A DNA stretch of 64,000 nt from Candidatus Dojkabacteria bacterium (GCA_030950485.1 JAUZRK010000003.1:20228-84227); one strand, 5' to 3'. Shown: positions 1 through 64,000, counted from the stretch's first letter. Notes: generated from the sequence alone by a model not told the origin. Program-made: numbers and translations.

Positions 1-441
1 TTTAGTGATAATAGCTGAAGTAATTCCTTTCTTGATTAATTCAGATTTAATCTTATTATCTCCACTTAAACCAAATTCTAATCTTTGTTTAATAAACCAC
101 TCTGTAAATGATTCATCATTAATGTAATTTTTTTCTTTTGATAAATGTATTGCTGTTTTTAACTCTTCTTCACTTAGATTCTGCTTATATCTCAAATAAC
201 CATGTATTTCTTTCTCACTTCTAGGTCTTCTTAAAATTAATGATTGAACCTTAAATATAATCTTGTTTAATGTTGAAGCTTTTTCTAAATCTAACTTTTC
301 TACATTATTTATTTCCTTACCTTTGAATAAAGAAAAATTGATTAGTTGGGTTTTACTTAAACTTATCCAGTATTTTTCATCTAAGAAAATATTTTCATTA
401 TCCAAGTTTCTTTTTTGCTGATTAATTTTAGTAATAATCAT
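1..441 (-). CDS. recX: RecX-like regulatory protein, partial (N-terminal part; 3' end lies beyond window start)
   Basis: Minus-strand translation from ATG at 439-441 gives MIITKINQQKRNL...YINDESFTEWFIKQRLEFGLSGDNKIKSELIKKGITSAII. This matches the RecX three-helix repeat consensus (YIND.RFAE.FIRQR..KGYGP.RI..EL..KGI). The frame runs open to position 1. Confidence 0.5.
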   Translation of the reverse strand, partial: MIITKINQQKRNLDNENIFLDEKYWISLSKTQLINFSLFKGKEINNVEKLDLEKASTLNKIIFKVQSLILRRPRSEKEIHGYLRYKQNLSEEELKTAIHLSKEKNYINDESFTEWFIKQRLEFGLSGDNKIKSELIKKGITSAIITK

Positions 442-481
442 AATAAAATACTCACTATTGTTATCATGGGTATTAAAATAT

Positions 482-1210
482 TTATATTATTGAAAAGTTT
501 TCATTCAATTTCTTCTTAAAAGTCAAAGTTAAAGCAGCAAGACTTAAGAAAGTTAATCCAAGAATTAAGTAAAAGTAGTCGCTTATACTAGAAGTACCGC
601 CTGCTGTATTTGGTAAAACTGTTGCACCACCAGCAGTGCTTCCTCCTCCTGTTGTAGTTCCTCCACTTGCAGCAATTGTAAAGGTTGCTGCTGTTCCAGT
701 AACAGTTCTAGCCTCACTTGCAGTGGCATATTCAGTAGCACCTCTATCTATAACTACAGTTCCACTAGCTCCAACTGTACCTGTAATAGTACCTAATAAT
801 TGCCCCTCAGTTATTGCCTCAGTATCTCCATATAAATGGCAAACAGAGTTTGTAGTAAATGAGACATCTCCAACACAGGTTCCTTGACTAACTAACCATC
901 CATTTGAAGCAGTAAATCCGGTTACAGTCATACCACTTATTTGAATATCAAGTTCAATTCCACTTTCACCAGTTTGAGGTGCTGCTAAAACTTGAATATC
1001 GATAGAATCTCCTGGAGTCAATTCTCTACTTGAAGGATTTGTTGTAAATGCATTAGTTTTAGATATAAAAATACTAGATATTAGTAAGAAAGCTAATACA
1101 TAAGTAAAATATTTTATTAGTTTTTTGTCCATTAATTTCATAAATAAGTAGGTAAATTTCTCTGGAATATTCTTACATATTTTCGAAGAGAGTACAAAGA
1201 AAAAGTCCAC
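482..1210 (-). CDS. LPXTG-type sortase-anchored cell-surface protein (Gly/Thr-rich); true start probably internal (MKLMDKK.. or MDKK..)
   Basis: N-terminal signal peptide (KYFTYVLAFLLISSIFISKTNA). Gly/Thr/Ala-rich low-complexity body. C-terminal sorting signal LPNTAGG followed by a hydrophobic span (YFYLILGLTFLSLAALTLTF) and a basic tail KKK. Confidence 0.6.
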   Translation of the reverse strand: MDFFFVLSSKICKNIPEKFTYLFMKLMDKKLIKYFTYVLAFLLISSIFISKTNAFTTNPSSRELTPGDSIDIQVLAAPQTGESGIELDIQISGMTVTGFTASNGWLVSQGTCVGDVSFTTNSVCHLYGDTEAITEGQLLGTITGTVGASGTVVIDRGATEYATASEARTVTGTAATFTIAASGGTTTGGGSTAGGATVLPNTAGGTSSISDYFYLILGLTFLSLAALTLTFKKKLNENFSII

Positions 1211-1286
1211 AAAATGGAAATTTACGAGATTAGTTATTTATTGTGAGCTTTAAATGAGAGGGGTTGAATATTAACTAGAATAAAAT

Positions 1287-2843
1287 CTAGTTAACGTATT
1301 TTTCATAACTTCTAGTTGCTTTAAGAGCGCTATACTGTCTAGCTGTATCAATAATCACACTTATAATAATAAGAATGCTTGATCCACCTATACCTGATAG
1401 TAAAGCAATATTTATTCCAGTAGTATACTGTATTAAGTATCTTGATACTAATGGAAGCAATGCGATAAATCCTAAAAATAATCCACCAGCAAAAGATATT
1501 TTTAATAATACATTAGAGATGAATTTTTCAGTAGATGCACCTGGTCTTATACCTGGCATAAATCCGCCTGACTTTTGTAAATTCTCTGCTGCATCTTTAG
1601 GTTTCATTATCACGAATGAATAGAACATTGAGAAAGCTACAATCAAAGTGAAGTAAACTAAAGTATAAATAGAATCTTTACCATCTACTATTCCATCTGA
1701 ATTAGAATATAGAAAACTAGCTTTAACATCGTTAGCAAAATTTATTAACCATGAATCACTATCAGCAAAATTTTCAATTAGTGGAACTATCAGCTGAGGT
1801 GCAGACAATAAAGCTGAACCAAAGATCATAGGCATTACACCAGAAACAGTTAACTTAATTGGAAAATGAGCTCCTTCACCTTCATCTCCTCTTGCTCTTC
1901 TTGCATATTGTATCTTTAATTTTCGTACAGATTCATTAATGAAAACTATAGATATAACAGTCAAAATTGCACCTACAATAATACCAACGAGTATCAATAT
2001 ATCTGAAGTTGTTAGTATAGCAAATGAGCCACTAAGAACTTCACCTATTGCATCTAGAATATTAAGACCTGAAAAGTCATTTCTAATATAACCTGGTAAA
2101 GAAGAAAGTATACCAATAGCAATAATTATTGATGAACCATTTCCTATACCTTTCTCAGTTATTAATTCAGATAACCACATTACAAATAGAGATCCAGCTG
2201 TTAAAATTAAAGCCATGAAAATAACTTTTGCTATTGATGGCCACTGACTTCCATCAGCACTAGATATTAAAAATCTTCCTACATCAGTAGCAGATGATAT
2301 TGAAGTACTTCCTGAAGTTAAATCTCTTCTACTTAGAAACAATATATAGGCTGAAGAATACATAAATGATAAAGGTAATGTAAGATACCTTGTATATTGC
2401 TGTATTCTCTGATTTCCAGTCTGACCTTCCTTTGAAAGCTCATGTAATTTAGGGATAACGGGCGTTAAAAGTTGGATAATAATTGATGCATTAATAAATG
2501 CAGCAATACCTAATCCAACAATACTAGGAGAGTCTAATTGACCTCCAGTAAATAGTGTAAATAGATAGTTTGACTCAGTAGCATTACTAGCGCCAAAAAA
2601 TTCTTGATAGACATCCATGTCAATTCCAGGTAGAGGAATTGTAGCCATAGCTCTAAAAATCATTATAATAAGAATGGTTATACCAACCTTTGCAAATAGT
2701 GATTTATTAGTAAATATTTCTTTAATTACTCGTGTTAGAGGATTTGAGTCCAAACCTTTAGAAATTATAGATAAAGATCCAGAAGACTTTACCTGTTTCT
2801 TAGATTTACTTTGTCTTTTTATCTCTTTATATTTATCAGACAT
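1287..2843 (-). CDS. secY: Preprotein translocase subunit SecY (with ~30-aa Lys/Ser-rich N-terminal extension)
   Basis: 10-TM protein with the conserved SecY N-terminal block ...IFRAMATIPLPGID. Sits immediately downstream of rplO in the spc operon. Confidence 0.9.
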   Translation of the reverse strand: MSDKYKEIKRQSKSKKQVKSSGSLSIISKGLDSNPLTRVIKEIFTNKSLFAKVGITILIIMIFRAMATIPLPGIDMDVYQEFFGASNATESNYLFTLFTGGQLDSPSIVGLGIAAFINASIIIQLLTPVIPKLHELSKEGQTGNQRIQQYTRYLTLPLSFMYSSAYILFLSRRDLTSGSTSISSATDVGRFLISSADGSQWPSIAKVIFMALILTAGSLFVMWLSELITEKGIGNGSSIIIAIGILSSLPGYIRNDFSGLNILDAIGEVLSGSFAILTTSDILILVGIIVGAILTVISIVFINESVRKLKIQYARRARGDEGEGAHFPIKLTVSGVMPMIFGSALLSAPQLIVPLIENFADSDSWLINFANDVKASFLYSNSDGIVDGKDSIYTLVYFTLIVAFSMFYSFVIMKPKDAAENLQKSGGFMPGIRPGASTEKFISNVLLKISFAGGLFLGFIALLPLVSRYLIQYTTGINIALLSGIGGSSILIIISVIIDTARQYSALKATRSYEKYVN

Positions 2844-2854
2844 TGTTTATAAAT

Positions 2855-3331
2855 TTATTCAACTTTTCCCCCAGCTTTTTCTATTGCTGTCTTAGCTCTT
2901 TGTGATGTACTAACTCCAACAAATATTAATTTCTTATCAATCTCTTTATCAAATAATACTTTAATATTGTTTGACTTATGAGACTTTAACTTTACTAACT
3001 TTAAATCTATTAGTTTATCTATATCAACTGTATCTCCTTCATTTAAAGCTACTGCTATTTTGCTTAAATTAATTGGAGTATTAAGAACCTTAGAAGTAAA
3101 ATAACCTCTTGTTGTACCTTTATTTGAGATTCCCTTTAAATATGGCACTCTTTTAGAAATTGGATTTTGTCCACCTTCAAATAGTTTACCTGCTTTAACA
3201 TAACCTGTTCTAGAACTTTGTCCCTTATGACCTCCACCAGTAGTGTGACCTCCTTTACCTGAAGATGAACCTCTTCCTCTTTGTACTTTACCGTTAATTG
3301 TTTTTGGTGATTTTAAAGTATTTAATTCCAT
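2855..3331 (-). CDS. rplO: 50S ribosomal protein L15
   Basis: Gly-rich motif GKGGHTTGGGHKGQSSRTG typical of L15; operon position between rpsE and secY. Confidence 0.9.
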   Translation of the reverse strand: MELNTLKSPKTINGKVQRGRGSSSGKGGHTTGGGHKGQSSRTGYVKAGKLFEGGQNPISKRVPYLKGISNKGTTRGYFTSKVLNTPINLSKIAVALNEGDTVDIDKLIDLKLVKLKSHKSNNIKVLFDKEIDKKLIFVGVSTSQRAKTAIEKAGGKVE

Positions 3332-3336
3332 TTTGT

Positions 3337-3951
3337 TTATAATTTCTTACCTCTTAATTCGTTTAAAGCTTCTATTGTTGCATAAGCATTGCTTATAGCA
3401 TTATTTGTACCTTGTATCTTACCTAATAAGTCATCAATACCAGCTAGTTCTGCAATAATTCTCATTGATGATCCAGCAACTACTCCAGTTCCTGGTGAAG
3501 CTGGTTTCATTAAAATTTTAGCTGCACCTTTTTTGTAGAAAATATCGTGAGGAATAGTTTTACCTTTTCTCTCTACTGAAATTAACTTTTTCTTTGCATT
3601 TGTTACAGCTTTAGATTGAGCTGATCTTACATCAGCACCTCTTCCTAATCCTATACCTACATTTCCGTTCTTATCTCCGATAGCTACAAAAACACTTAAT
3701 CTCATTCTTCTACCACCTTTAAACATTCTTGTTACTCTTCTAATTTTAATTATCTTAGTTTCAAATTTGTCTTGATTTTTATCTCCTTTATTTTTATCTT
3801 TAAACTTTCTTTGCCTAACTTTCTTTGTATTTCTTCTTTGCTGAGAATAAGAAGTAGAAGATGTAGAACTAGTAGATTTACTTTCTACACTTTCACTCTT
3901 AACCTCAGGTGTTGTTTTCTTCTCTTCTTTTTCTGTTGGTTTATCTGACAT
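3337..3951 (-). CDS. rpsE: 30S ribosomal protein S5 (with ~60-aa Lys/Ser/Glu-rich N-terminal extension)
   Basis: Core motifs RVTRMFKGGRRM...VFVAIGDKNGNVGIGLGRGADV...KAVTNAKK match S5. It overlaps rplO start, so no rpmD fits between them. Confidence 0.9.
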   Translation of the reverse strand: MSDKPTEKEEKKTTPEVKSESVESKSTSSTSSTSYSQQRRNTKKVRQRKFKDKNKGDKNQDKFETKIIKIRRVTRMFKGGRRMRLSVFVAIGDKNGNVGIGLGRGADVRSAQSKAVTNAKKKLISVERKGKTIPHDIFYKKGAAKILMKPASPGTGVVAGSSMRIIAELAGIDDLLGKIQGTNNAISNAYATIEALNELRGKKL

Positions 3952-3974
3952 TTAATAAAACTTTACTTAAATAA

Positions 3975-4325
3975 TTAGAATTTTATTCCAGCTTCTCTTA
4001 GACCATCTGCAAGAGCACTCACTCTTCCATGATATTTATAACCATTTCTATCAAATACTATTTTATCTATTTTCTTAGCTACCATATCTTTACCTAATTG
4101 CAAACCAACTGCCTTAGCTGACTCAGCTTTTGTACCTGTTTTTGTCTTAAAATCTGATGATGCAGCTAGAGTAATTCTACCACCATCATCTATAGCTTGA
4201 GCTTGTATATGTTTATTTGATCTTTTAACTGTTACTCTTGGTATTAAAGAAGATCCTTCAATATTCTTTCGAACACCTCTCTTTCTTCTTGAATATTTTT
4301 TTTGTTTGTCTATTATTTTACTCAT
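3975..4325 (-). CDS. rplR: 50S ribosomal protein L18
   Basis: Sequence RLAASSDF...GNKAESAKAVG...GYKYHGRVSALADGLREAGIKF is a typical L18 C-terminus; operon position. Confidence 0.9.
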   Translation of the reverse strand: MSKIIDKQKKYSRRKRGVRKNIEGSSLIPRVTVKRSNKHIQAQAIDDGGRITLAASSDFKTKTGTKAESAKAVGLQLGKDMVAKKIDKIVFDRNGYKYHGRVSALADGLREAGIKF

Positions 4326-4336
4326 AATTTTATTTT

Positions 4337-4897
4337 TTAACCTGCGCTTGCTGATTTAGCGGATTTTCTTCTTATTTGTTCATCAGCATATTTAATACCT
4401 TTACCTTTATATGGTTCTGGTTTTCTGTAAGCTCTTATCTTAGCTGCTATCTCACCTACCTTCTGTTTATCATATCCTTCAACTGTTACTTTAGTTTGAT
4501 CTTCTACTGTTATTGTAATTCCCTCAGGAGGTGTTAATTCAATTTTATGTGAATAACCTACTGAAAAAATAACAGTGTTACCATTTGATTCTGCTCTATA
4601 ACCAATTCCAACTATCTCTAACTTTTTCTTATAGCCTTCACTAACTCCTGTAACCATACCTTCTATAAGTGATCTATATAGTCCATGGTAAGACTTAGTT
4701 TGCTTAGCTTCGTTATCTCTTTCTAATTTAACAGTATCTCCTTCGATTAATATAGAAACTCCTCTTCTAATAGATCTTGATAAAGATCCTTTAGGACCAG
4801 TAACAAAAACTTCTTTATATTCGAAATCTCCACCGTCTTTTACTTCAACTGTTACTCCATTTGGTAATTTTATAGGACTATATCCAACTCTACTCAC
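4337..4897 (-). CDS. rplF: 50S ribosomal protein L6 (start placed at in-frame GTG giving MSRVGYSPIKLP..., 11 nt after rpsH stop; the ORF-track start at 4936 overlaps rpsH)
   Basis: SRVGYSPIKLPNGVTVEV...VTGPKG matches the L6 N-terminus SRIGKKPI.IP.GV.V...V.V.GPKG; followed by two alpha/beta L6 domains. Confidence 0.85.
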   Translation of the reverse strand: MSRVGYSPIKLPNGVTVEVKDGGDFEYKEVFVTGPKGSLSRSIRRGVSILIEGDTVKLERDNEAKQTKSYHGLYRSLIEGMVTGVSEGYKKKLEIVGIGYRAESNGNTVIFSVGYSHKIELTPPEGITITVEDQTKVTVEGYDKQKVGEIAAKIRAYRKPEPYKGKGIKYADEQIRRKSAKSASAG

Positions 4898-4907
4898 TAC
4901 AATTAGT

Positions 4908-5300
4908 TTAATAAATATAACATAAATATTCACCACCGATCTTATTCTTTAATGCTTCGTCACCTGTTACTACTCCTCTTGGTGTTGAGAAGATTGATAT
5001 TCCTTGTCCATTTTTTACTGGTGATATTTCTCTATATCCTCTATATTTTCTTACTCCTGGTTTAGATACTCTTACAAGATCTCTTATAACAGGTTTGTCA
5101 TCTACATATCTTAATTTTACTACAAGAGTACTTTGAGGCTCAGCTTCTACAACCTCTACAGACTCAATGAAATTCTCATCTTTTAAAATGTTTGAAATAG
5201 ATTCTAACATTTTTGTATGAGGAACTTCTAAATAGTCCTTTTTTCTTTGTTGTGCATTTCTTATTCTAGCTAAGAAATCTCCTATTGGGTCTGTTATCAT
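4908..5300 (-). CDS. rpsH: 30S ribosomal protein S8
   Basis: MITDPIGDFLARIRNAQQRKK...GQGISIFSTPRGVVTGDEA matches S8 (DPIAD.LTRIRNA consensus). Confidence 0.9.
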   Translation of the reverse strand: MITDPIGDFLARIRNAQQRKKDYLEVPHTKMLESISNILKDENFIESVEVVEAEPQSTLVVKLRYVDDKPVIRDLVRVSKPGVRKYRGYREISPVKNGQGISIFSTPRGVVTGDEALKNKIGGEYLCYIY

Positions 5301-5327
5301 ACTATAAAATTAAGTTTCTATTATTTA

Positions 5328-5597
5328 TTACCAACTGATCTTTCTTACTCCAGGCATTTTTCCGTCTCTTACTTTATCTCTTAGTGCAATTCTACTCATT
5401 TTAAATCTACCTATATAACCTCTTGCTCTTCCTGTAATCTCACATCTATTTCTATATCGACTAGCTGCTGAATTTCTAGGAAGTTTTAGCAATTTTTCAT
5501 AATCACCTTCAGCTATAAGTTTAGCTCTTTTCTCAGCAAACTGATTTATCAACTTTCTTCTTTTTCTATTCTTTGCAACTGCTGCTTTACTTGCCAT
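5328..5597 (-). CDS. rpsN: 30S ribosomal protein S14
   Basis: MASKAAVAKNRKRRKL...RYRNRCEITGRARGYIGRFKMSRIALRDKVRDGKMPGVRKISW is the S14 signature. Confidence 0.85.
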   Translation of the reverse strand: MASKAAVAKNRKRRKLINQFAEKRAKLIAEGDYEKLLKLPRNSAASRYRNRCEITGRARGYIGRFKMSRIALRDKVRDGKMPGVRKISW

Positions 5598-5674
5598 TTA
5601 ATCTTATTTTATATTTAATTTATTTACTAGCTTTGTATTATACAAAAAAAACACTTAATTAATCAAATAATATA

Positions 5675-6232
5675 TTAAGAATTCTTTTTACTTTTCTTAA
5701 AAGGCATTCCTAACATAGATAATAATTCAAATCCTTTTTCATCTGTATCTGCAGATGTTACTATAACTATCTGTAAAGATCTAATTTTTGCTAATTTAGT
5801 AGTATCAATTTCTGGAAAAACTGTATGTTCTCTCATTCCTAAAGTATAATTTCCTCTTTTATCAAAAGAATTTCTAGGAATACCTCTAAAATCTTTTACA
5901 CGAGGTAACGTTACATTTATAAGTTTTGATAAGAAATCCCACATCTTTTTCTTTCTCAAAGTTACTTTAATACCATTTGGCATTCCAGCTCTTAACTTGA
6001 AATTAGAAATTGCTTCTTTTGAATAGGTAACTATAGGTGCTTGACCAGTAATTTCTGATATTACATCTTTCATTTCATCTACTACAGATGAATTTGTATT
6101 AAATTCTTTACCTATACCAGCATTTACAATAATCTTTTCGACTTTTGGCACTGCCATAATATTATTAATATCAAACTTCTTTTGAAGTTCTGTTACTATT
6201 TCTTTTTTGTACTTTTGTTGTAAATCGTTCAT
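5675..6232 (-). CDS. rplE: 50S ribosomal protein L5
   Basis: Conserved L5 blocks (KYKKEIVTELQKKF...VPKVEKIIVNAGIG...GMPNGIKVTLRKKKMWDFL), operon position. Confidence 0.9.
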   Translation of the reverse strand: MNDLQQKYKKEIVTELQKKFDINNIMAVPKVEKIIVNAGIGKEFNTNSSVVDEMKDVISEITGQAPIVTYSKEAISNFKLRAGMPNGIKVTLRKKKMWDFLSKLINVTLPRVKDFRGIPRNSFDKRGNYTLGMREHTVFPEIDTTKLAKIRSLQIVIVTSADTDEKGFELLSMLGMPFKKSKKNS

Positions 6233-6258
6233 CTTATTAATATGGAACTTATTTATAT

Positions 6259-6594
6259 TTAATCAATTACTTTTCCAGTCTTTTTAGATACTCTTGTTTT
6301 TTTACCTGTCTTTAGATCTACTTTAAAACCTAATCTAATTGGAACTCCTTCTTCTAAATACATTACATTAGAAATGTCTACTGGTTTTTCAAACTCTATT
6401 ATTCCTCCAGGAATATTATAAGCCTGATTTGGCTTTTGAGCTTTTTTAACTATATTAACCCCTTCTATAATGACTTGAGTTTTTTTTACACCATTCTTCT
6501 CTACTTTTTGAACTACTTTTAATATCTTCCCTTCCTTTCCACTATCTTTACCTGACATTACTCTTACTACATCTCCAGTTTTTAATTTTCTCAT
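6259..6594 (-). CDS. rplX: 50S ribosomal protein L24
   Basis: MRKLKTGDVVRVMSGKDSGKEGKILKV... KOW-domain start typical of L24. Confidence 0.9.
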   Translation of the reverse strand: MRKLKTGDVVRVMSGKDSGKEGKILKVVQKVEKNGVKKTQVIIEGVNIVKKAQKPNQAYNIPGGIIEFEKPVDISNVMYLEEGVPIRLGFKVDLKTGKKTRVSKKTGKVID

Positions 6595-6611
6595 TTTATA
6601 AAAAATTTAAC

Positions 6612-6995
6612 TTATAATACTTCAGGTGATAACGAAATTACCTTATTGAATCCTCTATCTTTTAGTTCTCTAGCTACAGGTCCAAAAATTCTTGTTCCTT
6701 TTGGTTCATTTGTATCTTTATTTATAATTGCTACAGCATTCTCATCAAATCTTATAAGAGAACCATCTTTTCTTTTCACCTCTTTTCTAGTTCTTAATAT
6801 TACAGCATGAGCTACATCTCCCTTCTTGTAATTAGAGTTAGGAAGTACTCTTTTTACTGAACAACTAACAATATCTCCAACTGTTCCAGTCTTTTGAAAA
6901 GTTCTTCCCTTCTTGCTACCTAAAACTTGTATCACAAGTACTTCTTTAGCACCACTATTATCAGCAACTTTTACTCTTGACATTTTTTGAATCAT
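6612..6995 (-). CDS. rplN: 50S ribosomal protein L14
   Basis: [19 protein letters not shown]...[21 protein letters not shown]...[10 protein letters not shown] matches L14 nearly residue for residue. Confidence 0.92.
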
Positions 6996-7022
6996 AGTAC
7001 TTTCTTTTAACCTTACTTATAA

Positions 7023-7286
7023 TTAGTCCTTTAAAATAAATGTTTTATTCTTAGATATTGGTTTGCAACTTTCAGCAATCACTGTATCTCCAACTTTTAT
7101 ATTCTCTATCTGTTTATCTGATGCATGAACTAAAAAATTCTTATGCTTTTTTAATATCTTCTCATATAAAGGATGAGCAAACTTAATCTCAACTCTAATT
7201 TTTACAGTATTAGTTGAAGAAATTTTTACTACTTCTCCAGTAACCTCTCTTTTTATAACTTTCTTTTCAGTATTATTTTTAGTCAT
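7023..7286 (-). CDS. rpsQ: 30S ribosomal protein S17
   Basis: KREVTGEVVKISSTNTVKIRVEIKFAHPLYEKILKKHKNFLVHASD matches the S17 OB-fold consensus. Confidence 0.88.
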   Translation of the reverse strand: MTKNNTEKKVIKREVTGEVVKISSTNTVKIRVEIKFAHPLYEKILKKHKNFLVHASDKQIENIKVGDTVIAESCKPISKNKTFILKD

Positions 7287-7291
7287 ATTTA

Positions 7292-7558
7292 TTATTTCTC
7301 TAGATTTAATTTTGTTAATTTTCTAGCTATTTCTCTCTTTAATTTAGTAACTTTAGAAGTATTACTTTCTTCACCTACTACAAGTTTTAATTTAGTTCTC
7401 TGTAATTCTACTTTCAAATCTTCTAACTTCATAGAAGATATATCCTTAACTTTAGCTACCTTTTTAGCAGCTTTAACTTCCTTAACTTCTGTAGCTTTAA
7501 CTTTCTCTACTACTTTCTTATTTGTTTTTGTATTTGTCTTTTTATTAGTTTCAGCCAT
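7292..7558 (-). CDS. rpmC: 50S ribosomal protein L29 (with Lys-rich N-terminal extension)
   Basis: MKLEDLKVELQRTKLKLVVGEESNTSKVTKLKREIARKLTKL matches L29; preceded by a ~40-aa K/T/E-rich extension. Confidence 0.8.
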   Translation of the reverse strand: MAETNKKTNTKTNKKVVEKVKATEVKEVKAAKKVAKVKDISSMKLEDLKVELQRTKLKLVVGEESNTSKVTKLKREIARKLTKLNLEK

Positions 7559-7559
7559 T

Positions 7560-7964
7560 TTACTTACTAATTACTCTTAATTTTAAAGGGAATTTTTGTG
7601 CAGCTAACTTTAAAGCGTGTTTAGCTACTTCTTCAGTTAAACCTCCTAGCTCGAAAATAACTCTACCTGGCTTAATTACAGCCACATATCTGTCAATTTC
7701 TCCTTTACCTCCACCTCGCTTTACTTCTGAACTTTTTGCTGTTACAGGTTTATGTGGAAACACCTTTAGCCAAGTCTTACCTTTTCTCTTTGTATGTTTT
7801 ACTATAACCTTTCTTGCAGCTTCTAATTGTCTACTAGTTATCCAACCTCTATCGACTGCTTGCAAACCAAAATCTCCATAAGCTAAAGTAGAACCTTTTA
7901 GAGAGATTCCTCTCATTTTACCTCTAAACTCTTTTTTATGTTTTCTCTTTTTAGGCTGTAACAT
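7560..7964 (-). CDS. rplP: 50S ribosomal protein L16
   Basis: MLQPKKRKHKKEFRGKMRGI...GDFGLQA...WITSRQLEAARKV matches L16. Confidence 0.9.
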   Translation of the reverse strand: MLQPKKRKHKKEFRGKMRGISLKGSTLAYGDFGLQAVDRGWITSRQLEAARKVIVKHTKRKGKTWLKVFPHKPVTAKSSEVKRGGGKGEIDRYVAVIKPGRVIFELGGLTEEVAKHALKLAAQKFPLKLRVISK

Positions 7965-7974
7965 TTATCGATTT

Positions 7975-8631
7975 TTAATCTAAACTATATTTATTTTTTT
8001 CTCCATTATTTACCCACACTTTAATACCGTGCTTTCCTGCTCCTGGTACTTGAGCCTCAGTAAAAGCATAGTCTACATCAGCTCTTAAAGTATGTCTTGG
8101 TACTTTACCCCAAGTAACTTTTTCTCTTCTTGCCATTTCTGATCCTTTAATTCTTCCTCCAATCCAAATTGAAATACCTTTTATTTTTCCTGACTCCACT
8201 GCCGCTGCTTTTGCTTTCTCAGCTGCAACTTTAGGATTCACTCTTCTTTCGCATTGGAAAGCTATAGACTCCGCTATTAATTTAGCTACTGTTTCAGGTG
8301 ACTTAACTTCAAATATTTTTGGCTCAACTTCTTGTTTAGCAATCTTTGTTAACTTCTCCTTTAATTTTACTATTGCAGTACCTCCTTTACCTATTACTAC
8401 TCCAGGTCTTGCAACACTAATGTCTACTAGGATTTTAGACATTGATCTTTTTATAATAACAGATGCTACGCCAGCTGTTTTCAAATCTTTTTCAATTGCC
8501 TCTCGAATTTTATCATCTGATAAAAAAGTATCTGCAAATTTATGTTTGTCAGTATACCATCTTGATATCCAATTTTTATTAACACCTAATCTGAAAAGAT
8601 TTGGGTGAACTTTGTGTGCTCCTCTTGCCAT
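7975..8631 (-). CDS. rpsC: 30S ribosomal protein S3
   Basis: HPNLFRLGVNKNWISRWY...KH-domain...GAGKHGIKVWV matches S3. Confidence 0.9.
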   Translation of the reverse strand: MARGAHKVHPNLFRLGVNKNWISRWYTDKHKFADTFLSDDKIREAIEKDLKTAGVASVIIKRSMSKILVDISVARPGVVIGKGGTAIVKLKEKLTKIAKQEVEPKIFEVKSPETVAKLIAESIAFQCERRVNPKVAAEKAKAAAVESGKIKGISIWIGGRIKGSEMARREKVTWGKVPRHTLRADVDYAFTEAQVPGAGKHGIKVWVNNGEKNKYSLD

Positions 8632-8701
8632 GTTTAGATTATCTTATTTTAAATTGAGCTTTTAATTTTATCAGACAAAATGCTAATTTCCTAATAATAA
8701 A

Positions 8702-9157
8702 TTACTTTTTGTTAGTTTTCTTAGCCTTATCTGTAACTACTTTTGACTTTTTTTTAACTACTTCCTTTTTACTATGAGTTTTAGTGATCTTTTCTTCTTT
8801 TACAGTAGCATTTTCTGCTTCAGTTAAAATATCTACAATAGACACACTAACTGTTGAGAATTCTCTACTTATAGGTTTTACTCTACCTCTAGAACCTGAT
8901 TTATATCTCTTTAATCTTCTAGCTTTATCAACTCTAATCTCTTTAATGTAAAGATGATCAGGGTTTAAGTTATAATTGTTTATAGCATTTGCTCTTGCAC
9001 TAAATAATACTTTATATACATCCTTAGCTGCCTTCTTTGGCATGTACTCTAGTATTGGAAGAGCATCATCAACAGACATTCCTCTTACTACATCTACAGG
9101 AATCTTAACTTTCTGTACAGACCCTTTTATGTTTTTTGCTATTGCTCTTACTTCCAT
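8702..9157 (-). CDS. rplV: 50S ribosomal protein L22 (with Lys-rich C-terminal extension)
   Basis: MEVRAIAKNIKGSVQKVKIPVDVVRGMSVDDALPILEY...ARANAINNY...HLYIKEIRVDKARRLKRYKSGSRGR matches L22. Confidence 0.88.
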   Translation of the reverse strand: MEVRAIAKNIKGSVQKVKIPVDVVRGMSVDDALPILEYMPKKAAKDVYKVLFSARANAINNYNLNPDHLYIKEIRVDKARRLKRYKSGSRGRVKPISREFSTVSVSIVDILTEAENATVKEEKITKTHSKKEVVKKKSKVVTDKAKKTNKK

Positions 9158-9180
9158 TTTATTAATTATTTATTGTTATA

Positions 9181-9483
9181 TTATGCAGCTCTACCAGTTG
9201 AACCTGTAGCTTTTGCAATCTTTCCTTTCTTACTATGACCATTAAATTTTCTTGTTGGAGAAAATTCACCTAACTTATGACCAACCATTGATTCTGTTAC
9301 AAAAACTTTAATAAAGTATCTTCCATTATGTACCTCGAAAGTTACACCAACCATATCAGGGGATATAGTACAAGCTCTTGACCAAGTTTTTATAGCTTTA
9401 TTACTACCTTCGTCTTTTTGCTTCTTAACTTTTTTTAGCACTCTTGGGTCTATGTAAGGTCCCTTTTTTGAACTTCTTGACAT
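9181..9483 (-). CDS. rpsS: 30S ribosomal protein S19
   Basis: [19 protein letters not shown]...[38 protein letters not shown] is the S19 signature. Confidence 0.92.
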
Positions 9484-9489
9484 AATACT

Positions 9490-10353
9490 TTAAATAATTG
9501 TTTTATATTTCTTAAATTTATTCTTCGCAGGTCTTCTTTTAATGATAAACTTGCTACTTGGTTTCTTATCTTTTCTAGTTCTTGTTCCAACTTTATTACC
9601 CCATAAATCCTTTTTAGGTCCTCCAGTTCCGTGTCTACCACCTTTACCCTGTCCTCCACCATGAGGGTGTCCCCATGACATTGCTACTCCTCTTACTCCT
9701 GGTCTAATACCTTTATTTCTTCTTCTACCTGCTTTACCTAATTTTACATTCTTTTGATCTTGATTAGAAACTACACCTAATGTTGCAATACAAGTTTCTC
9801 TTACTAATCTATACTCACCACTTGGCATTTTCAATTGCACGTAACCTTTATCATTACCCATTACTTGTACATTTGTTCCAGCAGATCTTGCAATTAAAGC
9901 GCCTCTACCTGGATACATTTCTACAGCATGTACAAAAGATCCTTGTGGAATATTCTTTAATGGCATAGCATTACCTCCTTTAATTGGAGCCTCTTCACTA
10001 CTCAGTACTTCATCACCAATATTTAAACCATCTGGAGCTAAAATATATCTCCTCTCTCCATCGACATATTTTATTAGAGCTATGAAAGCTGTTCTATTTG
10101 GATCATACTCTAATGTTTCTACTACTCCTTTTATATCAGTTTTATCTCTCTTAAAGTCTATTATTCTATATAATTTCTTTACAGCTCCACCTCTATGTCT
10201 TATTGTAATTTTACCTTTATGATTTCTTCCTCCTGAATTTTTTATAACAGAAGTTAAGGCCTTTGGAGGTCTTGTTTTACTTAGGTGTGACTTATCAACT
10301 AATGTTGTATGTCTAAGCGTTGGTGTTGTTGGTTTGAATTTCTTTAAAGCCAT
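9490..10353 (-). CDS. rplB: 50S ribosomal protein L2
   Basis: MALKKFKPTTPTLRHTTLVDKS... and GHPHGGGQGKGGRHGTGGPKKDLWGNKVGTRTR match the conserved L2 C-terminus. Confidence 0.92.
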   Translation of the reverse strand: MALKKFKPTTPTLRHTTLVDKSHLSKTRPPKALTSVIKNSGGRNHKGKITIRHRGGAVKKLYRIIDFKRDKTDIKGVVETLEYDPNRTAFIALIKYVDGERRYILAPDGLNIGDEVLSSEEAPIKGGNAMPLKNIPQGSFVHAVEMYPGRGALIARSAGTNVQVMGNDKGYVQLKMPSGEYRLVRETCIATLGVVSNQDQKNVKLGKAGRRRNKGIRPGVRGVAMSWGHPHGGGQGKGGRHGTGGPKKDLWGNKVGTRTRKDKKPSSKFIIKRRPAKNKFKKYKTII

Positions 10354-10358
10354 TATTT

Positions 10359-10640
10359 CTATTGTTCAAAAATTGAAATTTTATTTCCTGATTTTAATTT
10401 AAAAAGCATTATTTTCATGTCAGCACTTTTTCTAATTTGCTTTCTTACATTCCAGTCAGTTTTCTTTTTACCTAGTCTATTTATTACCCAAGCTTTCTCT
10501 ACTTCAACTTGATATATTTCCTCTAAAGCTTTACTAGCTGTGATCTTATTTGCATCAAAAGAAACTTCGAAAGTAACTTTATTTTGATTCTTATATAAGC
10601 TTAGAGTTTTTTCAGTTACTATAGGTTTTTTAATAGTCAT
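10359..10640 (-). CDS. rplW: 50S ribosomal protein L23
   Basis: IKKPIVTEKTLSLYKNQNKVTFEV..KAWVINRLGKKK matches L23; operon position. Confidence 0.88.
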   Translation of the reverse strand: MTIKKPIVTEKTLSLYKNQNKVTFEVSFDANKITASKALEEIYQVEVEKAWVINRLGKKKTDWNVRKQIRKSADMKIMLFKLKSGNKISIFEQ

Positions 10641-10641
10641 T

Positions 10642-11271
10642 TTATTTACTTAGTTTCTTATTTAAAAGTTCTACTGCTTCTTTCTCAATTACTATTAAAC
10701 CTCCGTTTAAAATATCATAAGCGTTTAACTCACCGATAAACCTAACATGAGATTTTTGAATATTTGAGAATGAATTTATCAATGTTTTATTAACTTCAGC
10801 AGTTATTATAGTCATCTTATTTGGATTCTCAAAAGCAGACTTAACTTCCAATGCTTGTTTTGTCATTGGACTTTTCTCGTCTATAACTATTGAATCAACA
10901 ACTTTCATATCAGTTGCTAATTTTGAACTCAATGCATTTCTCATTGCTGATTTTAAAAATGATTTATTCATTTTCTTCTTCCAATTTCTTTCATTTGTAG
11001 GTCCAAATGCAACACCTCCTTTTCTCCAAATAGGATTTCTAGAAGAACCAAATCTAGCTCTACCAGTACCTTTTTGTCTCCAAGGTTTTGCTCCACCTCC
11101 CCTTACTTCAGATCTATCTTTTGTATGAGCATTTGACTGCCTTTGATTGGATAAATATGAATATACGTACTGTGAAATAACTTTATCATTTACTTCAACA
11201 CCAAATACTGAATCATCAATATCCATTTTTTCTAATTCTACTCCTTTTTGATTATAAACAGCTACTTTCAT
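10642..11271 (-). CDS. rplD: 50S ribosomal protein L4
   Basis: RQSNAHTKDRSEVRGGGAKPWRQKGTGRARFGSSRNPIWRKGGVAFGP matches the L4 core. Confidence 0.9.
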   Translation of the reverse strand: MKVAVYNQKGVELEKMDIDDSVFGVEVNDKVISQYVYSYLSNQRQSNAHTKDRSEVRGGGAKPWRQKGTGRARFGSSRNPIWRKGGVAFGPTNERNWKKKMNKSFLKSAMRNALSSKLATDMKVVDSIVIDEKSPMTKQALEVKSAFENPNKMTIITAEVNKTLINSFSNIQKSHVRFIGELNAYDILNGGLIVIEKEAVELLNKKLSK

Positions 11272-11286
11272 ATTAATTTCTTAACT

Positions 11287-11919
11287 CTATTTCTTATTAA
11301 AAAAAGATTCTTTTATAATTACATATGTACCATTAGCTCCTGGTATTGAACCAGATACTGCTATCAATCCATTATCTACATCTACATCTTCAATTCTTAG
11401 TTTCTTTATTGTCCTTTGTACAGCTCCCATTCTTCCAGCCATTTTTTTACCTTTATAAACTCTACCAGGTGTTGTACCTGAACCAATAGAACCTGGTGCT
11501 CTGTCTCTATCAGATTGTCCATGAGTTCTCTTACCTCCTTTAAAACCCCATCTTTTCATTACTCCTTGAAAACCTTTTCCTTTTGTCTTTGCAGTAACAT
11601 CAACTATATCTCCTACTACAAAAATTTCAGGCTTAATTTCATCTCCTACTTTAATCTCACCTCCAACTCCTAAATCTTTTTTAAATGCAACTTTATATTT
11701 AGGAACGAATCCTAATTCTTTATAGTTACCTTCATCAGATTTTCTAGTATTTTTAACTTTACTACTAAAACCTAATTCGATGTGTGTAATATTATCACCA
11801 TCAGTTAGTAATTTAGAGATGACATTATTAGATACATCGATTACTGTAACTGCTGACTGGGTACCATCTTCTTTGAAGATTTGTGTCATACCTATTTTTT
11901 TACCAAGAATCCTTTTCAT
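11287..11919 (-). CDS. rplC: 50S ribosomal protein L3
   Basis: MKRILGKKIGMTQIF...GKGFQGVMKRWGFKGGKRTHGQSDRDRAPGSIG matches L3. Confidence 0.92.
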   Translation of the reverse strand: MKRILGKKIGMTQIFKEDGTQSAVTVIDVSNNVISKLLTDGDNITHIELGFSSKVKNTRKSDEGNYKELGFVPKYKVAFKKDLGVGGEIKVGDEIKPEIFVVGDIVDVTAKTKGKGFQGVMKRWGFKGGKRTHGQSDRDRAPGSIGSGTTPGRVYKGKKMAGRMGAVQRTIKKLRIEDVDVDNGLIAVSGSIPGANGTYVIIKESFFNKK

Positions 11920-11968
11920 ATTTTTTTTAAAGGTTTACTTATCTTTCTTATATAAACAAGTTATATAT

Positions 11969-12268
11969 TTAGTTAATTTTAATACCAACACCTGCAGGTA
12001 ATTGCATATGTGTTAGTGTTTCTATTGTTTTTGCGTTAGGCTCCAGTATATCTACTAATCTAGTATGTACTGTTTGACCATAGTGTTCTTTAGATTGAGC
12101 ATCGATATGTGGTCCTTTGTGAACTGCTACCATCCATTTACTGTTAGGTAGTGGAACAGGGCCTTTTATCTTAGCACCAGTTTCTAAAACTGCATCACAA
12201 ATTTGTTCTGTAGCTTTATCTACTACTCTATGATCGTATCCTTTTATTTTAACTCTTATCTTTTGCAT
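11969..12268 (-). CDS. rpsJ: 30S ribosomal protein S10
   Basis: IRVKIKGYDHRVVDKATEQICDAVLETGAKIKGPVPLP...HKGPHIDAQSKEHYGQTVHTRLVDI matches S10; first gene of the operon. Confidence 0.92.
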   Translation of the reverse strand: MQKIRVKIKGYDHRVVDKATEQICDAVLETGAKIKGPVPLPNSKWMVAVHKGPHIDAQSKEHYGQTVHTRLVDILEPNAKTIETLTHMQLPAGVGIKIN

Positions 12269-12315
12269 ATTATTTAGAATTAAAACTCATTTAAAGAGCG
12301 TTTATTTATAACTTA

Positions 12316-12340
12316 CCCCCAAGCATAAAGCTTGGGGGGG
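12316..12340 (-). terminator. GC-rich stem-loop (cccccaagc-ataaa-gcttggggg) between tuf and rpsJ: putative terminator or attenuator
   Basis: Perfect 9-bp GC-rich inverted repeat in an otherwise AT-rich spacer, 15 nt after the tuf stop; flanks are only moderately U-rich. Confidence 0.45.
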
Positions 12341-12355
12341 ATAATTTTATCAAGA

Positions 12356-13549
12356 TTATTCAACAATTTCAATTACTACACCTGCACCTACTGTTCTACC
12401 ACCTTCTCTAATAGCGAATGTCATTTGTTCTTCAATTGCTGTCTTACTCATTAGTTCAACAGTAACTGTAACATTATCACCAGGCATTACTAATTGAGCA
12501 TCACCTTCTAGATAGATTGAACCAGTTACATCAGCAGTTCTTATATAGAACTGTGGTTTATAACCAGAACCAAATCCAGTAGCTCTACCTCCTTCTTCTT
12601 TAGAAAGAACATATAATTCTGCTTTAAACTTTGTATGAGGTTTAATAGAACCCTTAGCAGATAATACTTGTCCTCTTTTAATTTCATCTCTCTTAATTCC
12701 TCTTAGTAAGATACCTACATTATCACCAGCTTGACCTTGCCCTAGTGATTTCTTAAACATCTCAACTCCAGTAACTGTTACATTTTTAATATCTTCTGCG
12801 TCACCAACTTGATCTAATATATCATTAACTTTTACAACTCCTCTCTCTATTCTTCCTGTAGCAACTGTACCTCTTCCTTCGATAGAGAATACATCTTCAA
12901 CAGGCATTAAGAATGGTTTATCTAATTCTCTAGCTGGCTCTGGAATTGTCTCATCCATTGTTGCTAGTAATTTAGCCATACCTTCATCTCCATCTTTTTC
13001 ACCAGTTGCTCCATAAAGAGCACTTGCTACTACAAATGGAACTTTTTCTGCGTCGTATCCGTATTTTGTAAGGATATCTTTTACTTCTTCTTTAATCAAC
13101 TCTAATAGATCTTCATCTTGATCATCATCAAATCTGTTTATAAATACCACTAAGTGCTCAACTCCAACTTGCTTAGCTAGTAGAACGTGTTCTCTAGTTT
13201 GTGGCATTGGTCCGTCAGCAGCTGATACAACTAATATAGCACCATCCATCTGAGCTGCTCCAGTAATCATATTCTTAATATAATCCTTGTGTCCTGGACA
13301 GTCAATATGAGCGTAGTGTCTGTTTTCTGATTCGTATTCAACATGAGAAGAAGCAACTGTTACAATTTTATTTGAACCAGCTCTTGCAATTCCTCCTTTA
13401 GCAATATCTTCGTAATTCTTTCCACTTTCTGTCCACCCTTTTCTTCCTGAGTATGCAACTAATGCTGCAGTTAATGTTGTCTTTCCGTGGTCAATGTGAC
13501 CTAAAGTGCCTACGTTAACGTGAGGCTTTGTTCTTTGAAAATCTGCCAT
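12356..13549 (-). CDS. tuf: Translation elongation factor Tu
   Basis: G1 [11 protein letters not shown]2/G3 DCPGHKDY, G4 region FINRFD (NKxD with K to R), [14 protein letters not shown]-terminal beta-barrels. 397 aa. Confidence 0.93.
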
Positions 13550-13811
13550 GTTGAATTTAAATAATAAATTAAAGTTATATATTTCCTGTTGGTAACAAAG
13601 AGTATAGCAATTTTTTTTTATAATTTAAAACCCTATAATCTTTTCTATTTGGTGAATTCCAACTTCAAATCTAAAATTGGTTCTTCGGATTATCCCAGCT
13701 TTACTCTAGAAAATCAACCCCTAAAGCATAAAAAAAATATTTAACGGGCTTTTATATATATAAATAAGATATACAATAGAAACAACTTAATCCTATCTAT
13801 AGATAATAATT

Positions 13812-14666
13812 TCAAGAATTAACATATTCTCCCTTCACATAGCTGCCTAATATTTTTAGCTTCTCGACATAACTAGACAACTCTTTTAATGCATTATTAA
13901 GTGCTTCATCAGCCATACCTGCTGCAACATCCACATAAAACCTATACTCCCAGTCTGTTCCTATAACAGGCCTACTTTCTATTTTAGTTAGAGATAAATC
14001 TCTATCAGCAAAAGCTCTAAGAGTCTTATATAATGAACCCGCTTCTGACCCTAGAGTAAATTGAAAAGTAGTCTTGTAACCATTATCTTCATTATTGACT
14101 ATTCTTTTTATTTCTCCTTCATCTTCTGGTCTACTAATCACATAAAATCGAGTATAATTTTTTGGGTTCTCATGAATGTTGTCTTCAAGTATCTCAAGAT
14201 TGTAAACTTTTGCCGCCATCTTACTAGCGCAGCCTGCTGATGTAATCATATTATTTTCAGCTACCATCTTTACTGAGCCTGCAGTATCTTCATGCTCATG
14301 AAATTTGATTTCTGGATGAGCCAGTTCAAATGGTTTTATTTGACCTCTTGCTACAGGGTGTACATAAATATCAGTTATGTCTTTAAGAAGTTTCCCTTTA
14401 TGGCCAATCAAATGAAAGTTAACTTTAACGTAAACTTCTCCAACCAATGAAACTGAGTAATTAGTAATATTGTCATAATTTTGATAAATAGATCCATATG
14501 TTGAGTTTTCAATTGGCACAACAGTAACGTCAGCAAGCCCTGATTTCAAATCTTCAAATACCTCTCTAAACGAACCTCGTTGAAGAAGATCAATTTCAGA
14601 TCCAAAGACTTGATCCGCAGCAATGTGCGAATAAGATGCTAAATTCCCTTGTATAGATACTTTCAT
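13812..14666 (-). CDS. pheA: Prephenate dehydratase (PDT + ACT domains), paralog 1; TGA stop
   Basis: PDT catalytic domain (VVPIENSTYGSI...) plus a C-terminal ACT domain with ESRP motif (LTKIESRPVIGTDWEYRFYVDV). Confidence 0.8.
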   Translation of the reverse strand: MKVSIQGNLASYSHIAADQVFGSEIDLLQRGSFREVFEDLKSGLADVTVVPIENSTYGSIYQNYDNITNYSVSLVGEVYVKVNFHLIGHKGKLLKDITDIYVHPVARGQIKPFELAHPEIKFHEHEDTAGSVKMVAENNMITSAGCASKMAAKVYNLEILEDNIHENPKNYTRFYVISRPEDEGEIKRIVNNEDNGYKTTFQFTLGSEAGSLYKTLRAFADRDLSLTKIESRPVIGTDWEYRFYVDVAAGMADEALNNALKELSSYVEKLKILGSYVKGEYVNS

Positions 14667-15838
14667 AATATTTCTGATAATTTTTTAATACCTTCATCTA
14701 TGCTCTTTAAATCAGGACTAGAAAAATTTAGTCTTAATTTATTCTTCCCATCTAATTTATTGGGAGTAAATAAAGTTCCTGGCACAAATGATACACCATT
14801 ATTAATTGCTTTTTTATAAATTAGATCAGAATCTATATCGTTCTCTCCTTGTAACCAAATAAACATACCCCCTTCAGGTTCTGCGTAACTATAACTCTCA
14901 GGTAAGTATTTATTCAAAGCTTCGACCATTATATCCTTTCTCACTTTATATATTGAGCTCATCTTTTTAACATTAGTATAGAATCTTTCATTGTCTAATA
15001 TTTCTACAACCACATTTTGAGCTAATACATTTGCATGAACATCAACTGAAAATCTCATTGCGTTTATTTGATCTATCAATTCAAACGGACCTGTATAAAA
15101 CCCTACCCTTAGTCCTGGCCCTATAGATTTAGAAAATGTTCCTAAATAAATTACGTTCTCAGCAGCTAAAGAGTATATGCTATTTATCTGCTTATCATTA
15201 AAGTTAATGTGTCCATACGGATCATCTTCAAGTACAATTAAATCATTGTATTTAATGATCTTTGCTAAAGCAGTCCTTCTTTGCTCAGACAAGGTATAAC
15301 CAGATGGATTTTGAAAAGTAGGAATCAAGTAAGTTAACTTAACATCATACTTCTCTATAAGTCTCTCATACTCACTAATTATTATCCCTTCAGAGTCCAT
15401 AGGTATAGGTACTATCTGTGCTTTACAACTTTGCATTGACTGTAAGGCTGCAAGAAAAGTACACTCTTCTACAAGCACAACATCCCCTTCATCTAAAAAA
15501 GCTTTACAAACTGTATCGATAGTTACTTGACTACCTGAAGAAATGCCTACACTTCTAGAATCAATCTCCAAATTTTGTGTTCTCTTTAAAAACCTTGCAA
15601 CGGCTTCTCTAAGTTGTGGAATCCCATTACTAAAACTATAGTTCATTAGTGATAAATCATTTTTTCCTAGAACCTTATCTACTGACTCTTTAAATAGTTC
15701 ATAATCAAGAGACTCTGCCGCTGGATGACCAGCTGCTAGTGAAATAAGATTGTCTACACCAAAGGTGCTTAAGCTATCACGAACAATCTTAGAGTCCATC
15801 AACCTATTTCTTTCTGATAACTTTTTAATATAATTCAT
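14663..15838 (-). CDS. Class I/II PLP-dependent aminotransferase (likely aromatic/prephenate aminotransferase from context)
   Basis: Fold-type I aminotransferase with the PLP-lysine block TFSKSIGPGLRVGF; start/stop overlap with the flanking pheA-like genes. Confidence 0.7.
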   Translation of the reverse strand: MNYIKKLSERNRLMDSKIVRDSLSTFGVDNLISLAAGHPAAESLDYELFKESVDKVLGKNDLSLMNYSFSNGIPQLREAVARFLKRTQNLEIDSRSVGISSGSQVTIDTVCKAFLDEGDVVLVEECTFLAALQSMQSCKAQIVPIPMDSEGIIISEYERLIEKYDVKLTYLIPTFQNPSGYTLSEQRRTALAKIIKYNDLIVLEDDPYGHINFNDKQINSIYSLAAENVIYLGTFSKSIGPGLRVGFYTGPFELIDQINAMRFSVDVHANVLAQNVVVEILDNERFYTNVKKMSSIYKVRKDIMVEALNKYLPESYSYAEPEGGMFIWLQGENDIDSDLIYKKAINNGVSFVPGTLFTPNKLDGKNKLRLNFSSPDLKSIDEGIKKLSEIL

Positions 15839-15847
15839 ATGTATTTT

Positions 15848-16678
15848 CTACTTATTTAATTTATTTCTATATCTTCCTATAATTGAATATTCTATTGTAC
15901 ATTTATCTAATATTGTTTTCAAACCTATCTCAGTTGATGAATCTACAAGCATGTCTATCCAAAAAGCATATTCCCAATTTGTATCTGGGATTGGCCTTGA
16001 TTCAATCTTTGTTAGCGATATGCCTATACCTCCGATACTAGTCAAAAGATTCGCTAGTGATCCAGCAGAGTGCGATACTCTATATATAACGGATATTTTC
16101 TTATAGTCTTTAGCTGACTCCTCAACTTCAAATACATTATTACTAACAAATATAAATCTTGTAACATTATTAGAGTAGTTGCCTATATTTTCTATAAGAA
16201 TTTTTAAGCCTTTTTTCTTTGCAAGCTCAGCTGAACCAATACAAGCTTTAGTCTTATCTTTTAACTTCAGAATATCCTCAGCACCCGCAGCAGTACTTTT
16301 AGATTCGTTAACTCCATACCCTCTTTCATTAATCATTTCAGAACACTGAGCTATAGCTTTGGGATGAGAATATACTTCTTTAATATCTTTGATCTCGGCG
16401 CCTTCTAAAACTATGAGATTTAAAACTATATCCATATTTGCTTCGCCTACTATCCTAAGCTCTTTCTTGAACATAAAATCTATATTTACATGTACTGTAG
16501 AAGTAATTGAATTCTCGATCGGTAAAACTCCAATGGTATTAGAATTAGTTATACACCTCTTTACAATTTCGTTAAAATTGTCTGATGGTTCTAAATTATA
16601 ATCGTTAGAATCAAAACATTTAGAAGAAATAATTCCAGAATAACTTTGTTTTGGTCCTAAATAATATACTGTTTTCAT
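15848..16678 (-). CDS. Prephenate (or arogenate) dehydratase, paralog 2 (PDT + ACT)
   Basis: PDT domain (IGVLPIENSITSTV) and ACT domain (LTKIESRPIPDTNWEYAFWIDM); clearly a paralog of the 13812-14666 gene. Confidence 0.75.
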   Translation of the reverse strand: MKTVYYLGPKQSYSGIISSKCFDSNDYNLEPSDNFNEIVKRCITNSNTIGVLPIENSITSTVHVNIDFMFKKELRIVGEANMDIVLNLIVLEGAEIKDIKEVYSHPKAIAQCSEMINERGYGVNESKSTAAGAEDILKLKDKTKACIGSAELAKKKGLKILIENIGNYSNNVTRFIFVSNNVFEVEESAKDYKKISVIYRVSHSAGSLANLLTSIGGIGISLTKIESRPIPDTNWEYAFWIDMLVDSSTEIGLKTILDKCTIEYSIIGRYRNKLNK

Positions 16679-17439
16679 TCTTCTTTAAGTCTTAATTGTT
16701 TGTTAGATATTTGAGACATAGTCTCTTCTATTGACATCTTTATTTTGTCAAACTGTTTACTACAGAATGGATTAAAGTTATACATATCCTCAGTAATCTC
16801 CATATCAGCACCGATCCTTTCTACAAAATCGTGCATTCTTGATGCTGATACTGTGTCAATTTCAGTCCTCTTCATACTCAATGTTTTAAGCACATGAGAA
16901 ATAGTTAGAGTAGTAAAGTGAAATTCTGAGGCTAGTTCATCATGTCTTTCTGCTGAGATTTCTACAATTTTGTTTTTTAGCTTAATAAATATATCCTTTA
17001 CTATATTGTAAATCTCCTCACTTGCGTTAATATTTTCAATCACAATATTAAAACCCTCTACAGAATTATTATTATGTTTATAAGACTCTGGCCCATACAT
17101 TGGATGGGTACAAATTTTCATTACTTCTACCGGAAGCTCTTTAATCATAATTTTTTTGGGATAAGATTTAATAGAACAAACATCTATAAATATTGAATCA
17201 TTATCTATATACTTTGCTACTTCCCTAGTAACTTTTTCAAATGCTTTTATTGGCACTGATGGAATGACAATGTCGCATTTACAAGCATCTTCAAAATCAA
17301 AAAAGTCTTTGTTATCAATTTTCTTTGACCTTGAAGAAAATTTAATTTGGACATCTACAATTACATCTTCAAACATTGTTTTTAATAGTTTCGAAAACTT
17401 TCCATATCCTATTATCCCTATTGTTTTAATTTCCTTCAT
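16675..17439 (-). CDS. tyrA: Prephenate/arogenate dehydrogenase
   Basis: N-terminal Rossmann GxGxxG (IGIIGYGKFS) and the TyrA catalytic block (CTHPMYGPES). Confidence 0.7.
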   Translation of the reverse strand: MKEIKTIGIIGYGKFSKLLKTMFEDVIVDVQIKFSSRSKKIDNKDFFDFEDACKCDIVIPSVPIKAFEKVTREVAKYIDNDSIFIDVCSIKSYPKKIMIKELPVEVMKICTHPMYGPESYKHNNNSVEGFNIVIENINASEEIYNIVKDIFIKLKNKIVEISAERHDELASEFHFTTLTISHVLKTLSMKRTEIDTVSASRMHDFVERIGADMEITEDMYNFNPFCSKQFDKIKMSIEETMSQISNKQLRLKEE

Positions 17440-17707
17440 CTTCTCTAGTTTTTAAAATAAAGTCATGAATTGTGTTCATTAAATCTGAGATTAACTCTTT
17501 GTCAACTCCAACTTTTGCAGCTAGATCTTTTTTCGACTTCAAAACCTCTTCCCATCTTCCTGGAGCATGAGATGGCATACCAGCATCCTGCTTTGTATCC
17601 CAAGCTCTAGAAGCCGCATTTAATCTTTCTGCAACCCAACAAACGGACATATTATCTAATAGATCTATTGAGTCTCTTAATTGTTTTAGTTTTTCTTCTT
17701 GTGTCAT
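17426..17707 (-). CDS. Chorismate mutase, AroQ class (monofunctional)
   Basis: 93-aa helical protein with the AroQ pattern LKQLRDSIDLLDNMSVCWVAERLNAASRAW... Confidence 0.7.
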   Translation of the reverse strand: MTQEEKLKQLRDSIDLLDNMSVCWVAERLNAASRAWDTKQDAGMPSHAPGRWEEVLKSKKDLAAKVGVDKELISDLMNTIHDFILKTREDEGN

Positions 17708-17735
17708 ATTATTTAATAATTAATAAGTTATATAA

Positions 17736-18092
17736 TTAAAATTCTATTCCCCCTTTTATATTCTCAGTGTTATTTCTTATTAGGAAGAGTCTCTTTAAAA
17801 ACTCAACTATCCCTAAATCTTCATTACTCCAATAATAAATCATTGCCCACAGATTGCCCTTATTTGCTGCTATTTCTGCTGAATCCCACTCTCGACCTTT
17901 TGTATCCATATTAAATTTTGCTTTCAGACTTCCAACTATCCTATTCAACATACCTCTCAAACCTTCTACAGCTGGTCTCTCAGAGGAAGCAATAGCATAT
18001 GTTGCCATATTAGCGTTTGGTATATCAGTTCTTGATTCCTCTAAGTCTGTCAAAGGATCTTTACCCGTATATCTTATATTTGGGTCATTCAT
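17736..18092 (-). CDS. Hypothetical protein (118 aa) inside the aromatic-branch operon
   Basis: ORF tightly packed between chorismate mutase and the upstream micro-ORF (3-nt spacing); no recognisable motif. Confidence 0.5.
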   Translation of the reverse strand: MNDPNIRYTGKDPLTDLEESRTDIPNANMATYAIASSERPAVEGLRGMLNRIVGSLKAKFNMDTKGREWDSAEIAANKGNLWAMIYYWSNEDLGIVEFLKRLFLIRNNTENIKGGIEF

Positions 18093-18094
18093 AA

Positions 18095-18229
18095 TTACTC
18101 TTCTCTCCCATACGTCTTTTCTGCTAAATAAGTAGCTCCATCTTCACCTTGCTTAAGCCTTCTACCTGTACCCATTATTAGGTCAACTCCACCCCTACAA
18201 ATATCGGGGAGTGATGATAGTGATGTCAT
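18095..18229 (-). CDS. Micro-ORF, 44 codons (MTSLSSLPDICRGGVDLIMGTGRRLKQGEDGATYLAEKTYGREE); coding status uncertain
   Basis: ATG 21 nt after the stop of the 450-aa gene; its TAA stop lies 2 nt before the ATG of the 118-aa gene. The packing suggests translational coupling. Confidence 0.25.
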   Translation of the reverse strand: MTSLSSLPDICRGGVDLIMGTGRRLKQGEDGATYLAEKTYGREE

Positions 18230-18250
18230 ATTTTTTATTATTGAGTCATA

Positions 18251-19603
18251 TTAATTAACAAGCATTTGGATCAATTCATTGTCTTTATCTAAATCTAGAT
18301 TATGAGCCATTGTAGCCAGTTCCAAAAGTTGATCTGCAGTTAATCTTAAATTTCCTACCCATGCTCTGCCATTTACAAACTGAGTCGAAACAGTTCTAAT
18401 AACTCCCCCCATTCTAATATGAGCTGATAGAAGACCGTATCTGAGCTTTTCAATTTCGCCATTATCCATTTTTATATATATTTCATCTGGTATTACAGCT
18501 TCTTCAATTACGAATCCTCTAAAGTCGGGGTTTTTACTATATTCATCTATAATCAGTTTACTAATTGCTTCAACCTTAGAATTAATATCACCGAACTCCC
18601 ACATAAAAACCTCTACACCATCTCCGTCTGTCCCAAGCCTTCTTTTTAAAACTACATCTGCAACATTATGCTTTTTATGCATTATTCTCAATGTTCCTCT
18701 AATATATAGATTTAATTCCTCAATAGTCATATCACTATCTAGTTCAAGGCAAAACCCTAAACCAAGAGCAAGATCTTCAGGGTTACCACCTGCCGCAGAA
18801 ACTCTTTGATATATTTCGGACTTAGTTTTATCTGGCAGGTTATTTGAATACATTATTTCTTCAGCAGTTTTACTAGATATATCATTTATCTCTTCCCTGA
18901 GGAGTTTAGGATATAAATTTCCCTTATCTATTAATTTAGCCGACTCTGGACCATTAGCCATTACAAACAGTGGAACTCCAACTTCTTGACTTAAGTAAGA
19001 TATAATTATTTTCATTTCAAGATCAAGGTGATACAGATCAATAGCAATATTTTCCTTTCCAAGCTCTTCTATTAAAGTGGCTATCACTTGAGAACCTTGA
19101 GTTTTTAAATTATCTTTATGATCTCTCATAGCCAGTAAAATACTGTGAGAAGTGTAATACATTTCTTCATTACCTATTTTTAATTGTATTCCCTTGTATT
19201 GATCTCCATCTGCTCTAGGGTACCCTTCTCTCCCAGAAAGAACGGTAATGTCACCCTCAGCCTTAGACATGTAGGTTCTCTGAGTACAGACTGAATTAAT
19301 ATCTATTCCCATTTTAGTTGCAACATCGATTTCATGATGATTCATGTCCCTTGTCCCTGAGGCTATAGATAAAGTCCTCCTAGGTGAAATACCAGCTAAA
19401 TGACTATCTATATTTCTTCTACTTAAAGGTATCATTGCTTGCTGACTTAAATGTATATCTAAACTATTCATTAATTCTTCTCCAAGTAATTCCTCACCTA
19501 TTGCCTCTACTCCGCTGTTTGTCAAAACTATTAAGCTACCTCCTTCTTCGCCAAAGGAGAGTCTATCGTATTCTTCTCCAATTTGTAAATTTTCTATAGC
19601 CAT
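18251..19603 (-). CDS. Hypothetical protein (450 aa), GC-richer than its surroundings; function unknown
   Basis: Long ORF with GGG/CCC-rich codons unlike the neighbouring genes; no motif I can assign with confidence (an ATP-grasp ligase is a loose guess only). Confidence 0.55.
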   Translation of the reverse strand: MAIENLQIGEEYDRLSFGEEGGSLIVLTNSGVEAIGEELLGEELMNSLDIHLSQQAMIPLSRRNIDSHLAGISPRRTLSIASGTRDMNHHEIDVATKMGIDINSVCTQRTYMSKAEGDITVLSGREGYPRADGDQYKGIQLKIGNEEMYYTSHSILLAMRDHKDNLKTQGSQVIATLIEELGKENIAIDLYHLDLEMKIIISYLSQEVGVPLFVMANGPESAKLIDKGNLYPKLLREEINDISSKTAEEIMYSNNLPDKTKSEIYQRVSAAGGNPEDLALGLGFCLELDSDMTIEELNLYIRGTLRIMHKKHNVADVVLKRRLGTDGDGVEVFMWEFGDINSKVEAISKLIIDEYSKNPDFRGFVIEEAVIPDEIYIKMDNGEIEKLRYGLLSAHIRMGGVIRTVSTQFVNGRAWVGNLRLTADQLLELATMAHNLDLDKDNELIQMLVN

Positions 19604-19623
19604 AAAAATATATATTATAAAGA

Positions 19624-19660
19624 TAAAAAAAATCCCCTTTCGGGGATTTATATGTTTTTC
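19624..19660 (-). terminator. Rho-independent terminator (bidirectional shape) after the DAHP synthase gene
   Basis: aaaaaaaa-aatcccc-tttc-ggggatt-tatatgttttt; on the minus-strand RNA the hairpin is followed by a U8 tract. Confidence 0.7.
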
Positions 19661-19837
19661 TACTAGATATGCAAAAACAACCCCTAATTAGGATTTCCAA
19701 AAAAGTAAAAGAAAAAATAGTTTTGGTTTGTTTTTGTTTTATTATTCACGAACTGATGATAACAGAAAGTTTAAATATTTAAAATATTTTTCACTAATAT
19801 TTACAGATAGTCTTATGTACTGCCTTATAGATATAGC

Positions 19838-20742
19838 TTATAAGTCTCTATTCTTCGATATATCAACGACTAGTTTTTTAAGCTCACTGATAGAAATATG
19901 CTGCCCAGTATCTGTTTTAGATGTACCAACTTCTATTAAAATCCCATCATATAAAAATCCGCTTTCATTCAACTTCATATTAGCTGCATCAATCGTAGCA
20001 TCTAAAATACTGTCTCTCATTCTTGGACCATAGGCATGGCTTGGGTCAAAGTACAACTTACAACCGGTTCTCTTTTTTACTCTAGCTGCATGATTATGCA
20101 TAGGATAATTTCTATAGTCAGCTTTTTCTGGAATATCAAATCCTCTATGAATCAATACCGTGTGATTCTTATTATCAGAGTAACTAAGCCTTCCCAAGCA
20201 CTCTCAATAGGAGTTTTTAACTCAGAATTTTTATAATTATCTGCAACTTCAATATGTTCACCAACCCATTTCCCATTTTTTAATCCAACTACCCATTCAT
20301 TTTCTTTTGCAACAGCACTCATTTGCATTACTTGCCAGCCTAGTTGATTTACAGAAGGGTTCCAAATCATAACTTTTTGCTTTGGTAATTCTCTTGAGAG
20401 AACAGGTAACTGTACTATTGGCATCATTATTTCTGTAGCAATATTCAAACCTGTCTTTTTAATTATTTCTTTTGCAATTTCTATACTTGGTGGAATTTGA
20501 AAATCTTTAATATTCCCTCCCTTTGGTAGAAGTTGGAAATTGTACATTAAAGTTTCGTAATCCATTCCCATTCCCTCTCCTGACTTATCTAAAACTGTTC
20601 TAGATTTAAGACCTACAATTCTTGTTCCTGTAATTGCCATTTTGCCATTAATCTCTATCTTTGCAATTTCTAAAATCTCCTTTTTATTATTATCTATAGA
20701 ACATGGTCCCGCATAAATTGAGAACTTTTTATTTTTAATCAT
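19838..20742 (-). pseudogene. 3-deoxy-7-phosphoheptulonate (DAHP) synthase, class I-beta/KDO8PS-like, split by a frameshift near 20165-20175
   Basis: Two overlapping ORFs (196 aa + 119 aa). Together they carry GPCSI, KSRT...GxG, EIM, GLKNG, ...LIHRG and CKLYFDPSHAYG (DPSH) motifs in DAHPS order. The junction ..ESAWEG/LSYSDNK is explained by a 1-nt deletion in a G-rich run. A sequencing error cannot be excluded. Confidence 0.6.
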
Positions 20743-20931
20743 AAATACTATTTAAAAACTATAATTGATTATTCAACCTTTTTTAATGACTAAATCTTCA
20801 TAGTAACATTCTATTAGAAATGTTAAACGATAGAAAGGTACATTTAGAATGTCTTTGAAATGTGACAGAAAAAATATTAATCTATATTTGGAAAAAAACC
20901 CACTCTATACTTTATATATTAATTTTCAAAT

Positions 20932-21171
20932 ATGGATCATTCAGTAATAAAAGATCTCCTTTGGAGAGCTCTAACAGATACATCTTTTAGAGAAATTTTA
21001 GTTAGTGATTTTGAATCAGCAGTTAAGGATCATGAGTTATCTGATGAGGATAAAGCTTTACTAAAAAAAGTAGTTAACGATAAACCAGGTCAAATCGACG
21101 ATCTTGGAAGTTATCTTTCTCAAGTTCTAAGCGAAAGAGATAACAAAGGGTTCATTATGGCTGGTGGGTGA
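20932..21171 (+). CDS. Nif11/NHLP-leader-like small protein (79 aa) ending in Gly-Gly immediately before a TGA stop
   Basis: MDHSVIKDLLWRALTDTSFREILVSDFESAVKDHELSDEDKALLKKV resembles the helical Nif11/NHLP leader (LIAKAW.D..F...LL..P..AL...GV.LS.EE). The ORF terminates ...GFIMAGG-TGA with no core peptide. Confidence 0.5.
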   Translation: MDHSVIKDLLWRALTDTSFREILVSDFESAVKDHELSDEDKALLKKVVNDKPGQIDDLGSYLSQVLSERDNKGFIMAGG

Positions 21172-21179
21172 TTAATCTA

Positions 21180-24100
21180 CTATAATTCCAAGAAATCCTC
21201 AGTTTTTGGTCGTATTAATTTATTAAATACAATCTTAAAAAGCTGAGGATTTTCTATCTTTATTCCGTCTATATCTTTTATAGAATCTATAAATTCATCG
21301 TATGATGATATATTAGCTTTAATTTTTATCTTTTCTTCCCCCATATTTATTTCGAATACAGCAAATGTTTTGTCACCTTCATTTATATCTACTATTCCAT
21401 TATTTATATCTATAAACTCACCCAAGATAAATCTTACTTTTGACATGTCATACCTATGAAACGCCGAAGTAACAGCGAGCTGTGGAGAAAGCGCAAATAC
21501 TCTATCAAGCTGATCTAATAGCCTGTCGATATCTCCAGGAACCATTTCTAATGGTAAAGACTTTATTAAATTCATATATAAATTAGCTTTGGTCTCCTTA
21601 TTTCCTGGAATTCTATGAATAAATTCAGGGTAAAGAAAAAGCATACTTGCTAAGTTTGATGAAACATTAGCAACTCTCTGTCTCATAGATTCATCTTCTG
21701 ATTGACCTAGCATTGATAAGACTTGTAATAAGTTAGTAAGGGCATTTAACCTTACTTTAGAAAATTCCATGACGATAACTTCAGGCAAAAGTCTAATCAT
21801 GTCAGAATAGATATCCGAGATTTCAACTCCCGCATAAAATGCTACTACTGGTTGATTAGTAATCAGTTGAGCTTTAGATCTTGCTGGTATCAAAGTACTC
21901 TTAATCAATATATCTAATTTCTCAGGTGCTGTTTTAGCTTCTACCAGTTGTTGTAAAAGATCAACATTCTTAGGCCTTTTAAACATAGGTTCGTATTTTT
22001 GTTTAATTAAATCTATAACCCTACCTTCTTGTTCAACATCTCCATACATAGTGTAAAGAGAAGCTAATGTAATGCCAAAAGCTCTTAGGTCCTTAGCGTT
22101 AATTATTTCGTCTACAGATTGCTCTAAAAACTGAAGCGCTGTTGCATCTTTTTCTCCCTCTTCTTTTAATGCTTTATATGAATCATATAATAATATAGCC
22201 TTAATCCTTGGATTAGTTTTGCATAACTCATAAAACTTTTCTTCAGACTCACTCATTGATTGCTTAAGTCTCAAAGGCATTAGCTTATATTGGTAGCTTA
22301 CTGCTAATCGACCTATAACTTCAGCAGAATTCTCGTCAATTTCACCAGCATAATTGGCAATAGTATTAATTAATTTAATTAGCCTTTGACTATTAGAGAC
22401 TTCAATCCAAGATCCATCAACAGTTTCATTTAATTCTTTCCATTCAGTGTACAAACTAGCCTTAAATACCAAATCTGGGTTATCCAAAGCATTTAAATCA
22501 ACTCTATCTATAAAATTGAATGTAGATTCACCATTTACAAATGCCTTTTCTGCAAGATCTAAAAAAATCATTGAACTTTCAGCTTTTAGGTTAATATATT
22601 CTTCATTCGCCTCTAGGCGTCTAAACTGATCAGCCGTATTATCTAGAAATTGTGCATACACTAAATTATCACCATTAAAAAGAGAAACGTCATTTTCTTT
22701 TACATCTATTGGTGAAACTTCTAGTGTCCCTTGATAAAATTCGTTAGGAAGAATTCTTATACTCCCATCTGCTTCTTCAAATCTTCTAATCGCCTCGATA
22801 CTTTCCAAATAATCTAATTGAGCTCCTAATGTTTCATTTGAATCTACTTCTAAAATCCTACTAAGTGTGTTTAACTTTATACCTAATTGAAAACCTCCGT
22901 AAGCAGCTTCTAGTACTTTTACTCTTATTTCATCCTGTTTCGTAAATTGTTTGTCTCTAAGTTGATTATAAAGAATCTGAATATAGGTAGAATTGCCATC
23001 TCTAATAGAAGCATTATTATATCCGTATTCCTGTCTTCCATGCATTGCTTCTAATTTTGCGAGATATATACTAGCCTCCGACCATCTTTCATTTTCAATA
23101 AAAAGCGTAAGAGTTCTATCAAAATACATTCTAGGTAAGTGATGTATGTGTGATTCAAGAAACTCTTGTGCATTTATAAATTCTCGTTTAGCTTCAAAAT
23201 CAACATCAACTAAGAAAATGTGATAATTTCCTTCTGTTCTGAAGTGAGACACATCACCATCAATTCCTAAATTGTCATTAATGCTACAAGCTATTCTAAT
23301 TCCTGGTTCTCCTCCAGCCTTGATCATATGTCCTGCGGCTCCCCCTAAAGCATTTACATGAATATTAAATTGTGGCGAATTATAGAATCGAAAAGGTATA
23401 GCATTATCAACTGCTGCGGTTATTCTATAGTTTTCATCTAGACGATTATCATGGAGAACCCTAAGTACTTTAGAGATCTCTGCAGTTTGAGCCTCCAGAA
23501 TAATAAAACCATCTGCTCTAACTTTAACATCGTAGCCTAGTAATCTTGCTTTAGACACAGCCTCTAAAATACTCTGCCTGAATTCTTCATCATAATCATC
23601 TCCATTAACATTTCCAATAAAAATAATACTCTGTCCCGCATCTACCTTATCAGCTATTACAATTTCCTGAGTAGCAGTTTTTATATTTTGAACTATCGTA
23701 GTTTTCCAGCTATCTTCAATACTACCTGCTCGAACTTTTAATTCCTGCTTATTTTGCCATATGGATTTAGCACCTACTTTTAAGTGCACATGTGTATCAT
23801 TATGTGCTTTTAATGATTTCAAATTCTTATCTACTTCTTTACTTCTAGTTTCACAGATAATCCCTACTTTATCAGGAGTATTTACATTTCCTATAGCATT
23901 AAAAGTTGTAGTTAATGAATCGCCCTCGGTTGTCCATCTTAGGTCATCTAATATACCAGGATTTAAAGCTATAAGAATGTCATCTAGATGTTCTACGTAG
24001 CCTAAAATCTCTTCCTCACTTCCATAGAAATGAATCCAAGGACTATCTCCCATTACGTCTACTATTACTGCTTTAGCAGCGCATACTTGCCCAGATCTAT

Positions 24101-24527
24101 TTAATTTATCTATAACCATTCCCAAATTACCAAAAGAGCTTCGATATAAGTTTATACCTCTCTCTACTTGTTTCTTACTAAAACCAACTCCATCAATTTC
24201 CCTCATAGCTTGAGGTCTAACATTTTCAGCTAGACTTCTCGCAGCATGTAGATCCCCATCGCTTTGATAATATACGAGAGTTAAATATATTCTTTCTGGA
24301 GAATAACCGTTGCTAGAACAAAAAGCTAATAAGTTATCAATGTCTAGTATAGCCACTTCAGAACCTTCACCAAATGCTCTAGAAAACAAATCAGGATTTT
24401 GCTCATGTATTTCATTAATTGCAGCTAGTGGATCTAACCTAAAATTGTCTAATACCTCTGTCTCAAACTTCCCATTTTCAGACGTTTCACTATAAAGCAG
24501 ATCTTCAGCATCTCTTTTATCTGACAT
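21180..24527 (-). CDS. Large hypothetical protein (1115 aa), no recognisable domain
   Basis: Uninterrupted ORF; no Walker motif, no HExxH, no Cys clusters. Convergent with the NHLP-like gene (8-bp gap) and divergent from the M50 protease gene. Confidence 0.6.
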   Translation of the reverse strand: MSDKRDAEDLLYSETSENGKFETEVLDNFRLDPLAAINEIHEQNPDLFSRAFGEGSEVAILDIDNLLAFCSSNGYSPERIYLTLVYYQSDGDLHAARSLAENVRPQAMREIDGVGFSKKQVERGINLYRSSFGNLGMVIDKLNRSGQVCAAKAVIVDVMGDSPWIHFYGSEEEILGYVEHLDDILIALNPGILDDLRWTTEGDSLTTTFNAIGNVNTPDKVGIICETRSKEVDKNLKSLKAHNDTHVHLKVGAKSIWQNKQELKVRAGSIEDSWKTTIVQNIKTATQEIVIADKVDAGQSIIFIGNVNGDDYDEEFRQSILEAVSKARLLGYDVKVRADGFIILEAQTAEISKVLRVLHDNRLDENYRITAAVDNAIPFRFYNSPQFNIHVNALGGAAGHMIKAGGEPGIRIACSINDNLGIDGDVSHFRTEGNYHIFLVDVDFEAKREFINAQEFLESHIHHLPRMYFDRTLTLFIENERWSEASIYLAKLEAMHGRQEYGYNNASIRDGNSTYIQILYNQLRDKQFTKQDEIRVKVLEAAYGGFQLGIKLNTLSRILEVDSNETLGAQLDYLESIEAIRRFEEADGSIRILPNEFYQGTLEVSPIDVKENDVSLFNGDNLVYAQFLDNTADQFRRLEANEEYINLKAESSMIFLDLAEKAFVNGESTFNFIDRVDLNALDNPDLVFKASLYTEWKELNETVDGSWIEVSNSQRLIKLINTIANYAGEIDENSAEVIGRLAVSYQYKLMPLRLKQSMSESEEKFYELCKTNPRIKAILLYDSYKALKEEGEKDATALQFLEQSVDEIINAKDLRAFGITLASLYTMYGDVEQEGRVIDLIKQKYEPMFKRPKNVDLLQQLVEAKTAPEKLDILIKSTLIPARSKAQLITNQPVVAFYAGVEISDIYSDMIRLLPEVIVMEFSKVRLNALTNLLQVLSMLGQSEDESMRQRVANVSSNLASMLFLYPEFIHRIPGNKETKANLYMNLIKSLPLEMVPGDIDRLLDQLDRVFALSPQLAVTSAFHRYDMSKVRFILGEFIDINNGIVDINEGDKTFAVFEINMGEEKIKIKANISSYDEFIDSIKDIDGIKIENPQLFKIVFNKLIRPKTEDFLEL

Positions 24528-24599
24528 ATAGTTGAAAGATTCAATAAATAGTATATTATATGGCTAGGATAAGTCCCAAACTCAACGAATTATAGCAAG

Positions 24600-25739
24600 A
24601 TGTTCCGTCATCTCCAAATAACAATGACAAAGAGAAATTACAACTGGCAGAGCAATATAACAATAAACGAAAATTTTTATCTAGACAGGGGTGACAGACT
24701 TGGAAAAGATAAAAACTCGTCACATTATTTCCTTATAGATTCTAATAGCTCTAAAAGAGTTTTGATTTCACCTAACGAAGCTTTTATATGGTTAGAGTTA
24801 AAGGAGAACGGTGATGTGAAAGAGGTTCTATTAAACTATCTTAAAACATTTAATAAGATTGATTATGAACTCTTTGAGAATATTTTAGATAAATGGGCAG
24901 ACGAGGGTATTATCTCAGGAAAAAGCTTAAATATTCATGTTAAGGAAAAAAAGATTGTAGCTAAAAATTTTATACACTATATCTATCTGGTATCAAACTT
25001 AAGTATAAATATAAGCCTATTATCAAAGTTAATAAATAATACATATAAACTCATACCAAAGTTTATGTTTTCCAAATTCGTATCTTTGGGCAGTATTCTT
25101 ATAGCTACAATAATAAACTTTTTCTATCTATCAACATTTATAATACAAGGAGAAGACACTTTCAAATCAGATAACGTTGCATCTTCGTCTTCGCTATTAA
25201 GTCTTCTACTCATTCCTATGATAACAATCATAGTGCATGAACTTGGACATGGGCTTGCTCTTAGCCATATTGGGCTTAAAGTTAAACGAAGCGGATTTAG
25301 GCTTGTTTTCGGTATTCCAGTATTCTTTGTCGATACGTCTGATTCTTGGATGAAGAAGGCATATAAAAGAATATTTGTAACTGCTGCGGGGCTTATAGTT
25401 AATTATTTATTAGCTGCAATTAGTTTATTCATTGTAATTTTAAATACTAATTCCTCTATAGATTTATTTTTCATGGCGTTAGCTATTACGAATCTTCTAA
25501 CATTAGCCATCAACCTGATTCCTTTCCTTGATTTTGATGGATACTACCTTTTAATAGACTCTTTTAATTTACCAAATCTAAAAAATGAATCATTTAGAAT
25601 TCTTCTAAGATTTATAGGGGATCATAAAATATCTAGGAATGAAATTCTGTTTTTATTTTTCAGCTTATTTTGGACAATCTTTCTTGCGGCGTTCATTACC
25701 TTTATGTTCTTACAAATATCAGGCCTAATTTTAAATTAA
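24600..25739 (+). CDS. Site-2-protease-like (peptidase M50) integral membrane zinc metalloprotease
   Basis: HELGHGLALSH (HExxH in a TM helix) plus the downstream NLIPFLDFDGYYLL block (S2P NxxPxxxLDG motif); multiple TM helices. Confidence 0.65.
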   Translation: MFRHLQITMTKRNYNWQSNITINENFYLDRGDRLGKDKNSSHYFLIDSNSSKRVLISPNEAFIWLELKENGDVKEVLLNYLKTFNKIDYELFENILDKWADEGIISGKSLNIHVKEKKIVAKNFIHYIYLVSNLSINISLLSKLINNTYKLIPKFMFSKFVSLGSILIATIINFFYLSTFIIQGEDTFKSDNVASSSSLLSLLLIPMITIIVHELGHGLALSHIGLKVKRSGFRLVFGIPVFFVDTSDSWMKKAYKRIFVTAAGLIVNYLLAAISLFIVILNTNSSIDLFFMALAITNLLTLAINLIPFLDFDGYYLLIDSFNLPNLKNESFRILLRFIGDHKISRNEILFLFFSLFWTIFLAAFITFMFLQISGLILN

Positions 25740-25781
25740 TTCCTATTCCTGATAAACTAAATTATATTTATATAATAATTA

Positions 25782-26228
25782 ATGAATAGATCGAATAGCC
25801 AACTTGTTTTTGTGATAGGTGGCTTGCTACTTATAGCAGCTGCTCTTCTTTTTTTAACTTTTGACAGTGTCGATTCTACTGTAAGCAAAGATGATAGTAA
25901 AAATACAGCTGATCTTAATAAAAGTGCTCCTACAAGAGAAGGAGATATAGTCTCTCATATCGTAGATGGTTTTTATCTAGAAGCTGAGTTTAAAGGAGGT
26001 AATTCATGGGACTTTGTAATTAATGGAAGTGTGCCTAATCCCTGTTATACATATGATACTGAAGTTATTATTGCTGAAAGCTTTCCAGAACAAGTCACTG
26101 TAAATTTAGATGTAAATAAACCAGCAGAAGGTCTTATATGTACTCAAGTAATTGAAGAAGTAACTATAAATGGAAGTTACCAAGCAGATGAAAACTCAAC
26201 AGTTAGACTTAAAGTAAATAGAAAGTAA
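25782..26228 (+). CDS. Hypothetical membrane-anchored exported protein (148 aa)
   Basis: N-terminal TM/signal anchor (LVFVIGGLLLIAAALLFLTF), two Cys; immediately downstream of the M50 gene. Confidence 0.5.
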   Translation: MNRSNSQLVFVIGGLLLIAAALLFLTFDSVDSTVSKDDSKNTADLNKSAPTREGDIVSHIVDGFYLEAEFKGGNSWDFVINGSVPNPCYTYDTEVIIAESFPEQVTVNLDVNKPAEGLICTQVIEEVTINGSYQADENSTVRLKVNRK

Positions 26229-26294
26229 CTAACGTATTTCAATAGTACTTTTGAATTTAAGACTTGTAAATTTTTACAGTTCTTTTTTATAACA

Positions 26295-27929
26295 TTACTC
26301 TTTCAATAAATTTCTCAGACTCCAAACTATTGAAATTATAAATATTATAAAAAGAAGTGATGCTATATCTATTCCTAGCAATAATCTCGTTTTCTCAGTT
26401 ATAACCATCATCATGAAACCTAAGAAACTCAGTGTAGATGTAAATAGAACAGCTTCGATTTTTAATTTATATTTATCCTGTTTATTCTTTTCATTGTCAG
26501 TTTGATTGACGTTTATTTTTATACCATCTTCTGTTAATCCTTTAAGCATTTTAGCTGAATCTTTTGGAATACTTGTTATATTCTCTTTCCAATCAAGTAA
26601 ACCTCTATATGCCTTTGCCATGTCTTTCTTAAAGTTATCGGTATTAAGGTAGTTCAACGGCATATTCATTTGTTCCTTTTCAAATAATGGTTTCATCATT
26701 TCTAAAATATTAGAAGTCGGAGCTACTATTTGAAGCATCCCATCATATATTGCTAATACTTTACCTAATAGAACAAGATACATTGGAAACTGAATCCCTA
26801 GTTTTGTCGAAACAAACATAGCTTCAGTAAAAGCTGCAGTAGGGCTATAACTTTCTGCAATTGATGTTTCTAATTTATCAACAATCTTCTTCAGCTCTTT
26901 TGCTATTACATCTTTAGGCTCAGCACCTTCTTCTTGGTCGAATTTTAGTACAGCTTCTGTAAGGCCTAAATAATCACCTGAAATTAACGCAAATGCTATA
27001 TTTTTAAATTCTTCTACTTGAGTTTTAGTTATCATAGTCACTATCCCAAAATCTATGTATGAAATTTTATTAGGTTCATTCAAAATAATATTTGATGGGT
27101 GTGGGTCTGCATGAACTAATCCATAGGTAAATATTTGACGATATATATTTGTCGTGAATAAATCCAAAATCATTTTCCTACTATAAATTTTACCTTTATA
27201 AGGCTGTTCATCACTACCTGTGTATTTAAATAAGTCTAGAAGCTCTTTTATTGATGGACCTTCAATAAACTCAGTAACCAGGATTTTATCAGTAGAGTAT
27301 TCTCTATATACCTTTGGTGTATGGGTATTTGTATCATTTTGAAAATTTTCTCTAAATTTCTCCATACTAGAAGCTTCTATACTATAGTCAAGTTCGTTTA
27401 ACGTCCAATTTTCGAACTCCTTTATTAATTCACCTAGTTGGAGTTGCTTTATCTGGGGAATGAATGCACTTAATTTAACGATATTTTTTAGTATACCTAC
27501 ATCCTCCCTAATGAGCTTTTCCATTCCAGGTTTCTGTATCTTAATTGCTACTTTCTCATTCTCGCTTAGATAACCTATATGGACTTGTCCTAACGAAGCC
27601 ACAGCTATCGCAGTATCATCAATTGCCTCAAGAATATGACTTGCATTCTCCCCAAGTTCCTCAGAAATTAAATTCTCTACTATTTCAAATTCAATCGGTT
27701 CTCCTGAATCTAGTAAGACCTGTAGTTCTTTACACGTAATCTTATGTAGTAGATCATACCTTACACTTAACATTTGACCAAACTTAATATAAGTTGGTCC
27801 TAGTTCAGTGATTATTTGCCTTAACTCTATACTTTTAGCCTTTATTTCAGGATTACCTAGCTTGTGACCTTGGCTGAGTAAAGGGTATAGCGCTCTTAGA
27901 AATTTTGTTATTTTAAATACAGAGTTCAT
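26295..27929 (-). CDS. UbiB/ABC1-family atypical protein kinase with C-terminal TM anchor
   Basis: ABC1 signature GPTYIKFGQMLSVRYDLL, kinase-like catalytic region (HADPHPSNIIL), C-terminal hydrophobic helices. Confidence 0.75.
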   Translation of the reverse strand: MNSVFKITKFLRALYPLLSQGHKLGNPEIKAKSIELRQIITELGPTYIKFGQMLSVRYDLLHKITCKELQVLLDSGEPIEFEIVENLISEELGENASHILEAIDDTAIAVASLGQVHIGYLSENEKVAIKIQKPGMEKLIREDVGILKNIVKLSAFIPQIKQLQLGELIKEFENWTLNELDYSIEASSMEKFRENFQNDTNTHTPKVYREYSTDKILVTEFIEGPSIKELLDLFKYTGSDEQPYKGKIYSRKMILDLFTTNIYRQIFTYGLVHADPHPSNIILNEPNKISYIDFGIVTMITKTQVEEFKNIAFALISGDYLGLTEAVLKFDQEEGAEPKDVIAKELKKIVDKLETSIAESYSPTAAFTEAMFVSTKLGIQFPMYLVLLGKVLAIYDGMLQIVAPTSNILEMMKPLFEKEQMNMPLNYLNTDNFKKDMAKAYRGLLDWKENITSIPKDSAKMLKGLTEDGIKINVNQTDNEKNKQDKYKLKIEAVLFTSTLSFLGFMMMVITEKTRLLLGIDIASLLFIIFIISIVWSLRNLLKE

Positions 27930-27978
27930 CTGATTACATAATACAGTTTTGTCTTCGTTATAGAAAGACTTCTAACTA

Positions 27979-28008
27979 CAAAGGCGGCAATTATAATTGC
28001 CGCCTCTT
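27979..28008 (-). terminator. Stem-loop (ggcggcaa...ttgccgcc) after the ABC-F genes
   Basis: GC-rich palindrome in an AT-rich spacer just 3' of the 28013 stop on the minus strand, followed by a U-rich stretch. Confidence 0.5.
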
Positions 28009-28012
28009 TAAA

Positions 28013-28735
28013 TTAGACTTCGACTAATTCACCTTCTTCTAGTGTTACCACTCTGTCCGGTCCTATATTCTCAGAAAAATATCTATCGTGTGAAATTAAA
28101 ATCATAGCGCCTTTAAATTCTCTAAGTGCTTCTTCAATTACCTCTTTTGTTTTAATATCTAAATGATTAGTTGGCTCATCAAGAATTAAACAATCGTACT
28201 CATGGTAAGTAAAGATTGCGAATGAAAGCCTTGCTCTCTGTCCAGGACTTAATTTACCAATTTTTTGAGACCTTAAATCTTTATCAAAAAGAAATTTTTC
28301 TAATTGTCCGAAAGAACTACTGAAAGAAACATTAGCTTCTCTCATAAAATACTCATCAACTCTCATTTCCATCGGAAGATGTTCTTGATTTTGAGAAAAG
28401 TATTTCCATTTAAGGTTTTCTCCCCATTTTATAGCTCCCTCTACTGGCTTTAGTTCATTAACTAAAAGCTTTATAAAAGTAGATTTACCAGTACCATTAG
28501 GTCCGACTAACCAAATTTTCTCATTTCCATAAATCTCTAGATCTACACCATTAATCAATGGTGTCTTCTCCTCCCCTTGAGGGAAGGCTGGGAGGGGTGA
28601 TGCTCCCCAATCAAAGACTAAGTCATTAACTTCTAAAACTCTCTTAGTTCTACGAACTTCACCTTCAACAGAAATACTTCCTATAAGCTCTTCTTTATAT
28701 GTGCCAATTTCATTTCTACTTACTTCTCTTTTCAT
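28013..28735 (-). CDS. ABC-F family ATPase, C-terminal half (ABC2 domain)
   Basis: Walker A GPNGTGKST, signature LSPGQRARLSFA, Walker B LILDEPTNHLD, H-loop ISHDRYF; ATGA start/stop overlap with the N-terminal half. Confidence 0.75.
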   Translation of the reverse strand: MKREVSRNEIGTYKEELIGSISVEGEVRRTKRVLEVNDLVFDWGASPLPAFPQGEEKTPLINGVDLEIYGNEKIWLVGPNGTGKSTFIKLLVNELKPVEGAIKWGENLKWKYFSQNQEHLPMEMRVDEYFMREANVSFSSSFGQLEKFLFDKDLRSQKIGKLSPGQRARLSFAIFTYHEYDCLILDEPTNHLDIKTKEVIEEALREFKGAMILISHDRYFSENIGPDRVVTLEEGELVEV

Positions 28736-29499
28736 TCTTGTTTTGCAGCTCTTACAGCCTTACCTCTTTGCTTAGCATCTTTAAGTTTTCTACTATTTTC
28801 TAAAAGTTTTTCTAACTGCTCTCTCTTTTTTTCTTGAGCTTTAAATAATCTTGCTCTCTCTTCAATATAATAATCTTTCGCTTCAAGAAACTTATCATAG
28901 TTTCCATCCCAGATTCTTAATGTCTGCTCGTCAATTTCAAAAATTTTATTTGTAAGTGAATTTAAAAACATCCTATCGTGTGAGATCATAATAATGATTC
29001 CATCGAAGTCCTTTAGAAAGCCTTCAAGCCAAATGATTCCATTAATATCTAAGTGATTAGTTGGTTCATCAATTAGTAAAACTGTCGGTTCTTTTATTAA
29101 AACTTTTGCAAGATATAATTTCATTTTCTGCCCCGGACTAAGTGTTTTTACTTCATCAAACTCATCCACATCAAGTTCAAGTTTTGCCAATAATCGATCG
29201 ACTTTCCACATATCGGTATAGTGATTCGCTACTAGTGATTCTAAAAACTCTCCTACAAATGTAAGCTTCTCAAAACTTAGGTCTAACTCTTGAGGTAAAT
29301 ATCCAATTTTCTCTTCTTTAGTCAGGCTTACATGCCCTTTATCTGGATCTTCTAACCCTGCTAAAATTTTCATCAAGCTAGTTTTACCGCATCCATTCAG
29401 ACCAACAAGACCTACTCTTTCTTTATTTCCAAGTATGAAATTAACGCCAGTAAAAAGTAGTTTTTTATATTCAATTTGTAAATTCTCAGCTTTTATCAT
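28732..29499 (-). CDS. ABC-F family ATPase, N-terminal half (ABC1 domain + linker)
   Basis: Walker A GLNGCGKTS, signature LSPGQKMKLYLAK, Walker B LLIDEPTNHLD, H-loop ISHDR, then a charged helical linker (ARLFKAQEKKREQLEKLL..). Ends ..CAAGAATGA, overlapping the next ATG. Confidence 0.75.
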   Translation of the reverse strand: MIKAENLQIEYKKLLFTGVNFILGNKERVGLVGLNGCGKTSLMKILAGLEDPDKGHVSLTKEEKIGYLPQELDLSFEKLTFVGEFLESLVANHYTDMWKVDRLLAKLELDVDEFDEVKTLSPGQKMKLYLAKVLIKEPTVLLIDEPTNHLDINGIIWLEGFLKDFDGIIIMISHDRMFLNSLTNKIFEIDEQTLRIWDGNYDKFLEAKDYYIEERARLFKAQEKKREQLEKLLENSRKLKDAKQRGKAVRAAKQE

Positions 29500-29777
29500 T
29501 GTTTATATTATAAAGTATTAAGTGCAGTATATACATGCACGCTTTATTGAACTTTGTATTACATTATTACTGTTAAGTTATAACTAGAATAAATGAATGT
29601 TGTTTAAGATTTATTAGGCGTGCAGATTGGACTAAGAAGTTTGTACGTAAATTCTCCCAGAGCATAATGATAAATGCTCTAGAAGTTCTCGACTTTTTGT
29701 TTCGAGTAAAATTATCATAAAAAATATTGCCTATATTAACTATAACGGTTAATATAAAAATATATTACACATAGTAA

Positions 29778-30618
29778 ATGAAATATAAAATTACTGCTTT
29801 AGCTGAAAATACAACTTTTAGACATAATGCTCTAGCTCAGCATGGTCAATCTATATTAATTGAAGCTGGAGATGAATATAAAATGCTATTTGATGTCGGA
29901 GAGATTCCGGGTGCTATTGAACATAATATGAAACAATTAAAAGTAGAATTAAATGATATTAATGACGTAGTAATTTCTCATAGACATATTGGTGCACTTA
30001 CAAACATGGTAAGTAATTTAAATGATCAGAGAGTATATTTACCGACGCAGCTTGGTGAAGAAGATATTAGAAATCATCCTGAAAAATATAATTTCCTACC
30101 TAAGAATCCAGACGGAGGATATGACTTAGCAAATATCTAAGGAGGATGCTTTACTTTTAAATGAGAAGCTTAATACTGTAGCTGTAGATAAAGAAGGTTT
30201 TGAAATTTCTCATAATATATATACTTCTGAAATTGCAGGTGATTGGATGGAAGAGCAAGCTATTGTTATCGATCAAAAAGAATTAGGAATAATTGTCATA
30301 GTAGGTTGCTCACATCCAACCTTAGAAGTTATGGTTGAAAAAGCAAAGATTACTACTGGAAATAATAAGGTAAGAGGAATAATAGGAGGTTTTCATCTTG
30401 CAGATAAAACAGAAGACGAGATCATTGAGTCTGCTAATAAATTCAAATCCTTTGGAATTGAGTTTATGGCTCCAGGTCACTGTACAACAGTTGGAGGATG
30501 TCAGATTTTAGAGAAAACCCTAGGAAGTGAAATCGTAAGATTATCTAAAACTGGAACATTTGCTACTGGTAATAATATAGAAATTAATGGCAGTGAGATT
30601 TTATTTAATTTTGTTTAA
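29778..30618 (+). pseudogene. COG1237-type MBL-fold metallo-hydrolase, split by a frameshift (ORFs 29778-30140 and 30247-30618 in different frames)
   Basis: N-terminal part has the beta-lactamase-fold His block (VISHRHIG). C-terminal part has GCSHP...GGFHL...PGHCT motifs typical of this family. Together they reconstitute one ~280-aa protein. Confidence 0.5.
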
Positions 30619-30629
30619 ACAGTAATTTT

Positions 30630-31247
30630 ATGAGAGATGATATCAAATTAGTATCTTTTGATATGTCAGGTACATTAGTTCTCGGATCAGGTTCAAACTC
30701 TGGAGCTAAATTAGTAGGCAGAGGAGATTTCTATGATAAAAATAAAAGTCTATACCAAGATGGAAGTATAACTATGCAAGAATTTCTTACAGGAACATTT
30801 GCTGAATGGGAAGGTTTAAGTATCTCTAAGTTGCCTGAAATAATTGAATCATTTACTTTTAGAGAGAATGCAGAAGAAACTGTTAAAGCTGTTAAAAAGA
30901 AAGGCTATAAAACAGCATTCTTAACAAACGTACCTATTCAATTAAGTATGCTGCTGAAAGAAATGTTTGAGTTTGATTTTGTAGCTGGTACTAATTTAGA
31001 AGTGATAGATAATAAATTTACAGGAAAAATTTTAGAGTATGCAGGTGATAAAGTTGCTTCTTTAGGTAAGATATTAAATACTGCTGGATTAGATTATAAA
31101 GATGTTGTTCATATCGGTGACAGAAGAGATGATGCAGAGGTATTTGAAAAAGTGTCTTTCGGAATTGCAATTAGTGATGATGATTATGTTAATTCTGTAG
31201 CTGATTACCAAATAGAGAAAATAGAAGAGGTTCTAGAAATTCTTTAG
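30630..31247 (+). CDS. HAD-superfamily hydrolase
   Basis: Motif I-like FDMSGTL at the N-terminus and motif IV HIGDRRDDAEVF. Confidence 0.55.
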   Translation: MRDDIKLVSFDMSGTLVLGSGSNSGAKLVGRGDFYDKNKSLYQDGSITMQEFLTGTFAEWEGLSISKLPEIIESFTFRENAEETVKAVKKKGYKTAFLTNVPIQLSMLLKEMFEFDFVAGTNLEVIDNKFTGKILEYAGDKVASLGKILNTAGLDYKDVVHIGDRRDDAEVFEKVSFGIAISDDDYVNSVADYQIEKIEEVLEIL

Positions 31248-31259
31248 AAATTAATAACG

Positions 31260-31292
31260 AAGCTAATTAAGTAAGCATTACTTAATTAGCTT
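31260..31292 (+). terminator. Perfect 15-bp stem / 3-nt loop hairpin after the HAD gene: putative bidirectional terminator
   Basis: aagctaattaagtaa-gca-ttacttaattagctt, followed by a T-rich run; AT-rich stem. Confidence 0.4.
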
Positions 31293-31485
31293 TGATTAAA
31301 TTTATCCATAAATTTTTATTCAACTTTACTACTTTTCTCCTCACCATTATTTACTTCAGAAATTAACTTTCTCTTACCCAAGTAATATCCAGAAGCAAAA
31401 ACTCCTCCAATAAAAATAAAATGTAGTAAAAAAACTATAATACTCATAGGTTATAATAATAAAACTTTAAACATGATACAAGAAT

Positions 31486-32436
31486 ATGGGTTTACTTAGA
31501 AGTTACTTACGAAAAAAAGCTTATAGTGTAAAAGAAAGCCCTGTTAAATCTAGTACTCAGTTTTATCTAAATAAGGTAGAAAGTGTTATTAGTATAGAGA
31601 ATCTCGAGGAAGCTGAAGAAGATATGAATAAATATTATCTTAATAGTAAGTGGGCATACTCATTGTTTCACACACATGATAACTTTCATCACTTTGCTTT
31701 ATGTAACGGAAAAGTTGTAAAACGAGAAGATTACGAAACGCAACCTAAACTAATATCTGAATATATAGAAAAAATTAAAGCTAAAAATGTTCTTGAACTA
31801 TCAAGTGGTCAAGGAGCGAATAGCTATTATCTTGCTAACAAGTTTCCTGACACCCATTTTAAAGCAATTGATTTAATACAAACTCCTGAAGAAAAAGTTC
31901 TCAAATTGAAAAACTTTCAGTTCCAAAATGGAGATTATCACGATTTGTCTAAGTACAGGGAAAATAGTTTGGATTTAGTTTTTATAATTGAAGCACTTTG
32001 TCATTCTAGCACTCCCAAAATAGTTATCGATCAAGTTTATAGTGTATTGAAGCCTGGAGGATATTTTATTATTTTTGATGGATATAGAAGAAGAGAAATT
32101 AGTGAGTTAAATAACTTAGATAAGAAAATACTGACCTTAAGTGAACACGCTATGGCTTTGAATGAGATGTTTAATATTGTTAAATTTAATACTTTATTAA
32201 AATCATCAAATTTTGAAGTTTCAAAAAGCACAGACTATTCAGATAAGGTAATACCTAACTTAATTAAGTTAGAGTATTTGGCAAGAATGTATTATAAGTT
32301 TCCAAAGATCGCAAAACTTGTTAATAGATTCATTTCTAAAGAAGTTGTTCAGAATTCTATAACTGGATTATTTTTAAGAACTTTGGTTGAGAAAGAGATC
32401 ACTGGTTATTATGGTCATATTCTTAGGAAATTTTAA
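31486..32436 (+). CDS. Class I SAM-dependent methyltransferase
   Basis: Motif I VLELSSGQGANS, motif post-I AIDL, motif II/III region (LDLVFIIEAL...LKPGGYFII). Confidence 0.65.
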   Translation: MGLLRSYLRKKAYSVKESPVKSSTQFYLNKVESVISIENLEEAEEDMNKYYLNSKWAYSLFHTHDNFHHFALCNGKVVKREDYETQPKLISEYIEKIKAKNVLELSSGQGANSYYLANKFPDTHFKAIDLIQTPEEKVLKLKNFQFQNGDYHDLSKYRENSLDLVFIIEALCHSSTPKIVIDQVYSVLKPGGYFIIFDGYRRREISELNNLDKKILTLSEHAMALNEMFNIVKFNTLLKSSNFEVSKSTDYSDKVIPNLIKLEYLARMYYKFPKIAKLVNRFISKEVVQNSITGLFLRTLVEKEITGYYGHILRKF

Positions 32437-32440
32437 TCTA

Positions 32441-34123
32441 TTACTGTATTTTCATTCCCCAGACCATCTGCCTTGAAACAATAAGTGTAGGTACGACTTT
32501 TTCAAATTGTCTATCATACAGACCTACTCTATCTTCAAGAGAAGTTCTATAATTTGGATCTGCACTATAGCCACCAGTATAATGAAGTCCAACACCATAA
32601 CCCTGACCATGAATATAACTTTCAGATAACCCTCTATTTCCATCCTCAAGTTGAATGAATGAAATTTCTTCTCCAAGATAGTCCTGAATATAGTATATAA
32701 GTTTGTTGTAAACCATTCCTAAAGTTTGAGGTCCATCATATGTAGTTGCCATAAACTTTCTACCAGATTTGGTCTGAACCTTAATATTCCAAGTACCTGG
32801 CATTTCGCCTGCTGCGAATCTCGCATCTTCCTGACTTATACCTAGATCTGCAACATAATCAACTAACCATTGTGGCCATTCACTACTATTATATCTGAAT
32901 ATTTGTCGATTTAAATGAGCTATATGTTCGGAATTATTAGGATTGAAAGTTTTCTCACTTCGAACTATATCAATTTGAGTAAATGAAGTAGCATCTCCCT
33001 TGTTAAATTGTCTGTCTAATCTATTTATTAATTCATTTACAATTCTTAATGTAGTACCATCAACAAACTCAAGTCTTTCATCTATAATTATTGATCCGCC
33101 AGAAAAAAACATTCCCATCCTCTCTCGATCAACTACAAGACGCTCTCCCTCGCTATTTAAAAACAGAGAAATATTTATATTAGATCTGATAATCTCTCCT
33201 AATTCGGTGCTATTAGTTAAATGAATTACATTAATAAACTTTGATACTGCAGATATTGATTCTGAATAGTCATTTGCAATATAGTAAGGACTTTCTAAAT
33301 TTAGGAGTAAGCTATTATATTCGCTCTCAGTAAAACCATCTAAGTTGTTAAATATTAAAACTCTATTCAAAAGATCAATATTTATATGATATTCGTTTAT
33401 ACTTAGATTCATACTACCTGCAAAATCCTGTCTTTGGTCTTCAGGTGAATAATTTGATGTTAAATTTGATATTCCTACTCCTGGAAAATCAGCATTTTCA
33501 TAAACCGGAACTGATCCAACTAGTGTACTTTCTTCAGCCCCATAATATCTCGTCTTACTAAAGTTCTTTGGTACAAATAAAGTTGGAACATCATTTTCTC
33601 CGTTCATTTGGCTCCAATTACTTGGAACGTATGTATAGCTCTGGGGATACGGCAAAGTCATTATTTGAGAAAAGCCTGAGTATTCATATAAAATATGCTG
33701 TCCTTGATTTAGGAATAATTGAGATATTTGTTCAATTTCGTTAACGAAAAAGCAAAAAGCTTCTACACCTGGTTTAATCTCAAAAACACCTAGACTACCA
33801 TCAGGATTCACGACAAGACCTTCATTAAAAGTTCGCGGATAAGGGCCTGTGATCTTAACTTCCTTAAATTCACCAAAAGGATCTATTGAAGGATGTGAAT
33901 CAGCTACTGCAATAACCTCTATTCCATCACTAGCTTCAACCTTAGCCCCGCCTAATGATAAATAAGTCGCAAGACCTCCTATAGCTGCGCCAGTCCCTAA
34001 AGCAAGACACCCACGCCTATTCATCATGTATAAATCAGGATATATTGGCTTCCCAGTATCGGTAAGTAGACTCTCTCCTACAATGACTTTATGGCCAGTT
34101 TGATTATCAGTAAATTCATCCAT
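32441..34123 (-). CDS. Hypothetical secreted protein with Tat-like signal (true start probably MMNRRGCLALG...)
   Basis: Twin-arginine-like NRRGCLALGTGAAIGGLATYLS ~34 codons into the ORF; the remainder has no recognisable motif. Confidence 0.5.
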   Translation of the reverse strand: MDEFTDNQTGHKVIVGESLLTDTGKPIYPDLYMMNRRGCLALGTGAAIGGLATYLSLGGAKVEASDGIEVIAVADSHPSIDPFGEFKEVKITGPYPRTFNEGLVVNPDGSLGVFEIKPGVEAFCFFVNEIEQISQLFLNQGQHILYEYSGFSQIMTLPYPQSYTYVPSNWSQMNGENDVPTLFVPKNFSKTRYYGAEESTLVGSVPVYENADFPGVGISNLTSNYSPEDQRQDFAGSMNLSINEYHINIDLLNRVLIFNNLDGFTESEYNSLLLNLESPYYIANDYSESISAVSKFINVIHLTNSTELGEIIRSNINISLFLNSEGERLVVDRERMGMFFSGGSIIIDERLEFVDGTTLRIVNELINRLDRQFNKGDATSFTQIDIVRSEKTFNPNNSEHIAHLNRQIFRYNSSEWPQWLVDYVADLGISQEDARFAAGEMPGTWNIKVQTKSGRKFMATTYDGPQTLGMVYNKLIYYIQDYLGEEISFIQLEDGNRGLSESYIHGQGYGVGLHYTGGYSADPNYRTSLEDRVGLYDRQFEKVVPTLIVSRQMVWGMKIQ

Positions 34124-34159
34124 ATATAATTATATCATAAGCTGCCATTTTAAGGCACC

Positions 34160-34993
34160 TTATATAGCAATATCTCCGACTCGAGTTCTTCTCAAATTCA
34201 ACAAAGTAGCAGCAACGCCTAATTTATCTCCAATATCTACAGCTAACTGTCTAATATATATCCCTTTTGAAGCGAAAATTCGAACTTTTGCAGTTTTAAA
34301 TGAAGATATATTAATATCTTGAAGGTTTTCATCTTTAAGCTCTTTTTTTAGATCTTCTTTAGTAATTTCATTAATTTCAAGCAACTCCATCTCATAAACT
34401 TTCAAATGCTTTAAAGGTAACTCAACCTCTTTTTTTAAATCATCTCCATTAAAAAATTTAACGATCTTTGAATTTTGATTTTTGCCTTTTGACTTATCTC
34501 CCATTATTTCAAACTTTTCATACTTTCTAGCTAAAACTCTCAATTTATCACCTTTAACTTTTACAGAACTATATACTGGGACAAACTGATTATATTTTCC
34601 TATGAAGCTTTCAAGCACAATTTTGATTTTTTCATTTTCAATATTCTTTGTAATTTTGAATTTGTCATTTGTGATTTCTCCTTCTATATCTCCCGTATCT
34701 GTTCCAATTTCAAATAATATCTCTGCTTCATATTCTTTATCCATATTTAGAAATTGATCGCTCAGCTTTGTTGCCTTACCAACTAGTACTATAAGTAGTC
34801 CTGTTGCAAATGGATCTAGAGTTCCTGCATGACCTACCTGCCTCGTTCCATACTTTATTCTTGATTCATCAACAATGTCGTGTGATGTCTTCCATTTAGG
34901 CTTATCTATAATTTCTACTCCACTCCATCTCCCAAATTCGTCTTGTTTTAGTTTGTGATTTACAATTAGGTTATTCATTGTCCGATTATACAC
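34160..34993 (-). CDS. truB: tRNA pseudouridine(55) synthase TruB
   Basis: Catalytic block GHAGTLDPFATGLL preceded by GVEIIDKPKWKTSHD; C-terminal PUA-like region. Confidence 0.8.
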   Translation of the reverse strand: MYNRTMNNLIVNHKLKQDEFGRWSGVEIIDKPKWKTSHDIVDESRIKYGTRQVGHAGTLDPFATGLLIVLVGKATKLSDQFLNMDKEYEAEILFEIGTDTGDIEGEITNDKFKITKNIENEKIKIVLESFIGKYNQFVPVYSSVKVKGDKLRVLARKYEKFEIMGDKSKGKNQNSKIVKFFNGDDLKKEVELPLKHLKVYEMELLEINEITKEDLKKELKDENLQDINISSFKTAKVRIFASKGIYIRQLAVDIGDKLGVAATLLNLRRTRVGDIAI

Positions 34994-35095
34994 TGTATTA
35001 AAGATAAACTCAGTAAACCTATGGTAATACTATAGTTAAAGCAATAGTATATACAATTGTATTACCTCTTATTTCTCCATTTCATACTTTATGAA

Positions 35096-35830
35096 CTAGA
35101 AAAAACACTCAAACTTAAACATATCCTCACCCGCTACAGGACATACTCCATTTGTCCTTCTTTGAAGAAAATCCGTTTCTTGTATTTTTGTTTTTGAGTC
35201 TAAAAAGTTCGTTGGTTTATACTCATGACTCGATATAGACCAGGCCTGAATTAAAAATATATAGGTAATTAAAAGAATACTTAACAAACTAGCTAAGTTT
35301 TTAAAACTAGATTTATTTGATCTTTCATTTTTATCACCCTCGATATTTTTCTCTGTCGAAGCTTTTATATAGAAAGCAAACATAGATCCTATTCCAAAAC
35401 CAAATAGTCCACCAGTTATAAATCTCATTAGGTTATTACTAATGTAAAAACTTGTACTCGAAAGATCTCCGTTAGTACCTATATTTTGTAAAGTTCCAAA
35501 TGTTTGAATCCCTCCATCTATAACTATAGGTATTAGTAGTAGAAAATAATATTTGAATTTTATATTATTCAATACTGATAGCCTTATTGAAATAGCAGCT
35601 AATAGCCAGCCAAACCAAATACCAGTGTCTCTTGCGCACCATGCGTATTGGTTGTCAAAAAGATGTAGTGATCTTGTATGAAATTGATGACAAAAGAAAC
35701 TGTAAAAGAAATAGATTGGCTTTGCTACACCGTCTAATCCAAAGTGTGAAAATATAGGAGCAAGTAGCGGTAATGCAAAGAGAATCGTGAGAAATATTAT
35801 ATAGTAATCAAAAATATTTATTTTTTTCAT
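35096..35830 (-). CDS. Polytopic membrane protein with Cys/His clusters (DUF2085-like)
   Basis: Multiple TM helices; FCHQFHTRSLH and C-terminal GVCPVAGEDMFKFECFF cysteine motifs. Confidence 0.45.
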   Translation of the reverse strand: MKKINIFDYYIIFLTILFALPLLAPIFSHFGLDGVAKPIYFFYSFFCHQFHTRSLHLFDNQYAWCARDTGIWFGWLLAAISIRLSVLNNIKFKYYFLLLIPIVIDGGIQTFGTLQNIGTNGDLSSTSFYISNNLMRFITGGLFGFGIGSMFAFYIKASTEKNIEGDKNERSNKSSFKNLASLLSILLITYIFLIQAWSISSHEYKPTNFLDSKTKIQETDFLQRRTNGVCPVAGEDMFKFECFF

Positions 35831-35971
35831 TTAAACAGAGAAAACTGTAGTTAATACGACAGTATAAACGATTGTATTACGATTGTCTTAATTATTGACT
35901 TGCCTTTGATTTTATTCGCAATTATTCTGCTCATATTTTTCATTCTTTATCTCTTCTAACCAATGTTTTTT

Positions 35972-36006
35972 TGTTATTTGTTATTTGTTATTTGTTATTT
36001 GCCATT
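35972..36006. repeat. Heptanucleotide tandem repeat (TGTTATT)x4 plus one degenerate unit
   Basis: ttgttatttgttatttgttatttgttatttgccatt, read directly; lies between the 3' end of msrB and the 5' end of the DUF2085-like gene. Confidence 0.9.
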
Positions 36007-36032
36007 TTTACTTTGGACTTTCTACTTTTTAC

Positions 36033-36425
36033 TTATCCCCCTGTGCCTTCTGCTTCTTCTTCAAAATCTAATGCTACTGAATTTATACAATAATACATTC
36101 CTCCCTTTTTTGGATAATCAGGAAATACATGGCCAAGGTGAGCCTTGCAATTAGAACACTGTACTTCAATTCTATCTAAGCCATGACTTAAGTCTTTAGT
36201 TAATATAAGCTTAGATTTGTCAGCTACATCGCTAAAACTTGGCCAACCAGATCCTGAATCAAATTTATCATCTGATTTAAAAAGTACTTCTCCACATGCC
36301 TTACATTTATAAACACCTTCGTCCTTATTATCAAGATATTTACCAGTAAAAGGTATCTCAGTCCCCTTTTCAACTAAGACTCTATATTCCTCATCTGTTA
36401 ACTTCTTCTTTAAATCTTCGTCCAT
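36033..36425 (-). CDS. msrB: Peptide-methionine (R)-S-oxide reductase MsrB
   Basis: Zn site CKACGEV...CSNCKAHLGHVF and the GWPSF motif. Confidence 0.9.
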   Translation of the reverse strand: MDEDLKKKLTDEEYRVLVEKGTEIPFTGKYLDNKDEGVYKCKACGEVLFKSDDKFDSGSGWPSFSDVADKSKLILTKDLSHGLDRIEVQCSNCKAHLGHVFPDYPKKGGMYYCINSVALDFEEEAEGTGG

Positions 36426-36434
36426 GGATATAGT

Positions 36435-37043
36435 TTACGTTTGAATTATAATAATTTCATCATCGTTCATTATTACTACTTTATTTGAAGTATTTCTCTT
36501 ATACTCTTCTAAAATTTGTTTATATTCATCTATGTAGTGAGGAAATAATTCAAAACTTAATACATTTAAAGCATCAAAACTAGTTATTCCTACACCCTCA
36601 TTTTCTTGAAATGGAGGATAATCAGCACGTTTCATTGATGGTGTCAGAACCATTGCTCCAGCTGAAAAGCCTGCAAATATATTACCCTCTTCTCTAATAA
36701 AGTTTTTTATTGAGTTAAAGTAATTATTTTCTCGAAGATTTTTTAAAAGTCTACAACCATTCCCTCCAGTAATTAAGATTAAGTTGCATGACTGTATTTT
36801 TTTTCTTTCAGAATCTAAATCTTTATCTATTTCTATAAAGATAAATTCAGAATTGTTTCTCTCACACATCACTTCCCAGTCTTTCATATATTTCTTAACT
36901 TTCTCAGGCATTAATGATCCGTCAGGGTTAATATATGCCAATCTCTTATTCTCTAAAGACTCTGGAAAAAGATGTTTTTCTACTTTATCTATTGTTGCCG
37001 AATTAGGCATTGAAAATAAAATCAGTTTCATATTTGATTTCAT
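36435..37043 (-). CDS. Peptidase S51 family (dipeptidase E / cyanophycinase-like)
   Basis: LILITGGNGCRLL and catalytic Ser block IFAGFSAGAMV. Confidence 0.6.
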   Translation of the reverse strand: MKSNMKLILFSMPNSATIDKVEKHLFPESLENKRLAYINPDGSLMPEKVKKYMKDWEVMCERNNSEFIFIEIDKDLDSERKKIQSCNLILITGGNGCRLLKNLRENNYFNSIKNFIREEGNIFAGFSAGAMVLTPSMKRADYPPFQENEGVGITSFDALNVLSFELFPHYIDEYKQILEEYKRNTSNKVVIMNDDEIIIIQT

Positions 37044-37127
37044 TACTAAAATTTGTAACTGTATTACTATCGCGTTCTACTATATTACTACTGTCTTACC
37101 ATTCTTTCTCATTGCCTTTTCTCCTTC

Positions 37128-37502
37128 CTACTCTTCCAAATACTCCTTAATTGCGCCGAGATAATAATCACTCCACCCATCTTCAAATTCCTCTTCCTCA
37201 TCCTCCGGGACGTTCTCATGAGTAAGTTCAACAATTGTCAGATCCCCTTCTTCAATAAGCGCAAAAGTAACATACGAAGGCTCTTCCCAATCTCCGCCAT
37301 ACCACTCTTGTACTAACTTTTTATTAGCCTCAACTTCAATATTCTTCCCCCATATATCCCCTCCCCAAAGACTAAACTCTCCATCTTCTGAATCATCCAT
37401 TTCGGCAGGTCCAGCTCCCCAGTCTTCCATTGTTTCAGGATTAGTCAATGCATCCCAAACTTCATCAATAGTTGCATTTATTCTATATGTTTGTTTTATC
37501 AT
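37128..37502 (-). CDS. SRPBCC/AHSA1-like small protein, acidic
   Basis: YRINATIDEVWDALTNPETMEDWG start typical of Aha1/SRPBCC-domain proteins. Confidence 0.5.
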   Translation of the reverse strand: MIKQTYRINATIDEVWDALTNPETMEDWGAGPAEMDDSEDGEFSLWGGDIWGKNIEVEANKKLVQEWYGGDWEEPSYVTFALIEEGDLTIVELTHENVPEDEEEEFEDGWSDYYLGAIKEYLEE

Positions 37503-37554
37503 ATTAAAAAAGTTAAGAGTTTTATATTTAGTGTTCTGTTTTAAAAGTCGCTAA

Positions 37555-38298
37555 CTATCCTATAATACTTCCTTCAAATGGTAAATTATTTAAAGCTTTA
37601 TTAATATCCTCGAAATCATAACCATGAAGTATAAAAATCTTAATTCCTGACTCTTTAGCATCTTTAGCTGCAATTGGATCTAATGGATAGTGTGCACCAG
37701 GTTTATGTTCATTAGTCCCAATAATATTAAAGTATTCTTCCCAACTTAATTTATCTATTCTTTCTGCTTCAAAGTCAATATTAGGATCTGCGGTATAAAC
37801 TCCATCTACGTCCTTTAAATCAAAAACAATACCTGTCTTTAAAATTTTCGCCATCTGAACAGCATTCCAGTCATTGCTCAAACCTGGTCTTGATGGAGCA
37901 GTTAAAATTACTTTTGTATCATTAAAATAAGTTGAAAGTTTTGCGTTCAAGATATTAGTCCCGCTATTAATTAAATCATCAAATTCCTGATACCGAATCA
38001 CTTGTTTATAAACCAAGTTATCTAATCTAGCATGTAGTAGTTCAGCATTTAAATTTGTAGTTGAAACACCAATTTTATGTAGATCATTAGTATCTTTCTC
38101 CCCTTTTTCACGGGCATAGTTCATATACTTTCTTGTAATAAAACCACCGCCTACATTTAGAGCTACGTTATACCCATTTGATGTTAATTCTTTTAAAAAG
38201 TTTTTTAATTTATCAGCGTATTCGTAATCGAAGAGTGTTTCTTCTGACCTAGATAGAAGTGAGCCGCCAACTTTTATTACTATATATTTATTATTCAT
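37555..38298 (-). CDS. Amino-acid-kinase-family protein, likely UMP kinase (archaeal-type PyrH)
   Basis: IVIKVGGSLL N-terminal P-loop-like block and ALNVGGGFITRKY (VVGGG..R motif). Confidence 0.5.
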   Translation of the reverse strand: MNNKYIVIKVGGSLLSRSEETLFDYEYADKLKNFLKELTSNGYNVALNVGGGFITRKYMNYAREKGEKDTNDLHKIGVSTTNLNAELLHARLDNLVYKQVIRYQEFDDLINSGTNILNAKLSTYFNDTKVILTAPSRPGLSNDWNAVQMAKILKTGIVFDLKDVDGVYTADPNIDFEAERIDKLSWEEYFNIIGTNEHKPGAHYPLDPIAAKDAKESGIKIFILHGYDFEDINKALNNLPFEGSIIG

Positions 38299-38346
38299 AA
38301 AAAAATAATACAGTTAAAAGAATAATTAATCTACAGAAATAGAAAA

Positions 38347-40136
38347 TTAAATTATTGATTTCGCAGCTGAGAAAATTGCATAAGGTACTCTAGCTGGAGA
38401 AATGCTTATGCTGTCGACTTTAGCTTTATTTACTAAAAAGTCTATAGAATCATTCTCTGAAGTCTGTTCTCCACAAACACTAATATGGATACTAGGATTT
38501 GCTTTTCTCGCCTTTTTGACTACATCTAATATTAATTGCCTACTCCCTCAATATCTAATGATACAAATGGATTCTTAGAAATTATTCTTTTTTCTTTATA
38601 AAAGTCTAAGAAGTTAGCAGTATCATCTCTAGATAACCCAAAGGTTGTCTATGTAAGATCATTAGTACCAAAACTAATAAAATCAACCTCTTTTGCTATT
38701 TCACTCGCTAATATTGCAGCACGTGGAGTTTCAACCATTGCTCCAAATCTAAATTTATCAAGCTCAATGTACTTATTTACTTCAACTTTAAATAATCTAA
38801 GTTCAGCAGTATCTGAAATTAATGGTGCCTCTATTACAATCTTAGGAGTTTTAATTTTATTCTTTTGTAATTTTGATATGGCCTTATTTATAGCTTTAGT
38901 TTGAATCTCTATAATTTCTGGTCTTTTTAATAACATTCTTATTCCTCTAAATCCTAACATAGGATTTTGCTCGTGCATGAATTCAATCTTAGATTTAAGA
39001 GAATTTACAGAAATACCTAATTTTTTTGATAATAATTTAACCTCGCTTTCGCCTTTTGGTATGAATTCATGTAAAGGTGCGTCTAAGAATCTTACTACAA
39101 CATCTTTACCCTCAAGCAGTTTAAAGATTGAATAGAAGTCCTTAGATTGACTACTTATTATTCGCTCCTTTAGTTCTTTAGAAGTTTCTTCACTAAAGAT
39201 AAGTTCCCTAATTAAATTTGCATTATCTCCCGTAAACATATGCTCCGTTCTTAACAAACCTATTCCTTCAGCCCTATATTGCAGTGCTGTTTTAATTTGA
39301 TCGCTTGTATCTGAATTTGATAAGACTTTAATAGTTTTATTTTTAACGGAAATATCAATAAATCTAGAAATAAATTTCTTATCTATTGCACTTGTTAATT
39401 TTGCCTTTCCTAAATATATTGTAGAAAGAGAGGTATCTATTGTTATAGTTTCTCCCTCGTATTTTTTAATAGATTCAAAATCTACATTTGTAAGAGTAGG
39501 TACTCCGAGTCCTTTAGCAACTACGGCAGCGTGTGATGTTATTCCTGCGGAGTTTAGTAGTAATCCCTTAACTTTACCAAAAACTTTAAGATCTTCAGCG
39601 GATACTTCCTTTAAAAACCAAATTGCATCTTGTTTCTGCTTTAATAAGCTAAGTGTATTTTCTTTACTTGTTGATAGAATCCCACTTACTGCACCTGTTG
39701 ATATTTCATCTGCTGTAGTTATTTTTTTAAGTTCTTTTGCATTAGAAATTTTTTTAACAAAGAAATCTTTATATATATCTAGTGTTGTTAGGTTTAATAA
39801 GTCTGTTTCAGTTATTAGCTTACTATCTAAATATTCAAAATATGTATTTCCGAATTCTTTCGTAGATAATTTTGCTTTCTTCTTGATTATTATTTTATAT
39901 TCTAAATTCTTGAAATTTATTAATATTAAAAATTCAATAAGAGATTTTTCTTTATACTCTTCTTCCTTTAGTAGTCCAACAATTATATTTTTAAGCTCAG
40001 TAGGAATAGAATTAAAGCTATATACTTTATCATCATTAAACGACAGTAGATTTGCTCTAGGTTCAACTTTACCCGTAAGTGTATCTCGAGAGAAAACTGA
40101 TCCGAAGTGTGTATAATCTATGTTATTTTTCGTCAT
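38347..40136 (-). pseudogene. PEP-utilising enzyme (pyruvate phosphate dikinase-like His + TIM-barrel domains) lacking the N-terminal nucleotide-binding domain; in-frame TAG plus a 1-nt frameshift in the C-terminal region
   Basis: Phospho-His domain GITSHAAVVAKGLGVPTLTNV, PEP-binding GLLRTEHMF and FISFGTNDLT-TAG-TTFGLSRDD (Gln codon replaced by amber). The reading frame shifts after ..DIEGVG, then continues ..SVCGEQTSE...ISPARVPYAIFSAAKSII. The N-terminal ~180 aa are unrelated to the PPDK ATP-grasp domain. Confidence 0.6.
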
Positions 40137-40197
40137 TAACTATGTTATGATTGAGTGATTTTATCACGATAGTATTTATCTTGAAATCTAAAAATAA

Positions 40198-40953
40198 ATG
40201 ATCAAACCAACAGAAAAAAAAGGGACTTTTATGAGCTTTCTTGATCAAAGAGGGCTAACTGAAAAAGGAGGTAGAGAACAAAGACTTTCAGAGATAACTG
40301 AAAAAATTAGAAATACATCAAAACTAGTACTAAAGGAGTTAAATGCTTATTTCTTAAATGATCCCTCAACTGTAGTTAGTAGTAATAATTTTAATAAGAT
40401 TGATGAGATATTAGATCAGACAATAGATATATGGGAGAAATTTAACTTTCCATTCCAAGATATGGTCTATATAAGAACTGCTTGGTTTAATAAAACTATA
40501 CAATTCAATTTCCCTTTCCAGACTTTCAAAAGAGATAAAAATGTACTAAAAGAAATAAAATCTTTTTTAGATGAAAATAATCCAGATCAAATAATAATTC
40601 ATCCAAGAGTATCGGATGAATATGCTTTAGGTAATTTAACTGGTATAAGAGCGCAAAGTGAAATAGAAGAAATCAACGTTGAAATCGCAAAAGATGGAAT
40701 TACTCACATTAGAGAAATGGAAAATAAAGCAAAGTATTATACATCTGGAAAAGTATCGGAATTATTAGACTCTACTGACAAATACCTTCATAGCTTCTTA
40801 AAGATATTGAGTTTCACTACAAAAGCAGGTGACTATTACTTACGAGATATCACAAAAGATGCACATCTTTCTCCTATTTATGAAATAAAAGGATTTAAAA
40901 TAAATGGAGAAACATTTCTAATCCTATTTGATTACGAGACAGAGCTAAGTTAG
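40198..40953 (+). CDS. Hypothetical protein (251 aa)
   Basis: ORF only; no recognisable motif. Confidence 0.45.
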   Translation: MIKPTEKKGTFMSFLDQRGLTEKGGREQRLSEITEKIRNTSKLVLKELNAYFLNDPSTVVSSNNFNKIDEILDQTIDIWEKFNFPFQDMVYIRTAWFNKTIQFNFPFQTFKRDKNVLKEIKSFLDENNPDQIIIHPRVSDEYALGNLTGIRAQSEIEEINVEIAKDGITHIREMENKAKYYTSGKVSELLDSTDKYLHSFLKILSFTTKAGDYYLRDITKDAHLSPIYEIKGFKINGETFLILFDYETELS

Positions 40954-41012
40954 ATTTGAAAATCAATTGATTCTAGCTTATCATTTACCTACTAAATATT
41001 AGATCTAACACT

Positions 41013-42335
41013 ATGTCTACTTACGATAAATATCTAAACTTACTTAAACAAATTATTCAGCTTAAAAGTGTGTCTACAGATCACTCTTTTAAAGACGAAT
41101 GTGCACTAACAGCTAAATGGTTAAACGAGTTATTTAATGATAATGGATTTGAAACTAAGATTCACGAGGGATATGGAAACCCAATAGTTGTTGCAAGCTA
41201 TGTTGCAGATGAATCTTTTGAGACTTGCTTAATCTACGGTCACTATGACGTTCAGCCAGCAGAAAAAGAGGATGGATGGAATCATGATCCATTTGATGTT
41301 TATGAAGAAAATGGAAGACTATATGCAAGAGGAGTTGTAGATAATAAAGGACAAGTTCTTATTCATATCGCAAATATAATAGACTTAATTAAAGATGGTA
41401 AGTTAGCTTACAATGTAAAATTTATGATCGAAGGTGATGAAGAAACTGGATCTCCAAAGCTACCTGATTTTATAAAGGAACATAAAGCTGATCTAGCTTG
41501 TGATTTCTTCTTAATTTCGGATGGTGAGATTATTAGTGATAATCCAGTAATTGATGCAGGGTTTCGTGGAGGTGCTAATACAAAGCTTGTAATTAAAACA
41601 GCTAGTACTGATCTTCATTCTGGATTATTCGGAGGAGTTGCTCCAAGTGCTGCACATGAAGCAGCTAAATTTGTTGCAAATCTTAAAGATTCAAACAATC
41701 AAGTTACTATTCCTGGGTTTTACGATGATGTTGATTCAATCTCTGATGAGATTCTTGAAAACAATAAAAATATTCCATTTGATATGGATGAAATAACTAA
41801 TATCACAGGTATAAAAGCTCTCAAGAATGAAGAAGGAGTAGATTACTATTCTCAAGTAGGTCTTAGACCAACAATTGAAGTAACCGGATTAGATTCTGGT
41901 TTTACTGATGAAGGTTATAGAAATAGTATTCCAGCACTTGCAACTGTTAAAGTTAATTTCAGGCTAGTTAAAAATCAGAATCCAAATGAAGTAATTGAAA
42001 AGTATAAGCAATATATTGCTTCAGTTATGCCAGAATATGTAGAATGGGATTTACAAGTTACAGATCCTTATGAAGCTTCAAAAATGAATTTAGATAATAA
42101 ATATGTACAAATAGTTAAAGATAAACTTACTAAATCATTTGGTAAGGCTCCTTACCTAGCATTTTCTGGAGGTGGATTACCAATTGTAATTCTATATCAA
42201 AAGTATTTAGGGACTGATGGAGTTTTAGCTGGTCTTGGAAATGCAGATTGTAATATGCACGGAACTAATGAGAATTATAATATCGATATTCTTAAAAAAG
42301 GATTGGAGTTTAGTAGATTGTTTTTTAGTAAATAA
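41013..42335 (+). CDS. Peptidase M20 family dipeptidase (ArgE/DapE/PepV-like)
   Basis: LIYGHYDVQPA..DGWNHDPF...RGVVDNKG, MIEGDEETGS and the dimerisation domain. Confidence 0.75.
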   Translation: MSTYDKYLNLLKQIIQLKSVSTDHSFKDECALTAKWLNELFNDNGFETKIHEGYGNPIVVASYVADESFETCLIYGHYDVQPAEKEDGWNHDPFDVYEENGRLYARGVVDNKGQVLIHIANIIDLIKDGKLAYNVKFMIEGDEETGSPKLPDFIKEHKADLACDFFLISDGEIISDNPVIDAGFRGGANTKLVIKTASTDLHSGLFGGVAPSAAHEAAKFVANLKDSNNQVTIPGFYDDVDSISDEILENNKNIPFDMDEITNITGIKALKNEEGVDYYSQVGLRPTIEVTGLDSGFTDEGYRNSIPALATVKVNFRLVKNQNPNEVIEKYKQYIASVMPEYVEWDLQVTDPYEASKMNLDNKYVQIVKDKLTKSFGKAPYLAFSGGGLPIVILYQKYLGTDGVLAGLGNADCNMHGTNENYNIDILKKGLEFSRLFFSK

Positions 42336-42343
42336 TAATAAAT

Positions 42344-42380
42344 AAGGGCTGGTTTTCAAAACCAGCCCTTTAAAATTTTT
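42344..42380 (+). terminator. Rho-independent terminator after the M20 peptidase gene
   Basis: aagggctgg-ttttcaaaa-ccagccctt followed by taaaatttttgttt. Confidence 0.75.
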
Positions 42381-42397
42381 GTTTAAACCAAACAAAT

Positions 42398-42652
42398 TTA
42401 ATACCCTACCCCCTTATCTCTCATCCATTTCAACCCTAAATAAATAGGAACTACTAAGAAAAAACCTATAATCAAAGTATTAAATATTCGAAGCATAAAT
42501 TCTCCAAATCCAGAACTATCTCCTAAATCAAATGGATAACCATATCCATAAGAACCTTTGAACATATTTACAACTAGAAAATTCCAAAACACAGAAAATA
42601 AAAATGAAATAATTGCTGCAAAACTACCGTATTGTTTTTTCTCTGGATCCAT
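42398..42652 (-). CDS. Small two-TM membrane protein (84 aa)
   Basis: Two hydrophobic helices; no motif. Confidence 0.4.
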   Translation of the reverse strand: MDPEKKQYGSFAAIISFLFSVFWNFLVVNMFKGSYGYGYPFDLGDSSGFGEFMLRIFNTLIIGFFLVVPIYLGLKWMRDKGVGY

Positions 42653-42703
42653 AAAATATCATTAATCAATTTAATTATCTGTACTAAATCTTACACTATT
42701 TAT

Positions 42704-44077
42704 TTATTCATTATCAAGATTATCATTACATAATTCTTTTATCTCATTCCAAGTTTTCTTTGTTGTAATATCCCAATCATACTTTTTAGAAACAATTTCT
42801 CCTTTCTTAATTACTTCATTCTTAGCATCTTCATCAGTCAAAAATTTAATTATTGCCTTCGATGTCTTTTCAATTTTAGTTGTATCAACTAAAAACGCCC
42901 CTCCATCTGTAATTTCTGGCAAACAAGATCTATTAGCAACAATTGATGGAATTCCAGCCTTCATAGCTTGAATAGGTCCAAATCCAAATCCTTCATAGTC
43001 AGATAGATAAATATATCCATCTGCTTTCATTAATGCAGTTACCAATTCTTCATCTGAAATAAATCCAGCTGCAACAATATTGTCTAAAACTCCTAATTTC
43101 TTAGCTTTACGAATAAATGATTTACCTAAATTATTTCTTCCTGTTATTTCTTTTCCTACACCAGGAGTTAAAGAACTTCCTGTAACGACTAAAAACTCAG
43201 GCAATTCTTTTTTCGATGAGTCAGAGATATTCTTAAAGATAGATAAAAGTCCATCTATTCCTTTATTCACTTCTAGACCAGAATCATAAAGAAGATAAGT
43301 CCTATGTCTTAAATTATATCTTTCAAGAGTTGCATTTATCATTGAAAGTTCTTCATCATACTTATCTTTTTCAAAAATTTCGTCTACTCCTAGATATATT
43401 GTTCTAATTCTATTATTTGGAACTTTTCCGTATGTAATTAAGTCATTCTTTGAAAAATTAGATGCAGTTAGAACTAGATCAGCTTTTTGTACACCTTCAA
43501 ACATAAAGTTATAAAACTTCTTCTTAATATAGTTTTGAATAAATCCCTTTTCTGAATATTTATCAAAAACTAATGGAATTACATCATGAGCTACAACTAC
43601 AGTTTTTGGCACTGTAACCAAGTTCTTTCTGAACCTTGGAACGCTTGGAAGTCCTCTTTCAAAATGAACAGCATAATAAATCTCTGGACTAATTGCATCA
43701 ATTATCTTATCGTAAGTTTTATCCCATCTAAAAATATTCTTTATATTTGATGGATATGCTTTTCCTAAGGAGTGGAAGATCAGTTTTTCGGAAATTTCAT
43801 TGATTGAAAGTTTAGAGTACTTTAGCTCATATAAATTTTTTTCTAAATCATCAAACCCAATTAAATGTATTTCCCATCCTCCTTCATTTAAAATCATTCT
43901 AAGCAGTCTTCTTATAATTTCTTTCCCATATCTACCAATACCTCTACCACTATACTGATCAAGTAAAAATGTTAAATCAATTAATATTTTACGCAAGGGC
44001 ACATCTGAATCTGACATTTTATATTTATAACTACTGGAATTATACTTCAAAAGTACTAATATTGATAATTTGAACAA
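42704..44077 (-). CDS. GT4-family glycosyltransferase (true start probably the internal MSDSDVPLRK...)
   Basis: C-terminal GT-B block EGFGFGPIQAMKAGIPSIVANRSCLPEIT (E-x7-E-like motif). Confidence 0.7.
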   Translation of the reverse strand: MFKLSILVLLKYNSSSYKYKMSDSDVPLRKILIDLTFLLDQYSGRGIGRYGKEIIRRLLRMILNEGGWEIHLIGFDDLEKNLYELKYSKLSINEISEKLIFHSLGKAYPSNIKNIFRWDKTYDKIIDAISPEIYYAVHFERGLPSVPRFRKNLVTVPKTVVVAHDVIPLVFDKYSEKGFIQNYIKKKFYNFMFEGVQKADLVLTASNFSKNDLITYGKVPNNRIRTIYLGVDEIFEKDKYDEELSMINATLERYNLRHRTYLLYDSGLEVNKGIDGLLSIFKNISDSSKKELPEFLVVTGSSLTPGVGKEITGRNNLGKSFIRKAKKLGVLDNIVAAGFISDEELVTALMKADGYIYLSDYEGFGFGPIQAMKAGIPSIVANRSCLPEITDGGAFLVDTTKIEKTSKAIIKFLTDEDAKNEVIKKGEIVSKKYDWDITTKKTWNEIKELCNDNLDNE

Positions 44078-44090
44078 TAGATAGAATCTA

Positions 44091-46478
44091 TTAAAATGGA
44101 GATTTATTTATTAAATCAAGAATGAAATCTAACTCAGTATTAAAATTTTCCACTGTAATACTACCGTTATTATATGTAAGAACCTTATCTCTATCTAAAG
44201 TAAATGAAGTTGAATGGGTTTTCCCATTGTCATTTATATTAATAAAATATTCTTCGCCCCATGATTTACCTGGATGTTTTTGAATTAACATTCTATAAAC
44301 TCTACCATTATCAATATAATTTAACTCATCTGGAAGGTCATAACTTACCTCTAGTGATTTTTCAATAATTGGATCATCTTCAGTTAATCTTCGATGGTCA
44401 AACCTAACTACATTCTCGCTAATCTGTTTATTTACAACTTCATCAAAGTAATCATATGGTTCATAGTAATGAGCCCCAGAAGCTTTATAACCTGTTGAGT
44501 CAAAATTCTCTGATCCATCAGGTGTAAAAAATCTAACCCAGGCTCTATATACGAACTTACCAGTTTTATCATATTGTAATTCTAATTCATCTTCGTAAAC
44601 TTTATCTTGTACCCAATCAACCTCAATATCCTTTGATATGTTACCTGATGAATCAATATTTATATTTTGAGTTACAGAGTCTCTTAAGTACTTATTTATC
44701 TTCAAAGAACAGTTTTGTGCCTCACTGAAATGGAAATAATCACCGTTAAATATTTGCTCTATTCTCCCATCCATTCCGTATGTATCGAAATAGTTTTGTA
44801 AAGCTACGTCGTCAGAAATTAATGCTAAATCCTTTGCATAAAAGCTTTGGATTAGTATTTCAACTAAATCTAGCCCTTCATCCACTTCTAATTCAGCTGC
44901 TCTATTACCTATAGCACTAGCAATATCTTCAATGATTTGCTTTCTCTCGCTGCTAAAGGCTTTCTCAGGATCATCTGTATCTTGTTTAATAAAATCAAAT
45001 AGTGTCTCGGCGTTAACTGTACCAAATCCTTCAACTTCAAGTGGTTGTAAAACTTCTAATAGGTTTTCTGCAAAAGAAAAGTTACCAACAATTATATGAT
45101 CGTATGGAGGAAATTCTTCTGGATAATATAAATTTGCAAGATCATAATAATCTGAAAATATTTGTGCTGTTAGATTTAGATCCGGATAAAGTCCTACGTC
45201 CTGAGCTCTTAAAATAGTTGCCCCACAACTATTATTAAAACTATTCATAAGATATGACTGTCCGTAAATATTTTGATAGTATCCAGAGTAAGGACTCACG
45301 TAAGGTGGGATTTCCTCTAATTCATAAAAATTATCAGGACCAGTATCAACTCCAACACTAAATCTATTAAAATTTTCTAAGTTCCAAGTATCTGTTAGAG
45401 ACACGTTATCAACTTCACCATCTGTTATTGAAAGTGTTCCATAAACCGTAATTAACCCTCCTGATGACCTCATCTCTGCTTCATTTTGAAGAATTAATAA
45501 ATAAGTGACTGTCTCTTTAGAACCAATAAGGTTAGGTACCTCTCTTAAGAATTCAGCAGTTTCTCTAGATGTATTTGGGAAATCTCTAGCAATGTCTTGT
45601 AAGTCTATTAACATACCTTTTGCTTTTATGTTTCTTATGTTTGGTACATAAGTCGGATCTACAAGCTCAAGTTCTTTTACTATATCAAGTATGTCAGGCT
45701 CTAATCTTTCATATAAATCGATGTATTCATCTAGATCAGACATTATTAGGTTTATTGAATTTTCTTCTTTATTTTCAGCTAATAAAGAATCATCTGTACC
45801 TCCTGTAAATGTAGTGAATTCTGGCTCGCTATTAATTATCAATGGTTGAGAAGGATCTGTTCTAAAGCCAGATGCAGCAAGTAAATCAATAAGCTGTGGC
45901 ATTGCATCATCTATAAGTAAATTTGATTTAATTATAATGCTATTAGCTACTTCTAAATTATTGTAATAGCCTTCTGTAAAGGAAAGTGTCTTTAAAAAGC
46001 TAAAATTTTCCAATTCACCATTAATAGTATCCATTTCCGATTGGATTATATCTATCTGTTCATTTAATCGACTTACATCTTTATTTGCAAAATCAGTCTG
46101 AATTTGATTTAAAGTAACTTTAATATTACTTGCTGATGCTTTTATCCTTAATAAAGGTGAAATGATATTAATGTAAGAAAATATACCTACTACAACTAAA
46201 ACAAGTCCTAGGATTGTAAATATTTTTTTAAAGTTTCGTTTATTCTTTGTTTTTAATGTCTTTTTGGGTGTTTTTTTAGATCTCTGATTAACAGATTTTT
46301 TTTCTTCTTTCTGACTATTCTGAAATGAAAGTCTATCAATTTTCTTTTTTTTTGAAGCTTTAGTTTTATCTCCTATCTTTATCTTACGATCACTTTCAGA
46401 CGTAACCCTTTCCATAGAGACATCATTTCCTTTAGCTATATTTTTCTTTTCTTCCTTTGTTAGAAACATAATACTCAC
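44091..46478 (-). CDS. Large membrane-anchored protein (795 aa): Lys-rich cytoplasmic N-terminus, single TM, large extracytoplasmic domain
   Basis: N-terminus extremely K-rich (KKKKIDRLSFQNSQKEEKK...KTKNKRNFKK), then TM FTILGLVLVVVGIFSYINIISPL; start codon 14 nt downstream of the GT4 gene stop. Confidence 0.5.
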   Translation of the reverse strand: MSIMFLTKEEKKNIAKGNDVSMERVTSESDRKIKIGDKTKASKKKKIDRLSFQNSQKEEKKSVNQRSKKTPKKTLKTKNKRNFKKIFTILGLVLVVVGIFSYINIISPLLRIKASASNIKVTLNQIQTDFANKDVSRLNEQIDIIQSEMDTINGELENFSFLKTLSFTEGYYNNLEVANSIIIKSNLLIDDAMPQLIDLLAASGFRTDPSQPLIINSEPEFTTFTGGTDDSLLAENKEENSINLIMSDLDEYIDLYERLEPDILDIVKELELVDPTYVPNIRNIKAKGMLIDLQDIARDFPNTSRETAEFLREVPNLIGSKETVTYLLILQNEAEMRSSGGLITVYGTLSITDGEVDNVSLTDTWNLENFNRFSVGVDTGPDNFYELEEIPPYVSPYSGYYQNIYGQSYLMNSFNNSCGATILRAQDVGLYPDLNLTAQIFSDYYDLANLYYPEEFPPYDHIIVGNFSFAENLLEVLQPLEVEGFGTVNAETLFDFIKQDTDDPEKAFSSERKQIIEDIASAIGNRAAELEVDEGLDLVEILIQSFYAKDLALISDDVALQNYFDTYGMDGRIEQIFNGDYFHFSEAQNCSLKINKYLRDSVTQNINIDSSGNISKDIEVDWVQDKVYEDELELQYDKTGKFVYRAWVRFFTPDGSENFDSTGYKASGAHYYEPYDYFDEVVNKQISENVVRFDHRRLTEDDPIIEKSLEVSYDLPDELNYIDNGRVYRMLIQKHPGKSWGEEYFININDNGKTHSTSFTLDRDKVLTYNNGSITVENFNTELDFILDLINKSPF

Positions 46479-46525
46479 AGAGCCTTAATAGTATATCAGA
46501 AATTTATTTCTTTAAAATGATATAT

Positions 46526-46975
46526 TTAATCTCTAAAATTAATCCCCTCTATTTCTTTAATTTTATTGAATCTTCTACCGTGTCTAGAGTCCATTCCTGT
46601 AAATTCTGTATTTAAAAAAGAATTTACAATTTTTAGTGGATCCTCTCCTTCATAATCAGCATCAAGACAAAGTATATTGGCATTATCATCTCTTCTAGCC
46701 ATCTCTGAATGATGTGATGTAAAACACAATGCTGCGTAACAACCTTTAAATTTATTTGCAGTCATTACCATTCCATTCCCAGATCTACAAATTAAAATTC
46801 CGAGTGCATCACTTTCATTCATTACTTTTTCAGCAACTAACTTAGCAAAGTCTGGATAATCATCTTTAGTATCCAGCTCATATGGACCTAAATCTACAAT
46901 ATTTTGTTCTATAGCTTCTACCAATTCATTTTTCAACGAAAATCCACCATGATCAGAAGCGATATAAATAGTCAT
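46526..46975 (-). CDS. rpiB: Ribose-5-phosphate isomerase B (RpiB/LacAB family)
   Basis: MTIYIASDHGG...ICRSGNGMVMTANKFKGCYAALC matches the RpiB fold motifs. Confidence 0.8.
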   Translation of the reverse strand: MTIYIASDHGGFSLKNELVEAIEQNIVDLGPYELDTKDDYPDFAKLVAEKVMNESDALGILICRSGNGMVMTANKFKGCYAALCFTSHHSEMARRDDNANILCLDADYEGEDPLKIVNSFLNTEFTGMDSRHGRRFNKIKEIEGINFRD

Positions 46976-47140
46976 ACTCTTTATATTAAATTTTATTTAA
47001 ATCATTCTAATGTTAGATGTAGCAATTTGCAATTTACTAGTAAAGAAAGAAAATTAAAAGCAGTTTTAACTAACCTTGAAATTAACTTAATAACGTAGAT
47101 ATTCTCGATTTATGCTTCTATTTTAAACTTTCTTTTTTCA

Positions 47141-48895
47141 GTGGATGCTAAAATAAATATAAGATTAAAGCTTAAATTGTTTATGTCAGATATTGAGGTT
47201 ATAAAATCAAGGCTTGATATAGTAGAGGTTATATCTAAATACGTAGAGCTAAAACCATCTGGTAGTAACTATAAGGGACTCAGTCCATTTAAAACTGAAA
47301 AGACTCCATCTTTTATGGTTAGTCCGCAGCTTCAAATATTTAAAGATTTTAGTAGTGGAATTGGTGGTGATGCCATTAAATTTCTAATGGAATTTGAAAA
47401 ACTTAGTTTTAGAGAAGCACTCGAAAAGGCTGCCGAAATGGCAGGGGTAGAATTAACAAATAACTATAACAGTAAGGATACTGAAAAAGAAAAACTGAAA
47501 AAGCGAATAATTGAAGCTAATGCACTTACAACTCAATTTTATCAATACATTCTTAAACAACATAAATCTGGAAAGCCAGGCCGTGATTATGCATCTGAAA
47601 GAAATATTGGAAGTAGCGAAATTGAGAAGTTCTTATTTGGATATGCACCATCAAGTTACTATAATCTTAAAACTTTTTTAAAAAAGAAAGGATATGAAGA
47701 AAAAGAGTTAATTGAGTTTGGTTTACTTGTAGAACGAAATAATGATGTAATTGATAAGTTTAGAAATAGGTTAATGCAACCGATTAGAGATTTAAACGGT
47801 CATATTCTAGGTTTTAGTGGTAGATATATTGGTGACTATGAAAATGCGCCGAAATATTTAAACTCACCTGCAACTGAGGTCTATGATAAAAAATCTATTT
47901 TATACGGAATGTATGAAGGTAGTAGTGCAATTAGAAAAAGTGATTTTGCAATTATAGTTGAAGGAAATATAGATCCAGTTTCATCTCATAGAGTTGGTAT
48001 AGAAAATATAGTAGCTCCATTTGGAACTTCATTTACCCCTGGTCAAGCAAAACTATTGAAAAGATTTACTGATATGGTTTACTTTTCATTTGATACCGAT
48101 GAGGCTGGAGTAAATGGATTAATAAGAGCAATAAAAATCGCCGAAGATTTTGAATTTAAACATAAAGTTTTAGATCTAGGAAAATATAAAGATGCTGATG
48201 ATCTAATAAATTCAGAACCTGAACTTTGGGAGAAGACTATTAGCAATGCAATCAATTCAGTTGAATATTTAGTTAAACTTTTTTCAGAAAAAGAAGATTT
48301 GGGAAGTATAGACGGGAAAAGACAGTTACAATCTAGAATATTACCTGTTTTGAAACTAATAAAAAAAAGATTAGATATTAAACATTATATTAAGCAAGTA
48401 GCTCTATTATTAGAATTATCTACTGATGATGTAGAAAAACTGATTTCAAATGAAAAGACTTATATCCCAAGACCTAAGGAATTACATGATGATGAGATAA
48501 TAAAAAAAGAAAAGGAAGAATTTATGTTATATAAACATTTTCTAGCATTAATAGTTCAGTCAGAAAATGTCGATACTACACAGTTTAATCCGGATATTTT
48601 TCAAGACGAAACACAAAAAGAGCTTTTTGAAATAATTCAACAAACTGATAATAAAATAACTAATGAAATTCTAGGAAGTTTAAGCGACGAAGTTATAAAG
48701 TTATACAGCGATGTAAGCTTAATAGATACTTCTACTAATGCAGATGCAAATACTATAGAAAATTTATATAAGCGTCTATATAAGGAATATTTAAATAAAA
48801 AACTTTTGAAGTTACGAATAGAGCTTTCTGTTAGTTCAGATGAATCTCTTTTGGAAAAAATTACTGAGATAACTAATGAATTAAAAAAGATTTAG
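47141..48895 (+). CDS. dnaG: DNA primase DnaG with a degenerate (zinc-ligand-less) N-terminal zinc-binding domain
   Basis: ZBD block GLSPFKTEKTPSFMVSPQLQIFKDFSSGIGGDAIKFL aligns to CPFH.EKTPSF.V....FHCFGCG..GD.I.F with C/H/C/C replaced by S/K/D/S. TOPRIM motifs EGNIDPVSSH...APFGTS and FSFDTDEAG are intact. Confidence 0.85.
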   Translation: MDAKINIRLKLKLFMSDIEVIKSRLDIVEVISKYVELKPSGSNYKGLSPFKTEKTPSFMVSPQLQIFKDFSSGIGGDAIKFLMEFEKLSFREALEKAAEMAGVELTNNYNSKDTEKEKLKKRIIEANALTTQFYQYILKQHKSGKPGRDYASERNIGSSEIEKFLFGYAPSSYYNLKTFLKKKGYEEKELIEFGLLVERNNDVIDKFRNRLMQPIRDLNGHILGFSGRYIGDYENAPKYLNSPATEVYDKKSILYGMYEGSSAIRKSDFAIIVEGNIDPVSSHRVGIENIVAPFGTSFTPGQAKLLKRFTDMVYFSFDTDEAGVNGLIRAIKIAEDFEFKHKVLDLGKYKDADDLINSEPELWEKTISNAINSVEYLVKLFSEKEDLGSIDGKRQLQSRILPVLKLIKKRLDIKHYIKQVALLLELSTDDVEKLISNEKTYIPRPKELHDDEIIKKEKEEFMLYKHFLALIVQSENVDTTQFNPDIFQDETQKELFEIIQQTDNKITNEILGSLSDEVIKLYSDVSLIDTSTNADANTIENLYKRLYKEYLNKKLLKLRIELSVSSDESLLEKITEITNELKKI

Positions 48896-48902
48896 TAGAA
48901 GA

Positions 48903-49103
48903 TTATTTTCTTCTACTAAATTTTTTATTCTTCTCCATTTTAGAACCAAACTCAACAGAAGCTGTTAATTTAGCTCTCTTTTTAAGTCTTTTTCTCTTTA
49001 AGATGTTTCTTCCAGTCCAAGTTTTCATTCTTTTCATGAAACCGAACTTTCTGATTCTCTTTGTTTTACTTGGTCTATATGTTAATCCTTGTGTCTTTTT
49101 CAT
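48903..49103 (-). CDS. rpmH: 50S ribosomal protein L34 with N- and C-terminal extensions
   Basis: [41 protein letters not shown] matches L34 (TFQPS.LKR.R.HGFRARM.T..GR.VL.RRR.KGRK.LT). Confidence 0.75.
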
Positions 49104-49257
49104 ATCTTTTCTTTAAGCAGTCAATTATAGTATGTAATCTATTTAAAATCAATATAGATATATTTATCATTTGGTACACTTTATATTAACATAGGTTATG
49201 TTTATTCAGTAGTATTGGTGGGCTTACTTTTAATTTCTTCTAAGCTATAATTATCTA

Positions 49258-50424
49258 GTGAAGAAGAAAACATACAAGAAAAAAAGATTAAAAATAATCA
49301 TTAGTATAGCTACTATTTCTCTAGCTGTTGGTGCATTTTCAGTTTTTAGCTTAGGACTAATTGAAAGCAACCCAATAACCTTCAGCAATAATGTAAACAA
49401 TTCCCCTGATAGCAAAAGGAATAAAATAACAGCTGATGAAAAAAATGGAAATATAGAAGGGTTGTTTGATAGTAAAGTAAGTAATCATACTTTAATAGAG
49501 CAAGAAGTCGCTAGCGATGATAACAAAATTTATTTAGAGATTAGTAGAATAGATGGTACATATATTGGATATATTAATAATCAGTATGCGTACGAAGAAA
49601 AATTAAGAATCTTAGATAATGATATTTATAATATATTACTATATGGAGATTTAAATGCTTCATTTATTAAATCTGAAAATTTAAAAGATAAAATTATATA
49701 TCGTAGTTCTGATGAGTATCTTGAACTAGTTTCTTTAGATAGTCTTAATTTTAAAATAAGAGATTATTATTTTAATACAGCTAACCAAAAAATTACTTAT
49801 CTAGTTACTAATTCATCTGGAAGTGAAATTTATCAGGCTGATCTTAATGAAAAGACTTTAGACGCAAAGCAAGTTTTTAAAAGTAGTGAGGAGTTCTATA
49901 ATTTTTTAGATCATAGTGATAGTTATATTATATTAAGTAAGGGTGAGAAATGTTCGAAATTAAACTTATCTAATAAAAAATTAAGTAGTGTTAGTTGTTC
50001 TGAAGAACCAATTGTTAGTGTTGATAGAAATGGTGTAAAAAAACTAGATAGTGATTTAAATGAATACACTTATTTAATCAAATTTGATAATAAAACTATA
50101 GTTTCTCAAATCAAATATATTAATGAGAAAATATATTACATCAAATCTAATTCGGACAATTTAACAACAAAAAGTCTCATCGAATTTGATATAGAGGAAA
50201 GTACTGAATCAGTTATTTTAAATGATATTGATGTTGATAGAATAATAGACTATACAGTATTTAACAATGTAGCATTCTTAAATACGTTAGTTGATAATCA
50301 GCCAAGAATTCTATTTAAAGATACAACCCCTACTTCTTATACAGGAATATGTACTAGCTTTGATTGCAATGCTATTAGCAGTATAAATCTAGGAAGTGGA
50401 ATAGTAAGTATTCGGTTTCTGTAA
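49258..50424 (+). CDS. Hypothetical membrane-anchored/secreted protein (388 aa, Asn/Ser/Ile/Lys-rich)
   Basis: N-terminal TM (IIISIATISLAVGAFSVFSLGLI); no motif. Confidence 0.45.
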   Translation: MKKKTYKKKRLKIIISIATISLAVGAFSVFSLGLIESNPITFSNNVNNSPDSKRNKITADEKNGNIEGLFDSKVSNHTLIEQEVASDDNKIYLEISRIDGTYIGYINNQYAYEEKLRILDNDIYNILLYGDLNASFIKSENLKDKIIYRSSDEYLELVSLDSLNFKIRDYYFNTANQKITYLVTNSSGSEIYQADLNEKTLDAKQVFKSSEEFYNFLDHSDSYIILSKGEKCSKLNLSNKKLSSVSCSEEPIVSVDRNGVKKLDSDLNEYTYLIKFDNKTIVSQIKYINEKIYYIKSNSDNLTTKSLIEFDIEESTESVILNDIDVDRIIDYTVFNNVAFLNTLVDNQPRILFKDTTPTSYTGICTSFDCNAISSINLGSGIVSIRFL

Positions 50425-50432
50425 TTTTTAGT

Positions 50433-50879
50433 CTAACTTAGAAAGCTATCGATTAATAACTTCTTTGAATATGATTCATTTAAACCTCTAGACTTTATAT
50501 AATCTAGTAGTTCACGATCTAGATATCCAATAGTTGCCCCATGTCCAGCTTTAACCTCATCCTCAGTTATCTCTAAACTTGGAATAACTCTTGCTCTTGA
50601 TGTTTCATCGATAAGAAGACACCTTATAGTTAAGTATGAATCGACATTCTTAGCTCCTTTTTCTATTTTCAACATTCCATTCATATTAAAATACCCTCCT
50701 CTATATACAATTGCTTTTATTAAAATATCTGACTTTACGTCCCTATTTCTATGTATAAATACTGCATTTAAATTTAGGACTTCACCCTCATTCACTACAA
50801 AAGTACCTCTTATCTCTGAATCGACATTTACATTAATTGTAATATCTTCTTCTTTTGAATTTAGATTAATTTGCTTCAT
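50433..50879 (-). CDS. Orphan SufB/SufD C-terminal-domain protein (148 aa)
   Basis: SRARVIPSLEITEDEVKAGHGATIGYLDRELLDYIKSRGL matches the conserved SufBD C-terminal block; the N-terminal beta-helix region is absent. Confidence 0.55.
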   Translation of the reverse strand: MKQINLNSKEEDITINVNVDSEIRGTFVVNEGEVLNLNAVFIHRNRDVKSDILIKAIVYRGGYFNMNGMLKIEKGAKNVDSYLTIRCLLIDETSRARVIPSLEITEDEVKAGHGATIGYLDRELLDYIKSRGLNESYSKKLLIDSFLS

Positions 50880-51489
50880 TTAAGAAATTCTTTATTGGTT
50901 TATAGCTTTTTCTATGTATTTCAGTTACACCTAAAGATTTTAACGCATCTATATGCTTTTTTGTACCGTAACCTTTATGTGCTTCAAGTCCATAACCAGG
51001 AAATTTAAGAGAGAGCTCATTCATTAGTCTATCTCTCTCAACCTTGGCTATTATTGAAGCTGCTGCGATTGAGTAATATTTAAGGTCTCCTTTTATTACT
51101 TGTATAGTATTCTTACCAAAGTCTTCACTAAATCTACCGTCAATTAAAAAAAGTGTGTCAGGCGTATTTAAAAGTTTACATAAATCTTCAATTAGCTTTA
51201 TAACTGACTTGCCAATACCTACACTATCTATTAGATCAATATCTCCATATAAAGTCTGATAGTTATTTAAAGAAAGTTTCTCATAAACTTCTTCCCTTTT
51301 TTTAAGTGAGATTTTTTTCGAATCTGTTACATTGTCAACATGTCCTGAATCTGAACTATATATAAATGCAGTAACAGTAACAGGTCCTGCCCAACAACCT
51401 CTTCCAACCTCATCTATTCCTATAATTCTTTTGTATTTGCCTTCTGCTAATATACGAGTTTCGAAATCATCTTTTAAGAATTCAGTCAT
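50866..51489 (-). CDS. rnhB: Ribonuclease HII
   Basis: IIGIDEVGRGCWAGPVTVTAF (DE.GRG..aGPvv motif) and downstream ...DSKK... Confidence 0.85.
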   Translation of the reverse strand: MTEFLKDDFETRILAEGKYKRIIGIDEVGRGCWAGPVTVTAFIYSSDSGHVDNVTDSKKISLKKREEVYEKLSLNNYQTLYGDIDLIDSVGIGKSVIKLIEDLCKLLNTPDTLFLIDGRFSEDFGKNTIQVIKGDLKYYSIAAASIIAKVERDRLMNELSLKFPGYGLEAHKGYGTKKHIDALKSLGVTEIHRKSYKPIKNFLNEAN

Positions 51490-51491
51490 AG

Positions 51492-54407
51492 TTATAAATT
51501 GCTTTCTCTTATTGAAAATTTCTTCAATGATAAAACATTTTGAAAGTTGAAATATATATTAGGATCGAATTCGATTAATAAGGTTGGCTGTAAAGAATTT
51601 GCGAATCTATTTACATCTCTATCTAAGTTAATATTGTAACCAAATAATACCCCTTTTATATATAATCCATCTCCCTTTCTATTGATATCTGGATAATCTC
51701 TAGTTGTTATTATATCCCCATCTGATATTAAACTTGCTTCTATTATATCGTAGCTTGCTAGTGTTGGATCCAATACATCTAAGTCTGTTTTTAAATCACC
51801 GTTTAATATTTCTATGTTTCCCTTTACTATAAACATGCAGGCATCTTTTTGATTCAATGTCGTAAAGTCTGGTTCAATTGTTAAATTTCCCGTTATTAAT
51901 ACTATTGCTGGTTCATTACATATACTGTCTTTCTGTATTCGCATATTTCCATTTACTCTATATAATCCTTCATTATTTGGCAATCCCGGTAACTCTGTTG
52001 CTGCTGTTCCTAAGACGTTTCCTTCCACGTCATTAATACCAAGAACCTTAGAACAGTCTCTAAAACATGTAAAGCTTGTTTCATTTGCATCACATTTCCC
52101 ATCTCCACATATACCTGTAGTTTGACAATCATTAGGACAAGTTAATGTATTCTCTCCAAATATTGACTCACAAATACCATCATTATCACATGTGTCTTGA
52201 TTTCCTGTAATACAATCTCCCGGACAACTACTTGTATCTTCTCCACTCTCACATGTTCCATTATTATTACATCCTAAATCCTGACAATCATTAGGACATG
52301 TTATAAAGTCTTCTCCTAATGGACCTTCACAAACACTATTATTATTACATACCTCTACTCTACAAAATGTATCGCATCCATCTCCATCTACTAGATTTCC
52401 ATCATCACATTCTTCTGTATTTTGTCTTATTGCATCTCCACAAACTCCATTCTTATTATTATTTCCTGGGGTTCCAATTAATCTTCCATTTATTTCTACA
52501 TCACTATTTACCTCTATTACACTATCTGATTTACTTGAAAAGATTAGATATTCAATTTGTTTATAGAAGCTTCCTTTGTCTAAGATTAGTTCTGTTAATG
52601 TGTTATCTGAATAACTTCCTAATACTTGATTATATTTTGAGAATCTTGTTCTATCTGAACTTACTCCTCCATCTACAGTTATGTATTCTGATAGAAATGA
52701 TTGTTCATCTATATCAAACTCTGGTATTGTAATTCTTGCATCTGGTACTGATATTCCACTAAATCCACTATTTGCTAGTGTTGAGTTTCCAACAACCATT
52801 ATCCATGGTTTCTTTAAAAATGGTGAGGTTATTGTTCTTTTTATTGTTGATGGATTACATGCATTATCTTCTCCATTTATTTCGAATGCATAATTTGATT
52901 CTAGTCTATATTCTATATCTGCATAGTTATGCGTTCCTAGATTACCTAGATTAATTAGTGCATCTTGTTGTGTATTTGCTGTTGGAAAGTTAAAGATTGT
53001 AGGGATTGTATTATCTCTTAGTTGACTTCCGTCTTTATTTGATTCTACTAGACTACTGAAAGCTTTCATTCCTGAGTATGTATCATTTGCTCCGAATGTT
53101 ACCTCAAATGAATTATCTGAAAGATAATTAGCTGCACTTACACTTAGTGCTGGTGATGCTGTGTCTACTCCCCATACTACTGCTGTTGCTGTTAATGGAT
53201 TTATTCTTGAATATCTTAATCTTTCATTTCCTGTTGCATTTGATGAAAACAATACGCCATCTCCTGCTTCTGTTGCTACCATTGAGTAGACATCATATTC
53301 TTTATTTACAAAGTTATCTTTGAATTCTATTGCTATTGTACTTTCTCCACCTGTTAGATTTCTATTCCAATTTGTATTTACTCCAACTGACTTTAGAGCT
53401 GAGTTATTTGCAAAGTTATTTATATCTCCTCCATTTGCTACTGGAGTTTGTAATACTAGTTTTCCTGAATTATCTAACATGAATATTTCTCCTGTTATTA
53501 CATTTATATTTACTAGTATTGAATTATTATTTGCTACTGATGATCTTAGACTTGCTTCATCTATTACATCTGTAAATGTATTTCTTGGTACTAGTGCTAC
53601 TGATGTATATATGTTTGATCCTGGGTTTTCTACATTGTAGCTAAGCTTAAATGTTATTGGATTGCTTGTCCCTACATTATTTATGCTTCCTGAGATTCCC
53701 ACTCCGCAAACATCATTCCATGCCGCTCCTGCGTCTATCCCAAACTCTGTTATCTCTGGCCTCTTTGCTGTTGTGAAACTCCAAGTAGCTGAGTTAGCAG
53801 ATCTACTTCCGTTTTCTGTCCTAACAAACCATTGATAAGTAGTTTCCCAGTTTAAGCCTGCTAGATTTCTAGCAGTAGTTGAAGGAGGTAAATTGGCAGC
53901 CGCTGTAAGCCATGAAGCACTTCCTTGTACTCTGTAAAAAACATCATAATTATTATTATTTCCTGGGCAACCTTTTCCCCAACTAGATGTAGGATTCCAA
54001 TCTAATAATACTGAAGTTAAAAGACCACTAGAACCATTTGATGGGGAGGCTAAACTTACAGCGGCAGGGTTAGTAGAATTACAAGAAGGTATACAGCTTC
54101 CACTTGAACAAGCTGTCCCTGTATTACTGCAGTCTCCCTTATCCCAAGTATATTGGTTTATTTGCCCACCTACACTACAAGTAGCATCACAGTTAGAAGT
54201 GCCATTTGCATAACAATAATTAGAACAAGCAGCCTGACCAGGACAACTTACACATTCTCTAGGTCTACTACCTTCACACCACTTAGCTCCAACTCCTCTA
54301 CCTCCGCATGAATCGCAAGCATTAACAGTATTAAGCGATACCGCACCAAATAGTGTAAGACCAAAAGCTATGATTAAAAAAGAAATAATTATTTTAAAAT
54401 TTTTCAT
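51492..54407 (-). CDS. Large secreted cysteine-rich surface protein (971 aa) with Myxococcus-type cysteine-rich repeats
   Basis: Signal peptide MKNFKIIISFLIIAFGLTLFGAVS. Numerous Cys pairs at the N-terminus. Repeat CGDAIRQNTEECDDGNLVDGDGCDTFC followed by iterated ...C.NDG.CE.....E....TCPNDCQ units. Confidence 0.65.
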   Translation of the reverse strand: MKNFKIIISFLIIAFGLTLFGAVSLNTVNACDSCGGRGVGAKWCEGSRPRECVSCPGQAACSNYCYANGTSNCDATCSVGGQINQYTWDKGDCSNTGTACSSGSCIPSCNSTNPAAVSLASPSNGSSGLLTSVLLDWNPTSSWGKGCPGNNNNYDVFYRVQGSASWLTAAANLPPSTTARNLAGLNWETTYQWFVRTENGSRSANSATWSFTTAKRPEITEFGIDAGAAWNDVCGVGISGSINNVGTSNPITFKLSYNVENPGSNIYTSVALVPRNTFTDVIDEASLRSSVANNNSILVNINVITGEIFMLDNSGKLVLQTPVANGGDINNFANNSALKSVGVNTNWNRNLTGGESTIAIEFKDNFVNKEYDVYSMVATEAGDGVLFSSNATGNERLRYSRINPLTATAVVWGVDTASPALSVSAANYLSDNSFEVTFGANDTYSGMKAFSSLVESNKDGSQLRDNTIPTIFNFPTANTQQDALINLGNLGTHNYADIEYRLESNYAFEINGEDNACNPSTIKRTITSPFLKKPWIMVVGNSTLANSGFSGISVPDARITIPEFDIDEQSFLSEYITVDGGVSSDRTRFSKYNQVLGSYSDNTLTELILDKGSFYKQIEYLIFSSKSDSVIEVNSDVEINGRLIGTPGNNNKNGVCGDAIRQNTEECDDGNLVDGDGCDTFCRVEVCNNNSVCEGPLGEDFITCPNDCQDLGCNNNGTCESGEDTSSCPGDCITGNQDTCDNDGICESIFGENTLTCPNDCQTTGICGDGKCDANETSFTCFRDCSKVLGINDVEGNVLGTAATELPGLPNNEGLYRVNGNMRIQKDSICNEPAIVLITGNLTIEPDFTTLNQKDACMFIVKGNIEILNGDLKTDLDVLDPTLASYDIIEASLISDGDIITTRDYPDINRKGDGLYIKGVLFGYNINLDRDVNRFANSLQPTLLIEFDPNIYFNFQNVLSLKKFSIRESNL

Positions 54408-54466
54408 CTCTATAAAAGTTATTAATTACATAACTAGTATAGAGTATTTAGTTATTGAGATAAAAT

Positions 54467-54898
54467 TTATTTTTTCCTTAGTATTTTTGAAGATGCCGCT
54501 AATATAGTTATTAAACTAAATGCAGCAAAGGCCATAAACGGAATAGTTATAAAACCTAAAAAATTTACGTATATATTATCGCAAGGATTAGCTAATTCAC
54601 AAGTAGAGCTTTCAAATAGATCCGTCTTCTGAAGTAGATACTGATAACCATTTATAAACATACCTGGAATAGCTAGAGCTAAAATATATGCCTCAAAAGA
54701 TTTTTCCTTTTTTGCAATTGCTATCAAACCAATTATAGCCATTGGATATAGAAAGATTCTCCCATACCAACAAAGCTGACAAGGATAAATTTGTTCTACT
54801 TCGCTATAGTATAAGCTACCAAGAACGCCAGAAAAAGCTATTAGAGTAACTAGATGTAACCAATAATTAATTATGAATTCTTTTATCTTTAAAGTCAT
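54467..54898 (-). CDS. Disulfide bond formation protein B (DsbB/BdbC family)
   Basis: Four TM helices; first periplasmic loop Cys pair YPCQLCW and second loop Cys pair (STCELANPC). Confidence 0.65.
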   Translation of the reverse strand: MTLKIKEFIINYWLHLVTLIAFSGVLGSLYYSEVEQIYPCQLCWYGRIFLYPMAIIGLIAIAKKEKSFEAYILALAIPGMFINGYQYLLQKTDLFESSTCELANPCDNIYVNFLGFITIPFMAFAAFSLITILAASSKILRKK

Positions 54899-54953
54899 TT
54901 TATTTTAGTAATGTTTAAGTTGAATTAATAATACGCCCTCTTAGTAAATTTGT

Positions 54954-54986
54954 AAAAAAAAATACGCAATAAATTGCGTATTTTTC
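54954..54986 (-). terminator. Rho-independent terminator after rplS
   Basis: aaaaaaaa-atacgcaat-aa-attgcgtat-tttt; on the minus-strand RNA the hairpin is followed by U9. Confidence 0.75.
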
Positions 54987-55004
54987 TATATTTCTATTAT
55001 TCTT

Positions 55005-55475
55005 TTATTCAGATTTGTCTTCTTTCTTCTCTTCAACAATTTCTTCTTGAGCTTCAAGAGAAGCTTCTTCAACTACAACTTCTTCTTCTACTGGTTCTTC
55101 AACTTCTATTTCTTCTTCTATTACTGCTGCTCCAGGTTTCAATTTCATTGCAGCTTTTCCTATTCTATCTCTCATATAGTATAATTTTGATCTTCTAACA
55201 CTAGCGTGTTTTTCAACCTCAATTTTCTCTATATTTGTAGAATAAAGTGGTAGTATTTTTTCTACCCCTACTCCCTTTGTAATTTTTCTTACAGTAAACA
55301 TTTTGTCTGTACCTGAACCATTAGTAGACATTACCATTCCTTTGAACTTCTGAATTCTTCTCTTATCTCCATCTCTAATTATCGTATGTACTGTAACAGT
55401 ATCACCTGTCTTAACCTCAGGCCTTTTCACTCCCATATACTTACTTTGGATTTGTTTTATTTGTTCTTGGCTCAT
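55005..55475 (-). CDS. rplS: 50S ribosomal protein L19 (with acidic C-terminal extension)
   Basis: KRPEVKTGDTVTVHTIIRDGDKRRIQKFKGMVMS...FTVRKITKGVGVEKILPLYS...ASVRRSKLYYMRDR matches L19; extra Glu/Val-rich tail. Confidence 0.88.
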   Translation of the reverse strand: MSQEQIKQIQSKYMGVKRPEVKTGDTVTVHTIIRDGDKRRIQKFKGMVMSTNGSGTDKMFTVRKITKGVGVEKILPLYSTNIEKIEVEKHASVRRSKLYYMRDRIGKAAMKLKPGAAVIEEEIEVEEPVEEEVVVEEASLEAQEEIVEEKKEDKSE

Positions 55476-55622
55476 AGCTAAATATTTAATACTTTAGAAT
55501 ATCTATATCTTAATAACGTTTGAAATTTTAACAGAAAACGTCGCTATTTGCGAGGTGTTTTTTTATTGGTGATATAATTTAGTAATAATGTAACATGATT
55601 TGATTTATTATTGTAAAAAATA

Positions 55623-56276
55623 TTGGATGTTACAAAACTTAAAATTAAAAAGCTAGTTAGAGATTATATAAAAACCAGATCTAATATATATTTTGGAGAA
55701 ATATATAAAAGAAGTGTTGACGATGTATATAGGTTTGTGTACAGCAGAACCGGCGATAAGTCTGTTTCGGAAGATATTACATCAGAAGTGTTTATAACTT
55801 TAATAGATGTTATTGATAAATATAACTTTAAAGTAAAATTTACAACTTTTGTATATGGAATAGCTTTCAATAAAATTAGACAGCATTGGCAAAAAAATAA
55901 AAAAACATTTGAAATCTTTGAAGAGACTAATGAGAGCGATGACATAATAAATAATGAATATGCAATTGATTCAGATGTTTTAGAAAATATTGAAAAGAAA
56001 GAAGTTCAGATTGATGAAGTAATAAGCCAGTTAAGCGAAATTCTAGACATGCTATCTAAAAAATATCGTAATGTTTTAGTTGAAAGATTTATAAATTCTA
56101 AAAATATTAAGCAAACTGCTTTAACTTTAAATTTAAGTGAGGGAAATGTCAGAGTAATTCAAAATAGAGCCTTGAATAAAGCAAGACAGTTATCTTCAGA
56201 AATGTACGATACAGATGCTATTAATTTTTTAGAATCAAAGAAAATTTCAAGTAATAATTTAGTAAAAAGTTTTTAA
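55623..56276 (+). CDS. Sigma-70 family (ECF-like) RNA polymerase sigma factor
   Basis: Region 2 (DVYRFVYSRTGDKSVSEDITSEVFITL) and region 4 HTH (LSKKYRNVLVERFINSKNIKQTALTLNLSEGNVRVIQNRALNKARQ). Confidence 0.65.
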   Translation: MDVTKLKIKKLVRDYIKTRSNIYFGEIYKRSVDDVYRFVYSRTGDKSVSEDITSEVFITLIDVIDKYNFKVKFTTFVYGIAFNKIRQHWQKNKKTFEIFEETNESDDIINNEYAIDSDVLENIEKKEVQIDEVISQLSEILDMLSKKYRNVLVERFINSKNIKQTALTLNLSEGNVRVIQNRALNKARQLSSEMYDTDAINFLESKKISSNNLVKSF

Positions 56277-57164
56277 ATGAGAGGTAAAGAAATTATAAAA
56301 CAAAATGACTTAGTATATGCTCTTAGAGCAACTTCAAAAGATGCTAATGCCTCAGATGAATTTAAGTCTAGTTTACTAAACAAACTAAACCTAGAACTTA
56401 ATAGTAAGGGTGCAGTAAAGGTAAATGAACTTGAAATATCTTTAGAAGGATTTAAAAAAGTTAAATATTATAAAGCAGGAAACTCTGAGGAAGTATTATT
56501 ATTTATTCATGGAATCGGCACAATTGATAAGTTATATACTAAATTTATAAATTACTTTTCTAAAAAATATACTGTAATAGCACCTGCTTTACCTGGCTAT
56601 GGAACTTCTTTAGAAGATTGGTTCAAAACTAATAACTACAGTAAGGCTTTAGATAGCTATGCACTATTTGTAGAAAAATTTGTCAAATCTTTAAATTTAG
56701 ATAAACCAATTACACTTGTTGGTCACTCTTTTGGCGGTGCTGTTGCTATTAGATATGCTAAGAAAAACGAAAATCAAAAGCTTATAAAAAAGCTAGTTTT
56801 AGCAGATACTGAAAAAATACCTGTGGATATGAGTCTAAAAAGTTTCATTTATGGAAGTTTTAAGGCTCAGCTTTCTTACTTAAGAAGACTTAAAGTTAAA
56901 AACATAAGCATACTTAATTTCTTTATTAAAAATATAAGGAATTTAGTAGATACTTATAAGATTGCTTTTAATATTAATCTAGAAAAAGAGATAGAAGGAC
57001 TTAGATCTGATACAAAATTCTATCTTAACGATGAAAATGAAATCACACCTCTTAAGAAAATTAAAGAAGTTAAAGATATTATTAAAAATGTATCTGTAAG
57101 TGTAGTGAACTATCCAGAAGAAAGCTGGTTCTATGATTCACCAGAAAAAATCAAACTGTCTTAG
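56277..57164 (+). CDS. Alpha/beta-fold hydrolase
   Basis: Nucleophile elbow LVGHSFGGAVA (GxSxG) and N-terminal HGIG oxyanion region; start overlaps the sigma factor stop (TAAATGA). Confidence 0.6.
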   Translation: MRGKEIIKQNDLVYALRATSKDANASDEFKSSLLNKLNLELNSKGAVKVNELEISLEGFKKVKYYKAGNSEEVLLFIHGIGTIDKLYTKFINYFSKKYTVIAPALPGYGTSLEDWFKTNNYSKALDSYALFVEKFVKSLNLDKPITLVGHSFGGAVAIRYAKKNENQKLIKKLVLADTEKIPVDMSLKSFIYGSFKAQLSYLRRLKVKNISILNFFIKNIRNLVDTYKIAFNINLEKEIEGLRSDTKFYLNDENEITPLKKIKEVKDIIKNVSVSVVNYPEESWFYDSPEKIKLS

Positions 57165-57538
57165 CTGTCTAAATTCTTGTTTTGAGAAAGCAATTTTATT
57201 TCTTGTAGTTGCTTTCTAATTTCTCTTAAAGCTACTTCAACTGCTCTTAATCTAGAAGATACTTTATAATCTCTAGGATCTGAACCTAGAAAAAAAGTAA
57301 TTGGTTTTTTGAACAAGTCTGCTAGCTGAATTAATTTGTCGATTGGTGGCGCAATTCTACCTGCTTCGTAACCACTTATTGTTTTATCTGAAACACCTAG
57401 TGAAACTCCAACTTTTAACTGCGACATTCTTGCTTCATCTCTAGCCATTTTAATCCTAATACCTAACTCTCTCGTTATATCTTTCTTTCTCTGCTCCTCT
57501 TGCCTAAAAATTAGATCATTTATTCCGTTTGGTCTCAT
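57161..57538 (-). CDS. XRE-family helix-turn-helix transcriptional regulator
   Basis: SQLKVGVSLGVSDKTISGYEAGRIAPPIDKLIQLADLFKKPITFF is a classic Cro/C1-type HTH. Confidence 0.65.
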   Translation of the reverse strand: MRPNGINDLIFRQEEQRKKDITRELGIRIKMARDEARMSQLKVGVSLGVSDKTISGYEAGRIAPPIDKLIQLADLFKKPITFFLGSDPRDYKVSSRLRAVEVALREIRKQLQEIKLLSQNKNLDS

Positions 57539-57606
57539 CTATATTATTTAATTATTTGGATTTTACCAAAGGTTTAATAAATTACAAAACAAAAAACTTG
57601 TTCTTT

Positions 57607-57636
57607 AAAAAACCTGCCTATAATTAGACAGGTTTT
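57607..57636 (-). terminator. Rho-independent terminator after nrdB
   Basis: aaaaaacctg-cctataattaga-caggtttt; on the minus-strand RNA the hairpin is followed by UUUUUU. Confidence 0.65.
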
Positions 57637-57661
57637 CTACATAATTCAAAAAATTCTTTAC

Positions 57662-58663
57662 TTATTTCGCTTTCTTCTGACTTTTTATACCTCCTGCATT
57701 AACTTCATAAGAGGTATTTACTGCTTCAAAAAAATTCACTAATTGGAATGTATCATTTGCAGTACTCATCCATTTAGCTGGATTTGAAACTTTAAATTCT
57801 GGTTCAAATCCAAGTTCTTCTAATCTTCTATCCGCAACGTATTGAACATACTGATTTATAAAATTTGTATTTAATCCAAGTATTCCCTTTGGAAGTAGCG
57901 CCTTATTGTAATTCATCTCAAGCTCAACAGCCTCAACAATTATATTTCTAATTTCATCTGCAAAATCATTTGTAACAATATCTGGATTCTCCTCCAAAAC
58001 TGTCAATATCATATTAATACCTACTTTTAAGTGAAGAGCTTCGTCTCTAGAAATCCAGTCAGTAATTGTTGCAAAATTTCTAAGTAATTTTCTTTGTCTA
58101 AAATTCAAAGCAAACATAAATCCTGAATAAAACCAAACACCTTCAGTTACAATATTGGTTTTTACAATATTTCTAACAAAATCTTTTTTTCCTTCCTCAG
58201 TCTCAACATCTATTCCTTCTATCATTTTCTCTATTGAACTCATTAGAAATTCCTCCTTTACTCTTACTTCAGGAACATCAATATGAGTATTGAAAGCTTT
58301 CTTTCTATCAATTTCAAGAGTGTTTATAACATAGTCAAATGCTAATGCATGATTCACCTCTTCCCACATCTGCCTTACTAAATACATTTTTACTTCCGGT
58401 GCTGCAATGTGATTAAGCATACCGTATGTAATTGATTCATTTACATCATATTCCATTGGATTAGAAAACCCAATATACATAATAACGGCATTTTTTTCTT
58501 CTTCACTCATTCCCATCCAGTCTTGAATATCTTCTGCCATAGGAGCCTCATGCGGAAACCAGGTATTTGCTATAGCTTGATCTAGAAGTTCTTGTGCCCA
58601 TTCATATTCTATTTCATTTAGTTGAAGCTCATCTCCTTGATTTCTTTTTTTTAATAATGCCAT
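57662..58663 (-). CDS. nrdB: Ribonucleotide reductase small subunit, class Ic-like (R2c; Phe at radical-Tyr position, Glu at first metal ligand)
   Basis: Ferritin-like diiron motifs ..WEEVNHALAF.. (ExxH) and ..SRDEALHL.. (ExxH). Aligned to E. coli R2 ETIHSRSY the residue at H+4 is Phe, not Tyr. The first ligand block FSNPMEYDVNESI aligns to FISNLKYQTLLDSI, giving Glu in place of Asp84. Confidence 0.8.
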   Translation of the reverse strand: MALLKKRNQGDELQLNEIEYEWAQELLDQAIANTWFPHEAPMAEDIQDWMGMSEEEKNAVIMYIGFSNPMEYDVNESITYGMLNHIAAPEVKMYLVRQMWEEVNHALAFDYVINTLEIDRKKAFNTHIDVPEVRVKEEFLMSSIEKMIEGIDVETEEGKKDFVRNIVKTNIVTEGVWFYSGFMFALNFRQRKLLRNFATITDWISRDEALHLKVGINMILTVLEENPDIVTNDFADEIRNIIVEAVELEMNYNKALLPKGILGLNTNFINQYVQYVADRRLEELGFEPEFKVSNPAKWMSTANDTFQLVNFFEAVNTSYEVNAGGIKSQKKAK

Positions 58664-58720
58664 TTGAATAATTTAATGATTTAATCTACTTATGTTTATG
58701 CTGTCATATTAAGTTTAACA

Positions 58721-58748
58721 TAGACTTATCATTCATAAGATAAGTCTA
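58721..58748 (-). other. Intercistronic 10-bp stem-loop between nrdA and nrdB
   Basis: tagacttatc-attcataa-gataagtcta, a perfect inverted repeat in the 106-bp nrdA-nrdB spacer. Confidence 0.5.
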
Positions 58749-58769
58749 TAATATTAAGTTCTAAAAGAA

Positions 58770-61760
58770 TTATTGGCATGACTCGCAGTCAGCCCTTTCT
58801 GCAGGGTCTACTGGACAAGCTGTACCAAATACAAGAGTATCACTCTTACTATCTATTTTACTAGTCTGCTTTGCATTAATTCTTTCGTTTTCTGGCTTAT
58901 ATTTTGGCCTAGAAACATTTCCAAATCCTACTCTTGCACCTCCACCTGGAGTTACAGTCGGAGCTTTAACTTCGATCTCTTCTTTATTATCGGGTTTCGC
59001 AAAACCAAATCCTTTTACAGTTTTTGAATTATCTAAAGTTGGTTGTTCATATCTCTTAATGCCACCAAAACCTTTTTTATCAATCTTCTTTGCTTTGTTA
59101 ACCTTGATTGTACTCTGTTCTGCTGTATGTCTTGGCTTTGAGTGTAGATAATAAGTTGTCTTTACTCCTCTTCTCCACGCATCAACATAAATTTCAACCA
59201 TTTCATCAATATCTCTAGTTTCAAGATACATATTTCTACTCATTGCCTGATCCACCCATTTCTGAGCTCTAGAAGCAACCTCTATATAAGCATATGGGGA
59301 AATCTGAAAAGATGTTTTATAAATATCTTTAAGATGCTGTGGAATTTCATCTATATTAGAAATATCTCCATAGTTTTCTAAAACTTTATCTTTCAATTCA
59401 TCCCAAAGACCTAATTCTTTAAGATCTTTTACTAGGTTATGGTTAATATCCAAGAACTTACCATTAGAAGTTGATCTACTGAAAATTTGTGAGAATCTTG
59501 GGTCAATTCCTGGGGAAGTACCAAGCACTAGTCCAGTAGAAGCATTAGGCGCAATTGCCATAGTAGTTGCATTTCTAATACCTCTTTTAACTCTCTCTCT
59601 TAGTTTATTCCAGTCTAATCTTATAGTTCTATCTTGTGTTAATTCAATACCTTCTCCTGGTTTTAAATACTCAGTAGTTTCAGAATTTTTCAGGGCAGAA
59701 ACTTTAGTTGCTGTAATTTCACCAGTTTCAGTTTTCTTACTTTGATCATTTTGATCAATTACGCTGGCCAACATTCCAAAAATTTCATATAAGTCTTTAC
59801 TTTCTTTTGAAGATGCTCCATTAATTCCATCTTCAATTTTATTTCTTATTTGCTCTAGAATTGTCTTTTCTTTAGATACATTTTCATCGTTCTCTGGTTT
59901 TATTTCTGAATAGTTTTTATTAATTTTTTCTATTTCTGTACCTTCTTTAAAAGAGATTCCTAATCTATCAAGAGAAACCTTTTCAACTGTATCAACAGGA
60001 ACATATCCCTTTGACCACATTGATCCTTCAAAATTATTATACGCTCCTCTTTCATCAGCTAAATTACAGCTTTCATCTATTGAAATATAGCTTACAAATT
60101 CAAATACTCTATCTGTAAGTTCAAAAGCCTCGTCTGAATCATATGAAACTCCTAATTTCTCAAATGCCTCTGATAGTCCAGATAAACCCATTCCTACAGC
60201 TCTATTATTATAATCAGAGTTATAAGTTTCTTTTAACGGAGATTTATTTACATCTCCCAAGTTATCCAAATGTCTCATTGTGACTCTTACAGTTTCCTCT
60301 AATAAATCCCAGTCAACTTTATTCTCTATACCTCCATCAGCCTCAAGAGTTAAGTGATTTGTTAGATTTACATATGCAAGATTACATACGGCAATATTAT
60401 CTCTATCTGTTGGTAAAGTAATTTCTGTACATAGATTAGAACAATGTATAGTTCCAGTGTTATTGTTTAATGCCCTTAAATTTATTGTATCTTTCCATGT
60501 TAACCAAGGATGAGCTGTACTTAATAAAGCTGTCAATATCTGTTTCATTTGTTCTCTCGCAGGAACAACTTTGAAATTATTGATTTCGCCAGACTTTGCC
60601 ATTTCTATATACTCTGAGTACCTATTGCTAAATTCATATCCATATAACTCAGTCAGATCTCTACAGTCATCTGGATTAAACATATACCATTCTTCATTAT
60701 TTATTACTCTTTTCATGAACTCATCAGAAATATAAACTGCAGTATTTGCAGTTCTTAATCTTCTATAATCATCTCCAGCATTTTGTCTTAAATCAACAAA
60801 TTCTGGAAAATTTATATGCCAATTCTCCATATAGATAGCCATCGCCCCTGTTTTCTTCCCAGCCCTAGACATTGATTTTAAAGCAGTATCCATTACTTTT
60901 ATAAAAGGAATAGGCCCAGTAGACATAGTATTATTAGACCTTACCTGAGAACCTGCTGATCTTAATTTACTTACTGAAATACCAATTCCTCCAGTTGCCT
61001 TTGAAATCAAAGCTACATTCTTTACATTATCAAATATATGGTTTGTATCATCTTCAGTATCTAAAAGGTAACAGTTACTTAATACTGAAAAAGTAGTACC
61101 AGCTCCAATATTTGTAGATCCTCCAGGAATATATAGTTGTTTTGATAACTTGTCGTAAAAGATTTTTGCTTGCTTTGTTGGCTCACTTTCTTCTAAAGAC
61201 ATTCCCATAGCTATTCTCATCCAAAGGTATTGAGGAGTCTCAAGAAGCTTTTGCTCTCTATTTCTCAACATATACCGATTCGTAGCTGTAGTAAGTCCTA
61301 CAAACTTAAATATGTCATCATTATTTAACATTAAAGCATTAGCAAGTTGGTTCAAATCAAATTTTTCCACTAGCTCTCTATTTAGAAGTTTTAATTCAAC
61401 TCCTTGGTGTATATTTTCTTTAAAACTTTCTCTATATGCAGTAACAAAATTATCATGATCCTTTATATTTAGTATCTCTTTATAATTCTTTAAGTTTAAA
61501 AAACGAGTAGCCAATCTGTCATACTCAACATCGTGTTGGATATTTTGTGTAGTTACTAATATTGCAGTTTCTAAAAGCTGATCAATGTCCATGTCTTCAA
61601 ACACTGTAAGCTCTAGCTCCTCTAATATAGTTTCAACTTTTTCTGCTCTATTAGATAAATCAGCAGTTAACTCATTAAGAATATTTGAAAAAGAATCCCT
61701 ATTAAACGGTACTAGATTTCTCAAATTTCTAAGAGTTTTTATATTAATTAGGCTATTCAT
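58770..61760 (-). CDS. nrdA: Ribonucleotide reductase large (alpha) subunit, class I
   Basis: Active-site block HCSNLCTEITLPT, GGIGISVSKLRSAG finger-loop region, C-terminal Cys pair ...DCESCQ; directly upstream of nrdB. Confidence 0.85.
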   Translation of the reverse strand: MNSLINIKTLRNLRNLVPFNRDSFSNILNELTADLSNRAEKVETILEELELTVFEDMDIDQLLETAILVTTQNIQHDVEYDRLATRFLNLKNYKEILNIKDHDNFVTAYRESFKENIHQGVELKLLNRELVEKFDLNQLANALMLNNDDIFKFVGLTTATNRYMLRNREQKLLETPQYLWMRIAMGMSLEESEPTKQAKIFYDKLSKQLYIPGGSTNIGAGTTFSVLSNCYLLDTEDDTNHIFDNVKNVALISKATGGIGISVSKLRSAGSQVRSNNTMSTGPIPFIKVMDTALKSMSRAGKKTGAMAIYMENWHINFPEFVDLRQNAGDDYRRLRTANTAVYISDEFMKRVINNEEWYMFNPDDCRDLTELYGYEFSNRYSEYIEMAKSGEINNFKVVPAREQMKQILTALLSTAHPWLTWKDTINLRALNNNTGTIHCSNLCTEITLPTDRDNIAVCNLAYVNLTNHLTLEADGGIENKVDWDLLEETVRVTMRHLDNLGDVNKSPLKETYNSDYNNRAVGMGLSGLSEAFEKLGVSYDSDEAFELTDRVFEFVSYISIDESCNLADERGAYNNFEGSMWSKGYVPVDTVEKVSLDRLGISFKEGTEIEKINKNYSEIKPENDENVSKEKTILEQIRNKIEDGINGASSKESKDLYEIFGMLASVIDQNDQSKKTETGEITATKVSALKNSETTEYLKPGEGIELTQDRTIRLDWNKLRERVKRGIRNATTMAIAPNASTGLVLGTSPGIDPRFSQIFSRSTSNGKFLDINHNLVKDLKELGLWDELKDKVLENYGDISNIDEIPQHLKDIYKTSFQISPYAYIEVASRAQKWVDQAMSRNMYLETRDIDEMVEIYVDAWRRGVKTTYYLHSKPRHTAEQSTIKVNKAKKIDKKGFGGIKRYEQPTLDNSKTVKGFGFAKPDNKEEIEVKAPTVTPGGGARVGFGNVSRPKYKPENERINAKQTSKIDSKSDTLVFGTACPVDPAERADCESCQ

Positions 61761-61809
61761 AAATTAAATACGTAAAAAAACAAAAATAAAATCAGTATTA
61801 TGCAAATAA

Positions 61810-61857
61810 ATACTATATGTTGTGTCAGTAAACTAGTCTAAACACAAAATATTGTAC
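61810..61857. promoter_or_regulatory. Two NrdR-box-like 16-bp palindromes, ~32 bp centre to centre, in the nrdA promoter region
   Basis: atactatatgttgtgt (61810-61825; 14/16 to acaCwAtATaTwGtgt) and acacaaaatattgtac (61842-61857; 13/16), 50-100 bp upstream of the nrdA start. Confidence 0.5.
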
Positions 61858-62391
61858 TGTCAACTTCATAAAAATAATTCTCAAATAGTTTTACTGCAAA
61901 AAAAATCGAAGGTATAAATACAAGTTAGCTAACTTTTAGTTAGTCAAGCATTACATTTTCTGTAGATGATTTCACAAGTATTTAACTTGGAAATTTTTAT
62001 AATAAATATTTGTACATTAGTATATATTCCCAAAACTAGTAACCCTATCTCAAGTCATTTTTTCTTGACATGTCTTCTGAAAAGTGGTTTTCTGTATACA
62101 GAAGAAATTCTTCTATTTCTAATAGAATGATTAGAAATTATATTAATTATTATTAATTTAGCCTATTGAACTTACTTTTTTCCCGGTTCGCTTCGAACCA
62201 GACTCTGGACACATAACTGAAAACTGCTTTTAGTTTTCTAGAATTAAGTTTAGTTGTGTGGTGTGTTAATAGTCTTTATTTCTTAACTTTCTAGACTTTA
62301 AAAATTAAGAAAGTAATTTTTAGGTCATTTTTGGCCTGAAATTAAAAATTTTTAATTTCAATACTTAAGATTTATATTTAATAAATAAAAA

Positions 62392-63435
62392 ATGAATTTA
62401 CTTAAAATAAAAAATACCGTATCAGTAGTAGGTGCACTTGCTATTGCTTTCGGAGGATTTGTAGCTTTTTCTGCTAATTCTAATAGAGTTAACGCTGCAG
62501 CTGTTGCAGTAACAGCATCTCCTATTGAGTTTGCTGCTACAACAGCAACAGATGTTACTGTTTCTTTCACTTCAGGTGCTGAATATGCTATCGGTGAAAC
62601 TATTGTTTTAGATGTTGTTTCATCTTCAGCAGCTACACTAGGTGGTGCTTTAACTGACTGTGGTACTGCTACAACAACTGTAGGAGGTGGAGCAGGATCT
62701 TTTGGATTCTCATCTGGAACAGCAACTTATACATTCTCAGCTGCTTCAACAACAGCAACAACAACTGCATCACTATGTATTAGGTTCCCAGCTACAACAG
62801 CTCAAGGTTCTTACTCAATTTCACTAACAGACTCTGTTGGAAACTTCGGAGCTGAATTAGTATACGTAGGAAATGATAACGATGTATTCGTTTCTGCTAT
62901 CGTACGACCAACTTTATCTTTCAATATTAGAAATATAACTGACACTGCAGATACAAATGTTTGTGCTATGGGTGCTGTTGATACATCTTCTCTTCCAACT
63001 GCTGACGCAACAGTTACAGCTGGAGAAGGAGAGTGTGGTTATTCATTAGCTATTGCTACAAATGCAGCTAATGGATTCCAAGCTACTATTCAAGCTGATC
63101 AAGTTTTCCAAAATGGAGCTGCTGATACTATTGCTAACGTTACAAATGGTGCTGCATTCTCAGCAGGTACTGAGGCTTACGGTTTAGCTTGGGTTAACCC
63201 TGGAACAGCTGCTGCTGGTGAAGGTATTACTGAGAACGGAAATTTCTCTACTAACTCTACACCTGTACCACTTTCAGCTACTAATTTCATCTCTGGAACT
63301 GGACCTGTAACTTATACAGCAGGTACTGATGCTACAGATGTAACAGAAGTTGTTCACGGTTTCGCAGTAAGTTCAGCTACTAATACTGGACTATACTCTC
63401 ATACTATTACTTACTATGTAGACGCTACATTCTAA
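62392..63435 (+). CDS. Secreted Thr/Ala/Gly-rich surface protein (347 aa) with codon usage typical of a highly expressed gene
   Basis: Signal peptide (VSVVGALAIAFGGFVAFSANSNRVNAAA). Body dominated by A/T/G/S with GCT/GGT/ACT codons. No LPXTG or C-terminal TM. Confidence 0.6.
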   Translation: MNLLKIKNTVSVVGALAIAFGGFVAFSANSNRVNAAAVAVTASPIEFAATTATDVTVSFTSGAEYAIGETIVLDVVSSSAATLGGALTDCGTATTTVGGGAGSFGFSSGTATYTFSAASTTATTTASLCIRFPATTAQGSYSISLTDSVGNFGAELVYVGNDNDVFVSAIVRPTLSFNIRNITDTADTNVCAMGAVDTSSLPTADATVTAGEGECGYSLAIATNAANGFQATIQADQVFQNGAADTIANVTNGAAFSAGTEAYGLAWVNPGTAAAGEGITENGNFSTNSTPVPLSATNFISGTGPVTYTAGTDATDVTEVVHGFAVSSATNTGLYSHTITYYVDATF

Positions 63436-63463
63436 GTCCTAGATAAGAGTTACTAAGAATTTA

Positions 63464-63497
63464 AAAGAGTCCCGTTTTACGGGACTCTTTTCTTTTT
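63464..63497 (+). terminator. Strong rho-independent terminator after the surface protein gene
   Basis: aaagagtcccg-tttta-cgggactcttt followed by tctttttcc. Confidence 0.85.
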
Positions 63498-63572
63498 CCA
63501 TATTTTTTGATTGATCTCAACTTTGTATTCTAATAAGATATAAAAGCTTATCTTATTTTTTTAATTATTTTG

Positions 63573-64000
63573 ATGAAAGTTAAGAGATTTATAACAATAC
63601 TATTCAGTGCGATAGTATTAACACTACCACTACTTACTGGAAAAGCAGATGCTCAGCAAGAGTCAGCCTTTAGAGGGATTATTCTAGATGAATTTAGATA
63701 TGATCTTGGATTAGTTCAACCTGGAGAAGTAATTCAAAAGTCATTTACTATAAAACATGACTTTCAACCTAGAGAAGATGGATCTGTTAGAGATATAACA
63801 GTTTACCCTGAACCTAGAGATATAGGGCAAGATGGTGATACAAGAACTTTTATCTACGATTTACCTTATGAAACGAGCTTAGCGTCTTGGATAGAACTTG
63901 GACAAACTTCATTCTATTTTGATCAACAAGAGGAAGAAGGTGAAGTAACTTTCACTATAATAGTTCCTCAAAACGCAGAACCAGGCTCTAGGGCTGCAGG
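63573..64000 (+). CDS. Hypothetical secreted protein, partial (runs off window end)
   Basis: ATG at 63573; signal peptide MKVKRFITILFSAIVLTLPLLTGKADAQQ; frame open to 64000. Confidence 0.5.
   Translation, partial: MKVKRFITILFSAIVLTLPLLTGKADAQQESAFRGIILDEFRYDLGLVQPGEVIQKSFTIKHDFQPREDGSVRDITVYPEPRDIGQDGDTRTFIYDLPYETSLASWIELGQTSFYFDQQEEEGEVTFTIIVPQNAEPGSRAA

Follow-up and report, generated by a model that had tools for sequence, protein, structure and literature searches.

The nrdA–nrdB operon of this Candidatus Dojkabacteria MAG is intact and native and encodes an oxygen-dependent class I ribonucleotide reductase (RNR). The best explanation of the locus, to which we assign a probability of roughly 85%, adds that the beta subunit of this enzyme is tyrosyl-radical-less and of class Ic type. 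Judged by sequence, NrdB and NrdA together form a class Ic-type RNR, and the operon is an ordinary further member of an enzyme subclass that is already described and widespread. An earlier note on this DNA had proposed a Chlamydia-type R2 without the radical Tyr, and our analysis upholds that proposal, as NrdB carries the Phe/Glu pair together with an otherwise complete dimetal site and an undamaged radical-transfer pathway.

Locus and gene assignment

Both genes lie on the minus strand of the window (the whole 64-kb stretch of DNA analysed), and both open reading frames have exactly the ends that the earlier note had given.

57662..58663, minus strand: nrdB, encoding a class Ic-type (Glu/Phe) beta subunit of 333 aa, the small subunit of a class I RNR; from ORF, Pfam, NCBIfam and PDB
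58770..61760, minus strand: nrdA, encoding the 996-aa alpha subunit, the large subunit of a class I RNR; from ORF, Pfam, NCBIfam and PDB

The nrdB product matches Ribonuc_red_sm (PF00268, E 1.9e-67) and the NCBIfam model NF007186 (309.7 bits against a cutoff of 237), and it is identical in sequence to MDQ6985023.1 (NCBI, Ca. Dojkabacteria). The nrdA product matches Ribonuc_red_lgC/lgN (PF02867, E 5.6e-156; PF00317) and NF005101 (1087 bits against a cutoff of 988). The two genes are separated by 106 bp, with nrdB downstream in an order that is kept in relatives, and their GC and GC3 are similar to those of the adjoining genes.

Dimetal site and radical position of NrdB

The residues on which the class assignment depends were located by alignment.

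58451..58453, minus strand: Glu71, ligand 1 of the dimetal site (E. coli Asp84, C. trachomatis Glu89), in the motif PMEYDV; invariant in 120/120 homologues
58337..58360, minus strand: E102-V-N-H105-A-L-A-F109, with ligands 2 and 3 of the metal site and the Phe at the radical-Tyr position
58142..58144, minus strand: Glu174, the fourth metal ligand (E. coli Glu204, C. trachomatis Glu193); invariant
58031..58042, minus strand: E208-A-L-H211, with the last two metal ligands, 5 and 6 (E. coli Glu238 and His241); invariant
58559..58561, minus strand: Trp35, radical/electron-transfer Trp (E. coli Trp48, C. trachomatis Trp51); invariant
57707..57709, minus strand: Tyr319, the C-terminal Tyr for radical transfer between the subunits (E. 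coli Tyr356, C. trachomatis Tyr338); invariant in 120/120

The six-residue dimetal site is thus complete (Glu71, Glu102, His105, Glu174, Glu208 and His211), and because all of these ligands are intact, NrdB is not a degenerate protein. HMMER, BLASTP and MAFFT each place Glu102 and His105 opposite E. coli Glu115 and His118. As the earlier note had claimed for the segment EEVNHALAF (residues 101–109), the radical-Tyr position holds Phe: all three methods set Phe109 against Tyr122 of E. coli and Phe127 of C. trachomatis, and this Phe is invariant among the homologues (120/120). The companion claim, that the first ligand is Glu, is right about the kind of residue and wrong about which one. The Glu it named, Glu76 of VNESI (58436–58438), falls opposite E. 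coli Arg89 and C. trachomatis Asn94 in a column that varies among K, E, Q, D, R and L across the 120 homologues; the true ligand, Glu71, lies five positions upstream. Aligned with C. trachomatis and E. coli, as the earlier note had suggested, NrdB has Glu71 and Phe109 at the two diagnostic positions, the Phe lying beside metal site 1.

The Glu/Phe pair occurs in all 120 of the closest NrdB homologues, and the nearest representatives of 50% clusters have it too, whereas more distant representatives have Asp/Tyr, Glu/Tyr or Glu/Val/Ile/Leu at these two sites; the alignment therefore discriminates between residue states. With the same procedure, E. coli and 45 more distant cluster representatives came out as Asp/Tyr. 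As read from these alignments, the Glu/Phe pattern in NrdB is beyond chance.

Class assignment, cofactor and lineage

Beta subunits of classes Ia and Ib combine an Asp as first ligand with a Tyr in the radical position; NrdB has Glu71 and Phe109 instead, and it reaches 87 bits with the NCBIfam class Ia model (cutoff 346) and 80 bits with the class Ib model (cutoff 355). Class Ie beta subunits have three Glu ligands substituted and are partnered by NrdI and NrdE, whereas every metal ligand is present in NrdB and its partner is NrdA-type; no nrdI was found among the neighbouring genes examined. Class Id keeps Tyr at the radical site in a Tyr/Glu pairing (PMC8463856), where NrdB has Phe, and the class Id structures 6CWP and 6SF4 reach only about 40 bits. 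In the literature, Phe/Glu is the sequence marker by which class Ic beta subunits are defined (PMC8463856). The PDB sequence ranking for NrdB is headed by C. trachomatis R2c at 229 bits (best match 1SYY, E 8e-67), followed by S. erythraea R2 at 196, the next entry at 118 and E. coli at about 82. The top Foldseek matches of the AlphaFold2 (AF2) model of NrdB (pLDDT 83) are the Mn/Fe structures of C. trachomatis NrdB, 4D8F and 4M1I (TM 0.86–0.88). Identity to the characterised R2c proteins is 37% for C. trachomatis and 33–34% for S. erythraea.

C. trachomatis NrdB is the founding class Ic beta subunit and has a Mn(IV)/Fe(III) cofactor, and by analogy we infer the same cofactor for the Dojkabacteria protein. 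An equally radical-less R2 could instead use another metallocofactor, either high-valent dimanganese, as in class Id, or diiron, with a Glu/Phe pair that arose apart from Chlamydia. We regard this as unlikely, although several observations favour it. The C. trachomatis and S. erythraea R2c proteins are only 34–38% identical to NrdB. The C. trachomatis protein is 50% identical to an Asp/Tyr representative, closer than it is to Dojkabacteria NrdB, and in a neighbour-joining tree of 77 sequences NrdB falls in an all-Glu/Phe clade without C. trachomatis and S. erythraea, at 29–48% support and with unsupported deep nodes. Taken together, these two results indicate that the Glu/Phe state occurs in more than one lineage, and the transfer of the cofactor from C. 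trachomatis to NrdB is therefore not safe. At the position of C. trachomatis Tyr222, which we take to be an electron-relay residue specific to activation, NrdB has an invariant Trp203, and this replacement also favours a different metal. Class Ic-like sequences are, moreover, scattered within the NrdAz and NrdAq clades (PMC9669993), and the metal is not predictable from the coordination sphere alone (PMC4118035). Against another metal stand the first coordination sphere of NrdB, which is identical to that of C. trachomatis R2c, and the Mn/Fe NrdB structures, which are the best matches in both sequence and structure. To our knowledge, every characterised Glu/Phe R2 (C. trachomatis and S. erythraea) assembles Mn/Fe, which we likewise count against it. 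Class Id, for its part, keeps the Tyr at this site (PMC8463856).

The Glu/Phe subgroup of Patescibacteria and many Actinomycetota is, by its sequences, probably a lineage distinct from that of C. trachomatis and S. erythraea. NrdB proteins of this subgroup are common among Actinomycetota from the environment, for instance Leifsonia, Microcella, Demequina and Salinibacterium, and the oxidant- and NO-exposed, host-associated lifestyle that the earlier note had attached to this enzyme is unsupported.

It is very improbable that NrdB is a conventional class Ia/Ib-like R2 in which the radical resides on a nearby Tyr and the Phe is an alignment artefact. Candidates exist in Tyr111 (AFDY), two residues past Phe109, and Tyr72, one past Glu71; however, the three independent methods, gapless from the EXXH motif to the site, put Phe109 opposite Tyr122/Phe127, Tyr111 falls opposite E. 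coli His124 and C. trachomatis Tyr129, which is found in the radical-less Chlamydia enzyme, and position 72 is variable among homologues. The earlier note had named an alignment with the AFDY Tyr at the radical position as what would overturn its reading; in the alignments obtained, this Tyr does not fall there. An R2lox-related identity has a negligible chance: R2lox proteins likewise have four Glu ligands and no radical Tyr, and they bind Mn/Fe (PMC4118035), and NCBIfam R2lox models do match weakly, but at 20–56 bits against cutoffs of 194–315, whereas the RNR beta equivalog model passes its cutoff, nrdB follows an intact nrdA after 106 bp in an order conserved in relatives, and Tyr319 at the C-terminus and Trp35 are invariant.

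Features of NrdA

The following features were mapped on the alpha subunit.

60423..60437, minus strand: N442-L-C444-T-E446, catalytic finger-loop motif (E. coli Asn437, Cys439 and Glu441); E. coli NrdA alignment, invariant in 42 sequences
59148..59153, minus strand: Tyr870-Tyr871, radical-transfer dyad (E. coli Tyr730 and Tyr731); conserved in alignments
61518..61742, minus strand: degenerate ATP-cone, residues 7–81, with the V-x-K-R-D-G motif lost; hhalign and AF2
59634..59957, minus strand: Dojkabacteria-clade-specific insertion within the barrel domain, residues 602–709 (about 100 aa), with a conserved helical core; alignments and AF2
58773..58817, minus strand: C-terminal Cys-rich tail CPVDPAERADCESCQ; conserved motif

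AF2 confidence is low for the finger loop. No Pfam ATP-cone match (PF03477) was obtained for NrdA even at E<=10, and yet residues 7–81 are homologous to the cone, aligning with the ATP-cone N-termini of relatives at an hhalign probability of 98.7% (E 2.7e-16) and are modelled with a pLDDT of 84–92. KRDG, in whose place NrdA has LRNLRNL, is missing from this protein and from about 46 of the closest NrdAs and is found in many more distant ones. As the cone is only degenerate, dATP feedback on enzyme activity has probably been lost.

The insertion is found in about 30 of the closest NrdAs, with a conserved ESKELYEIF.QLT, and is missing in NrdA of P. aeruginosa, E. coli, Nomurabacteria, Demequina and Saccharibacteria. 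AF2 models helices at residues 625–648 and 652–679 within it (pLDDT about 70). The C-terminal tail keeps the motif ACPxDPxERxxCxxCQ across the NrdA clade and is preceded by about 100 aa of low-complexity, low-pLDDT linker. C-terminal cysteines are well established in class I and II enzymes, and on that basis the tail probably passes reducing equivalents to the active site.

A bolder reading would join these features to the lineage result: the Glu/Phe NrdB of Patescibacteria and Actinomycetota would be an independent tyrosyl-radical-less origin with a cofactor or activation unlike that of Chlamydia (for example through Trp203), and the Dojkabacteria alpha subunit, devoid of cone allostery, would use its hairpin insertion as a new regulatory or oligomerisation interface. 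We consider this combination a long shot.

Predicted promoter, NrdR boxes and proposed mechanism

Upstream of nrdA, two canonical NrdR boxes overlap a promoter-like site.

61842..61857, minus strand: NrdR box 1 (GTACAATATTTTGTGT), 13/16 consensus matches, with C4, A6, A8, T9, T11 and G13 all present
61810..61825, minus strand: NrdR box 2 (ACACAACATATAGTAT), 14/16 consensus matches, with all six conserved positions
61835..61863, minus strand: sigma-70-like promoter TTGACA-17-TAGACT overlapping the boxes; 10/12 in a consensus scan, a pattern match only

The boxes are separated by a 16-bp linker and lie 50–97 bp upstream of the nrdA start codon, with box 2 the nearer at 50 bp. The paired pattern matches once in the 64-kb window and in 0/100 shuffles, and equivalent pairs precede nrdA in 26/64 related loci; the control DNA as a whole contained a single pair. 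The NrdR operator consists of two partially palindromic 16-bp boxes, 15–16 bp apart, with conserved C4, A6, A8, T9, T11 and G13 at RNR promoters (PMC13584703). From this agreement we infer NrdR binding at the predicted boxes. No nrdR gene was found within the 64-kb window; other Patescibacteria do have NrdR, and in L027 its gene is part of an nrdR-nrdA-nrdB operon.

For the class Ic-type enzyme, a scheme by analogy with characterised systems can be put forward. NrdR, acting through the two canonical boxes that overlap the promoter, would probably repress nrdA–nrdB transcription. As in C. trachomatis NrdB, the oxidising equivalent would be kept on the metal cluster of NrdB itself, which would most likely be Mn(IV)/Fe(III), the Mn occupying site 1. 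At each turnover it would leave the cluster along a putative radical path through beta Trp35 and Tyr319 to alpha Tyr871/Tyr870 and on to Cys444, whose oxidation would begin nucleotide reduction. Electrons would come from NrdA Cys230 and Cys459, both of which would be re-reduced by the C-terminal CxxC tail.

Comparison with known systems

The closest characterised counterpart is C. trachomatis NrdB (R2c; 1SYY, 4D8F and 4M1I), which has the same Glu as first ligand, the same Phe in the radical position and the same five further ligands as the Dojkabacteria protein, and also shares with it the transfer-pathway Trp and C-terminal Tyr, the Tyr two residues past the Phe and the NFFE...Y C-terminal region. 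The two differ in overall sequence (37% identity only) and in Tyr222, which is Trp203 here. The Chlamydia partner alpha has three ATP-cones (PMC9669993), in contrast to the single degenerate cone of Dojkabacteria NrdA. The R2 of 6Y2N, identified as that of Saccharopolyspora erythraea (PMC7467353), is likewise Glu/Phe (TAESLV and HTHTFQY) and is the second-best PDB match (196 bits, TM 0.85); however, it is 33–34% identical to NrdB and groups with C. trachomatis, to which it is 61% identical.

Dojkabacteria NrdA has its best PDB match in P. aeruginosa class Ia NrdA (5IM3, NrdAz-type; 555 bits, E 3e-165), and the two share the barrel, the catalytic residues and the Tyr-Tyr dyad. The Pseudomonas enzyme has two N-terminal ATP-cones, past which alone the Dojkabacteria protein aligns, and an Asp/Tyr beta subunit; Dojkabacteria NrdA differs further by a 108-aa insertion between Pseudomonas residues 736 and 743 and by a longer C-terminal tail.

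The orthologues of Patescibacteria and Actinomycetota (among them Demequina, Leifsonia, Clavibacter and Saccharibacteria) are much closer, with NrdB identities of 56–79%, Glu/Phe in every case, the nrdA–nrdB order and NrdR boxes, although in most of them the alpha subunit still has a recognisable ATP-cone and is without the insertion. These NrdB proteins carry only the annotation 'ribonucleotide-diphosphate reductase subunit beta'. The predicted control region, finally, resembles the NrdR operator in its two boxes, its 16-bp linker, the presence of all six conserved positions in both boxes and its overlap with a promoter-like site.

The nrdA–nrdB operon

57662-58663 (-): nrdB, a 333-aa ORF for the ribonucleotide reductase (RNR) small chain
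58770-61760 (-): nrdA, a 996-aa ORF for the RNR large chain

Both genes lie on the minus strand within 57662-61760, nrdA first and nrdB following after 106 bp. NrdA matched both the barrel (E 5.6e-156) and the all-alpha (E 6.8e-16) Pfam domains of the RNR large chain and scored 1087 bits against the NCBIfam alpha equivalog NF005101 (curated cutoff 988), and NrdB matched the RNR small chain (E 1.9e-67) and scored 309.7 bits against the beta equivalog NF007186 (curated cutoff 237). Both genes are intact, and the metal-binding, radical-transfer, and catalytic residues are all present and conserved. NrdA retains Cys230 and Cys459 (E. coli Cys225 and Cys462), Asn442-Leu-Cys444-Thr-Glu446 (E. coli Asn437/Cys439/Glu441), Tyr870-Tyr871 (E. 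coli Tyr730/Tyr731), and a conserved C-terminal tail, ACPxDPAERxxCxxCQ. Pfam scans of 30 other ORFs in the window revealed no RNR-related genes (nrdD/G, nrdJ, nrdI, nrdH).

The exact NrdB is present in NCBI as MDQ6985023.1 / MDQ7020285.1, from a Candidatus Dojkabacteria bacterium MAG, labeled only as "ribonucleotide-diphosphate reductase subunit beta". The exact 996-aa NrdA, unlike the adjoining NrdB, was absent from a collection of 15 billion proteins, where the best match was 63% identical; the public MAG record may lack an annotation for it or list it as a pseudogene. The G+C content of the window is approximately 31% throughout, and the GC and GC3 of nrdAB resemble those of neighboring genes; thus, the operon looks native, and its horizontal acquisition was rejected on compositional grounds.

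Assignment of NrdB to class Ic

Residues were mapped using HMMER, BLASTP, and MAFFT (119 database homologues), and all three agreed. The E. coli NrdB reference was taken from NC_000913, and residues 23-339 of C. trachomatis R2 were rebuilt from the HMMER alignment to PDB 1SYY.

Signature residues of NrdB and their equivalents in E. coli and C. trachomatis
Trp35: E. coli Trp48; C. trachomatis Trp51
Glu71: E. coli Asp84; C. trachomatis Glu89
Glu102 / His105: E. coli Glu115 / His118; C. trachomatis Glu120 / His123
Phe109: E. coli Tyr122; C. trachomatis Phe127
Glu174: E. coli Glu204; C. trachomatis Glu193
Glu208 / His211: E. coli Glu238 / His241; C. trachomatis Glu227 / His230
Tyr319: E. coli Tyr356; C. 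trachomatis Tyr338

Class Ic beta subunits are defined by a Phe/Glu pairing, whereas classes Ia/Ib carry Tyr/Asp and class Id carries Tyr/Glu (PMC8463856). The earlier note had called NrdB class Ic, a known enzyme subclass, on the basis of a Phe at the radical-tyrosine position and a Glu as the first metal ligand. The call is correct and the Phe is confirmed by all three methods, Phe109 pairing with E. coli Tyr122 and C. trachomatis Phe127; one residue was mislocated. The Glu of "VNESI" (Glu76) aligns with E. coli Arg89 and C. trachomatis Asn94, in a column that holds K/E/Q/D/R/L among homologues, and ligand 1 is instead Glu71 in "PMEYDV", which is invariant among homologues. The alternative that Tyr111 of "AFDY" occupies the radical site fails, as this residue aligns with C. 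trachomatis Tyr129, a tyrosine that occurs in the radical-less Chlamydia enzyme too.

The Glu/Phe pair was found in 120/120 closest homologues and in all of the closest full-length 50%-identity cluster representatives. More distant representatives in the same alignment yielded Asp/Tyr (n=45), Glu/Tyr (n=7), or Glu with Val, Ile, or Leu (n=7), indicating that the alignment procedure discriminates and that Glu/Phe is a conserved property of the lineage. Among PDB sequences, NrdB scored 229 bits against C. trachomatis R2 and 196 against Saccharopolyspora erythraea R2 (6Y2N, an identity confirmed in PMC7467353), with the next best at 118 and E. coli NrdB at approximately 82. An AlphaFold2 model of NrdB (pLDDT 83) gave C. 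trachomatis NrdB with its Mn/Fe cofactor as the top Foldseek matches (TM 0.86-0.88). Assignment to classes Ia/Ib, Id, or Ie fails at the defining residues, and an R2lox protein can be dismissed, given family-model scores far below cutoff, an adjoining nrdA, and an invariant C-terminal Tyr. NrdB displays every class Ic residue feature that can be tested from sequence, and by sequence we therefore assign it with high confidence to a class Ic, tyrosyl-radical-less type. The significance is mostly one of correct annotation: the public record is generic, and the sequence points to this specific type.

Putative regulatory features of the operon and of NrdA

61842-61857: NrdR box 1, GTACAATATTTTGTGT, upstream of nrdA
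61810-61825: NrdR box 2, ACACAACATATAGTAT, upstream of nrdA
61518-61742: degenerate ATP-cone, NrdA aa 7-81, recognized by hhalign homology and motif loss
59634-59957: ~100-aa insertion within the barrel domain, NrdA aa 602-709

The two 16-bp boxes are separated by a 16-bp linker, the canonical NrdR-box spacing being 15-16 bp (PMC13584703), and overlap a promoter-like TTGACA-17-TAGACT. Each matches the six highly conserved positions of an NrdR box (C4, A6, A8, T9, T11, and G13). A search for the paired pattern gave one match in the window, whereas 0/100 shuffles contained it; of 64 related loci, 26 have an equivalent pair upstream of nrdA, with a single pair in all remaining locus DNA, an approximately 100-fold enrichment. 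A regex and tblastn search of the 64 kb found no nrdR gene. In a Patescibacteria relative (locus L027), nrdR precedes nrdA-nrdB in one operon, and NrdR occurs commonly across the group; when a Patescibacteria NrdR was used as a database query, many NrdRs of the Candidate Phyla Radiation (CPR) were retrieved, none named Dojkabacteria among the best 120 matches.

No Pfam ATP-cone was detected at the NrdA N-terminus, even at permissive thresholds. hhalign shows homology between this region and the ATP-cones found in relatives (probability 98.7%), and the VxKRDG motif is lost in this NrdA and its ~46 closest NrdAs, including one from Nomurabacteria. The cone has probably ceased to mediate dATP feedback. 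The insertion is restricted to the Dojkabacteria clade (the ~30 closest NrdAs); its core, "…ESKELYEIF.QLT…", is conserved and is predicted with moderate confidence to form a helical hairpin. Modest leads on how CPR bacteria regulate RNR come from the NrdR operator, the degenerate ATP-cone, and the clade-specific insertion.

Genomic neighborhood

57161-57538 (-): XRE-family HTH gene, 125 aa, 123 bp downstream of nrdB

The possibility that the HTH gene regulates this operon specifically was rejected: no related locus carries a counterpart beside nrdB (L002 has a DUF4012 protein there), and the gene is thus probably unrelated to the operon. A terminator scan between nrdB and the HTH gene found none. 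Rfam at the gathering threshold and ARAGORN, applied to the whole window (1-64000), returned no tRNA, tmRNA, or Rfam family, and no riboswitch or other RNA by the operon.

In L002 (7108-13002), genes for DUF4012, a GT1 glycosyltransferase, an amino-acid kinase, and DUF2085 directly follow nrdB. Their homologues in the window lie at 35096-46478, 11-22 kb from nrdB, which indicates rearrangement. Divergent from nrdA over a 630-bp spacer, the gene at 62392-63435 (+) (GC 0.40 versus 0.31 for the window) encodes a 347-aa protein that is rich in Thr/Ala/Gly, carries a hydrophobic, signal-like segment at its N-terminus, and has no Pfam match. The 148-aa ORF at 50433-50879 (-), which overlaps the RNase HII gene start, resembles the SufBD core domain only over that domain's C-terminal half (positions 105-232) and could be the remnant of a truncated SufB/D. 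Three further ORFs, 21180-24527 (-, 1115 aa), 51492-54407 (-, 971 aa), and 32441-34123 (-, 560 aa), showed no Pfam domain other than a weak DUF4215 in the 971-aa ORF.

Distribution and ecology

NrdBs of the same subgroup, 56-79% identical, were identified by a scan of species-representative genomes. They occur in Dojkabacteria, Saccharibacteria, and other Patescibacteria, and in very many Actinomycetota, including Microbacteriaceae (Leifsonia, Clavibacter, Microcella, Salinibacterium), Demequina, Actinotalea, and Flexivirga. Across related loci L008-L087, this Glu/Phe subgroup is common to Patescibacteria (Dojkabacteria, Saccharibacteria) and many Actinomycetota at 56-60% identity. The shared sequences suggest horizontal transfer of the subgroup between Patescibacteria and Actinomycetota. 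Saccharibacteria are epibionts of Actinomycetes.

The earlier note had linked the enzyme to an oxidant- and NO-exposed host-associated lifestyle. Nothing in the window points to host nitric oxide, and the carriers, hundreds of Actinomycetota and Patescibacteria, are largely environmental organisms. The link follows a hypothesis put forward for Chlamydia (PMC4118035) and is unsupported here. Sequence alone does not reveal whether R2c adapts pathogens to host nitric oxide.

Proposed mechanism and comparison with known class Ic enzymes

By analogy with C. trachomatis, a cluster of high-valent metals would serve as the oxidant; Mn(IV)/Fe(III) is its likeliest composition, with Mn occupying site 1 next to Phe109 (PMC8463856; PMC4118035). 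The cluster would be reversibly reduced in turnover, the hole passing through Trp35 and Tyr319 of NrdB and on to Tyr871/Tyr870 and Cys444 in NrdA. The NrdAB enzyme would then probably need both Mn and Fe, and a small-genome CPR bacterium is implied to make deoxynucleotides with an O2-dependent enzyme. Metal identity is not itself readable from sequence, because the coordination sphere is common to di-iron, di-manganese, and Mn/Fe proteins (PMC4118035).

NrdB is 37-38% identical to C. trachomatis R2c and 34% to S. erythraea R2; between those two proteins, identity is 61%. An Asp/Tyr NrdB representative (P0258) matches C. trachomatis R2c at 50% identity, versus only 38% for the Glu/Phe NrdB of the window; thus, the radical-less state appears in more than one lineage. 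An initial neighbor-joining tree showed saturated distances and zero bootstrap support, and it was recomputed after the distances had been capped and S. erythraea R2 added. The bootstrapped tree placed NrdB in an all-Glu/Phe clade without C. trachomatis or S. erythraea; support was limited to shallow nodes, and we therefore make no firm phylogenetic claim. This placement fits the published scatter of class Ic-like sequences over subclades within NrdAz/NrdAq (PMC9669993). Our confidence is high for the class Ic type by sequence and lower for Mn/Fe as the specific cofactor, which is proposed by analogy. The subgroup also differs from the Chlamydia enzyme at C. trachomatis Tyr222, which is replaced by an invariant Trp (Trp203 in NrdB).
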